Source: Azolla caroliniana
Lineage: Eukaryota > Plantae > Polypodiophyta
Length of the DNA: 64,000 nt
NCBI GenBank assembly: GCA_043228905.1
Contig: JBHGNT010000014.1
Coordinates: forward strand, 15,252,001-15,316,000
Reading direction: 5' to 3'
Position numbers and translations under genes: made by a program. Positions 1 to 64,000 of this stretch are shown here, one piece after another. Within the stretch, counting starts at the first letter, position 1, and each line of letters begins with the position of its first letter. Under the pieces are notes generated by a model. That model ran no database searches and had not been told where the DNA came from. It saw nothing but the letters and a program-made list of their open reading frames with translations.

Positions 1-1634
1 GCGCTGAATTTGCTCATCAGCAACATAAAGACCACTTGAGGCATAAATAGAGTCATACTTTGTTCTGGTAGGACGATAACGATGGGCTACCTCATCAGCT
101 CTATATATATCATTTGATTCATATCGGGATTCGTACTTGTCTCTACTATAATCAGCTGTGCTATAACGTTTATCACTCCCTTCCATGAATCTTGACTCTG
201 AGTATGTTGCTGGGACATCAATATGATCTCTCATAGAGGCTCCTGAACCTGTATATATTGATGGAGAATCAAGACGATCTCGCATGGATACTCCTGAGTT
301 GACATATTTTGATGGAGCGTCATGATAGTCTCTTATAGACACTCCTGAACCTGTATATTTTGATCTGTTATCATGATGAATACTCATAGATATTGCTGAA
401 TTTTCATATTTTGATGAGGGATTGTGATGTTCTATCATAGCCACTCTTGAACCTTCATATTTTGGTGGAGCATCAAGAGGATCTCTGATAGATATCCTTG
501 AACGTGGTGGACTTCCTAGAGGTCCCCTTGGTAAAGGTCTAAATAGCCTCACAAGGCGGTTAACCTGGTTTAGAAGAAGCAAAAACGTATTGCTCAGAAA
601 TCCATTAGGTCAAAATTTTCTGATTTCCATCTTATATATGGATAGTACTAACAATATAAGATCTGAAGATATGCTTAATTTCACCATTCTCATTCACACC
701 TGCTCAGCATTTAATTCCATCTTGAATTTCCTCTTGTCTAGGTAGTTTTCTTTGATGGCAGCATTAAAGACATCTTCAGGTAAAGGTAGACAATCTTTTT
801 GTATAGCAAATCGCACCTGTACATTGTTCATCCATCATATTATATATCATTCCACCAACATGCAATGGCCCAGCAATCTCTAATGGAATTTCTACCTCGC
901 TCAATTTCGGCAAAAATAGACTTAATGCATTGCATACGGCCCAAATTATAGAGTATAATTATCTATGTTGTGTGTTTACAGAAATTTTGATCTATATTGG
1001 TCAATCCATAATATTATATAGCATAGCAGTACTTATCCTAAATGTTCTACAAATGACATTCATAACTCGCTGATTTCCAGCCAGCTATGGTTTAAAATTT
1101 GCACATAACCTATTTTGTATAACTTCATTTGTTCTACATCCTGTCGATAACCACAATAGCGTGCTACATTGTATTGATTACAACAATAGTGTTCTACAAT
1201 AGTCAGCTATCACAGTATATAGCATAGCAATAGTGATCATAAGGATGAACATGAGGAAAAACACGGCAAACATCTAGAAAAAATGGTACCTGCCATGGAA
1301 AAGCCCCTCCAAAAGCATCCCGCTGCCATTGATACGCACCTCGAGAAGCTGCAGTATATATACCATAGAGCAACCTTAGATCACTATCAAAGAGAAACAG
1401 TCTCATCCCTTTCTTGACTTGTTCTACACGGTTTTTCTTCCCTTCTGGAAGACCAAATATTCTATATTTGAAACAATCCATTTTAGTTGAGCTACTACAC
1501 ATGAAAATAAGGCCTGCATAGCTTGGTGTTGAACTTGAATCAATTGTCTTCGAATTCCCCCCCTTAGAATTGGGATCTTTTCTGCTCTGATCTTCCCTTC
1601 TTGGTCTGTTTCCTATGTTTCCTTTCCTTACCAT
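1..1634 (-). CDS. DCD (development and cell death) domain protein; spliced, 3' end beyond the window
   Basis: Exons 1634-1290, 816-700 and 564-<1 have GT..AG introns in phase 0. The joined protein has the DCD signature [37 protein letters not shown]...G...AFGGAFPWQ|[25 protein letters not shown]...[10 protein letters not shown]|VNRLVRLF. Exon 3 is open to position 1. Confidence 0.9.
187..492 (-). repeat. Six degenerate 51-bp (17-aa) coding repeats in DCD exon 3
   Basis: Translation gives [17 protein letters not shown] / [17 protein letters not shown] / [17 protein letters not shown] / [17 protein letters not shown] / [17 protein letters not shown] / [17 protein letters not shown]. Confidence 0.8.
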
Positions 1635-2386
1635 GGTGATAGAGTACTTACAAAATTGCTATCTGAAGATCAGGAACGAAAAAATGTGAGTTTCTTGATA
1701 CTAAACTGAAATCCATACAAATGTTGCAGAAAGATGAAATAATACAGATCCGAAACATGTGAGAAAAACAAAAGCTTGAAAACATCAAACTTTTGAGAAC
1801 GAGGCTACTCGATTAGAAAATTCAGCAGAATTTCAAAACAGTGTAACTTGTTATTCAAGTTGCAAAAAACTAGCTAATCAGACGAGAAAACTCAACAGGA
1901 TTTCCAAATGCTGAATTGTCATTTTAGGATTGCAAAGAAATTCAAAAGAGGAAGGAAAACACGAGAAAAAATCAGCGAAGATTGGGAAAGAACAGAAAAT
2001 TAACAAAAGTTCAAAAAATCCTGCTATGACTTCTCGAACTGAGAAGAAGCTGGTGCCACAAATCAGGAAAAAAAAAAACAAATGTAAAGAAAAGAAAACT
2101 TCGAAAATATTTCTAAACCCCAGACTTGGCGTCACAAAATTGAGGGCGAACTATAAAAATGCAATCGAAACAGAGAAAAGCAGAGAGATAGGCGTGAGAG
2201 AAAAGACAAATCCTTGCATCAGAGAGGGAGAGAGAGAAGAACACAGACAGAGAGAGTCAAGAGGTGCAATATTCATAACAGATCAAAATCCCCTTCGCAG
2301 GTAAGAAACAAGAACTTCAACAAGATTTTCGCAAACCCTAACTTGACTTCTCAAATTGAGATCATCACAGACAAAAGCATACATAC

Positions 2387-2417
<31 letters not shown>

Positions 2418-2633
2418 CAGAAAGACAGAGACAGAGACAGATACCTTGAGAGGAAGAGAGGAAGGAAGAGTTTTAAACTGGCATGGTAGATACAAACAAA
2501 AATATGAAACCCTAGCAGAGGCAGACGAAGATGGAGGAGGAGGAGATGAAAGAAGTTCGTTCCAAGATGAGATCTTTTTTTATTCTCCTCTGTTTCTCTC
2601 TCTCTCTCTCTCTCTCTGTTTCTCTGTGTGTGT

Positions 2634-2824
2634 CTTCTGTGAATCACCTCGAGTTTTCACGAAATTACAAAACTACCCCTTCTTCTGTGAATCACCTCGA
2701 GCTTTCACGAAATTACAAAACTACCCCTTCTTCTGTGAATCACCTCAAGGTTTCACGAAATTACAAAACTACCCCTTCTTCTGTGAATCACCTCGAATTT
2801 TCACGAAATTACAAAACTACCCCT
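2634..2824. repeat. 48-bp tandem repeat x4 upstream of the DCD gene
   Basis: The unit CTTCTGTGAATCACCTCGAGTTTTCACGAAATTACAAAACTACCCCTT occurs four times with 1-2 mismatches. Confidence 0.95.
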
Positions 2825-2876
2825 CCTCTCTCTCTCGCTCAAATTAATTTCTTGTTGTTGGGTGCCCCCCCCCCAG

Positions 2877-3122
2877 AGAGTGGTAAGGTATAAGCTCATG
2901 GATTTTGACATAACTCGAGAACCCGAAAACTCGGTTTTAACGGTTTAAAGGTTTGAAAATCTCTAAAAAAAAACTCTTTGGTTTGAGCTTGATTTTATTT
3001 TATTTTTTGTAACAGTTCAGTTTACGCGATTTTGGTTAAAGCAGTTTTGTAGTTCGGTTCGGTTCGGTTTGGTTCAGTTTAAGTTTGAATTTTTTTTGAA
3101 CGGTTTAAGAGTTTGACACTCT
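2877..3122. mobile_element. Possible hAT-like MITE
   Basis: Imperfect inverted ends (AGAGTGGTAA ... TTGACACTCT) and internal CGGTT/GGTTC motifs typical of plant hAT subtermini. No TSD confirmed. Confidence 0.3.
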
Positions 3123-4787
3123 CAATCGGAACGGAACCAAATCAAATTGTTGTCGATTGTTAAGAAGGATGCAGGTGATATAGAAGAAGTCGATGGTAGG
3201 ACACATAGGAATTGCATCCCGGAGACCCATCCCGACTTTAGAATGATTCAAGATGGGTGTTCTTCCTAATATATATAGCTAACTACCTTGATCCCTAGGT
3301 CAAACCAACATGGGATGAAGAACCATAGGATGAGGATAAAGGAAATGGGGAGTGTAAGAATGTAAATTAACTTCAAGCAAATTAAAAGGGAAAATAACAT
3401 AAGAAAGGGTGTTAGACCACCCCTTCCTACAGGAAGGCAAGAGACAGATCCAAGTCTCTTGTCAATGTTCCATACCACCAAATCCCAAAATTGGATCGTA
3501 CCTTCAGTTTGAAGAAAACGAAAGAACGCGCATATGAAGCTATAGCTTTGCCACCCTATCCATGTCTCTATAAAATAATAATAAAGATGGTCCCCTTCAT
3601 GAAGGTACTAAGGGAGAATATAAAGAGAGAAGTCTAGATGCCAATAAAGAGTTCACTGAAACAAAGGATCTCGAGGAAATATGGGTTGGGCCCCTCAACG
3701 AGTGTCACAAATACTCAAAGTTTAAGCCTCGATTTTCTTTTCAAGTAGGTAATTCATGAGAAGAAATCAAGGGCCCCAACATAAGGATACAATATGAGAA
3801 GGGACCAAACTCAATCAAATGTTATGATGGGCTTTGTCATGGACTTAGGCAAGAGTCGACATGTGACTCGTAAAGAAGTAAAGCTCAATGTGAAATTAAG
3901 GCACGTGGAGGGCAGGAAAAAATATGAACTGAAAACAAATGAAATACTCAAGCATTTTTTAAAATGACCCCATCGATTGAAAAGGTGTGGGAGGCATCTA
4001 CATAATATTTGATAATTTACACTTAGGAAAGGTGGTGAACAAAACCACGTGAAACACTCTAGCCATGAAAGATAGGTGAAAAGTATTTGGTGGATTTGGT
4101 TGTCTACATGGGTAGTGGTAAAGAAGGGTTTTGGTGAACTTGGAAGGTTAAAGAGAAATTATATTTGGATATGAATGAAGGGGAAGTGGACGTTGTAGAG
4201 AAGAAGGCATGTGTCACAATAATAACGTCACTCATGCCATCTTTGACACATGCTAGTACATGTGCTAGTTTGGTGGAGGTGGATGTGATGTAGCATACTA
4301 ACATATGCAAAGAGCGAAAAGTGTTAAAATGTCAAGTTTTAAATAGGTCAAGATTTTGGTCGAAGTTAAACCCAAAAGAAAATATGACAAGATGAAAATT
4401 AAGGTAGCATCACTACATTTCTCAAATGATGACAATTATCTATTGGAAAATATGGTAAAGGGTTTGAAACTCGCTAGATGCAAAGAGTCAAAATAGATTT
4501 TCCATATTGCATAGGCAATAACAATCAATTGAGCATTAAATATGATCATGTTGATGAGCATTTTTGTTTGCATCAGATGCCCATGCGGGGATAGAGGCCC
4601 ATGTGCCTATGCTCAAATGCAGAACCACTATTTTTATCCGGCAACAAAAACTATATAACGAGCGGTTTGCTAGTTTTTTGGATTGAGTGGCCACACTAAT
4701 GCATGATCAACAAATGGCATGCTTGCATGAATGCCAAGTAGCGATCATACGTAAACATGGGGTGACAAGCATGTTGTATCCAACCAT

Positions 4788-4950
4788 ACTATATAACAAG
4801 TGCACTAGTCATTTATAGACCATTCTAGTTCAACACCAATCTTTAGTGTATTTTTGTAATCTTTTTCTTCTTTTCAATATACTTACACTCTTAATACCCT
4901 CCTCTTTCTTTATTCTCTTCTTCAGTTTGATCTTGTACTCAGATAATGTC
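4788..4950 (+). mobile_element. Degenerate LTR remnant related to the Tcn1-like LTR at 62706
   Basis: TATATAACAAGTGCACTAGTCATT...CTAGTTCAACACCAATCTT aligns with TATAAAAGAAGGCACTAGGCATT...TGGTTCAACGCCAGTCTT (62888-62942). Boundaries unclear. Confidence 0.45.
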
Positions 4951-5649
4951 CCTAGGATAATGTTTTTCCTTAATGGAATTCTAGATTCATACGATCATTG
5001 GATAGTGTTGGATAAAGATCAATGAGTTTTCAAATATATTATTGAGATTGTACTTTAATACATGTGCACCTCAATGATCATTCAATAGGAAACCCTGAAT
5101 ATCAATAATGAATCTAGTCAAAAGACTTAGCACATTCTCTTTTCATTTCTGTGCTATAAGGAAAGAGGCATACAAAGGATAATTGAAGTCAACTTTAGCA
5201 AAAAACAATAACCTCTATATTTCAAGAGAAAAAGAGGCATACAAAAAAGACAATTGTGAAGAAAAGATGCATATAGAGGATAGTTGTTAGCTTGAGGAGA
5301 AAACAAGAGTCGTCGTATTTCAAGAGCAAAAAGACAAAAGTTCTAACATGAAAGGTCGGGTCGTTCCCTTGATATAATTAAGTTTCAAAACTCAACATTG
5401 AAGTAACTCTATGTTTATTTTCCCAAACAATTGGTTAAATAGAATGATCTTCAATGCATTACTTTGTTCAATGTTGTCGCCATGTTATTGGGGTTTCACT
5501 TTTGAGTGTTGAAGCTTTATGGATTGGGTTTCTAGTACGATTTGAGCATAGGAAATGGATTTGTATTTGATGACCTCCATGCAATACCACAACAAGTGCG
5601 TAGGATAAAATTAAAACCTTTTTTGGTAGTTTCTACGACTAATTAGCTC

Positions 5650-5957
5650 TATGTGCACTTCTGATGGGACAAGTTGCTTGTTATGTCACTTGGTCTTACA
5701 AGTGTGCGGTACTAAAAAGCTCATGAGAACAACGTGCATAGTTGATTAGTCTCCTCTATTCAGCTGCTACCCTTCGTCTCAACATTGAAGACAATGTGAG
5801 CTAAGTCATATCGAAGCAACGGTGGAGATGGCAGACAAAGCGATGGGCTCCAACATGTATCGATGCGTGTGTTTTTCCCCTGCCCATTTGGAGTAGAATA
5901 TGGGTTTCATAGTTTGTCACAACGTATGCAATATAACGTGTGAAACACGAGTTGCTG
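5650..5957 (-). mobile_element. LINE RT C-terminal fragment, decayed and interrupted by a solo LTR
   Basis: The minus strand reads THRYMLEPIALSAISTVASI*LSSH, homologous to the LINE fragment at 26.9-27.3 kb (THRYMLEPIPLSAIRTIASM*LNSH). Confidence 0.65.
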
Positions 5958-5962
5958 GATCT

Positions 5963-6203
5963 TGACGAAAATGGGTCTCAACCACAACCGAGATTCACGC
6001 ACAAGTTGAAAATCAGAATATCGTGCACACACGCAGAGACAAAACGACACGATATGTTAATGTGGAACACCCACAACTGGGAAAAACCACGAGAGTTCGC
6101 CACACTCCGAACAATTCACTATATGAAGAGGAAATACAATGAGACTCGTAGGCAACAACCTCGAGTTCGTTTTCTTTGTCTGCAGGAGGTTACAACTGAG
6201 ATG

Positions 6204-6270
<67 letters not shown>

Positions 6271-6567
6271 TCGTTACGACAACTGCAATAGTAATGCGAC
6301 ACACATATATTGTTTTGTCCTTGTTATATTTATACTAATATAAATTTAGGGATATTTACAAATATAGCTTCTAGCAGGTGCATTAGAGCATATTTACAGA
6401 TATGTCCCTTTTCGGATTCATCTTTGGATCCAGCTAGATGCCATCCAAATCTGGTCCGGCTTCGGATCCGTCGAATCTGTCCCTCATTGATCTTCATCCG
6501 GTTCTCTCCTTTGGATCAATCTGATTTGACTTGTGCTCTCCTCCCAGAGGGACCTTGTTTCCCAACA
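5963..6567 (-). mobile_element. Copia solo LTR (family of the 44263 element)
   Basis: Termini are TG..CA and match the 44263 LTR in reverse complement (CCACAACCGAGATTC; GAGGGACCTTGTTTCCCAACA). Perfect 5-bp TSD GATCT at 5958-5962 and 6568-6572. Confidence 0.85.
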
Positions 6568-6739
6568 GATCTCAACCTCCCTCCTCCCCTTCCTCCTCGG
6601 AGCCACAATACATCAACATTCACATAAGAGGATTTCATTGACACATCATGATGTAACGAATGTTGCAAAGGCGAACCCCAATCTTACGGAAACGTTTTCC
6701 CCACCCTTCAATGAGCAAAACCACCATATATTATGCATG

Positions 6740-6770
<31 letters not shown>

Positions 6771-7242
6771 TGACAAAAGGAGCTCTCTGCTTTTGGACAT
6801 GTCATTGGGATCTTCGTACTCGGGTTAATGCCATATATGTATGTTCAAGGAACCCTTAACTAGAAAGAAGGTATGAAGGAGTGTGCGGCGTGGCCGGCTT
6901 TCCTGCCCGAGATGTGAATTGCGGTGTCAAGTCCGGTTCGGGTCGATGGTTGGTGTTTTGTCCGCCTACCAACCAATCACCTCCCTCATCCCCCACCAAA
7001 CCAAACCATGCCGAGCGGAACCGAACCGAACCGAACCGAACCGACCGTCCCCGATTATGTCCTCCTCCTCCGGCACTAATATATACATATTTCTTGAGAC
7101 ACACAGAGAGAGCCAACAAAAACAGGAGAAACTTCCTACCTCTCTCTCTGTGTTCCTCTCCTCCCTCGACGAATCTCCTTCCCTTCTCTCTCGGGGAGCC
7201 TGATACGCGCCACAACCACAGCCCCTACCTCTCCGTGCCACC

Positions 7243-8853
7243 ATGTCTCCCTCCGGCAGCAGATGGATCCGACCCGAGGTATGTGCTCTTTTCTCCTACG
7301 GTTTCTGCTTCCTTCTTGCTTGTTTAGCTAGGGTTTCCGTTTCCGAGTTCTGCCTCCTCATTTCTCCCTATCTTGTGCCTGTTCCCGTTCCCGTTTCTGC
7401 TCCGGTTTTTCTCTTCCTTCTCTTTCCGATCTTCTCTTTGCTTCTCATGTGGAGGAGTAACATCCTTCTTTTCTTGTTTAAGCTCCGTTCTCCTGTCGAT
7501 CTTGGGAGTTTTGTTTTACCAGGGCAAACACAACAGAAGAAGCATAGTAAATTTGTTTTGTAATGAAATACAATAGCAAAAAAAATAGGAAAGTTTACCT
7601 GTCTGGCTGATTTGTATAAAGATACAGCTATTTTGCTGATTGTGCTATATGTTACCATGTTTAGTAAAGATCACGGTTCGTTTGTCTCAATGTTTCGTGA
7701 TGTCCTCTTATCTGCATGGATGGACATATCTCTTATAAAGTATGTCCTTTGAAACTCTCTACGTCGTATTTATCTCACGAACCGAATGATAGAAAAAGCT
7801 AGCAGTTAGCTAGTTAACCAATAAGGAGTTTCTTACTAGAGATCAAAACAATGATAATTAGTTGCCTGGGCCAGGCACATCTAGTATTCTGTGTAAACAT
7901 ACCTACTATTCACCTCTTATTGTTTTGTAGGCATATCCTCTCTTTGTAGCCATAGGTGCAGCGATTGGCTTGTGTGGATTTGCAATGGCTCGGAATCTCA
8001 TGGCTAATCCTGATGTCAGGTATGCGTCTGTAGTGATTCAGAAAAAACATACAGAGATGATTTTTTCAATCTAAAGGTTCAAGTAATACTTGTATAGTGT
8101 CTCTTTATGACTCCACAAATTGTATAAATCCCATCTTCGTGATGATCAAGCTCTAACTTCTCTTTAATATGCCAAGAGATGATTGTATCTGTATGAACGT
8201 ATAACATTGTATGCATTTAGGCGTCTTTGAGGATTCTAGAATCCCTATACATAGTGTTTCAAATACATTAAGAGGTGATCACATCTGCCAAAGTTTAATA
8301 AGATATGCATTTATGTTTCTGAAGTGCTGTATAAAGTGTTTATTCTTTAATCCTTATCCTTAACAAGGATTAGACTTTCAAACTGCAACGAGAAGTAAAC
8401 TCTTACCTTGTAACGTTGAATTCTTATCATTATGTTTACACAGGATTAAATTCTCATTGCAGTGTTTAAACCTTATTGTTATGTTTAGCTAGGACTGCAG
8501 TAGTCTTATCATTATGTTTACATAGGATTAAATTCTCATTGCAGTGTTTAAACCTTATTGTTATGTTTATCTAGGACTGCAATAGTCTTATCATTATGTG
8601 TATCTAGGATTAATCTCTACAAAGTGTTCAAATGGTATACATATTTATATACAAGAATTAAGCTTTTACAAACTTCTAAAAAGTCTGATCTGTTGTTTCA
8701 CCTAGGATTAATAAGACAGACCGCGGTGCTGGTTACTTGGAGAACTTTAAGGAAGGAGAGCTTTATCATCAACACTCCTTGAGAAAGTATGTAACAGGAC
8801 GTCCTCCTCAGATCTTTGCTGGACTTAACAAGGACTTCAGCTCTGCCAAGTGA
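7243..8853 (+). CDS. B12D: B12D / NDUFA4(MLRQ)-like mitochondrial membrane protein, 90 aa, 3 exons
   Basis: Exons 7243-7278, 7931-8019 and 8706-8853 (GT..AG) give MSPSGSRWIRPE-AYPLFVAIGAAIGLCGFAMARNLMANPDVR-INKTDRGAGYLENFKEGELYHQHSLRKYVTGRPPQIFAGLNKDFSSAK*. The RWIRPExYPL...RN...NPDVR...EGE.Y motifs define plant B12D. Confidence 0.93.
8422..8613. repeat. 82-bp tandem repeat (~2.3 copies) in B12D intron 2
   Basis: TCTTATCATTATGT starts at 8422, 8504 and 8586. Confidence 0.85.
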
Positions 8854-10025
8854 TAACATGATCCATTCAGAAAATATTTATGATTCAAAATTGGCAACTA
8901 TTATCTCCTGGTCATTTAACGATTTTCCTAAACTTCAAATAATCGGAGTAGGGATTTATTCCAATTGAATAAAAAAAGGTTGTTCACCTTTGAAAGACTG
9001 TATGATTAGTGTTCTGAATTTCGATGGCTATTCAACATATTTGAAAACACTATATGATTACTGATCTTAATTGAAAAACACTATATGATTAGTGAACTTA
9101 ATTTCAACGGCTATTACACATCCTTGAAAAACTTTATGATCATGATCAGTTGCTCTAGCTCTGTGAGCCTTTCATGTCTTTGGTGTTGTGGTTAGATAAA
9201 TGCATAGTTTTTGTTTCTTAATGTTAAAAACAGCTATGTTCTGTTTGTAATTTGCAACAAAGTATTGATGAGTTTTTGATTATTCATAAATAAGATGGAA
9301 TAGCAAGTTTGTAATTTTATACTATTTATTTTTTTGCATGGAAGAAGAGATGGGTGTAGGATGTAGGATCAGAGATCCGTATGTATGACATTAAGATTCT
9401 GAGACATATTGCGTATGTTCAAACAGTGTTACATGGGATGAAACTTGCATATGTGTGTGTGATCCCAATAATACACGGAAGGTATAGTTTTTTTAGGTAA
9501 GCATATTCACAATATTTTTAGGCGAGTTTATTCAGAATATTCTCCTTTAGAGGTAAGAAATTGTTGATAAAATATCAATTCTTGAGAAGTGTTGCGTGCC
9601 TCCATCTATTGGTGAAAACTTGGAACTGCCCAAGTTCTTCTGTCCTCGAGTGGCTTTTTGACCAAATGCAATAATTTTCAATATCAACCATTACCACATG
9701 CAAACCAGGAAGCCAAGAACCACTGTGATGGAAGAGATTTGTGCACCTTTCATCAAGTATTCAGGCCATTGATTCTAGCTTAATGTGCTATCAAAACAAG
9801 AGCTTTGTTTTTGGATGCTTTTGCCTACTGGTAAATGGAAATCTTTTTGTTGGATTAAGTGTATCCACACATTTAGGGCTGTGGCACAATCAGTTGGTAC
9901 CATTGCTACTTCAATCTGAGAATAAATTCTTGCAGTTTTTAACACAGATTTATCTGCTAATTGAATTCAACTTGACATAGTCTCTAGTAAATTTGCTCCC
10001 AACTCTTTCAAATTGTTCCCAAGTA

Positions 10026-10227
10026 GGGACTTTTAATCAATTGGAGTAACAATATTACGTAAAAATCCATAACTGCTGTTTTTATAAGGGCTGTAAGTGC
10101 AGCAATGAAAATCCAAACCACATCAAAGAATCACTTATATCACTTGGTCACTTAAAATAATTTTCAGTATCCTCATGTAAGCCTAGTTTCCCTAGCCTAA
10201 CATCTCATCATTTTGACATGCACCTAA
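10026..10227 (-). pseudogene. Degenerate tandem copy of the PPR gene 3' end and 3' flank
   Basis: Matches 10231-10515 (TGCTGTTTTTATAAGGG, AAATCCAAACCACATCAAAGAATCA, AGTTTCCCTAGCCTAACATC) with an ~80-bp deletion between two AAGCC motifs. Confidence 0.75.
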
Positions 10228-10343
10228 GTAGAGAGTTTTCATCCATTGGAGTAACCAAACAATGTGTAGGATTCATAAATGCTGTTTTTATAAGGGTTGC
10301 ATGTGCAGCAATCAAAATCCAAACCACATCAAAGAATCATCAC

Positions 10344-12317
10344 TTATATCATTTGGCAACTTAAAGAATTTTCGGTATCCTCATGGAAGCCAGAACCAGT
10401 GTAGATATTGGCCATACAAGCATAAGCTGCAGTGTTATTAGTATCTAATTGGATTGCTTGAACAAAAGCCAGTTTCCCTAGCCTAACATCCCACCATTTC
10501 TGGCATGCACCTAACAAAGCACCCATTATTGGTGGATAATGATCCGATGATGGTAGTTTCTTGATAATTACAACTGCTTTCTCCAGCTGCCCCGATCGAC
10601 CATAAAGATCAACCATACAAGTGTGGTGTTCTAAGCTTTGCATAACACCATAGCTCATGCTCATATTAACATACACCATCTCACCTTCATCAACTAGACC
10701 TGAATGACTGCATGCATTAAGCACACAAACAAGAGAGAATGCATTAGGGGAGAATCCCTCTTCTTGCATCTCTTGGAAACAGTTTAGTGCTTGCTCACCT
10801 AGGCCTTGGTCAGCATACCCCGATATTAATGAAGACCAGGAGACTACATCTCGAACACAAAGCTCATCATGAACTTGTTGCGCTTTTGAGATCATGCCAC
10901 ATCTAGCGTACATATCCACCAATGCGGTGCCAAGGATTCCATCTTTCTCTAGCAATCCCTTTCTAATGATCTCATTGTGAATTATTCCACCCTTGTGAAT
11001 ATCTCCCATAGAGCCACATGCCTTCAAGATACATGTGAAAGTTATAGCATTAGGAGTGATGCCCGCCTTAACGATTTGCTGAAAACAATGGAGTGCTTCC
11101 TCATCCTGCCCTTGTTGAGTGTAACCTGAGATCAATGCATTCCATGACACTATATTCTGACTAGGAAGGTCAAGAAGAACTCTATGTGCTTTCTCTGAAG
11201 CACCACATTTGGCATACATATCCACCAATGAATTTCCGACCTCAATATCTTTCTCAAGTAATCCTTTACTCACAACCTCATCGTGAATAACCATTCCTTT
11301 CTCGAATGCACGAGTGCTTCCACATGCCTTCAAGATGCAAGTGAATGTGATGGCATTCGGAGAGAGACCCTCCCTTTTCATTTGTTCAAAGCTCTTCAGT
11401 GCTTCCTCACATTGCCCTTGTTGAGCATAACCACATATTAATGCATTCCATGATATGACATTCCGAACAAGAAGCTTTTCAAAGACTTCCCGAGCTCTTG
11501 CAAGAGCGCCACATTTCACGTACATGTCCACAATAGCTGTACCGAGAACGACATCTTTCTCGAGCATAAAACCATTTCGGATGATCTCATCATGGATTTG
11601 CTTTCCCTTCTCCAATTCTCCTAATGTCCCGCAAGCTTTCACGATGCTGATAAATGTGACATTATCTGGAGAAATATGCTCCTTCTGCATTTTCTCAAAG
11701 CATTTCAATGCACTCTCACCCTGCCCTTGTTGGGCATATCTTGATATCAATGTATTCCACGAGATCACATCTCGGATGATAAGGTCTTCAAGGACTTTCT
11801 CTGCTTTCTCAAGCTTACCACATCTAGCGTACATATCCACCAAAATGGTTCCGAGGACAACATCTTTCTGAAGAAGACCCATGTCAAGAACTTCTCGATG
11901 AATCTCTTCACCTTTCTTTATTGATCCAATCATGCTACATGCTTTCAAAATGCTACCAAATGTGAATGCATCAGGAGAAATACCTTCATCTTGCATCATT
12001 TCAAAGCATTTCAATGCATCTTTTCCGTAGCCATGTTGAGTATAAGCAGAAATCAATGCATTCCAAGCTTTCACATTCCGAACAGGAAGCTCTTCAAGCA
12101 CTTTCTTTGCTTGATCAAGAGCACCACATCTAGCATACATAGCTATTAAAGTGCTCCCAAGGATTGGGTTTCTTCTGAGAAGGCCCAACTTGAGAAGATT
12201 TCCATGGATTATAGTGCCTTTAGGAAGGTCTTTATGGATGGTACAGGCCTTGAGTGACGCCACAACAGCACTGTAGTCTGTGTTCGTGTTTGCCATGGCT
12301 AATGTTTTGCTTGCCAT
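10344..12317 (-). CDS. PLS-class pentatricopeptide repeat protein with E extension, no DYW; putative organellar RNA editing factor
   Basis: 657-aa intronless ORF with repeating P-L-S triplets (LVDMYARCG..A..V; SWNALISGYAQQG..AL.CF..M..EG.SP; TFTCILKACGS). It ends HHTCMVDLYGRSG...GALLGAC..W..V.LGK.AF...I.LD..N.AAY..MANIY (E domain). Confidence 0.95.
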   Translation of the reverse strand: MASKTLAMANTNTDYSAVVASLKACTIHKDLPKGTIIHGNLLKLGLLRRNPILGSTLIAMYARCGALDQAKKVLEELPVRNVKAWNALISAYTQHGYGKDALKCFEMMQDEGISPDAFTFGSILKACSMIGSIKKGEEIHREVLDMGLLQKDVVLGTILVDMYARCGKLEKAEKVLEDLIIRDVISWNTLISRYAQQGQGESALKCFEKMQKEHISPDNVTFISIVKACGTLGELEKGKQIHDEIIRNGFMLEKDVVLGTAIVDMYVKCGALARAREVFEKLLVRNVISWNALICGYAQQGQCEEALKSFEQMKREGLSPNAITFTCILKACGSTRAFEKGMVIHDEVVSKGLLEKDIEVGNSLVDMYAKCGASEKAHRVLLDLPSQNIVSWNALISGYTQQGQDEEALHCFQQIVKAGITPNAITFTCILKACGSMGDIHKGGIIHNEIIRKGLLEKDGILGTALVDMYARCGMISKAQQVHDELCVRDVVSWSSLISGYADQGLGEQALNCFQEMQEEGFSPNAFSLVCVLNACSHSGLVDEGEMVYVNMSMSYGVMQSLEHHTCMVDLYGRSGQLEKAVVIIKKLPSSDHYPPIMGALLGACQKWWDVRLGKLAFVQAIQLDTNNTAAYACMANIYTGSGFHEDTENSLSCQMI

Positions 12318-12416
12318 TCCAATCCTTGTCTTTGTTCATGTCTAATGTAGTCTTTATCCATCACAATTCTTCTTGGTGCAATGTCTAATCTCTAAACTCT
12401 TCCTGGCACAGAACTT

Positions 12417-12552
12417 AAGTGACGCCAAAATAGCACTGCAGCCTGTATGAGTATGTGGCATGGAAAATGTTTTGCTTGCCAATCCTATCATTCTCTGTGT
12501 TCATGTTCTAATGGGGTTATCGTCACTATTCTACTTGGAGTAATGCTAATAA
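12417..12552 (-). repeat. Degenerate duplicate of the PPR gene 5' end
   Basis: AGTGACGCCAAAATAGCACTGCAGCCTGT...AATGTTTTGCTTGCCA...TGTTCATGT matches 12253-12390. Confidence 0.7.
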
Positions 12553-12620
12553 CCTGTAAACAATTTCTCAAACACAAAAACAATAACCCTAGACCTTTAA
12601 ACTCTTTCGGAATCGTCGAA

Positions 12621-12834
12621 CCTAAACCCTAAATGGCAACAACTTTGTGGAACGATGAAACTAAAAAATCAAAATTATGATCCTTAAACACCAAAGCCTT
12701 TCTGAAACACAGAACCTCAACCCTAAATCCATTTAAAACAGAGAACCCCAAACTGGAAACCTGAAACCGCCAGATCCTAAACCCAAACCCAACCCTATAT
12801 ACTTCCTGCACACAGAACCCAAACCCTAAACCCT
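12621..12834. promoter_or_regulatory. Telo-box (AAACCCTA) cluster at the 5' end of the PPR gene
   Basis: AAACCCTAAA at ~12625, AAACCCTAAACCCTA at 12821 and several variants between them. Confidence 0.5.
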
Positions 12835-13047
12835 ATACATTTTCTGTTCTTCAAATCAAGATGACAGGTAAAAATTAAATGCCAGGCGGATTTCTAATTT
12901 TCCCGGGACAGTTAAAGAATATATCCGGCAACCCAACAGAAGTTACGATGATTATTGAGAGTGAATGTTTTCTTGATAGTAGAAATCGAGGACTTGGGCA
13001 TCGACAAAGAGGCAATTGAATGGTACGAAATGTTGTGTGTAATTAGT

Positions 13048-13266
13048 TAACAATTCGATTGGAAAATACGAACAAAGAAGTAGTATGATTCATTCTATTC
13101 GATTGGAATGGGGGTCCAGGGACAAGCATAATTGCAATATGTCCCCTCTTAAGTCTAACAATTCGATTGGAAAATACGAACAAAGAAGTAGTATGATTCA
13201 TTCTATTCGGATTGGGATGGGGGTCCGGGGACAAGCATAATTGCAATATGTCCCCTCTTAAGTCTA
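13048..13266. repeat. 108-bp direct tandem duplication
   Basis: TAACAATTCGATTGGAAAATACG...GTCCCCTCTTAAGTCTA occurs at 13048 and 13156. Confidence 0.9.
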
Positions 13267-14711
13267 CATTCCTACGGCTTCATGTTTGGCGCTTTCGTAG
13301 GGTACATCCAACACGCAAAAGATAGCAGGAAGAACAAACCAAAAGTCCATTAGGAAAAGAGGGAGGAGAGAGCATGACACTCATTTGAGTCATCATATTC
13401 CTCTTCTTATTACTATGGCAAAAACCTACAATAAAGCTCAGAAAAAACTTGCATAAAATAGAATAGAGTTATTGCAATAGAGTACTAAATGCTAGTAAAA
13501 AAAGAAAGAAAGACAGATATATGGATATTTATATGCCAAGCATTCATTACTACGGAAAAGAGCCCATTGGAAATCAGCTTGAAAACGAGTAAAAACAACG
13601 ACTTTCCCCCATGGCAAATCATGACCTATGTACACCATAGGATTCAAATAACTAACTACTCCATATGACAAGTGGCTACTGAAAATAATTCAGACCATAA
13701 ACTACTCAATATAAATGACATGTGTATAACGAGTACCTACCGAGGATGTCATAAAGATTTGCCACTATGACACGCACTTTATTAAGATCAATATTTGCAA
13801 GGGCGTTGACATCTATTATAAACGATGACTAGATGGATGGGCCCATCAATCTTCTATTAAATTTCCATGAATTTGCTATACTTCATCATAATTGCCTATA
13901 ACCTCATCCATCAAAAGGAAGCTAGGTCAATCACTAAACAGAAAGATGTCACCAACACTGGCTGCGAGCAACTTGCATAGTTGATTTATTACAAGTCATA
14001 TCCACTTGCCTTATATTCACTTCTCTAGCGCCCACTTGCATATGGATTCGACACTGTCACACAACTCTAAATCAATCCTTCATGAGTCAGACATTGTCTT
14101 TTTGGTGCTTCTTACAACCTGGATTCCACTACTCTTCGAACAACTCACAGATTTTGTCAGTAAACCCCTTCTAGCTATAGCTATTGCCATTGCTATTGCC
14201 CACTATGTTTGCCTTTGTCCTCACTATTGACCAGATTCATCAGATTTAAAAATCTCCAGTTATACTTGAAAATAAAAAAACCATCTTTATCTCCAAACAA
14301 GAAAGAGAGAGTCAAGTCCAAAGTAGCAAAATAAATCCTTTCTCAATAAAGCATAACACCCACCACACACCCTATTTATGCATTTAAAAAATGCCATTTG
14401 CTCAGACCTTAGTTGGCCTCGAGCCTCAGACTGCTACCATGCATCTTGACATGAGTAGCAAATAATGTTAAAATGTGTTACTATACAAATCATGTGCTTC
14501 CATCAATTGGTTCCTTTTGAAGCATTCTTTGAATGCAAGATCATAACACTACATAAATATTATAAGAATGTGACTATAGACTCTTAATGAAATACCCGCC
14601 ACATTGCTTCAGCTTTCTGAAGAAGGTAATTTGTTGCCTTCTAGAGAGAGCTCCTGGTAACGAATGAGCTCAGATCTCTCCACAAGAAAAGACAATAATA
14701 TTGTGTCTATC

Positions 14712-17700
14712 TTATTGCGCACTAGTATTTGCTTCTTGCTTGTTGAACTGCTCAAGAAGGCTAGTTGCCTTTCGACGAGCTCTTGCTGTACCAGAGTGAG
14801 AAAGCTCCATGATGGGTTCCTCTACACCAAGTTCTAATGCTGTTATCAAATGGGTTGGATTGGTATGGCTCAATGCTAGAAGAACTGCTGCCGCATTCTC
14901 TTTATTCCGAGGTGAACTACTCTTTATTAAATCCACCAACGCTGGTACCGCACGAGCATTCCCAATGGCTACTCTGCCTTCCTGATGGGTTGCTAGGATT
15001 GCAAGGATAGCTAATGCTTCATCCACCATTCCTGCATTAGAATCCACTAACAATGCCATTAATGGTTCAACAACCCCGGCTCTTATAGCTCTTGGTTTGT
15101 TCCCTTGGTAAATAGATAAATTAAACAACGCAGTGGCAGCATCTTTTCTTCCTCTTGGATTTCCATCTCGAAGCAAGTCCACTAGAGCAGGTATAGCACC
15201 AGAGACGGCCCCTATGGTTACCTTGTTTTCGTCTACCACAGAGAGACTAAAGAGAGTTGCAGCCGCATTTTCCCTTGCTTCCATACTTCCATGTCTCAAA
15301 ACCTCAACAATTGGAACAATGGCACCACTTTGCACAATAGCCCCTTTGTTAGCTTCATGAATGGATAAATTCAGAAGAGCTGTGACTGCATGCTCTTGTG
15401 TTCGGGAATCTTCGGTAGAAAGGAGAATCACTAGATGTGGGATAGCACCAGCTTCAGCAATACACACTCTATTCTCATTATTCTGTTTAGCAAGCGATCT
15501 TAATTCTCCTGCTGCTGCCCTCTGCAAATCTATCTGTCCACTACACAGATGTTGAATTAAGACATATATAGCATTCCTTTCTTTTGAAGATACCTCAGCC
15601 CGATTATGGTTCCCAGACCCGCTAAAACAAGACCTTTTGGGAACTTCAATCCCATTTGCTTCACACCATTGTGCAATGAGACTACGAAGCACGTAGTTTG
15701 GTGTTAAGGCTGTATGTGCAAGGACTTGTCTCGTCTTCGGACAAGTCTTATGGCCTTCCAACCATCTTTGAATGCTTGCCTTCTCATATGTCTGCGGGAA
15801 AATATGGATTGTCAGAAATGGAGACGCAAGATCAAACAATGCAAGATAAAAGACCCGGATGACAAACCTGTCCAGTAGCAACAATGACTGGATCTTTCAT
15901 CAGTTCTAGAGTGATAGGACATCGGAAATCGTTTGGCACAACAGGTGAACCAGGTTTTTCAGGGCAAGCTAAAGCAAGTGCCTCCAGATCCAGAGCTTCT
16001 GCTTCTGTATTTGGCAGTTCAACAAGCATTCTCAACTTTTTTAGTAAGACAGACATTTGCTCTAGGTTGTCATCCACTTCGGAACCTCTCTCTTTGATCA
16101 TACGTTGTAATGCTCGAGCTTCAGCTTTAAGCTCAGGAAGTGTTTTTAGCTGAAGTTTTTCAGCAACCCTTTGCAATGCAGCTGCATCAGAAATCTTCTC
16201 ATCCCTTTTAGACAGCACTAGCATCACATCCATTAGGAGTTCTACATCTTGACTATCTGCCCTTGCTTTCGCTCGTTTGATTTGAGTATGCACAAGTTCA
16301 ATCTACAAACAAACGAAATAACGTGAGACATTTCTTTAGAGCCACGCATGGCTGTCAGATCTTTTATGGATCTTTAGAATGAAATCAAGTTACCTGCTCT
16401 CTAACTTCGTCAGAGACTGTCAGAACATCCCAAGGCATAATATTGAAGGCTTTGTCCATATCTTCAGCAACAGCATGGAATTTGCTCACAATAGCTTCAT
16501 TCTCCAGTACCTAATCATAACAAAAGGTGTCACAAGGAGTAGAATTAAGTCATGGAAAGTGTTTTAAGAGCAGTCCATATTTTTCTTGAAGCAAGAAAGG
16601 TGTTCTTCTGGTTCTAATAATTACTATATTAATTTGGGGAAAATTAGAACGGTTAATCTGAGAGTGCTGTTGAAGTAATGAAGTAATGTTGAAGTAATGT
16701 TGAAGTGCGGTTAATCTGAGAGCGCTGAATATGTTGAAGTAATGTAAGCATGTCTGTGTTTAGACTCTGAAGACTGGGTCAAAGGGAGACCAGCGCTCAG
16801 TTTCCAGAAGAGCAACATGGCCATCAACCATTAGGCATCCAACATCAAACTAAAAAATATGCTAAACATGCTTTTGTCAGTAGAATTTTTATTTCCTATC
16901 ACCCTAGGGTGTTTTCATAGGGAGGTCATCAACACCCTATAATGACATACATATGTCTAAATTTTACACTTCAAAACAGGTGACCATGGTGTATATATTA
17001 GTAGTGTTGTTCAAATATGGAGCATATCTGGGGCTTTATCTTCAAATGTTTGCAAAAATCCTGGTTCACTGCTACCACACGGTACGGAGAATGGTGCAAC
17101 TCTCTGTAGCACTGTTTTATAAACTGCAATCCTTGTGCATATTTCTCAGGATTATTGCATTGATTTCAAGAGCATGATGCATCTCAGGCCAAATTCCGAA
17201 ACATTACAAGTAACCACAGTGCATATATCCCTTCAAATCCATGAGAATGGTAAAAAAAACTCGAGGTTAGTGGTCGGAAAATATTGAAAGGACACAGTGA
17301 ATATATCTCAGGAATTAGTCTTCATCAACATGTGTACCATGACCTAGCATATGAAACAATAATGAGCTGATATACATGTGCCAAGATGCTTGGGGTTTCA
17401 GTTAACTTATTGAGGGCATGGTGCTTCCATGGCAGACCTGGCGATATTGATCCTAGAGGGCAGGCTGTGATGATTAATAACTGACGAACAGTCCCTCTGA
17501 GATTTGCAACTATGTCCTTGTTTCTAATTCCTTGCGATCTGTAACATCCTAAGCTTTAATATTCAAACAATGGGATATGATGATGCCAACATGGCATATC
17601 TCAAGCTTAGGGTCTTCTGAGATCGGTAGCTCAATGGTATTTCATCACTGATGTGATTGTACAAAATTTACCTATCATGTATGAGAGTATGCTGTAGGAT

Positions 17701-18619
17701 GGCATTTCTTGGCATCACAATTCAGAAATATGTTTGCAGCTATGGCTTATAACAGAGTTAATGATCATATCTTGGAGACAGTACAGACTATAAGCCAATG
17801 ACAGAATCCCTTCGACATAAGCACAATCTCTTATTTCAATATAAAACCTGAAATATGCGAGCATTTCCATGGTATCTCCCTGAGAGATGCACCATATGTA
17901 GGGTTTCTGTTTAGATATTGTAAGAAGGGAAGGTATCTAGAGGATCTAGAGTTCAAATGAGAGTTCAGGGTGTCTCTCTCAAAGATTAAGACTTGAATAC
18001 AGGTCGCGTATGTCCAGAAATGTGAGGGCAGGGAGGTCTCTCTCAAGGGTTAAGGTTTGAACTCAAGTCATATCTGCGCTATTTGAGATGGAGCGAGAGA
18101 TGGTTACAGAACAAAATGGGATTTTTTACACGAAAGAAAGGAACGATAAATCTTTCAATGAGAAAGAAAGAAAACATGAGGATACACAAAGAAAATTGAT
18201 TCTGTAAATATGGAAACTAAGGAAAGCTTGATTCTTATAAAACGGGTAGAGAAAGGAGAAACAAGACGAGTATTTTGGACAGAAGAATGTAGAAAATATG
18301 ACTTGAGAATCCTTACCAGGTAAATCTTGCTTCCATCGCGACACAGCCTGAGAAGCTTCTTGGCAGACTGAAACGAATTGTTAAGCAGATCGAAAGCCTC
18401 TGGTAAAGGAGAAGAAGACTGATGCGATTCTTTGACTTCTTCGAAGAATGGGAGCATGAGCTTGACACGGCGAACCAGATTCAGACACTCTCGCCTGTGG
18501 CTGAGCCGGAAGTCAGAGATGAGGGCTATGGCGTTTGCTGATTCGAAAAGGGAGTCGAGGGAGGAGGAGGAGGAGGAGGAGGAGGAGGGGATGATGATGA
18601 TGCGAGATTCGCCATCCAT
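14712..18619 (-). CDS. Plant U-box/ARM E3 ubiquitin ligase (UND + U-box + ARM; PUB13/14/SPL11-like), ~644 aa, 4 exons
   Basis: Exons 18619-18317, 16510-16394, 16302-15868 and 15791-14712 are all GT..AG, phase 0. UND: [20 protein letters not shown]|VLE. U-box: [23 protein letters not shown]|TYE...CPKTRQ.L....[18 protein letters not shown] repeats: [39 protein letters not shown]. Confidence 0.95.
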
Positions 18620-18780
18620 GGCGATCGGAGAGACAGACAGACAGACACAGATAAGTTAGAGAAGAAGAGAGAGAATGTAGAAGGACGGGAAAGAAGACGA
18701 AGGAAGAAGAAGGGGAAAATGGTTTTGAAGACGATGAATTCTGAATATGACAAAGAAAGGAGGGGAGGGGAGGTGGAGAC

Positions 18781-18804
18781 TTAGGGTTAGGGTTAGGGTT
18801 AGGG
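18781..18804 (+). repeat. (TTAGGG)4 in the 5' region of the U-box gene
   Basis: Four perfect TTAGGG copies about 160 bp upstream of the ATG. Confidence 0.9.
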
Positions 18805-18931
18805 AAAAGACAGAGCGGAGGTTATGTCGAGTATTCGTAACGCCTATGCAAGGCAAGGATGGAGAGAGAGAGAGACAGAGAGACAGAGAGAGACAGAGCT
18901 TTGGCGATGGCGATGGCGATGGCAGACAAAC

Positions 18932-18972
<41 letters not shown>

Positions 18973-19047
18973 GTGTGTGTGTTTGAGAGTGAGGCGAAGA
19001 AGAAGAAGAAAGAACGAATGAAGGAAGGAGGAGAAGAGGGTAATTAA

Positions 19048-19840
19048 CTTTTTTTATTTTTTTATTTTTTATTTTTTTATTTTTTTTTATTTTTTTATTT
19101 TTTTATTTTTTTATTTTTTTATTTTTATTTTTATTTGTTTGTTTATTTGTTTGTTTATTTGTTTGTTTGTTTGTTTATCTATTTATTTATTTGTTTGTTT
19201 GTTTATTTGTTTGTTTGTTTATTTGTTTATTTGTTTGTTTGTTTATCTATTTATTTATTTGTTTGTTTATTTATTTGTTTATTTGTTTATTTGTTTATTT
19301 GTTTATTTGTTTATTTGTTTATTTGTTTATTTGTTTATTTGTTTATTTATTTGTTTATTTATTTATTTGTTTATTTATTTATTTGTTTATTTATTTATTT
19401 ATTTGTTTATTTATTTGTTTTATTTATTTATTTATTTGTTTGTTTATTTGTTTGTTTGTTTATTTGTTTATTTATTTGTTTATTTATTTATTTATTTGTT
19501 TGTTTATTTGTTTATTTGTTTATTTATTTATTTATTTATCTACTTAACTACTTATTTCCATTTTTTGTTTATCGACTTCTCTTCTTTTTTTTGCTGTTTT
19601 GTTTTTTATTTATTTACTATTTATCTATTTAATTATTTATTTTATTTATCTGTTTGTCCCTTTGTCTGTTTTTATTGTCTCTCTTTTTCTTTTTCTTTTT
19701 CTTTTTCTTTTTCTTTTTCTTTTTCTTTTTCTTTTTCTTTTTCTTTTTCTTTTTCTTCTTCTTCTTCTTTTCTTCTTCGTCTTTTCTTTTTTCTTTTTCT
19801 TGTTCTTGTTCTTTTTGCTCTCTTTCTCTTCTTTCTTTTA
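19048..19840. repeat. Large compound T-rich microsatellite: (TnA), (TTTA/TTTG)n, (TTTTTC)n
   Basis: About 400 bp of mixed ATTT/GTTT tetramers, then TTTTTC and TTC runs. (TG)n follows at 19.94-20.03 kb. Confidence 0.95.
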
Positions 19841-22800
19841 AAAAAATCAAATTAACAAAAAAAAGGAAGTAGAAAGAAATAGGAAGAAATTCATTTGTGA
19901 AGAAAAAAAGCCATTTCATTCCATTTTCCTGTGTCTTCAGTGTGTGTGTGTGTTGTGTGTGTGTCTTGTGTCTTCCTCTTATGTCTCTTTTGTGTGTGTG
20001 TGTGTGTGTGTATGTATGTGTGTGTCTTGTGTGTGTTGTTTTCTGTATTGGGCACGTATTCGCTTCCCTGCACACCCGCAGCGACCCGCTCCGCATATAC
20101 ATATCGAATCCCACGCGTTTTCTTTTTTCGCTTCATCGGGCCATCAATTCGATTTCTCTTCCCTCCTTGCGTCTCATTTTTCATTCGATGCGATCCTCAG
20201 GCGGCCCATCCTATCGCGTTTTTTTTACTCGCCTTGCATGTTTGTCATCTTTGTGTGGTCTATGCACCTATCTTCATTAACGAAACAAGGGGGTCGAGGG
20301 TAGGATTGCCCACCCAATAGCCCAACAATTTGTTGTGTCCCTTCCTTGATGTTTGTGCTCGAATAGCACGTAGCAGGTAAATCAACTATTGATTCTTCAT
20401 GCCCTTATTTGTTGTGTTCTTAGTTATCCTTTTGGATTTTTACAACTCATCTGTTCTTTTGGAAGGCGTTCCAATCCGTTGGTAGAAGAGTGAGAGGGTG
20501 GGTTAGTGCATTGGAACCCAATGCCACAATAGCCAAGGGGGTTCCCGGACAAAGATTGCAAAGGAGTCAGAAAGGTAGTAAAATTGTGTGAATACCACAA
20601 TTTTAGGTTCTGTTGCATTGATGTGATATGCGAGGTCGACAGTGACCCGACTACCATCCCCTCAACTCTAGCCAAGAGACTTTTGTAATTAGACTATTGA
20701 GGATAACCTACATATGGCAAACTAAGGGACGACCTTGGAACATGATAAACTGGAATAAATAAACTACATGCACGCACATTGCCCTAATTCAGAGGTTGAG
20801 AATTGATGAGTGTCCCACAATATGATGTGAAGCATTTTTGGCCATTTGACAATAATCTCCTACCATCAATTATCACATGCGCCAACCTCACATGAACTTC
20901 TTTGAGTCACATACACACAAAACTTCGACCACTTATCCATGTATATATGGTCCCTATTGGGTGTAGGAGTGCTTCTGTTGTTGCACTCCTTGTTTCATGA
21001 GGCACTTCAATGCATGCATTCAATCCGTGCACTTCATACATAACATATACTTGTGTTCCAATCAAGTTTTACACATCAACACAATACAAAATCGCCAAAT
21101 TGTAATTAACAACGCAATGTAGTCTTCAGTCATGTTTTTTATGTGTTTAATTATTATTTGTATGTTAATTATCAATCTTGGCAGTTGGCCACCATGCACA
21201 TGGTATTAAGTATGTTAGTTATCAAATTCTCTCTCTATGAATGTCTCACTTAGTGGGTTCCACTTCCCATAACGGGTTTCGTGAAATTATACTCAACTTT
21301 TCCTCATTCATATTTTCTTGTCACTCATTGCCACCCCTAATCTGAGTGATCGATCATTGTGAGATTGTCACATTGGGATGGATGAGTTTGAGCACCACAT
21401 TGGTGCCTCTACATATGACCATGTACGTGATGATGTGGGAAAATGAACCCATAAAAAACGTGGGCTAGTGAACAAAGAAAAAGGGAGAAGAAACACATAA
21501 ATATCGTCATCCAAGGCACACAAAAGAAGGACCTCGAGATGCAATCTCCCTCTCTATTGTCTAGAATATACTTATTTGGTGTAATGCCTTGAGTGTGCAA
21601 ATCAAGACCACAAGATCAAAATCTCTCGCCATTTGAGTTTGGAGGGCTTTATGAAACTAAGCAAAATGTGAGTAGTTTCTTCCTCAATTGGCAATTTCTA
21701 TAATTATAAAAATTACACTTGCAAACAACAAAGAGTGATGTTACAAAGCATATCAAGAATGCACAGACAACATTAAACAATCCATGAGCACCAAGTTGTT
21801 GCACAGTCTATGGACGAGGTCCACTCCTATGTTGAGCTTGAAGAGGTCATACCTTCTTCCATTGCAAAGGAAATGTTATGATCATGAAATGCATGATTGA
21901 TGATGATGGCATTATGCTTACATGCCATGGTGTATGTAATGTGCACATGATTAATTCATTATGGACAATGAAGGTAAATGCTTACAAATATGTATTCCTT
22001 CAAACATGCAATAACATGGACATAATCATTGTGAATGACATCTCTCGTTGGAGTCCCACATTAACTTTACATGTGGAAGGCATGATGGAGATACCATTGT
22101 CGTCAATTACTTCGTTGCTTCCCAAGAATCCATGCTTCATAGTCAAATCTTTATTGTTCATCTCTGGCTCCCATAAATTTGAACTGTCATTCACTATCAT
22201 TGAACTTTCACACAATGTAGTGCGCACTTTGTCTAATGCTTAAAAAAATGGCATGTACATGTATTTCAATGGGATGTATAGATATTGAAAAATAGTTGCA
22301 AATGCAACGGAGAAATTAAAACATGTGTTAGGGATAATTGGGTCTTCACACATTCAAACATCTTCAAGAATTTTAGGTAAGAGAACACATGAATATTTAC
22401 ACGGCATACTGTATTCAATGCTTAATAATGAATTTGTAAAACACATTGTGAAAGCATGTGTGAGAGCTGATAATAGCATGCATAGTATGAACCATACGTG
22501 CCATACTTACATTCACATTTGAGTATGTTTCGATCGTTCATGTATGGTAACCACCGTCGAAGTATGGTAAATACCATACTTTTGTATTCATTATTTACTA
22601 CAAGGTAAAAAAGTGAGGAAAAAAAAAATGTCAAGAAAAAAACATAAGTATTTTTCATAACATACATATTCATTTGCAAACGTATGAAAACGAATGTTTG
22701 AGCAGAAGAACGTGAAACGTGAATATTACATTCTATTAGCATGTACCAAGAAAAATGCCATGAGCATGACAACATGTAGGACAAAGGTCAAGAGGAGACC

Positions 22801-25122
22801 ATTGAAATCATGTGGTGGGTTTAGTCAAAATGTGCAAAGCTTTCTACATTCAAAAAGGGAGGCAGAGAAAATGTTTTATCTATGTCAAGAAAGTGCAAAA
22901 GAAATGTTAGGAAGATGATTAGTTTCAGACCAAGGTCAAGAGATGACATTGAACTCTCATAATGAGTTTTGTCAAAATGTGCAAAGCTTTCTACTTTGAA
23001 AATGAGGCATAGAAAAATGATTGATCCCTATGAACTCTCGACATGCAATTCCTCTTTCTTGATGGTCAAAGCTATTAGTAAAATGCATAAAAAAAATATG
23101 TCAACGTGGAAGTTTGGGAAATCTTGAAGGCCAAATGAAATTGGAAATTCAAGATGGAATTGAATTGAACACATACACATATTTGTTGGATGTTTAACCT
23201 CACTCTTGAAAACAACATCCATCATGAATGAACAAGAATTTCGGATAAAACCAATAAACAAGTGTGTGGATGTAGGCAATTATCACACCGTCAAGGTTTA
23301 TTCCATATTAGCCAAAGGAGTCTTAGGATGCGCTCTGGAAATGAAGCAAATCATACGAGTAGAGCTCAACCACAAATTGGTTTCTTCTAGCCAAATAGAT
23401 TTTTGGAGAGCACGCAATACCATAGAACGCCTCCTCACACTACACTAATACATGCCTAACAGAAGGAAGTAAAATATTGGCCAACAAAGACATCTCAAGG
23501 ATTTCACAATCATTATGGAGAGATTAGGTTACCATCCACATATCTATTTGTAGTATGTAACTGGCAAAATACTCTAATAATACCTAAATGCCTCTAATTC
23601 ATTACAATCACGTACCATTTGAAATTTGGTCTAGAACTTTTGTCTACCTTGGGCTTGAGGTTTTACCAGTTAAAAGTTGCACAAACATGTAGTCATGAGT
23701 ATTTCGTGGACACGGAGAATGAGGAAGGCATATTGTGCATTTGAGAATATGTGCAACCAAGAGATTTCAATCATATTTCAACACTCAAGAAGTATGCCTT
23801 TCATCCAAGATTGGCCTTACATATCTTTCTACATGCATGAAATCGAATTTTCTATGGGTAATGAATGTTGAAGTCACATTAGCTTTTTGAGGATTGCATC
23901 GGCTACAAAAAACCCTTCTTTCTCTAAAGGACACCTTGGATATCCTTGTGACCATTTTAAACTCAAACATCCACACCCTAGTGGCAAATGGCTACTTCAT
24001 TTCTATCTATCTACATATAATCAAGTTAAATTTTCAAATAAACCCTCGGTATTATGGAAAACACCCTCATAGTTTGTGAATTTATTCACTCACTCTTGCC
24101 GTAACATTGAAAAGGTAAAGTACTTTTATCTTTTAAAATATAGCTAATAAAATTATTATATGTGTGCCATCATGATTATGCATCAATGTTTAGGCATTAA
24201 TCCAATATGCATCACACTATCATACATGACTTCGTTTGCTAGTTATCGTCCTATTTTGGTTAATTATCATTTTTGTAAAGAGTATTACTTGTGTTCTTTT
24301 GTAACCATAATCCTAGTTCAGTTATCTATTGGGCCAATTTTAACATGATCATTGTGGACAAAATGGTCTCAATAACCACGTCGATCATGCTCATAAACTC
24401 AATTCCACTTGTTCTTATTACACTATACCATGTTGATCCACATAACACAAGCTCATCGTGTTAATCCAATATTGGTATTTAACAATTAATCAATTTTAGT
24501 GTTATAGTTATGGTGTTCAATGATTAGTCACGATAATTATTAGCGAATAAATAGATTTTGCAAATAAATAGTGTCGATCTAACATGTACATTATACTAAA
24601 TTCTAACTTGTTTTTTCCAAAAAACAAAATGCCTTCCATCAGTTATAAACTTTTACACCTTAGAATGTTATATACAAATCACAGAAGGGACTTGATAGTT
24701 CCATTATGTGGAGGCCCATTGACTCTAGAAAGGAAGAGGATGACCATTGTTGGATGAAGGCTAATCATATTGGTTGTTTAGTGTGGCTATAGTGTCACCC
24801 CATATCTCCAACAATACCGTCATTTGGCGCATGGTTTGATTGGAGAAGACATGTCTACAACTCTATTTCCAGAGAGTCCATAGTGTTTTTGGGTTGACAA
24901 ATTCCAACACGACTTGAGCTTTGGCATTGATGGGAGTTGAGTGAATATTGTTGGTGGTGGAAAACTAGATCTCTTGTGCCTTTATCACCAATGCCATCCT
25001 CTTTTGATGTTCGTATATGTTAATTGGGGCTTGCCATGATAACCAACATACATTCCCCCACTTGAATGTTCCTTACACCTGACATAATTGCCATAGGCAA
25101 CCAACCCCCCACCATATTCAAT

Positions 25123-25599
25123 GCATCTCTGGGCAATCCCACAAACGTGTCAGATTGATTCTAGTGCATTGGGGCATGCTACACATTTAGGAGAGCTAAG
25201 GATCCCACGTTGCCACGCTCCAACTGGCAATGACCTATGTATATTAGTCATTGAAACGTGATAATTCGCCTACGTGTTGTTGTTTCCATAATTGTTGCCA
25301 AATTTTGGCAATAGTTGTAAGGGAAACATGATATGCATGTCATATCTTTGTAGCAACCGACGCGTCTCTGGTCAATCCCACGGATGCGTCAGATTGATTC
25401 TATTGCATTGGGGCATGCTACACATTTAGGAGAGCTAATGATCCCACGTTGCCACGCTCCAATCGATGGTGACCTATGTATTAATAGTCATTGAAACGTG
25501 ATAAATTCCCTATGTGTTGTTGTTTCCATAATTGCTGCCAAATTTTGGCAATAGTTGTAAGGGAAACATGATATGTGTGTCATATCTTCGCAGCAACCG
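25123..25599. repeat. 239-bp tandem duplication
   Basis: GGGGCATGCTACACATTTAGGAGAGC at 25171 and 25410. Both copies end in GCAACCG. Confidence 0.9.
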
Positions 25600-26576
25600 G
25601 TTCTCTATTGATTTGAGCAGTTAGGATGTGGAGACCCAATCTGGTTGTCAATTAGAAGAAGGGGATGAAGTTGTTTCCTTGGCCCACATAAGGATCACGT
25701 CACGTCCATTGCAAAGGGTCCCAATTGACCTTACATAGCTATGTGTTTCCATGAGTGCCATTCTGGTTGTACTTTGATCGAATCAAGATCTACGATCCAC
25801 TTATGACCTTTATACGTGAGCACTCGAATTGCCATGTTCGTTGTTGTTGGTTCCTCATTGTCTCGTAGCTCGTGGACTTGGATCATGTAGTCAATGTTTG
25901 CGTTAATAACTTTTTCAACTACATTTAAAAGATAAACTACATGCCTATTTACAAGTTCTTCGTTTCAAACAAGGGTGGATTTGAAATTTATATTGCCCCT
26001 ACCAACAAGGGTACATTTGAAATTGCGCCCCAATTCAAGGGCCATATATAGGTGTTCTTCCTCAGTCGGGAAACTAGCAAGAACATGCCAACAATCAAAG
26101 ATGGGTATAGTTCAATGATATGGTTACACTATCCGCCCTTAAAGGGGCTCACTCAACATGTGAGAGAGCCAGAGCAGATCTCATCCTATAAAATTCCCTC
26201 ACCACCATATTTCTCCAAGTTACTCCTTTGTCATAATGATAGAGATATTCCCCTTCATGATGCCTCTTATGCGATTAACTATGTGCATCTAAAATAACAC
26301 TTTGTTTTTTCACAAAGTCTCCATATAGTTTATTTGGACACTTCCTAACATAATGTTGCAAATATAGGAATAGTCTAAATATCCACATCAAATTACATCT
26401 ACAATTCCTTGTCGAAGTAACTTAGTGATATGTTGTCAAAATCCTTGTGCATGCATATATTGCTCTATGTGCATGATTAAATCTTGGAAATTAATACATA
26501 GAATGGATTATTAACAAATAAAGCTCCTCGATTTACCAAAGAATTGCTAGGAATGATTCATTATTATATTTAATGA

Positions 26577-26878
26577 ATAATACTCAAAATTTATTGTTGG
26601 AAGCATAACTTCATAGAGATAGATAGATAGATAAATTATATTATTGTCTTTGGAGGTCAAATATGACCTATGAGACTAAAAATATTACATTTCACGTTAT
26701 ACGTGTGAGAGTGAGTAGTGACTCTCATAATACTCCTCAAAATTTATTGTTGGAAGCATAACTTCATAGAGATAGATAGATAGATAAATTATATTACCGT
26801 CTTTGGAGGTCAAATATGACCTATGAGACTAAAAATATTATATTTCACGTGATACGTGTGAGAGTGAGTAGTGACTCA
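26577..26878. repeat. ~152-bp tandem duplication spanning the LINE 3' tail and flank
   Basis: CAAAATTTATTGTTGGAAGC...GATAGATAGATAGATAA...GAGAGTGAGTAGTGACTC occurs twice. Confidence 0.9.
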
Positions 26879-27289
26879 CGATGTTCAAGAACTTTACCAA
26901 TGAATGTTGCAATCAAGAGTGCACATTGTGGTTGTGAGAGAAATTCGTGCAAGGATTGGGCTTGGTCGAAGAGATGTAAAAAAACATGGTCGAATATGAT
27001 CAAAGGCAGAGCATTGTATCAAAGTGTGATACTCAGACTCGTGAACTTGTTTAGGGCAAAGTGTGCATAACCGACCACTCTCATCACTTGTGCCCCAACA
27101 CCCTGTCTCACATCGCAATGCATGTGAGTTAAGTCACATGGAAGCAATGGTTCGAATGGCAGATAACGGGATGGGCTCTAGCATGTATCGATGTGTACGG
27201 TTTCCCCGTTCCGCAAAGAATATGGTTTTGTAGTTAGGTGCAACATGTGTAGTATAATGTGTGAAGCGAGAGCCTCCACATTTGTCCCA
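26770..27289 (-). mobile_element. 5'-truncated LINE: RT C-terminal CCHC region, 3' UTR and (CTAT)n tail
   Basis: The minus strand encodes SHALRCETGCW...RLCTLC....ESEYHTLIQCSAFDHIR, the SHxLxxETGR / CxxC..ExExH....C motif of LINE ORF2 termini. It ends in a TATC tandem tail. Confidence 0.75.
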
Positions 27290-27391
27290 TGTCATGATAC
27301 ATTAGAGAGAGAGAGAGAGCTCAGTTGGTAAGGTTGCCCAATGGAGACCAGGTGGTCATGGGTTCAACCCCTACATTCCACAGTCACGACA
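27290..27391 (-). mobile_element. Miniature, internally deleted solo LTR containing a tRNA-like module
   Basis: Termini are TGTCATGA...TCACGACA. The internal AGCTCAGTTGG...GGTTCAACCC closely matches the module in LTR 50408-50782. Flanks TCCCA/TCTAA are only a weak TSD. Confidence 0.6.
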
Positions 27392-27564
27392 TCTAATGAA
27401 ATAGAGATATATATGAAGTATATAATAGAGAGGTGAGGAAATTGGGTTCTAGTGGTAAGCTAATTACGAGAGAGAGAGTGTGTGTGTGTGTGGAAAAATT
27501 GGACTTGATGTGGCATCTAGTGAAATAGAGATATATATGAAGTATATAATGGAGAGGTGAGGAA

Positions 27565-27627
27565 TTTGGGTTTCGAACCCAAGACACAATGCTTTTAGTG
27601 TTATCGACTTACCACTAGGGTAAGCTA
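27565..27627 (-). other. tRNA-derived (SINE-head-like) A/B-box module
   Basis: The minus strand reads TAGCTTACCCTAGTGGTAAG...TCTTGGGTTCGAAACCC. It lies in one of two tandem copies (27391-27513, 27514-27745); the first copy lacks the module core. Confidence 0.5.
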
Positions 27628-27631
27628 ATTG

Positions 27632-27704
<73 letters not shown>

Positions 27705-30700
27705 CATTAGGGGATAATGAGGAAAATTTGGACTTGATGTGTTGGCATGTGCTTGTATTAGTTTGTTTCAGTCTTCTTGATGCTTTTCCCATGCATGATT
27801 AAGTGTTTATTTCTAAATCTTGTTGTGAAAGCAAGGTTCATGTTTATATAATATAGGTTCTAGACATGTATATTTTTGACGGTTATGATACTGAGAATAG
27901 ATTTCAATAAAAGTTGCACTTGATGTCCTCTTTGCAAGATCCGAGAAAATATTGAATTATAAGTGAGTCAAAGAAGACTAAGGGTATGTCTCAATTGGTT
28001 GAATGTTACTTTCCCAAGGCATGCGCTTTGATCGTGATATTATCAATTTTTTAATGTGTAATTCTAGGCCACTTTTAGATATGGATGCAAATGTATCGCG
28101 ACTTGGGCACAAGCTCCTAAAGGTATGACCGTGCCCAGATCAATGGAACATGTGTTTCTTTTCTTATTTGTTTCCCTTCTCTTCTACGTATCCATACATT
28201 ATTGAATCATACTCTATTTTTCTTTGATCTTTCTATTCTATATCATTTGTGTATTGCCAATATGTTGTTTAGGCTAATCATAGCATTCCCATTGGTTCAT
28301 TAATATTTTATCCAAATTCTAGTTAAACTCTTTTAATCATGTGCATGGATTATATGCATTGAATAATCACAAGTTAATCAAAACATTCACATTTACTAAA
28401 AAAGGATGTACATTCAACCTCGTGATCATTGGTTGGTTCTTGCTATTCCAACCCAAGAACAATATCAACATTACCATGACATAATTAGCAAGCACACCAT
28501 CATTTCACTATATCTTGTAGTCACCATTATGCCACCACATTTTCTCGGAATATAATTATAACTTATTAGATCATTTACCTAGATTGTATTCCCACCATTT
28601 TATCTTTTTTGGGTGTGGTGAAGCTACCACTTATATGTAAGCTTATGAGAATATAAGTGAATTTGTGATTGCATTGTTTTTACTCATATTCAAAGCCTCA
28701 AATCTATTATTTTGATCGAAGCTTCAAATGTCAATATTTTGTGGATTGTCAACTTAATCCAACAATCTAGCCTCATATTTGCATGTCAATGTCTCAGTAC
28801 TATGGATGATCAAGAGCATGTGTCTTAGTGTATGGGTTGTTTTTGTGGTAGTGATCACGACATCAATTTTGAATCAATCTCAAGGCTATGATGATATATT
28901 TGGTAATCATTGTGTGGATTGACATCATCATGTCTCAATCTCAAACCTACGTTTGCATATATTGGTGTGCTTGCTCAAATATAGATTCACTCCTAGTGTC
29001 GTACCTCTACTCACATATTTGTGGTGTGAAATATACCCACAAATAGCTACGTCACCTCCAACAACTCAAGAGCAAATATGTTTGAATGCGATGTTTTAAC
29101 TACAAACATCAACCACGAATTATGGGATGCAATTCACACATAAAGGCTAAAAGAGCACCATAGTAGGATGATAATTTATGTAATGACAAAACAATTCATT
29201 CAATATCTTGAATGAATTAAAATAACAATTGCTCTAAATCTATAAAGACGAGCATGTATCTGATCTCTCACATACATTGCCAAAGTTTAGACATCAAGAC
29301 AAACCGATTGACGTAATCCCAAGTAGTCAATTAGCTCATAGATTGCCATAGAGCGCACACAATTTGAATTTATAAGAGATTTAAAAGGAAACAAGCCAAA
29401 TCTTTGAATAAGGATTTAATGAGGTCTAATAGCTTGAGTTCAACATTCTTGTGGAGGAGGAAGATGATTTATGCACACATACACTTAATAAGACAACCAT
29501 GAAGAACAAAATATCTTGTTCCAATGCTATATGTTTTATTGACAAATCTATAACACAATTTGGACACTTGGAATTCTTGCTTATAACTTTTGAACTAACA
29601 ATACATTAGTTACATTTTGTCGGCTTTTGTAAATAGCCCTTATTTGACAATATTACGGTGCATAACAAGTTGTGATGAGGATGCAAAGAATCCAAATATG
29701 GTTTTAAATTCATCAAAAGGAAATGGATTGTTTGCAAATGTGGAGTACCATTGTGAAATAGAATATCTTTGAGACTAAATCCTATCAAAAGTTGATATAT
29801 AAGGTGAACCTAAAATACATAAATATAGTTAAGGATTAATTGAAACCTTGGTTTGTGGCTACTAAAATGTGCTATGTGTGCACACGAGCTCCTTTAATGA
29901 TTGAGAAAGCAATTGGTGTCTCAAATATACAAAGAAAGCTCAACATCTATTTGACCATGGTTGTACACATTTGAATTGGGTTCCTTATCTATCCATCTAG
30001 TAAGGTGATTATGGAATCTCAAATATCATCATCAAGGTGGAGTTTATGAATGTGTTATGGTATTAAAATTTATATTTGTGAGTTTGGCAATTTTAAAAGA
30101 ATTCTACTGTAATACTTACATACTCTAGAATAATTGAAATCTAAACTCTGTACTCCACATGTCTACTTTCATTCATTTCCTTAGAGCATCTCAAATTGTA
30201 TACAAAGTCTTTGTAGCGACTATTTTTATGATGAGATGGGTATGCTCAATGTCATATTCTGCTTCATTGTGTAAGCAAATGCTTTTTTAACTTTAGCTTG
30301 TCATACATTAAAGCGGGATGAACGTATGTAACTTGATGAAGCAAAGGACACGCTTGAGAATTTTGATTCGTAGATCACATGGCATGTTTGCTTGGCATCC
30401 ACTTGACATACCATGTGGTTATCCCTTTGTCGAGTACCACATACTTGTCTTTTTATATATAATTTTGTCCCATGCCTCTATATTCTAGTATCGTTTTTGG
30501 ATTTGACTTGTTCTGAAATAAATAGCACATTGATCCTTTGCTGAAAAGCAACGACAACTTGAAGGACCTATGTGATGTTATCATATCAATTAATATAAAA
30601 AGACACAATACCAACTCCAGTGTGTGTATTCGATATCCCTTGTACCTTTGTGTTCCATTTCCTTATTGCTTTAACAACTTTCTCCATTCCGTAAAGTTAT

Positions 30701-31105
30701 TGACAACACATGTTAGCTCTTATTTATCCTAGGTGAAGAGTCTATTGAGCACACTAGTCTCTAATACGAACACATTTCAATTGATTTGGCTCCATAAATC
30801 TTATAGTTTATGCGAAATATAAAATAATTGACGAGTTCCATCTTGATAAGATTGCATGTTTGCCATAATCTATGTTTTAAAAATACATATGTACGTTGGG
30901 AACTAATCTAAATTGCACACTTGTGCACTATATATGTATTTCCAATGTTTCTATGGTTTTAAAGTAGAAAATTGTGCTGGACTTTTATTAATACTTTAAA
31001 CGTACATTTTATGCATCATTGTTCCTATCTTAATGCTCATTTTCTCCAAAAGAAAAAACTTTGGAGGGTTTTTGGAAGAAAAAAAAAGAAAAAACTTTGG
31101 AGGTT

Positions 31106-31549
31106 CATTTAATGATTGAATGAATGGCTTCATCATTTCATAACAATTGCTTAATCATGTAAAGATTTCAATGAGCAAATTTAATCGAATAGCTCATATA
31201 CGTCGTAAACTTAACGTACTATTACCAACTACCAATCCAATTGAATGTAGACCATATTTAGAAATCTTGAATATTCCACCTTCTTATAAGTTAGATTCTT
31301 AAAATGAAATATTATTAAGTCATGTATGACATTTAATGATTGAATGAATGGCTTCATCATTTCATAACATTTGCTTAATCATGTAAAGATTTCAATGACC
31401 AAAGTTAATTGAATACTCATATACTTCGTAAACTTAACTTACTATTAACAACTACAATCCAATTGAATGTGGACCATGTTTAGAAATCATGAATATTCCA
31501 CCTTCTTATAATTTAGATTCTTAAAATGAAATATTATTAAGTCATGTAT
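31106..31549. repeat. 224-bp tandem duplication
   Basis: CATTTAATGATTGAATGAATGGC at 31106 and 31330. Both copies end in TTAAGTCATGTAT. Confidence 0.9.
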
Positions 31550-33348
31550 CCCATACTTTGCATGTGCGAAAGATGTATACTTCGCTACTATTTATTCAAT
31601 TGTAACTGTAAATAAGTGCATCCATAACATCAACAATATAAAACATCATCACAATGTATGGCTCAAGGGAATCGTAACAACCATTCACAACAATGTGATG
31701 AGTAGAACACAATTTAATTAATTGAGCATAATGGACACTCCACCAAGGTACTTAAGAATACCTCACTAGATTGCATGCAGGTATGGAATATCTATCATGG
31801 AGATTGATATAGGTAATCAAGTTTGCATCTTATAAAAATCTTGGTAATATCCTTTACCAAGGAGCATCATAAATTTGACTTGATTGAATTGTGTTTTACA
31901 GCTAATGCATGATTATTGTTCCAATCAAAAGGTATGTAAGTGGCACGTGTATATTACAATTTTTATGACTCATGCAAAGTTTAAAAACAGAACATCAAAC
32001 TAAGCTTACTCCATTATTGAAGCAGTAAAAAATTAATTTTAAATTAGTGAAGACATGTTTGAAAACATTAGGTGCAAATTTCACGATATAATCTTATCTA
32101 ATCTTTTAAATTCGATGTGCAATACATGCTTAGGGAACAATACCCCTGCTTAACTTGCCCCCATACCATGAATAAGTTCTCAATGTCCATCTACCATTGT
32201 CATGAGCACAAGAATTGTGAACTAAAAAATCACTCTTAATATGCTCATGCTTTTCATAAAATAACTTATGATTAGAAAGAAAAATGTTTTACTTTGATAA
32301 GATTAGTAATATGGTCTATGCTAGACCGACTAATACACAAAATTGACACATCAAACACATTGTGTAAGTTATATTGTGTATGAAATGTGTATGTAAGTTG
32401 AACTTTTATATATGAGATATACATGTATGAAGACATGCTTACATGATATAGTGGAGTTAACATTGACATATAAATACTTTCTTAAGCCAACTACAAGTAT
32501 GATTTGCTAGTCTTCTTATGCACAATGCGACATCAAAGTTCTAGCCCTAATCCTCTCTCTTTTTTCATCTCCTTTCATCTCCTTTCTTATGCACAAAAAA
32601 ACATTTATGGTGCAGATCATCATGTCGCACAAGCACTCTTAAAACATGAACAAAAGAAACCAAACGACATTGGGAATACACCCTCCTATGATTTTACCAA
32701 AACATCCAAGACACTTGACTAAGAGGAAGCAACAATCATTATGGTGAACGTATGTGGTGTTGGTATATGTTACATTTAATTTACACACACATGTATAATC
32801 TAGTGTCAAAATTGTGTAGGATCTCTAAGTAAGTCCTTTTCAACCATGGATATAGTTCATAATACCATGTTGACAATCAATTTTTTTTTTTTTGAATGAT
32901 TGCATTGTTTATATTCACTATGACATTACAATTCAACTATGTTTCTAGAGGTGGAATAATCCTTAGGTTCAAATAAATATAGTTCTTGATGCCAAAATCT
33001 AAGCATGTAGGCACGTATAACAAAAATGTATCATTGATACAAATGCTTAAAGCTAGGGTGTGATATAACTTTATAAGTTGTGAGTAGCATTGTAATAATC
33101 ATACTAGATTCGAGCTTCAAGGATAATGCAATTATATCCTCTTTATCTAGTCATTGTCATTATCTTAGTATTGGTTATAATTGATTATGATGTAAGCATA
33201 CTCATCATGTTCCTAATAAAACCATTAGGGTTTCTCTCTCTAGGTAGGTTGTGTTTAAAAGTCTAAGGCTCTCTATAATGGAGAAAGCAACATTAAACTT
33301 GTATAAAAACTTGCTAAAACGGGGATATAATAGCTAATACCACCAAGG

Positions 33349-36300
33349 TGTTAGAAACAACAAAACAATTTCAAAGCAACTACTTTTAGTTGTCACATTA
33401 ACTCTACACCACATCTAGATTAGTTACTATTATTAACTATTACTGTTTTCCTTTTATTAGTAACTGTATTTTTAAACACATCCAACGTTCCCTCCACTTT
33501 CTATATTATATAAAGAGGAAACCAGGAACGTTAGAGTGTGGTATTTTTATGCTCTAGCTGATGTAGCAATTAACTCTTGTAGTTGTATTCCAACTTGTTA
33601 TCCCACCTTATTATCTATTACATAACAGTTTCAATTCTCCTCATTTCTGTTCATGTATCTCTCATTTCCTTACATGGTATCAGAGCGTGAGTAGTATGAA
33701 GCTTGAAAATATATCCCCTGCTCCATACTCTACTTCTAAAGAAAAAAAGAAAACAGAAAGAAAGAGAAAACGAGACAACAACCTTAGCATTATGGCAAGC
33801 TCCACTTAATCAAGAAAATACTTGGTAGATAAACTTAACGTAAAGAACTACAAAATTTGGAAACCAAGGATGGAGCTACTACTTGACTTGGAGGAGTTAC
33901 TTGAAGTCACCACGGGAACTTATCAAGCACCAAAAAGCACACGATCAGAAGCATGGAAAGAATGGAAAAACAAAGATAAACGGGCAAAACTTGAAATACT
34001 GCTACATGTAGAAGATAGGCAGGCTGATGCCATTCGAAAACTCACAACTGCGGCAGAAATGTGGTCCAAATTAAAACAGATGTTTGAACCACAAGATGGT
34101 ACAACTAGAATCCATACTCTTGCTACCTTGTTTCACATGTGTGTTTTGTAGGAAGAAGAAGATGTTCTTACCTTCTTGGATACTTGGGAGACATATCTCG
34201 AAGAAGCCACCACTGCCGGAAATGAAATCTCAGAAGAAATGAAGATTGGGCACTTATTGAGTAAACTTCCAAAATCTTGGAATACTTTTATCACTATGAA
34301 TAGCCAGGGTAAATCCTTATCTGATCTAATTACAAAAGTTCGTCATGAAAATCTACGACGACAACTTAAAAATTCTACTCCATCAATGGCAATGACTGCT
34401 ACAGTCAACAAACCACAAAAATTGTCATATAACAATCGCTACAAGTCTAGATCTGACAATTACAAATACACTGAAGTCTCTAATTCGATAAAGGGAAATG
34501 AATCACAAAGAACTTCATCAAAACAACTTGGTGGAGGCTTCAAACTAGTCTACAGATATTGCAAAAGAGAAGGGCACACCGAGAGGGTATGTCGATTCAA
34601 GCAATTTGTGGAAAATAAGAAACAACCACAAGCCAATAATGTCATTTTAGAGGATAAATCTGATGATAAATCAGAATGCTATTCAGAATCAAGAGGTGAT
34701 TATGATGACATGCCAGAAGAAGGAAACATTATTCAAGCATACCACGTCACTACAGAAGAATTGAAAACAGATTATGACACATGGTACCTGGATATTGGTG
34801 CCACACACCATCTCACATACCGAAGAGATTGGCTAGAAGATTATCAAGTTCTCTCCAATCAGTTGTAGGTAATCTTTGGTGATAAAGGAAAGAAATCTGC
34901 AATCGGTAAAGGTACAATTAAAATCAAACTTTCAAACGATCACCAAATTACTGTTCATAATGTGTAGTATGTGCCTGGATTGGCAAAACATATGTTATCA
35001 ATTGGACAAGCTACAATATAGATGGACTTACAATTCAGTTTTGCAGAGATAAAGCAATTCTACAATTTCAGGATGGTAGTTCATTCATTCAGATGGTCTG
35101 TCCTAAAGAACAACATCTGTATCCAGTCCATAATCAATCAGCATATGCATTAGTTGTACCCGTGCAAACAAAGAAACAATTAGTGCACTCAGCTACATAT
35201 TTATGGCATTGTCGTTTTGGTCACATGAATTTTTTAGCACTTCAACAATGTCAACAACTAAAAAGAATGAAAGGACTACCAGAAAAAGGCTTCAAAGCTA
35301 TTTCTATATGTGAAAGCTGCTTGTTCGGAAAGATGTCCCATCAGCCATTTGCCAAAAGCAAGACTGTTACAGAATTCCCACTTCAACTTGTTCATACAGA
35401 CTTGTGTGGGCCATTTCCTGTATCGTCTCTCTCTAGAGCAAGGTATTTCATTTCATTTATTGATAATACTACCAGATTCATAGTAGTCAGCTTCTTAAAA
35501 CAGAAAAGTGAGGCATTTGCAGCATTCTGTAAATACAAACAGCTTGCAGAAAATCAAACATCAAGAACAATTAAAAAGGTGAGAAGTGATAATGGTGGAG
35601 AATATGTATCCCAAGAATAGGAGATTTTTTTTGACAACAATGGAATAACTCATCAAAAAATAGTACCCTACACTCCACAGCAGAATGGCATTGCTGAAAG
35701 AAAGAACAGGACGTTGTTAAATGCTGCCCGTAGTTTGCTCAAAACGGGACAAATGAAACAACGGTTTTGGGAAGATGCAATCTCCACAACCTGCTATATG
35801 CAAAATAGGACTCCTCACACTGCATTACAAGGCCAAATTCCATTTACATTATGGTATGGTGACATACCTAATGTTTCCCATCTCAAAATTTTTGGTGCAG
35901 TAGCCTATGCATCTGTAAATCCACATCACAGATCAAAGCAGATCAAAGCAGATCAAAGCTGGATGATAGATGCTTCAGAGGACGGTTCATTGGGTATGGG
36001 GAGCAAAATGGTCTCAAAGCATACAAAATATTCAACCCGCAAACAAGTAAAACAGTTTACAGTAGGTCAGTAAAAATTGATGAGTTATTCCTTTTATAGA
36101 GAAATGGAGAGACTATAACTAGTGAAGATGGAGAAGATCCCGCATGTCTACCACACTTGGTGGAAACAGAACACAATAGTATTTACCCAAATGACTCGTC
36201 TCAGATTACATCTCCTGATGATGCAACAAAAGATTCTCCATCACAGATGCACATGGAATCCCAGCATCAAGGGACAACCATCGAGAACTCAAGCCCTTGT

Positions 36301-38609
36301 GTTCCATGTCCCAACAACCCTGTTGCATGCTCTCAGCCTGATGTGTTAAATATAATAACCTCATCATCTCCATTAATGGCGGAGAGACAATCTCATAGGT
36401 ACCACAGAATAGATGAGAGTAGAAATACTTATCGTCGCGGCTGATCTCGACCGCTACTTTCTGTAGCTGTCGCAATGGTGCCACTGCCTAGATGCTTGAA
36501 GGAAAACACACACAAAAATGATAGAATGACAGAATCAGAGAGTAGAGCAAAAAAGGGGAAAGCTAACCCTATGCAAGAACTCTACGAAACTACAACTACC
36601 ATCAACGAGTATTTTGAATCTGTCATCGACTTTGATATTTCAACCTTTGCCACGTATGTCGAAGATGCAAGCTTCGATTTTGCTCCTATTCTAACTTTGA
36701 AACAGGTTCTCCGAAGCAATGAAAAGGAAAGATGGCTACAAGTGGTACAAATCGAGGCAGATGCACTCTACAAAAACAAGACATGGAGCCTTGTTCCAAA
36801 ACCATCAAAATCAAACATTATTAGCTGTAAGTGGTTATTTACAAAAAAATTTGATGCTCAAGGCAATTCTGTTCGCTTCAAAGCTCGATTGGTAGCTAGA
36901 GGATTTACTCAAATTCCGGGGGTTGACTATCATGCGACTTTCTCTCCCACACTTAAACTCACTTCTCTCCATCTCATATTTGCCATTACTGCATATTTAA
37001 ATTTAGAACTCCATCATGTTGACATTGAGACAACTTTCCTACATGGAGATTTGAAGGAGGATATCTATATGGAGCAGCCCCCAATACTTCAAGATAGTGC
37101 ACATCCTGATTATGTATGCCAATTGCATAAACCTCTCTATGGCTTGAAGCAATTGCCGCGTCAATGGTATGCCAAACTCCATAACTTTCTCCTTCACAAG
37201 GGTTTTATGCAACTGCAATCAGAACCAACATTGTACATCCGCAAGCAGGATTCCAATTTCCTCTTATTAGGAGTTTATGTGGATGACTTACCAATTGCTG
37301 GTACCTCCCGACATGACATTCTTCAATTTGTCAAGGAGTTACAAACTTCCTTTCCCACCAAACACCTTGGAGAACTTGAATACTTTCTTGGTCTAGAAGT
37401 CAAGCGCAATCACGGTACGGGAATCCTCTCCATCTCCCAAAATAAATTAGTTGATGGTATTCTTCAAAAGTTTGATAGGATGGATTGCTCCTCCGTTGCT
37501 ACTCCACTCACTATTCCTTGCCATCTATCTAGCTCTGACTCCCCCTCTACTCCTGAAGAAGTTGCTTTTATGAAAAATATACCATATCGCCAAATTCTTG
37601 GTAGTTTGCGGTACTTAGTGAGCTGCACTTGCCCTGATCTATCATCCTCCACAGGTTTTCTATCACGTTTTATGGAGCATCCAGGCTCCTGTCATTGGGA
37701 AGCCTTGAAATGTGTCCTCTGATACTTAAAATACACATGTGATATGACCCTCTCTTACAAAGCCTTGCCCGCGTTCTCTAAAGGTGGAATGGTGGCTCCA
37801 CTACATGGCTGGACAGATGCAGACTGGGGTGGTGACAAAGATACCTCACGATCTACATCCAGATATCTTTTCACATTCAGTGGTGGTGCCATCACTTGGA
37901 AGACAAAGAAACAATCTACGGTGGCATTGTACTCCACAGAGGCTGAGTATATTGTTGCCACCTTGGTCGCTAAAGAGGGGCTTTGGCTAAAATCCATTTT
38001 TGATGAACTCAACATTATCCACATTAATGAGTTCCAGCTTTGGTGTGATAATAAGTCATGTATTAAGATAGCATAGAATCCAAAGATCATTGAACAAAAC
38101 AAGCACATTCGGGCCCGCTATCATTTTTTCTGTGAATTATTTGAGGATGGTACCATTCGCCTTGACTATATTCCAACCCTCCACATGTGGGCGGATTTCT
38201 TGACCAAACTAGTGCCTGCTATCAAACATTGGTCTTGTTGCCAACATGTTGGCCTCAAATGCGGTGCTAGAGTTACGGGAGGGTGTTAGAAACAACAAAA
38301 CAGTTTCAAAGCAACTACTTTTAGTTGTCACATTAACTCTACACCACATCTAGATTAGTTACTATTATTAACTATTACTGTTTTCCTTTTATTAGTAACT
38401 GTATTTTTAAACACATCCAACGATCCCTCCACTTTCTCTATTATATAAAGAGGAAACCAGGAACGTTAGAGTGTGGTATTTTTATGCTCTAGCTGCTATA
38501 ACAATTAACTCTTGTAGTTGTATTCCAGCTTGTTATCCCACCTTATTATCTATTACATAGCAGTTTCAATTCTCCTCATTTCTATTCATGTATCTCTCAT
38601 TTCCTTACA
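33349..38609 (+). mobile_element. Full-length Ty1/Copia LTR retrotransposon (Ale-like architecture), decayed
   Basis: 326-bp LTRs at 33349-33674 and 38284-38609 (TG..CA, about 9 substitutions). PBS TGGTATCAGAGC abuts the LTR at 33675; PPT at 38277-38283; TSD CAAGG/TAAGG. Domain order is gag-PR-INT-RT-RH. Confidence 0.95.
33792..38283 (+). pseudogene. Copia gag-pol polyprotein with stops and frameshifts
   Basis: Motifs: WYLDIGATHH (PR); LWHCRFGH, HTDLCGP and RSDNGGEY (INT); KARLVARGF and YVDD (RT); DADWGGD..RST (RH). A (CAGATCAAAG)x3 at 35929-35958 causes a frameshift. Confidence 0.9.
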
Positions 38610-39041
38610 TAAGGCACATAGGACACACCATATGCAAGGACTAAGGTAGGTTTGTTATACAACCGCGAATCATGCATGCGTATGGGGAACTTAAGTGTCA
38701 ATACTTAGTCTTCTAGTAATAGATTATGAAACAAAGTTGCATGTTTGCACATTAGGAATAAAATTATGGCATGGGGGAATGGCTATATATTGAATGGTTA
38801 GGTGGAGAGTTAGAGGTACATATGGAGGTTGTGATAAAGTCATTTTATCAAAGAAAGTGTTGAACATTATCCTCGGTGATCATTGTGGAGAAGAAATACA
38901 TCATAATACAAATGTTGCATCTCATATTGATACACATAAAAAAATTATATTAGGATGGCCGTGACATCATAATGTTTCCAGGCCTATGTTCATAAGAGGG
39001 ATACTTTTGATGTGATGTGCCAAGAAAAAAATCCATGTTCC

Positions 39042-39422
39042 TGTCATGAAGACATGCATTTTGGCTTACAAGGATTCAAACCCACAACTTCTTGGTCTAT
39101 GTGTTAAACCTTTAACCATTATAATAATATATATGATATGTAATTATACTAATTATATTATTAATTATTACAATATATCTAGAGTATTCTAGGACATTCT
39201 AGATTATTTCATGATTATCTTAAATATTATAAATGCCTACAATATTCTAGAACATTCTAAAATACTCCATAAGGACCTATAAATAGGCGTCCATATATAA
39301 TTACATTCATCACAACTCATTCAGTTCAACACCAATCTTTAACCCCTTAAACTACTTTTGTAACCCTTATTCTCTTATAATATAAGCTCATTTCCATTTT
39401 CAATCATCTAATCTACGTAATA
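39042..39422 (+). mobile_element. Tcn1-like solo LTR with an antisense tRNA-like module
   Basis: Starts TGTCATGA like LTR 62706. Contains GGATTCAAACC (reverse B-box) at 39072, TTCTAG motifs, TATAAATA at 39278 and CAGTTCAACACCAATC. The right end (CGTAATA) is approximate. Confidence 0.6.
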
Positions 39423-39733
39423 CTTTCGCATCCATGAGCAGGTCGGAAAATGATCTTGTCTTAAAAAGGTCTAGTCTAATTATGTTACTTAATAGTGATG
39501 TTGACGATCTTAACATCAGTGTGCTATCTACGGTGATTGGTGTTAGTAGAAAAACTCTGTACAATACAATGAACCAGATAATTTCAAGTGATGAAGGAAC
39601 TAGTCTGCTAAAGCTAACAACAAGATGTAAGCCAATGACACCCATAACATTAGAAATCAAGGATATAATAACCATATTTTGGACTAATGAGAGTAAGGTT
39701 TCACCCAATAAGAAGGATTTATGTAGGAAATGT

Positions 39734-40458
39734 TGTCGTGAAGATTTTCGGCAACAGTGTGAAAATTGTGTGCAACGAACGAAATCGAAAAGGTGCAATG
39801 TGCACGCGTGAAAGGGGTGAAAGCCACATGCATATGCTAGCATGTTGTAAATAGGACTAAAATGAGAATCGTAAAAGGAAAGGTAGATGTAAAATTAAAC
39901 ATGTGCACGTGTGATGTGCGCTCAATTGTAAATATAAAAATAAGACTAAAGCCTAGTAACATTTAAGTGCATACATAGGGGTGAAAGCAAGGTTTGAACC
40001 TTGCACCTCCAAGCTAGGAGACAAATTAACTTACCACTAAAGCCACTATTGAGTGCTTTAGAATTTGTATATTTTCTTTTCATATTCAGTATTTTGCAGG
40101 AAGCAAACATATAGAAACTGTGGGCACAAAACCATGGTTTTAGCCCGTGTTTTTTGCATGGAGAGACCTATAAAAGCCTATAGTTGGGCTTGTGTAAGGG
40201 GGGGCAAGTGATGTAAGTAAAAAAGAAACTTTTAATCAAAGATATGAGTTATCCTAATGGTGATGTATCTTGTCTCGTAAAACTAAAGTCAAGGGTTCAA
40301 TCTCTCTCTCAATCTCTCTCTCTCTCTCTCTCTCTCTCTTCATCATCCATCTATCTTCAATACTTTCTCGCTTACATTGCTAAAAATATCGAATCCTTCC
40401 AGTCTAGGACCCCGACGGTCCCGCTTCATTTCGCGAACACGCGAGGATTTCCTCAACA
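39734..40458 (+). mobile_element. Solo LTR (TGTCGCG..CGCGACA family), copy 1
   Basis: Starts TGTCGTGAAGATTTTCG and ends GGATTTCCTCAACA. TATAAAAG near 40168; antisense tRNA-like module at 39987-40046. Flanked by ATGT and ACGT. Confidence 0.7.
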
Positions 40459-40462
40459 ACGT

Positions 40463-41239
40463 TGTTGTGAAGATTTTCGACTACGGTGTGAAACTAAGAT
40501 GGGATGGGCAAGTCGGTGGTGTGCAACACGTGCACATGTACAATGTAAAATGGTGTATAGAATAAAGAGGGGAGGATTTATCCCACATTATAACGTCCCT
40601 CCCTCCTTGGGCTATAAAAGGAAGGGAGGGTCCCTTGTAAAGGGGTTGCCCATTTTGAGTTAGGAGGGTATACCACTTAGGTCGAAGGTGTGTTTGTTCT
40701 TCTTCTTCTTACTTTAGAATTTCTTGAGGTCTTCTTCTTCGTGCTTTTTTAGGGTTTAGTCCGGTGAAGAGCTCGTATGTCCTGCGGGGTTTGCTTCTGC
40801 TCGGTCTCCTGTGCAAGACCCCGCTCGGCGCGACGGGCCTGAGAGCTCCCCGATCGGCGGCTTGGCAACAGACTGTTGTTGTAACCTAACCTACCTTAGT
40901 CCGGCTCGAAGCCGGAGTTGTATCTTATTGTTGTACATATATAATGAAGCTCTGTGCATTTGTGTCTGTGTCTACGTCTTCAGAGTTTCTTCTTTCCTTT
41001 TCTATACATAAGTAGCGTGCGTTGAGTCGGTGTTGCACGTATTCTCTCTCTCTCCCCCCCCCCCCCCCCCCCCTCTCGTGTTCGATAGCCTCCGGTATGC
41101 TTCCGGAATCGTTCCGGTTTGCGCCATAGCCGGTGCAGCCGGGACCGGAGAGGGTCGGTCTCCCAACAACCATCTCTTCCTGGTCCTTGACCCCGGTGGT
41201 CCCGCCCGATCCAACACGTGCACACGGAATACCGCGACG
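40463..41239 (+). mobile_element. Solo LTR (same terminal family), copy 2
   Basis: Starts TGTTGTGAAGATTTTCG and ends GGAATACCGCGACG. TATAAAAG at ~40613. The 3' half is homologous to 62270-62470 (reverse). Flanked by ACGT and ACAT. Confidence 0.7.
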
Positions 41240-41346
41240 ACATGTTGGAAGGAGTCAATACGAGGAACATCCCATTCATATTCTTGATGTACCTCAGATA
41301 TTTACATTTATCTCAACTTTTGTTTTGATTTTTAAGCTTAGTTAGT

Positions 41347-41746
41347 TAGCTAATTAGCTATCTCAAAATATGATCATAGGTAAATAGTGATTGACAATAG
41401 CTAACTTAGCTATTATCAACTAATTAGCTACCACAATAACTAATTAGCTATCTCAGAATATGACCATAGCTAATTAGCTACCTCAGAATATGACCATAGC
41501 TAATTAACTACCACAATAGCTAATTAGCTATCTCAGAATATGACCATAGCTAACTAGCTACTGGTAATAGCTAAATAGTGTTTGACAATAGCTAACTAAC
41601 TATTGGTAATAGCTAAATAGCGTTTGACGATAGCTAAATTAGATATTATTAGCTAATTAGCTACCACAATAGTTAATTAGCTATCTCAGAATATGACCAT
41701 AGCTAATTAGCTACCACAATAGCTAATTAGCTACCTCAAAATATGA

Positions 41747-41749
<3 letters not shown>
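41347..41749. repeat. Minisatellite built on the palindrome TAGCTAATTAGCTA
   Basis: More than ten perfect or degenerate palindromic cores are joined by reused linkers (TCTCAGAATATGACCA, CCACAA, TTGGTAA, GTTTGACAA). A (CA)n run follows. Confidence 0.9.
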
Positions 41750-41782
<33 letters not shown>

Positions 41783-41784
<2 letters not shown>

Positions 41785-41992
41785 GTCACGATAGTTTGAA
41801 CCGAATATCTTTTTTCTTCCTCTCCCAAGAACCACAGAATATTCTAGAGCCTTTAGTATATTCTAGAAATATTCTATGGTGTATTCTAGACGGGTATATT
41901 CTAGAGATATTCAATCTCAGAACTTGTATAAATACTTATAACCTCCTTGGTTCCTTTCAAGGGATTCAACACCACTCATTGACACATTAATA
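41783..41992 (+). mobile_element. Tcn1-like LTR fragment cut by the Copia at 41993
   Basis: TTCTAGA repeats. CTTGTATAAATACTTA..CCTTGGTTCC..TCAAGG matches the TATA region of LTR 50408-50782 (reverse). Confidence 0.5.
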
Positions 41993-44324
41993 TGTTGGAA
42001 TTGCGGTCCCGTCGGATGGGATCTGGGAACCGGATCGGATGGATCCAAAAGGTATATGGTGGAAACCGGATCTTGGGACATATCTATAAATATGTTTCTG
42101 ATTTGCCTATCATGGATATATTTGTAAATAGTCCTAAAGTCATATAAGTATAAATATGACTTAGGGCAACCACTATGAAAGTTGTTGTTGTATGTTGTTG
42201 TTGAACATGTATATAGAGACAGAGAGTGAGTGCGTGAGATACAGAAAGCTTATCTGTTGTAACCGCCGGTTGGCGAAGATATAGGGCTCGAGGTCGTTGC
42301 CTCTGAGTCTCGCATTGTATCCTCTCCTTGTAGTGATAGTTGGAGTCAATGGGCTCCCGTGGTTTTTCCCTATTAGGGTTTTCCACATAAACATCTTGTG
42401 TCCTCTTTGTCGTCTGTGTAAGTGTTTTAATTTCCATTTCTGTTTTGTTCTTCCATTGAGTTTAAGACTCGGTTTTTGCCGATCGTTATTCCACACAAAC
42501 TAGTATTAGAGCGAATGACAGATGGAAGAATCATTTGGAAGCATGTTCAAGCTCACCGGCTCCAACTATCCAATGTGGAAGTCGAAGATGAGGGACATGC
42601 TTGTGGTCAAAGATCTCTGGCTGCCAGTACAGTTCGGGGACAAGAAACCGGATAAGATCGATGTCATGACGTGGGAGGTGATGCATATGAAGACGACGCC
42701 ATACATTAGATGCTTCATCGACATGAGCCAGTACAACAACTTTAATGAAGAAAGTAAGGCACATGTGCTTTGGGAGAAAATCGATACCATACTGGACAAC
42801 AAGAACGTTGTAAATTGGGTTTTGGTATTCCAGAAGTTAGTGAGACTCCGGTACCAAAAGAGATCTAGCATGGCGGAGCACATGAATGCATTCTAGGGTC
42901 TCATAAATCAAACAATCTCGTTGGAAGTACCTCTAGCCGACGAGGTACTTGCGTTGCTCTTGCTTGGTTCCCTCCCGGATAGTTGGGAGACGCTAGTTGT
43001 CACTTTGGGCAACGCCGGGCCAGAAGGAAAACAGTTGTCCCTAGCAAGGATAAAATCAAGCTTGCTAGATGAAGAAGCTCGCCGGAAGGACCGAGAGTTC
43101 GGAATCGATCCAAAGGCCTTGGTCACAGAAGATGACCAGAACCGGGGAAGAGGCCGGAATCAATGTCCCCAAAACCGGGACAAATCAGGGACGAGGTCAG
43201 AGTCGAGGAGGAAGCCCACTTGCTTTTATTGCGGAAAGCTGGGGCACTTCTAGAAGAATTTCTGACACTTCCGGAAAGCCAAAGGGGGAGCCGACATTTC
43301 GGAACAGAAGAAGATTTCGGAAAGGAGAGGAACGTCGATGATCATGACAAGCGAAGAAGAATTGTTGCTAATTACCGAGGAGAGTGAGCTGCATCTTGTC
43401 AGCAATGAGACGACATAGGTGGTCGACTCTAGAGCGTCGTTCCACCTGACGCCCGACCGGAAGTGCTTCTCATCGTACAGAGCCGAAGATCAGGGTTTTG
43501 TTAGGATGGGAAATGAAGGTGCATGCCGAATTGTCGGCATAGGAGATGTGTGGTTAACAACATCAACCGGGTGCAAGTTGCTGCTGAAGGATGTCCGACA
43601 CGTTCCAGAGGTTCGATTGAACCTGATATTGGTCGGTTAGCTAGATGATGAAGGCTATGCGAGTACCATCTGGAATGGAGTCATGAAATTTAACAAAGGA
43701 AGCTTGATCGTGGCCCGAGCTCGGAAGATCAACACATTGTACCTGATGCATGCCTAGATATGTCGGGAAGAAGTGAATGTGGCATTTGACACTGCTGATG
43801 AGTTGTGGCACAAGAGATTGTGTCTTATGAGCCATACGGGGATGTAGAGACTTGCTGAGGAAAACCTCATTCTGGAGATGAAGGACGTGCATCTTGAGAA
43901 GTGCACCGATTGCCTGACCATCAAGCAAAACCAAACCTCCTTTCGAACAAGACCACCGATGAGACGGAATGCACCACTAGAGTTGGTGCATACTGATGTG
44001 TGTCAAGTGGACACGAAGTCACATGCTGGATAGCAACACTTCGTGACATTCATAGACGACCATAGCTGGAAGCTGTGGGTTTCACCGTTGAAGACGGAGG
44101 ACCAAGTATTTTCTGTCTTCAAGGACTTTCACGTGAGACTGGAAAGGGAAACCGGCTGGAAGCTAAAGGCAATTCGAGCAGACAATGGAGGAGAATACCA
44201 GGGGCAGTTTGAGGAGTATTATTTGTCAAAGGGAATTCGGCTTGAATTCATTGTGTTGAAGATGTTGGGAGACAGGTCCCTCCGGATGGGAAGGGAGAAG
44301 AACAGTGCCGACGGCCGAAACGGT

Positions 44325-44540
44325 ATGAGGAGTACTCGGCTACGGAGAGTCGGATGATACAGACCCGGTGTGAACCGGATGAGGAGTACCCGGCTACGGA
44401 GAGCCGGATGATACAGACCCGGTGTGAACCGGATGAGGAGTACTCGGCTATGGAGAGCCGGATGGTGCAGGCCCGGTATGAACCGGATGAGGAGTACTCG
44501 GCTACGGAGAGCCGGATGGTGCAGGCCCGGTATGAACCGG
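44325..44540 (+). repeat. 54-bp tandem repeat x4 in U3 (also at 49199-49414)
   Basis: GAGGAGTAC(C/T)CGGCTACGGAGAGCCGGATG...GAACCGGAT at 44327, 44381, 44435 and 44489. Confidence 0.92.
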
Positions 44541-45049
44541 AGGAAGAGACATATTCGTAAATATGTTTCTGAGAGCCCATTGTGGCTATATTTGTAAATA
44601 GCCGAAAAGTCATATTAGTATAAATATGACTTAGGGCAAACTAATATTGGGTGGTTGGTTGTTATTCTTCCTTGTTGGTGCAAGAAGAAGATAGAGTGCG
44701 TAACTGTACAGAGAGAGAGAGAGAGAGAGACGAGGTCGTTGCCTCTGTTGTAACCGCCGCCTGTGGCGAAGATTTGTGAGCATGAGGTCGGTGCCTCAGT
44801 GAACTCACTGTTTTTGTACATTCATACATAGTGATAGTTTGCAGCCTGTGGGCTGCCGTGGTTTTTCCCCTAGCTTGGGGTTTTCCACGTAAACCTCCTG
44901 TGTACCTCTTCTCTCCTTTTGTGTCGCGTGTTTTTTTTTTGGGTTTCCTGTTTTCTGTGTAAGTAAAGAATCTCGGTTGTGGCCGAGCGTGGGACATAAG
45001 GAACGTTGGGTTCCCGTCAAGTGGTATCAGAGCGAAATCGACACAGAAA

Positions 45050-48000
45050 ATGGACGAATCGTTTGGCAGCATATTCAAGCTCACCGGCTCCAACTATTCA
45101 GTGTGGAAGTCGAAGATGAGGGACATGCTCGTTGTTAAAGACCTCTGGCTGCCGGTTCAGTTCGGGGACAAGAGACCGGACAAAATCGACGCCGCGATAT
45201 GGGAGGTGATGCACATGAAGACAACGGCGTACATACGGTGCTTCATCGACATGAGCCTGTACAACAACTTCAATGAAGAGAGCAAGGCTCATGAGCTCTG
45301 GGAGAAGATCGACATAATGTTTCAAAACAAAAATGCTGTTAATCAGGTTTCGGTATTCCGGAAGCTAGTAAGACTCCGGTACCAAGATGGCTCCAGCATG
45401 GCGGAGCATATGAATGCCTTCCAGGGGCTGATACACCAGGCAACGTCATTGGAAGTACCCCTTGCCGACGAGGTACTAGCGCTACTCCTGCTCGGTTCCC
45501 TCCCGGATAGCTGGGAGACGTTGGTTGTCACTTTGGGCAACGCCGGGCCGGAAGGAAAACGGTTATCCCTAGCAAGAGTAAAGTCGAGCTTGCTAGATGA
45601 GGAGGCGCGTCGGAAAGACAAAGATACGAGCTCCGACTCCAAAGCGCTCCTTACCGAATCGGAACGCGGAAGACATAGAAACCGTAGTCCCCAGAACCGG
45701 GACAAGTCGGGGACACGGTCAAAGTCAAGGGGGAGGCCTACTTGCTTCTATTGCGGCAAGCCGGGACACTTCCGAAAGAACTGTCGGCATTTCCGTAAAG
45801 ACAAGGAAACCGACGGTACCGATTCGAAGCAAACCCCGGACCGGAACGGTAAAGACCGAAACGGTAAAGACCGAAACGGTGAAGACCGGAGGGGGCCGGA
45901 CTGGAAGGGAACGACGACAATCGCGGCAAGTGAAGAAGAGTTGATGCTCATCACCGAGGAGAGTGAGATAAACCTTGCCGGCGACGAGATGACCTGGGTG
46001 GTAGACTCCGGAGCGTCGTTCCACCTTACCCCGGACCGGAAATGCTTCTCATCCTACTCAGCCGGTGATCACGGTTGTGTCCGGATGGGGAATGAAGGAA
46101 CATGCCGAATTGTCGGCATAGGAGACGTGTGGCTGACAACACCAACCGGATGCAAGTTGCTGCTGAAGGATGTCAGACACGTTCCAGAGGTTCGTCTGAA
46201 CCTAATATCAGCCGGTCGGCTAGATGATGAAGCCTACACGGGTAGCATCCGGAACGGTGTCATGAAGTTCAGCAAAGGGAGCCTGATTGTGGCTCGGGCC
46301 CGAAAGGTCAACACACTGTACCTGATGAATGCCCGGTTATGCCCGGAAGAAGTGAACGTGGCATCCGACACTGCCCGTGAGATCTGGCACAAAAGGCTGT
46401 GTCACATGAGCGAGAAGGGGATGAAGAGGCTTGCAGACGACAACCTCATTCCAGTGAAGAACGTGCACTTAGAGAAGTGCACGGATTGTCTGGCCGGTAA
46501 GCAGAACCGGACCTCCTTCCGACCAAGGCCACCGATGAGACGTAATGCACCACTGGAGTTGGTGCATACGGATGTGTGTCAAGTAGACACGAAGTCACAT
46601 GCCGGAGCGCAGTACTTCGTGACGTTCATAGATGACCACAGCCGGAAGCTGTGGGCCACACCACTGAAGACGAAGGATCAGGTGCTATCCGTCTTCAAAG
46701 AGCTCCACGCGAGAGTGGAAAGAGAAACCGGCCGGAAGTTGAAGGCGGTTCGAGCAGACAACGGAGGAGAATACCGGGGGCAGTTCAAGGAGTACTGCCG
46801 CTCGAAGGGAATCCGACTCGAATTTACCGTGCCGAAGACGCCGGAACTAAACGGACTGGCCGAGAGGATGAACCGGACCATAATGGAGAGGGTCCGGAGT
46901 ATGCTAGCGCATGCAAAACTACCCAAGAAGTTTTGGGCTGAGGCATTGTTGACGGCGACATATGTGATAAACAGATCACCCTCAGTACCCTTGGACGGAG
47001 ACACGCCACAGAGAGTATGGACCGGTAAGGAAGTGTCCTACGGGCATCTGAGGGTGTTCGGGTGTCTCGCATACGTGCATGTTGCAAAGGACCAGAGAGG
47101 AAAGTTAGATCCAAAGACCTGGCCATGCATATTCCTCGGTTACGGTGACGATGAGTTCGGCTACCGAGTGTGGGACCCGGTCGACAAGAAGGTATTCTGG
47201 AGTCGAGATATTATCTTCATGGAGGACAAGACGCTCGTCGACTGGGAGTCGGAGAAGAAGATAATGAACTCCGAGTCGACCGGTAAGGATAGACTCTACG
47301 ATGAGCAGACCCAACCGGAAAGAGACCGGTTAGCACTCGAGGAACCAGCCGGTTACGGTGAGGATACCGAACTGGCAGAAGAAGAAGTAGAGGAAGCTGA
47401 GACCGGAACCGGCCAAGACCCCGAATCGGATTCGGATGAAGAGCAAATGGAGGAGCCGGTTACCGAAGCCCGAAGACGTAGATATCCTCTCAGAGAGAGA
47501 AGGGCGCCCCGGAGATTTCCGGATGCAGAGCATGTTCTGCTGACCGATGAGGGGGAGCCGGAAAGCTTCGAAGAAGCGAAGGAAGACACCCACAACCGAA
47601 AATAGTTAAGTGCCATGCAGGACGAGATGGATTCCCTGCATGAGAACCATACGTACGAATTGGTGGAGTTGCTGAAAGGAAAGCGGGCACTCCGAAACAA
47701 ATGGGTGTACAAGTTGAAACCGGGAGATGCCGGCAACCCCCCGAGATACAAAGCCAGGATCGTGGTGAAGGGGTTCCAACAGAAGAAGGGTGTGGACTTC
47801 AACGAGATATTTGCCCTGGTAGTAAAGATGACCTCCATCTAGACGGTGTTGAGTATAGCCGCAAGCATGGACCTCGAGGTAGAGCAGCTGGACGTGAAGA
47901 CGACATTCCTTCACGGCGACCTCGAAAAGGAGATCTACATGCAGCAACCGGAAGGATTTGTGGAGAAAAGGAAGGAGCACCTGGTATGCCGGTTGAAGAA

Positions 48001-49126
48001 GAGCCTATACGGACTGAAGTAGGCTCCCCGGCAATGGTACCGGAAGTTCGACTCCTTCATGACCGATCAAGGGTACCACAAAACGCAGGCCGATCACTGC
48101 GTGTTTGTGAAGAAGTTCAAAGGAGGGGACTTCCTAATACTCCTCCTATACGTGGATGACATGTTGATCGTCGGACGTGACCAAGTCAAAATACGGATGT
48201 TGAAGAAGGCTCTAAACTGGACCTTCTCAATGAAAGACTTGGGTCCGGCAAGACAGATGTTGGGGATGCACATCATTCGGGACCGGTTAAAGAAGCAACT
48301 ATGGCTGTCACAGGAGAAGTATGTGACAAAGGTGCTTCACCGGTTCAACATGTCAGAAGCGAAACCGGTCGGATCGACACTTCCGGCAAACTGCAGGCTA
48401 TCCGGCAAGCAAAGCCCGAAGACGAAAGCAGAGAAGGCGGATATGATGAAGATTCCATATGCCTCTGCCGTCGGGAGCTTGATGTACGCTATGGTGTGTA
48501 CCCGACCGGATATAGGATACGCAGTCGGAGTGGTGAGCCGTTTCATGAGTAATCCCGGCAAGGAGCACTGGAACGCAGTCAAATGGATACTCCGGTACTT
48601 GAAGGGCACTTCAAATATGTGTCTCCGATTCGGCTCCGGAAAACCTCAACTGGACGGTTTCACCGATTCGGACATGTCGGCTGATGTGGATACCAGCCGG
48701 TCTACATCCGGGTATGTAATGACATATGCAGGGGGAGCTGTTTCATGGCAGTCGAGGCTGCAGAAGACGGTTGCATTGTCAACCACGGAGGCGGAGTACA
48801 TGGCAGCTGTGGAAGCCGGCAAGGAAATCTTATGGATGAAGGACTTCATCGGTGAGCTCGATATACGACAAGAGGAATACCGACTCTATTGCGATAGTCA
48901 AAGTGCCATCCACCTTGCTAAGAATGCGGCCTACCATTCCCGGACGAAGCATATCCAGCGGAGGTATCACTGGATCCGGGAAAGAGTAGATGACCAGGAG
49001 TTCGCACTGACGAAGATCCACACGGCCGAGAACGGGTCAGATATGCTGACCAAAGTGTTGACACCCGACAAGCTGGATGCATGCCGTAAGAGAATCGGAC
49101 TGGTAAGACACCCCATGCCGGAGTGA
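45050..49126 (+). pseudogene. Copia gag-pol in a single frame with three in-frame TAG stops
   Basis: Motifs: CFYCGKPGHFRKNC, WVVDSGASFH, WHKRLCHMS, HTDVC, RADNGGEY, KARIVVKGF, YVDDML and TKHIQRRYH. Stops at ~47603, ~47840 and ~48020. Confidence 0.92.
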
Positions 49127-50407
49127 AGGGGGAGTTTGTTGGGAGACAGGTCCCTCCGGATGGGAAGGGAGAAGAACAGTGCCGACGGCCGAAATGGTAT
49201 GAGGAGTACCCGGCTACGGAGAGCCGGATGATACAGACCTGGTGTGAACCGGATGAGGAGTACCCGGCTACGGAGAGCCGGATGATACAGACCCGGTGTG
49301 AACCGGATGAGGAGTACTCGGCTACGGAGAGCCGGATGGTGCAGGCCCGGTATGAACCGGATGAGGAGTACCCGGCTACGGAGAGCCGGATGGTGCAGGC
49401 CCGGTATGAACCGGAGGAAGAGACATATTCGTAAATATGTTTCTGAGAGCCCATTGTGGCTATATTTGTAAATAGCCGAAAAGTCATATTAGTATAAATA
49501 TGACTTAGGGCAAACTAATATTGGGTGGTTGGTTGTTATTCTTCCTTGTTGGTGCAAGAAGAAGATAGAGTGCGTAACTGTACAGAGAGAGAGAGAGAGA
49601 GACGAGGTCGTTGCCTCTGTTGTAACCGCCGCCTGTGGCGAAGATTTGTGAGCATGAGGTCGGTGCCTCAGTGAACTCACTGTTTTTGTACATTCATACA
49701 TAGTGATAGTTTGCAGCCTGTGGGCTGCCGTGGTTTTTCCCCTAGCTTGGGGTTTTCCACGTAAACCTCCTGTGTACCTCTTCTCTCCTTTTGTGTCACG
49801 TGTTTTTTTTTTGGGTTTCCTATTTTCTGTGTAAGTAAAGAATCTCGGTTGTGGCCGAGCGTGGGACATAAGGAACGTTGGGTTCCCGTCAGAAGACATC
49901 GTAACTGAATGGGCTGGCCGAGAGAATGAATAGGACTGTGATGGAGAGAGTCCGGAGCATGCTAGCACATGCAAAGTTACCCAAGACGTTTTGGGCTGAG
50001 GCGTTGATGACAGTGACCTATGTGATAAACAGATCACCCTCAGCACCCTTGGAAGGAGACACACCATAGAGAGTATGGACTGGTAAAGACATGTCTTACC
50101 GGCATCTGAAGGTGTTTTGTTGTCTCGCTTACGTGCATGTTGCAAAGGACAAGAGAGTGAGATTGGATCCGAAGTCCCGGCCATGCATATTCCTTGGATA
50201 CGACAACGATGAGTTCGGATACCGAGTGTGGGACTTGGTCGACCAGAAGGTGTTCCGGAGTCGAAACATAGTCTTCATAGAAGAGAAGACTATTGCCGAC
50301 TGGGAGTTGAAGAAGAAGATAGAGGACAACGGGTCAACTGGCAGAGATTGGTCGGAAGATACAAGGACCCATCCGGCTGAAAAATGGATGACATTCGAAG
50401 AACCAAC

Positions 50408-50782
50408 TGTCACGAACAAGTATAATAGAGCAAAGCAAAGACAAGACTGGAACACAAGAGAGAGGAAAAGAACAAGAACTGAACTTATAGAATCTGTAAC
50501 TGTTGTTGTTCACCTTGATTAGAATCAAGGTGCACCTAAGTATTTATACAAGAAGGTAGGGCTATGTAAGCCAACTAGAAATAGAGTATGCATGAGGATG
50601 CATGCAATAGAGAATGCATGAGAATGTGTGCAAGCTAGAAACTTCCAATGTTTAATCTACACTACATGAAGTTGGATTTAATATAAGGATGCATGTGTAG
50701 CTCAATTGGTAGGGTTCCTCAATAGAGACCATGATGTCTTGGGTTCAATCCCTACCTTCCTCTGTGGCATATGTCTATAACA
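50408..50782 (-). repeat. 3' LTR of the Gypsy, with an antisense tRNA-like module
   Basis: Reads TGTTA..TGACA on the minus strand. A-box TAGCTCAATTGG at 50698 and B-box GGTTCAATCC at 50742 on the plus strand. Hairpin CACCTTGATT-AG-AATCAAGGTG next to the TATA. Confidence 0.8.
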
Positions 50783-51810
50783 TTATCCTTCCTCTAAGGT
50801 CGTCGGCCTCCTAACACCCACGGCCGGTTTATGAGAGTATCGTTGATGAAAAGCGCGAATTGCCTCTGGCGCATTTTGTAAATGTGTAACTGGTTCCCAT
50901 GTGGCATCCGAAAGAGGGTAACCTTTCCATAAGACCAAGTATTGAAATCTTCAGCGACGTAAGCGGGAGTCGGGAATACGGTGAACCTCGTACTCCTCAC
51001 CTGTCAATATTCCAGGGCGGCGACGGCGGAGGTTGTTGTCCCGGAATGCGAGAAGGATGGTAGGGTTCGAGGAGAGAGACGTGGAAAACATTGTGAAGCC
51101 GAAATGTGGGGGGAAACACTAACCGGAAGGCGATTGCGTTAATGCGCTCGAGGATACGGAAGGGGCCTAGCTTTCTGTAGTTGAGCTTCGCGCAGGGACG
51201 AGTGGTTGTGATGTGGCAACGTAGAAGCCAAACCATGTTACCGACTGCGAAGGTCGGTCAGTGTGAGCTTTATATTGTTTGCCAACGGCACGGAGCTCGA
51301 GGGAGAGGTCACGATGGACATCCTGTAAGGTGTGGGCATGCCTCTCGGTCGATGGATTGACGGAAGTCTCCGAAATGGAAATGCTGAAACGAGGGTGGAA
51401 ACCGTAGTTTGCAAAGAATGGGGAAACCTTATTTGAGGCATGGATACTATTAATGTAGGTAAATTCCGCCATGGCAAGGAACTCCACCCAATCATCTTAT
51501 TGGTAGCTGACTATACACTAGAGGTATTGTTCGAGGATTTAGTTGACTCTTTCAGTTTGGCCATCAGTTTGAGGGTGGTGCGCGGTAGACAAGTTCACAG
51601 AAGTGTCGAATGTTTGTAGAAGTCGGCACCAAAAGTGGGAGATAAATTGAGGACCTCGATCAGAAGTGACATCCTTAGGGAAGCCATGTAATCAGACGAC
51701 ATTTTTCAGAAAAAGGTAAGTTGTCTCCTCCCCCGAAATGGTTTTTGAACATGGGACAAAGTGAGCCATCTTTGAAAACCGATCGATGACCACTAGCACC
51801 GTGTCATGGA

Positions 51811-54800
51811 TGTTGGGTAAGGGCCGCCTTCGAATGCGGAACTTAAGCAAAACTCTTCTATATGATGATCATGAAGTGGTGTATGTAGACAGAAAGCTCA
51901 ATGGCAGATGGAAACATTAGACAAGATGTTGCAGAGAACGCAAGAGAGAGTGAGAGAGGAAGGCACAACAAACTAGTTGTATATTAGGCAATAGAGCAAA
52001 AAGCAACAACAACAACTAGGTTACAAAGTCAGTTTATATAGTAACTAACTTAGGGCAACTGCCCTTCTTAGTATTTACATAAATAGTCTAAGCCTAGTGT
52101 GTACAAAAGGAGACAATGTGAATACGTCCATTAGACACCCGTATTCAACACTCCCTCGTAATGGGCGTATACATATTAAAATTATACTTGAAATGAGTAT
52201 ATATAATATAGATTGGTACAAGGCTTTGAGCAGCCGAAGTCTGGTGTCCTTAAGGGATGGCAATTGTTCAATTTAATCAAACCGATTCTCCATTACGCCC
52301 ATGTGTTGTCTAAGAGATTGAAATCGATCTACCAAGATACACTTGGTCATTGCGTTCGCGATATTATCGGCTGTAGATATCTTCACAAGGCCAAATTTCC
52401 CTTAAATGACGCAATCCCGAATGAAGTGATATCGAACGTCGATGTGCTTGGAGGCGTTATGTTGAACCGGATTTTTCGACAAAGCGACAACACCCTGACT
52501 GTCGCTATAAATAATCGGAGTCGAACTGATTTTAGCTGCTCAAAATGTGTAGGCCAGCCGGCTGAGCCATAAGGCCTCTTTCGCCGCATCGGAAGCAGCT
52601 ACATATTCGGCTTCGGTCATTAATGTGGTTGTGTATTCCTGAAGTTTGGATTTTCATGAGATGACCCCGTTTCTAGGTTTGAAACAATATCCGGTTGTTG
52701 ATTTTCAGCTATCTATGCAGCCCGCGAAGTTAGAGTCGGTATACTTGACTACGCCTGAGCTATCGTTCGGTTTGAACAAAATACCAAGGTCTTTTGTGCC
52801 CGCCAGATATCTGAACACATGCTTAACTGCATTCCAATGCGATTGACCGGTGTTATGCATAAATCTACTGACGACTCCAACGACGTGAGCTATATCAGGC
52901 CGTGTCGCGACCATCGCGTACATGAGGGAGCCGACTGCCGGTGCATACGGTACCGACTTCATAATTTCCCCCTCTGGACCGGATGTCAGACAGTCTCGAC
53001 AAGACAACCGAGAATTAATAGGGAGCGGGGTAGAGGTAGATTTCGCTGATTGCATGTTGAAGCGTTCGAGGACACGTCCAATGTAGTCGGATTGAGACAA
53101 AAACAATTGTTGTCGATTACGATTCCGACGTATCTTCATGCCAAGAATGTGGCATGCCGGACCGAGATCCTTCATGGCAAACTTCAACCATAGTTGTCGA
53201 ACGAGTTCAGCTAGTTCACCTGCATGGCGTCTAGAAATTAGCATGTCATCCACGTAGATGATGAGAAAGATGGGCGATCCATCTCGAGTTGTTTTTGTGA
53301 AGAGACAGTGGTCCTCATCACTCTTTTAGAAGCCGATCGATTGGATGAAGTCATCGAACTTCTTATACCACTGTCGTGGCGCTTGTTTCAGGATGGAGAG
53401 ACTCTTCCTGAGTCGGTAGACTAGATTTTCTTGGCCGGGTACCACAAAGCCTTTCGGTTGCTCCATATAAATTTCCTCCTCAAGATCACCATGGAGGAAA
53501 GCCATTTTGACATCTAGCTGAATCAACTCCAAGTTTTCGACTGCCACTACGCCGAGCATAAAGCGAAGGGCTGTCATTTTCACCACTGGTGAAAAGATTT
53601 TGTCGAAATTGACGCCGTGTTCTTGTCGAAAACCCTTGGCTACTAATCTGGCCTTGAACTTTGGGCTTGCCGAATCAGAGGTCTCCTTAATTCGATAGAC
53701 CCACTTGCACGGAAGAGCACATCGATTGTTCAGGAGTTCGACCAAGTCCCAAGTGTTGTTCATACGAATAGAGTTCATTTCTGACTCCATTGCCAGATGC
53801 CAGGTGGCTGATTCGGCTGATGCCGAAGCTTCTTTGTATGACGTCGGATCTCCGACGTCCATGAAGAAGATACCAGGAGAGTATCTCTTTGGGGGTTGTG
53901 ACAATCTCTCAGATCTTTGAGGTATGACTGGACTGGTCGCATCGGGTGTCGTGGTTGGATAATCCAAAGCTGAATCGTTCAACTGTGTCGAGTCAGAATT
54001 CTCAGAGTCGGTGTTAGGGGGTTCAGCTACCCGTGAAGCTGACCATGTGTTGTGCGCTAGACTTTCCTGAAGAGTTGGCATATCAGAAAAAATTACCCTT
54101 CGGACTTCGATCGGTTTTTCGACTGATTGATTCATAGCCGACTCATTGAACACTACGTTCGAACTTCGAACGATTTGTCTGTGTTCGGGGTTCCAGAGTC
54201 GGTATCCCATTTCACCATCTGATCCATAACCAAGGAAAATACATTTCCTGGACTGTGGTGCAAGTTTGCGGCGATCATCTTTCGGGATGAGGGCATATGC
54301 CTCACATCCGAAAATCCTCAGCTTATCGTAATTCGGCTTACTGCTGGTCCATAATTCTTGAGGTATACGAAGTCCTAGAGGCCTACTCGGCTACATAATG
54401 ATTATGTGTACTGCGGTAAGTAGGGCCTCTGCCCAGAAGCCATCCAACAGTCCGGAGTGTTGGAGCATGGAAACTATCCTTTCTTGAATTGTCTGATTCA
54501 TTCGTTTGGCAATTCCATTCTGCTCTGGACTATGTGGTGCCGTAAATTCGGCAAAATTTGAAGAATTCCTCTAATTTGAACTCTCCCCCATTATTGGTCC
54601 GAAAACATTTCAGTTTTCGGCCGGAATGATTCTCTACCACAACGAACCAATCGGAGAAGATCGAGAAGACATGATCTTTGGTTCTAATTGGATAAGCCCA
54701 TACCTTCCTAGTCGAGTCGTCAATGTGAGCGTAACGTGCAGTCTATACAATGAATGTATCTTCGGTCCTCTAGCAAGCAGGAGGTTTCCCCTGTGGAGTG

Positions 54801-56976
54801 TCCACCCTCCTGATGAGAAGCCGCCACGAATGTCTTCTTCATCCAATTGTCCGATTGAGATCAGTGGTCGTGAGAGCTCAGGTACATGTTAGACATTGCA
54901 TAGTACCAATGTAGAACCACCGCGCAAGGTGGAGCTCTACTATGCCGATTCCAATTATATCGCAGTGTTGCGAATTTCCTACTCGAACTGAGTCGGAATG
55001 TCGGGCCATGTATTGCCGAAATTGGGATCGATGAGGAGTTACATGAAATGACGCACCCGAATCTAAGAGTCATGTGCTTGATTCTTCAGTCGTAAGTAGA
55101 ACTTCTGATTCGACTCGATTTTTGATTGAGAGTATGTTCGGGTTGTTTGATAGTACGTCAGCTGAAGAACTGATGTAGTTGATCTCCTCGTGCCGGCCAC
55201 TCTTCTTGTCGGCTTGCTGAGCCTTATCGTTTTTGGTTTTGAGAGCACGGCAATCGGCTTTGATGTGTTCGGGTTTCTTGTAGTAGTTGCATACTCGATT
55301 ATCCCGTGACTGGTTCCGTCTTCGCTGATTGTTCGGCTGCCGTGAAGAGTCTCTTCCATGACTGTTCGGTCGGTCAGTCGAACTTTGTACTACGTAAGCG
55401 TCATTGGCCGAATCGTTCGCAAACGATTTTCTCCGAGCTGCTTCAGTCAGAATAGCACTCGTGACTGAGGAGTACATGACTGCCGTAGTTGACGCATTGT
55501 ACACGGTGGTGACGAAAGTTTCCCATGACGAAGGGAGACTACTCATAAGCAACATTGCTTTTAGTTCATCCTCGATGATCGTCCCTTGAGCTGCAATTTG
55601 GGAGCTTAGACTTTCGTACTCTTTTAAATGTGTCTGGACCGAATCGGATTCCTTCATCCGAAGGTTGTAGAGACGCTGAATCAAGAATATCTTCGTGGCG
55701 ACGACTTTCTTTTCGTAAGTGTCTGATAGTGTCTTCCATAGTTGGAAGGCTGTCGTACACGATTGCACTGTGAAATATACAGATTCTGATAGGTGCATTC
55801 AAATTGTGGCGCGAATGATTCTGTCCAGCTTCTGCCACTCGATTGGTTTGTATCCTTCTGGGGGATCTTCATTCTCAATGGGGTCAATCTGGCCCTTGAC
55901 TAACAAGTAGTCTTGCATTTGCTCCTTCCAGAAGTTGAAGTTCGATCCATCGAACTTTCGTAGACTCATCTCTAACGAGCCAGCTATTGAAGCCGTGTGT
56001 GTTGGTATAATAAACTTTGTCCTGAGTTAGCTACAAACTGTGGTGGAGTGTGACAACCTAGCCCACTCGATGTCGTTCTAGCCGAAGTTGAACACAAGTC
56101 GTGTTGATTACGAAGAATTGTGAATCCTGTTCGGCGTGACTACAATCAACTGACTTAGTCGAGTTGAACCAGGATTTGATGATTCGATTTCTCCGAAATC
56201 TCCCAACACCGATTCTATGCAATACTCTAGGCCGATCTTGTTTCGGTTGACTGCAACGATGAGAGGGACGGAACCAACCGGTCCTCCCGAATGTCATCTA
56301 GCCGAGTGAAACACGGATTGGGGTTGCCCCTGAAGTCATGTTTGCTTCAGGTGACTATGACGAGTAGGAGAGTAGCGTCAAAGGACCTATTCGATTTCCG
56401 CCTAGTCGATTGAAGCAATGATTTGGCCTAATCAAGACAGAAGTCCCATTCCGAACGACTACAACCACAAAACAAAGTGAGATCTAGAACAATGAAGTGC
56501 TGACTTCGTCACATTTCTCTTTGCAAGAGCAATCTCGTGACTAGCTAAGATCTTCAGAATACACGAAGAAGAGTTTTCAGAGGCTAAGATAGAAGGCGAC
56601 AACAAGCTCGAACAAAAACCGGGCTCTGATACCAGATGTTGGGTAAGGGCCGCTTTCGAATGCGGAACTTAAGCGAAACCCTTCTATATGATGATCATGA
56701 AGTGGTGTATGTAGACAGAAAGCTCAATGGCAGATGGAAACATTAGACAAGATGCTGCAAAGCACGCAAGAGAGAGTGAGAGAGGAAGGCACAACAAACT
56801 AGTTGTATATTAGGCAATAGAGCAAAAAGCAACAACAACAACTAGGTTACAAAGTCAGTTTATATACTGACTAACTTAGGGCAACTGCCCTTCTTAATAT
56901 TTACATAAATAGTCTAAGCCTAGTGTGTACAAAAGGATACAATGTGAATACGTCCATTAGACACCCGTATTCAACA
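51811..56976 (-). mobile_element. Full-length Copia (internally deleted and decayed) nested in the Gypsy integrase
   Basis: 340-bp LTRs at 51811-52150 and 56637-56976 (about 10 substitutions). PBS is the reverse of TGGTATCAGAGC at 56623-56634; PPT at 52151-52162; TSD ATGGA/ATGGT. Removal restores the Gypsy LPRVGDH-DTVLVVIDRFSK. Confidence 0.95.
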
Positions 56977-59865
56977 ATGGTCACCGACTCGAGGAAGGTC
57001 AGTGATAAAGTCCATGGAGAGAGATGCCCAAGGTCGACTAGGAATTGGAAGTGGGTGTAGAAGGTCGTATGGACGATGGTGAGCTGCTTTGGAGTGAGCA
57101 CAAACGTCACATGTTTTGATAAAGTCTTTGACCAATTTCCAAGGTTGGGGCCACCAAAACCCCCGAGACAGCAACGCTAGTGTTTTCGCAACCCCAAAGT
57201 GTTCGACGAGAGGATCATCTTGGCAAGTTTGTAGTACTCGGATGCGACATGTGCCAGCTGGTACGTAAAGGAGGTGATTACGATAGAGTAGCCCATCCTG
57301 AGTTGTAAAGTGACTGAGATCCGAACTTTGCATTTCTTGGGATGGGTTGTTGAGGCGCACCATGATGTTAGTAGCGAAAGAGTCCGTCGTGGTTGCTTGG
57401 GCGATCTCGTTGAGCAAGGAATCATCATGCAACATATAGGTTGCGAGCATGTGGAGTTGATCGGGTTGCAATAAACAATGCGATTGTTGAGAATATGCGT
57501 CGTCACTTGGGCGTAGTGCAAAGTCGGGTCGCTGAGAGAGAGCATCTGCTTTCCCATGTTGAATGCCGGGTCGAAACAAGATTTTGAATTTGCAGTCGGC
57601 GAGAAAAAATGACCAGTGAGCCTGCCTCCGATTCAACGTACGAGTGGTCGTGAAGTAGATGAGATTCTTATGGTTGGTTAGCACCTGAATACGATGTTGG
57701 GCAGCCAGATAGGGCCGCCATTTGGCAAAAGCCAAGATGATAGCTGCAAGCTCCTTGTCGTAGAACGATAAATTGATTTCCGAGGCTGTAAACTTTTGAG
57801 AGTAGAAGGCGACTGGATGTAGGGTGCCATCGTCGTCAGGTTGAGACAAGACCACACCTATGACAAAGTCGGAGGCATCGGTTTCAACTTGGAAAGGGCG
57901 GGTGGGGTCGGGGTGGACTAACACAGGGGCGTAGAGAAAAGCAACTTTGAGGGACATTAAAAGCATTGTGTGCCGTGGGGGTCCAAAGAAATGGAGTATC
58001 TTTCTAGGTAAGCTAGATGAGAGGTTGGACTAGGGAAGAAAACCCGTCTATAAATCGTCTATAGAAATTTGCAAAACCAAGAAACGATTGTACCTCTTTC
58101 AACCGAGTCGGGAGAGGCAAATCAGTGATTGCCGCTACCTTGCATTCATCCATTGTGATCCCAGTAGGTGAGATCATGTACCCTAGGAATTCGACAGAGG
58201 TCTTATCGAATTCACATTTCTAACTTTTGGCAAAGAGCCCATATTCCCGGAATTTGGTGAGAACCAGTCGGACATGGTGTGTGTGCTCCTCCCAGTTGGA
58301 AGAAAAAACTAGGATGTCGTCAAGGTAGATGACCACGAAATGGTCAAGGTGCTCTCGAAAAATATTGTTCATCATGTGCTGGAAGACGGCCGGAGTGTTA
58401 GTAAGGCCGAATGGCATCACTTTGTACTCGAAATGTCCATAGCGCGTCCGAAAGGCCGTTTTCCACTCATCCCCAGGCTTGATGCGCACCAAATTGTAGG
58501 CGCCTCGAAAGTTGATTTTGGAGAAGATATATCCAGTTCGGAGTCGATCGGGGAGCGTTGGAATTAAGGGCAGGGGGTAATGATTACGCACCGTAACTTT
58601 GTTGACACCCCGATAATCCGCACATAAGCGTAAGGAGCCATCCTTCTTTTTGACAAATAAGATTGGTGCACTGGTTGGTGATTTGGAGGGTTGAATGAAG
58701 CCCTTCGCGAGATTCTCAGCCATATATGTGCGGAGAGCCTCAAGTTCGGGTTCAGATAACCCATAGATAGGTCCAAATGGGGGATGCTTGCCAGCTTGGA
58801 GTTCGATTGGGAAATCATAGGGGCGATGAGCCGGTAACCGATCGCATTCCACTTTTCGAAGATGTTGGAAAAGTTGCTATATCAGACGGGTAAATTGTTG
58901 ACAAGAACGGTGACGTCCCCCGACACAATGGCCAGTGTAGCGACCAGACCGGACTCGATCGTAATGGAATCAAGAGAGTGTCACGACCTAACAGGAATTG
59001 GCCTTACTGGAAAAGTGATGGAGCGGTTACACCAATCCACCGTTCGATTGTGTGTTTCCAACCAAGATAGCCCCAACACAATCGGATGTCGAGGGGTTTC
59101 AATGAGGTAGAACGTGAGTTCCTCCTAGTGCACCCCAACTTGAAGTATGGGATAGTGGCTTTGGTAATGGCTCCCGAAGAGAGAACCCGACCGTCGATTG
59201 CTTCAACGGATATGGGTTGTGATTTGCGGACGCTGGGGATATTATGTGCACGGACAAATGATGTATCGATAAAGCAAGTAGATGCTCCGGAGTCGAGCAA
59301 GGCATGAGAATTTATTGAAGTCGAACCAAAACAAAGACTTACTTGCAAAGAAAACCCTCCTAATGGCGGAACAAACTTTTTGTAACATGGAGAAGGTGAG
59401 TAACAGGAAGCGTCCATCGGCATGGCTCCTACTGCAACATGACTTGGTCATTTTCCTGTTGTCGAGGAACCTCCACAAGACGTGCACTATGGAATTGGTG
59501 CCGTGGGCCCCACACCGGGCAGTGGCGGATGACATGGCCAGGGTTGCCACAATAGAGACAGATTCCATTGTCCCGACGATGTTGGCGTTGGGCTTCAGTT
59601 AGTGGTTGGAACTGAGTGTGGTCGATCTCCATCGAGGTATGGAAATCGACCTCCGTCGTGGTATGGTTATCACTGGATGATGGTAAGGTTGGCGTGGGAG
59701 ACAAGTAGGGCCTAGTGATTGATGCATTGTGGGAAGAAGCCTGAGACCTGCGAGTCCCCCGTTCTCCTTGATGAAGTTCGAAGAGACGATTGTCAGACTG
59801 GACAACTTGGGAGATTACTGGAGACAACGATGTGGGCTCCAGGAAGTTTAAGAGAAGGGTCCAAT

Positions 59866-62269
59866 TTTGGTTCAGTCCTCTCCGACGATTAGCATGTCTC
59901 CTACATACAACAAGAGTATTAGGAAGTCTCCTCCGTCGAACTTCTTCACATACAACCTAGTTGGCCTGCGTCTTGTGGTATCCTTGGTTAGTCATGAAGG
60001 AGTCGAACTTTCGGTACCATTACCGGGGAGTTTTCTTTAGTCCGTATAAGCCCTTCTTCCACCGGCACACCAAGTTCTCCTTCCCTTTCTTGATGAATCC
60101 TTTCGGCTATTGCATGTTGATCTATTCTTTTTGGTCACCATGCAAGAACACCATCTTGACATCTAGTTGCTCTACCTCGAGGTCCATGCTTGCCGCTATG
60201 CTCAACATTGTCCGGATGGATATCATCAAAGATCTCATCGAAATCCACTCCTTTCTTCTGCTGGAAGCCCTTCACCACAATGTGGGCTTTGTACCTCGGT
60301 GGATTTCCAGTGTCTCCTGGTTTCAACTTGTACACCCACTTGTTCCAGAGCGCTCTCTTTCCTTTCGACAGCTCCGTCAATTCATATGTGTGGTTCTCAT
60401 GCAGGGAATCCATCTCATCTTGCATGGCACTTAACCACTTGTGGTTGTGGGTGTCTTTCTTTGCTTCTTCGAAACTTTTTGACCACCCCTCATTTGTCAA
60501 TAAAACATGCTCTCCATCTGGAAATTTCTCTCTTGTAGAGGGTATCAACGTCCTTGATTTTCGGTCACCGGTTCTTCAGTTAGTTCTTCATCCGAATCCG
60601 ATTGGGGGGCTTGTCCAGTTCCGACATTTGATCCTTCTTCGAATGGTTAGTTTCTTTGTCCAAGTCCGGCCGGTTCCCTATGGTCTTTGGCTGACATCCG
60701 ACTTCTGACCAGATGGATCTTTGTATCTTCCAACCGATCTCTATCGGTTGATCCAAAGGAGGCTTTCTTCTTCTCTGGTTCCTAGTCGGCAATGGTCTTG
60801 TCTTCCATGAAGACTATGTCCCTACTCCGAATCACTTTCTTTTCTACTAGGCACCACATATGATAGCCAAACTCATCATCATTGTACCCAATAAATATGC
60901 ATGGACGAGATTTCAGGTCTAATTTCCCCCGTTTTTCCTTTGCAATGTGCACATAAGCGAGGCAACTGAAAACTTTTAGATGCCGGTAAGAAACATCTTT
61001 ACCGGTCCATACTCTCTGTGGTGTGTCTCTGTCCAAGGGTGTTGAGGGTGATTTGTTTATCACGTACGTCGTTGTCATCAGCGGCTCAGCCCAAAACGTC
61101 TTGGACAACTTGGCATGTGCAAGCATACTCCAGACTCTCTCCATTACGGTCCGGTTCATTCTTTCAGCCAACCCGTTAAGCTCTAGTGTCTTTGGCATAG
61201 TGTATTCAAGCCGGATTCCTTATGACCGACAGTACTCCTCGAACTGCCCCCGATATTCACTGCCATTGTCCGCTAAGTCTACTTTCAGCTTCCGGCCGAT
61301 TTCTCTTTCTACTCTTGCATGGAACTCCTTGATGACGGGCAATACCTGGTCCTTCGTCTTCAGTGTGGAAACCCACAACTTCGGTCATCTATGAATGTCA
61401 CGAAGTATTGCGATCCGGCATGTGACTTTGTGTCCACAGACCATACGTCGGTATGCATGAGTTCAAGCGGTGCCTTACGTCTCATCGGTACTCTCGACTG
61501 GGAAGAGGTTTTGTTCTGCTTGCCGACCAAGCAATTAGTGCACTTCTCAAGTTGCACGTCCTTCACCTCCAGAATGAGGTTATTGTCGGCCAATCTTCTC
61601 ATCCCTTTCTGGCTCATGTGACACAACCTTTTGTGCCACAGCTCACCGGCAATGTTGGATGCCACGTTCACTTCCCCCTAGCATATTTAGGCATGCATTA
61701 GGTACAATGTGTTGATCTTCTAGGCTTGGGCCACGATTAGGCTTCCTCTGCAAAACTTCATCGTGCCGTTTCGGATGCTACCGGTGTAGTCTTCATCATC
61801 CAGCCAACCAGTGTATATCAGGTTCAATTGAACCTCCGAAACATGGTGCACTTCTCTTAACAATAGTTTGCACCCGGTTGATGTAGTCAAACACACATCT
61901 CCTATGCAAACAATTCGGCATGCTCCTTCATTCCCCATCCTTACACGACCGTGATCTCCAACTCTATAGGATGAGAAGCACTTCCAATCAGGGGTTAGAT
62001 GGAATGACGCTCCAGAGTCGACCGCCCATGTTGATTCATCGCTGACAAGGTGTAGCTCACTCTCCTTGGTGATGAGTAGCAGTTCCTCTTCGCTTGTCGC
62101 GATTTCCGATGTTCCTCTCCTTTCTGAAATCTTCTTCGGTTCTGGACCGTTGGCTCGCCCTTTGGCTTTCTGGAAGTGTCGGCAATTCTTCTAGAAGTGC
62201 CTTGACTTTCTGCAACAAAAGCAAGTGGGCCTCCCCCTTGACTTCGACCTCTTCTGTGACTTCTCTCGG
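59866..62269 (-). mobile_element. Copia internal fragment (same family as 44263): end of gag to start of RT
   Basis: Motifs WHKRLCHMSQ, HTDVW, NGLAERMNRT and NKWVYKLKPGDTGNPPRYKA. Truncated just after the YV(D)DML motif. Confidence 0.88.
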
Positions 62270-62705
62270 TGTCGCGGAAATCCGCGCGTGCGGGTTGGAA
62301 AAGGCGAGACCACATGGGTCTTGTACTAAGGGATTTATGGATACCGGAAGGCCGATTTCTTTGGGTCCGGTTACACCAGCTATGGCACCAACCGGGATGA
62401 TTCCGGATGCGTTCCGGAAGCAACCGGATTAAAGAGAGGGAGAGAGAGCACATGCATGCACACCAGCTCTTCACACCCTCTTATATACAAGACGACGAGT
62501 CTCCGGACCGAAAGAGGAGACACGTCGTGACACAAAACGACTAAACACACACACACATCACAAGTGGATCCCGACAGGATGAAACCCAAAGACGCCGACA
62601 TAGACATATGCACACCGAAATTTTCTCATATATATTTACAAGGGACACAAGTTACAACACCGGTTTTGAGCCAGTCCAATACCAAACAGATACAACAGTT
62701 GTTTG
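62270..62705 (-). mobile_element. LTR 3' portion (family of 40463-41239), interrupted by the Gypsy at 62706
   Basis: The reverse complement ends GGATTTCCGCGACA and matches 41030-41239 (CCGGAATC..CCGGTT.GYGCCATAGC). Confidence 0.7.
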
Positions 62706-64000
62706 TGTCATGATATGGCAAGACTCGAACCCATGACCTTATGGCATATGGGTCGAGCTCTTAACCATCACACCATCTATTGTAATTCATAGGATATTAT
62801 TTTCATTTATGTTTTATTATAAGAAAGTAATGTATATTCCAGATTTCTCTGGAACATTCTAGAAGTTTCAGGATTACTCCTGACAAGTATAAAAGAAGGC
62901 ACTAGGCATTATGTTGAACCAAATTGGTTCAACGCCAGTCTTAAGCCTCGTAGCCGCTTTGTACTTATCTTTTCACATAATATATTAGCTGTTGTCATCA
63001 TCTTTCTCTCTCTCTCATCCTCGCTATCTCTCTCTCTCTCGTCTTCTCACTTCCTCTCTCGGGAATCTCACGCAGTCCCGTCTTCTTAGTACTAATAGTA
63101 CTTCCCTTCTTAGTACTAATTCCATCTCTGCTTTAGTACCATTCCTGACAGTTTGAACCAAATTTTCCTTTCCTCCAGCCTACTTGTCGTTCTCCCTCAT
63201 CCTCCTACCCTTTTCCCTATACTATGGCTACTATTAGTGCCCAAGAATATCAATATGTTTTCTTCGAGTTACAGTGCCTAAAAGAAAAGTTTGTTGCCCT
63301 GGAACAAGAAAACCAACGGTTGATAGGGGATCTGCAACAAATCGCTCTCGAAAAACAACAAACGCAACAACAACATGGGGAGTTAGCATTACGGGTACAA
63401 CAACTCGAAGCAGCGTTGCAACAACAAGGATCAAGTCCCCAAGGATTTCATAAAGAGCCCAAGATTGGACTTCCTGTGAAATTTGATGGAACGCGATCGC
63501 AATTTCGGGGATTCCTTAATCAGGTACGCTTAGTCATCCAGATGCATCCTTCCCGATATCCCACTGATGCATCTCGAGTCAGCCTAATAGGCACGTTACT
63601 TAGCGGCTCAGCCTTGGCATGGTTCGCTCCGCTTCTAGAAAAACAATCACCCTTGCTTAATAACTTTGATGATTTTATTGGTGAGTTTAAAGCCTGCTTT
63701 GGAGATACCGACAACATCAGGACGGCGATCAACAAGATCCGAAGATTGCGTCAAGGCGATCGTCCAGCCTCTGCCTACGCGGCGGATTTCCGTCTACTCA
63801 CCTCAGATATTCCCTAGGATGATCAGGCCCTCATGGAGCAGTTTTGCTACGGCTTGCGCAATGATGTCAAAGATCTGCTTTTAACCTTCCCCGAAGAACC
63901 AAAGTCTCTTACGGAGGCAATCAGTCGAGTGGTCCGATGCGACAACCGCCTTTTCGAACGGCGTTCGGAGCGTCAGTTACAAATACCACGCTCTCGGCCG
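62706..64000 (+). mobile_element. Ty3/Gypsy Tcn1/sushi-like element: 5' LTR and gag, running off the right edge
   Basis: LTR at 62706-63150 (TGTCA..TGACA), TATAAAA at 62888. No TGG-type tRNA PBS. Gag starts at 63224. Confidence 0.9.
63224..64000 (+). pseudogene. gag: Gypsy Gag (PEG10/sushi-like capsid), one premature stop
   Basis: Coiled-coil N-terminus, then EPKIGLPVKFDGTRSQFRGFLNQ...LLSGSALAW...LRQG. The TAG at 63815 replaces a likely Trp, and the frame continues (DDQALMEQF.YGLRNDVKD). Confidence 0.85.

What the first reader, a model, noticed from the sequence alone, without database searches (positions are those of the whole stretch)
62716..62776. Tcn1-like Gypsy LTRs carry an antisense tRNA-like (Pol III A/B-box) module at the start of U3
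Seen: immediately inside the LTR 5' end, antisense to the element, is TGGTGTGATGGTTAAG..GACCCATATGCC..AGGTCATGGGTTCGAGTC, with an A-box, tRNA-like spacing and a perfect B-box. The same position and orientation recur in the Gypsy 3' LTR (A-box 50698, B-box 50742), the solo LTR at 39042 (39072-39120) and the mini-LTR at 27290. Four separate LTRs with divergent modules argue for a built-in LTR component rather than chance SINE insertions. Known: Cassandra TRIMs embed 5S rDNA Pol III promoters in their LTRs, and B-box/TFIIIC sites act as chromatin barriers in yeasts. Inference: this may be a tRNA analogue of Cassandra in an autonomous chromovirus, providing outward Pol III transcription, insulation from silencing, or a self-made integration target. 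I do not know of a description of this, but I cannot search the literature.
Basis: partly seen in the sequence, partly recalled or inferred. Interest (0 to 1): 0.85.

Follow-up and report, generated by a model that had tools for sequence, protein, structure and literature searches.

The report
Backward tRNA promoter inside retrotransposon LTRs
An abundant protein-coding jumping gene, probably of a fern, carries a backward-facing relic of a tRNA-gene promoter at the outer edge of its terminal repeats; the relic was likely captured from free repeats and may shield or open the element's own promoter, but no activity has been shown.

Summary
The module is real. At 62775-62721 (minus strand), 15 bases inside a 445-bp Tcn1-type LTR (62706-63150), lie A and B boxes with exact tRNA spacing. 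It is part of a highly repeated LTR family in four sequencing runs, with no tail or duplication of its own. The same position and orientation recur in two more window LTRs and in 2 of 5 plant-type Tcn1 LTRs from elsewhere; three lack it, so it is not universal. Boxes are more alike (60-68%) than the spacer (38%); no cloverleaf is kept. This points to capture of SINE-like heads, probably more than once. The closest known kind is Helenus (2024), non-coding elements whose tRNA-like module faces inward near the LTR's 3' end; here it sits in coding chromoviruses, mirror-wise, facing out. I favour a retained TFIIIC/Pol III site at the LTR's outer border (about 0.5); neutral hitch-hiking is the main rival (0.3). 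No transcript or binding was shown.

The parts
62706..63150 (+). LTR1: 5' LTR of a Tcn1-type Gypsy element, 445 bp, TGTCA...TGACA
   Evidence: contig depth rises more than 100-fold at its first bases in 4 of 4 runs
62721..62775 (-). tRNA-type A/B-box module, antisense, B box ending 15 bases from the LTR terminus
62764..62775 (-). A box (one mismatch to the recalled consensus; the other letter at 62769, seen in 47-69% of depth, removes it)
62721..62731 (-). B box (core GTTCRANNC intact)
62720..62762 (.). imperfect inverted repeat: this module folds as a rod hairpin, not a cloverleaf
   Evidence: z = -3.45; duplex p = 0.001; not significant in most other modules
62852..62869 (.). heat-shock-element-like GAA/TTC array in U3 (consensus recalled)
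62888..62893 (+). TATA box of the LTR's Pol II promoter (predicted)
62924..62932 (+). predicted self-primer at the start of R, complementary to 63153-63161
63153..63161 (+). self-priming site just after the LTR (no tRNA primer site)
   Evidence: Tcn1 trait in PMC6317226
63224..64000 (+). Gypsy gag, with a stop at 63815-63817, cut by the window end; 64% identical over 197 aa to the gag of L006
50408..50782 (-). LTR2: 3' LTR of a second Tcn1-type element, directly after its polypurine tract
50698..50752 (+). antisense A/B-box module of LTR2, 80% identical to the free repeat at 27318
50783..59870 (-). decayed body of element 2 (chromodomain about 50825-50998, integrase, RNase H, RT, protease, end of gag), interrupted by a Copia at 51809-56976; 5' LTR lost
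   Evidence: Chromo PF00385, E 1.3e-16
39042..39410 (+). L3: truncated LTR of the LTR1/L006 type (3' limit approximate)
   Evidence: local alignment to the L006 LTR over positions 66-341
39072..39126 (-). antisense A/B-box module of L3
27318..27384 (+).

Best explanation
Coding Tcn1-type chromoviruses, probably of a fern, carry at the outer end of U3 an antisense tRNA-type A/B-box module that was likely captured from free tRNA-headed repeats and is likely kept as a TFIIIC/Pol III binding site. Shown: position, strand, exact tRNA spacing, family-wide presence for LTR1, better conservation of boxes than spacer, loss of the cloverleaf, and a free repeat 80% identical to one module. Inferred: capture happened at least twice, or once with losses and replacement. 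Predicted mechanism: U3 is ordered terminus - module - AT-rich stretch - stress-element array - TATA - self-primer. The element's RNA is made by Pol II from the TATA; the module faces the other way, so TFIIIC/TFIIIB bound there (with or without short outward transcripts) would sit between the flanking chromatin and the Pol II enhancer, acting as a border or nucleosome-free anchor for an element whose chromodomain integrase is thought to favour heterochromatin (recalled). My odds by step: built-in for LTR1 0.9; derived from tRNA-headed repeats 0.8; kept by selection 0.55; border/opening role specifically 0.35.
For: Family-wide: 2,841-4,737 contigs laid per run in 4 runs (3 organism labels, 3 studies); 9 of the 32 listed pieces start at 62704-62709 and run through the module into U3; share running on as unlike sequence 0-0.01. 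Recurrence: LTR2, L3; L006 is the top hit, 34-40 bits against 20-21 for the next, of a matrix built from window modules only over 998 kb. Nine modules align on tRNA numbering with at most one gap each; the invariant columns correspond to tRNA positions 16, 19, 21, 46, 47, 53-55 and 58 (numbering recalled). Mean identity among five LTR modules: A box 0.60, B box 0.68, spacer 0.38, flanks 0.24-0.29. Two variant A boxes seen in loose-end rows of the LTR1 family still fit the consensus with 0-1 mismatch (judged by eye). Sequence upstream of the A box is 69-91% A+T, as for a TFIIIB site. No cloverleaf: 48.1% paired against 47.9% shuffled, so what is kept is the DNA motif. Donor. Tree: module-bearing win_el2 and L004 group apart from module-less L005 (support 0.995), and L006 groups with module-less L008 (0.937). 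Precedent for SINE borders: PMC8136502 abstract.
Against: The module is dispensable for the clade: absent from L005, L008 and SM-Tcn1 (read by eye). Three of the five modules in the conservation count were first found by looking for boxes, which inflates it; n is 5. L004 scores only 17-18 bits, near the top of the background, and fails my strict scan. The within-family test is incomplete: only 40 of 102 variant rows and 24 of 818 loose-end rows were shown. Whether the LTR2 module is family-wide was not tested. Free modules show the same box-over-spacer pattern, so inheritance from different SINE donors could explain it without selection in the LTR. No terminator lies inside the LTR after the B box, and the first T4 beyond it is not at a conserved place (+42, +92, +992 in three 3' LTRs). 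TFIIIC border function is known from yeasts and mammals (recalled), not shown in ferns.
Confidence: 0.5

Rival explanations
1. Neutral passenger: SINE-type heads were captured into master LTRs and spread with them. Position and strand reflect how capture happens (for example a template switch early in plus-strand synthesis, which would give antisense sequence just after the polypurine tract; my inference) or where U3 tolerates extra DNA; box similarity is inherited from the donors.
For: Free donors are abundant; LTR2's module is a truncated copy of one; three related LTRs do without it; free modules keep boxes and spacing just as well; L004's A box is poor.
Against: LTR1, L3 and L006 share one LTR lineage yet their spacers have diverged to 36-57% identity while boxes and spacing stayed, which neutral decay of one captured head would not favour; variant A boxes within the LTR1 family stay in consensus.
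Confidence: 0.3
2. The product is the point: Pol III makes an outward antisense RNA (from the 3' LTR across the polypurine tract into the chromodomain region, and in LTR1 a hairpin) that regulates the element or yields small RNAs, as foamy-virus LTRs do.
For: LTR1 module folds as a stable rod (z -3.45; p 0.001); LTR2 marginal (p 0.047); none of the listed family variants falls in the hairpin arms, three fall in its loop region (partial list). Pol III miRNA genes in foamy-virus LTRs: PMC3993851 passages.
Against: The rod is not conserved: p 0.13-0.55 in L3, L004, L006; consensus energy -0.96 kcal/mol; pair counts no better than shuffles. No shared terminator position.
Confidence: 0.12
3. The U3 end is an inverted Helenus-type TRIM LTR end, swapped in by recombination, or it can seed reverse-oriented Helenus-like TRIMs.
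For: Read on the other strand the geometry matches Helenus: A box, B box, then 15-35 bases to a terminal CA, against 27 bases in Helenus-1_SMo (counted by eye) and similar in fungal families.
Against: The only candidate mini-LTR in the window is not an LTR; no such TRIM was found; the free repeat S1 shows variable 5' flanks and no TG...CA ends.
Confidence: 0.06
4. Each module is an independent SINE insertion into a single LTR copy, or the module serves as a self-made integration target.
For: Ty3, Skipper-2 and TRE elements target Pol III genes (PMC5911963 passages).
Against: LTR1 module is family-wide with no tail or flanking duplication; none of the three window LTRs is inserted beside an A/B module.
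Confidence: 0.02

Closest known systems
Helenus (TRIMp3), Kojima 2024, PMC10886601
   Same: tRNA-like sequence in the LTR, boxes conserved, cloverleaf lost, proposed origin by SINE insertion into an LTR; one family in the lycophyte Selaginella; B box 20-30 bases from an LTR terminus.
   Different: Helenus is short and non-coding, and in the supplement sequences I read the module is sense and near the LTR's 3' end, so it can drive the element's own RNA. Here the elements encode gag-pol, keep a TATA promoter, and the module is antisense at the 5' end. Kojima analysed only elements under 1000 bp, while noting that 'not a few' Repbase LTRs have tRNA-like parts, so longer cases may be sitting unexamined in Repbase.
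Cassandra TRIM (as described in PMC10886601)
   Same: Pol III internal promoter of small-RNA origin inside a plant LTR.
   Different: 5S-derived, non-autonomous, drives the element's own transcript; not the case here.
Tcn1 clade chromoviruses (PMC2864245, PMC6317226)
   Same: Chromodomain integrase, self-priming site, non-seed-plant host; LTR1 shares the R-start signature and self-primer layout visible in SM-Tcn1.
   Different: No tRNA-like LTR module appears in the passages I read; the SM-Tcn1 LTR lacks it.
Foamy-virus LTR Pol III miRNA genes (PMC3993851)
   Same: A/B-box Pol III units inside the LTR of an autonomous retroelement.
   Different: Those have terminators and proven miRNA products; here no terminator in the LTR and no RNA shown.
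tRNA-derived SINEs as chromatin borders (mouse B2, PMC8136502)
   Same: tRNA-type head at the edge of a regulatory domain.
   Different: B2 copies are free insertions and the abstract names CTCF; here the head travels as part of an LTR.

Membership tests
Tcn1 clade chromovirus | Ty3/Gypsy order PR-RT-RH-INT with a C-terminal chromodomain | tested here: met
   element 2; for element 1 only gag is in the window, its nearest relative L006 has the full pol
Tcn1 clade chromovirus | self-priming site instead of a tRNA primer site | tested here: met
   9-base complement in LTR1, 12 in L006, 11 in L005; trait from PMC6317226
Tcn1 clade chromovirus | RT/RH/INT phylogeny with named Tcn1 references | tested here: inconclusive
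   tree gives a well-supported clade next to fungal elements but holds no named Tcn1 reference; likeness to SM-Tcn1 was judged by eye
Tcn1 clade chromovirus | non-seed-plant host | tested here: inconclusive
   best named relative of a window gene is from Ceratopteris, 74%; one gene only
Helenus / TRIMp3 | tRNA-like sequence with conserved A and B boxes in the LTR | tested here: met
Helenus / TRIMp3 | short, non-coding element (TRIM) | tested here: not met
   gag and pol present
Helenus / TRIMp3 | promoter oriented to transcribe the element (sense) | tested here: not met
   antisense in 5 of 5 module-bearing LTRs; Helenus orientation read from supplement sequences
Cassandra | 5S rRNA-derived LTR segment | tested here: not met
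   no 5S match in Rfam; motifs are tRNA-type
tRNA gene | cloverleaf fold | tested here: not met
independent SINE insertion (LTR1 module) | own tail and target-site duplication; free copies with variable flanks | tested here: not met
   (only 24 of 818 loose-end rows shown)
tRNA-derived SINE (repeat S1 at 27318) | tRNA-type head, variable 5' flanks, body and simple-sequence tail, target-site duplications | tested here: inconclusive
   head, variable flank and AT-rich continuation seen; true 3' end and duplications not resolved; a second, convergent module follows in the window
functional Pol III type-2 promoter | TFIIIC binding and Pol III transcription | not testable with these tools
   only contigs were available

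The most novel reading that the evidence does not exclude
Autonomous plant chromoviruses have repeatedly domesticated tRNA-SINE heads, always backward at the outer lip of U3, as a portable TFIIIC/Pol III border paired with a heat-shock enhancer, so that each new insertion into heterochromatin brings its own insulator; the same end, read in reverse, is a ready-made Helenus LTR and could be how Pol III-driven TRIMs are born.
Probability: 0.25. Interest if true: 0.85.

Novelty: new variant of a known kind. Interest (0 to 1): 0.58.

Why it matters
If the module is functional, it would be a case of a coding LTR retrotransposon carrying a Pol III-type element that it does not use to make its genome, and it offers a direct test of how chromodomain-targeted elements stay active in silent chromatin. 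It also gives a visible intermediate for the SINE-into-LTR origin proposed for Cassandra and Helenus, with a donor-like repeat and an LTR 80% alike in one window. At the least it means many B-box-like sites in this genome travel with an abundant LTR family. I found no description in ten literature searches (listings and abstract starts only, except the papers named in the full report); (Tcn1, moss, LTR, RNA polymerase III) gave 0 papers. Subscription papers and Repbase entries were not searchable.

Tried and rejected
No whole genome was held, so no genome-wide element set. ARAGORN and Rfam: no tRNA. Conserved cloverleaf rejected. Conserved rod fold across families rejected (structure chosen after seeing LTR1). 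'27290 mini-LTR / reverse TRIM' rejected. Pattern scan of viral contigs for tract + LTR start + B box: 0. Related loci: one search scanned 3 of 64 parts and kept 80 of 585 hits; most were distant (39-53% identity), fungal-like. Of 55 loci whose match reached the end of pol, 1 gave a strict module hit in the next 500 bases (L006) and L004 was read by eye; for most distant ones I did not locate the LTR start, so their blanks are weak. Whole-locus scans gave 4 weak background hits in 998 kb. L083 has a plant-type LTR whose start is cut off and was left out of the count. Expression: no RNA holder listed; the one RNA-guessed run laid (X23, on S1 only) is contigs and shows neither strand nor start. 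The gag comparison used a wrong frame and was redone; the first tree crashed and was replaced (FastTree supports only, alignment anchored on one protein). Earlier-findings look-ups by place, sequence and two word sets were empty. Five DOC supplements of PMC2864245 could not be read and may hold more Tcn1 LTR details.

Full report
Setting. The window is land-plant DNA: a PPR gene at 10344-12335 and a U-box/ARM gene at 14712-15896, whose best named relative is from the fern Ceratopteris at 74% (three unnamed transcripts are closer). The host is therefore probably a fern; this rests on one gene. The right third is a nest of Copia and Gypsy remains. No whole genome was held.

The observation. LTR1 runs 62706-63150 and is followed by gag (ATG 63224). 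On the minus strand an A box (62775-62764) and a B box (62731-62721) start 44 bases apart, the B box ending 15 bases from the LTR terminus. The box consensus strings I scanned with are recalled. A B-box core alone is not above chance (20 against 15.0), but A+B pairs are: 9 against 1.2 at spacing 30-61, and 8 of those 9... more exactly 8 against 0.05 at 43-44, a range fixed after seeing the hits (40 block-wise first-order shuffles). ARAGORN and Rfam see no tRNA.

What kind of element. The second element (minus strand, 50408 to about 59870) has protease, RT, RNase H, integrase and a chromodomain, a polypurine tract and a 3' LTR at 50408-50782. LTR1 has no tRNA primer site; the bases after it are complementary to the predicted start of R (9 bases; 12 in L006, 11 in L005). 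Neumann 2019 (PMC6317226, passages) gives self-priming as the Tcn1 trait among plant chromoviruses. The SM-Tcn1 record (PMC2864245 supplement S3, read whole) shows by eye the same R-start signature and self-primer layout as LTR1. My tree has no named Tcn1 reference, so 'Tcn1-type' rests on these features.

Is it built in? For LTR1, yes. Laying four DNA runs (three organism labels, three studies) on 62600-63300 gave 2,841-4,737 contigs each; depth jumps more than 100-fold at the LTR start and stays high through the module; 9 of the 32 listed pieces begin at 62704-62709 and run through the module into U3; 0-1% run on as unlike sequence. Depth here is no copy number, one run may be the source sample, and only contigs at least 80% alike are laid. 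Of the 40 variant rows shown (of 102), five lie in the module, none in the B box; the one at 62769 (47-69% of depth) improves the A box. Two loose-end rows show different A boxes that still fit the consensus.

Does it recur? In the window: LTR2 (50698-50752) and the truncated LTR at 39042 (39126-39072), both antisense, B box 30 bases from the terminus. Outside: relatives were fetched by protein similarity. Four plant-type loci show an LTR start. L006 has the module, and is the top hit of a matrix made from window modules alone (34-40 bits, next 20-21, over 998 kb). L004 has an intact B-box core and a poor A box at the expected place and strand, 17-18 bits, close to background. L005 and L008 lack it, as does SM-Tcn1 by eye. 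So 2 of 5. The hosts of these contigs are unknown. Distant fungal-like relatives gave no hit, with the caveat in Tried and rejected. In the tree, element 2 and L004 group apart from L005 (0.995) and L006 groups with L008 (0.937), so the module-bearers are not one clade. Element 1's gag is closest to L006 (64% over 197 aa).

What is conserved. Nine modules align on tRNA numbering with at most one gap each. Among the five LTR modules mean identity is 0.60 (A box), 0.67 (variable loop and T-stem start), 0.68 (B box), 0.38 (spacer), 0.24-0.29 (flanks). The cloverleaf is gone (48.1% paired, 47.9% shuffled). LTR1's module folds as a rod (z -3.45; p 0.001), LTR2's marginally, the others not. Three of the five were found by looking for boxes, so the contrast is inflated.

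The correction. The 'mini-LTR at 27290' is a junction of two repeats. Contigs covering 27262-27303 continue into other sequence; those covering 27318-27384 are equally abundant, have variable A- or AG-rich 5' flanks and continue past the supposed CA end into a shared AT-rich body. This free repeat, S1, matches the LTR2 module at 52 of 65 bases, including 74% in the spacer, whereas LTR2 and its relative L004 share 35% there while their R regions align well. S1 does not carry the LTR terminus, so capture from S1-like RNA or DNA into the LTR is the simpler direction (inference). Three further free A/B pairs lie in the window.

Mechanism. U3 reads: terminus, antisense module, AT-rich stretch (69-91% A+T), a stress-element array, TATA, self-primer. 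Heat-shock-element-like arrays occur in 4 of 5 module-bearing LTRs and 0 of 2 module-less loci tested; ONSEN is the known heat-responsive case (search listing only). The module cannot make the genomic RNA because it points away. No T-run lies between B box and terminus, and the first T4 beyond three 3' LTRs is at +42, +92 and +992, which argues against a defined RNA. I therefore favour a DNA-level role: TFIIIC/TFIIIB at the LTR's outer edge, bordering or opening the Pol II promoter of an element thought to insert in heterochromatin. The border role of tRNA genes in yeasts and the chromodomain's preference are recalled; the mouse B2 precedent is from an abstract (PMC8136502). This step is inferred (0.35); retention by selection 0.55; neutral hitch-hiking is the main rival (0.3).

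Comparison. Kojima 2024 (PMC10886601; parts 1-4 of 6 of the text; passages; supplement passages and part 3 of 11) describes Helenus, TRIMs with tRNA-like LTR modules, proposes SINE insertion as their origin, and expects the autonomous partners to use Pol II and share little LTR sequence. The present case meets the box criterion but fails non-coding and sense orientation; it is the mirror image. Foamy viruses have Pol III genes in their LTRs (PMC3993851, passages). Pol III targeting by Ty3 and Dictyostelium elements (PMC5911963, passages) is about insertion sites, not LTR content. Term searches inside PMC11656987 (0 hits), bioRxiv 10.64898/2026.03.01.708851 (passages) and PMC13437025 (passages) added nothing on Tcn1 LTRs. 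Ten library searches showed no description; Kojima's remark that many Repbase LTRs have tRNA-like parts means such cases may be known but unanalysed.

Verdict. A real, family-level feature, three of four examples holding; a new variant of a known kind (tRNA-type module in an LTR), unusual in being antisense, terminal and in coding elements, with a likely donor in view. Function unproven. Interest 0.58.

Noticed in passing
window 62852-62869, 39245; L004, L006, L083 LTRs: Tandem heat-shock-element-like GAA/TTC arrays in U3; 3 of the window's 5 such motifs lie in these LTRs. LTR2 and L005 have CATGCA (RY-like) repeats instead.
   Followed up: partly
window 27318-27640: The free repeat S1 is followed by an AT-rich body and a second, convergent A/B module (27622-27569), with part of the body duplicated (27390-27448 / 27514-27572). 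Possibly a double-headed element rather than a plain SINE.
   Followed up: partly
window 39990-40304: Two back-to-back A/B modules 206 bases apart, pointing away from each other, one followed by a CT microsatellite.
   Followed up: no
window 27262-27303: End of another abundant repeat that abuts S1 and supplies the false TG start.
   Followed up: partly
window 59870-62706: A truncated Copia lies head to head with LTR1, about 9 bases apart, and is fused at its other end to the gag of element 2, whose 5' LTR is lost.
   Followed up: partly
window 51809-56976: Complete-looking Copia with 342-bp LTRs 97% alike, nested in the integrase of element 2.
   Followed up: no
L005 and L006: Both contigs read internal - LTR - internal, as tandem or circularly assembled elements would.
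   Followed up: no
SM-Tcn1, PMC2864245 supplement S3: The paper reports no priming site, but by eye the bases after the 5' LTR are complementary to the start of R over about 14 bases, i.e. self-priming.
   Followed up: partly
window 41344-41750: AT-rich tandem and inverted repeat array.
   Followed up: no
L083-L158: Many Gypsy pol contigs sit in bacterial and archaeal genome bins, likely eukaryotic contamination.
   Followed up: no
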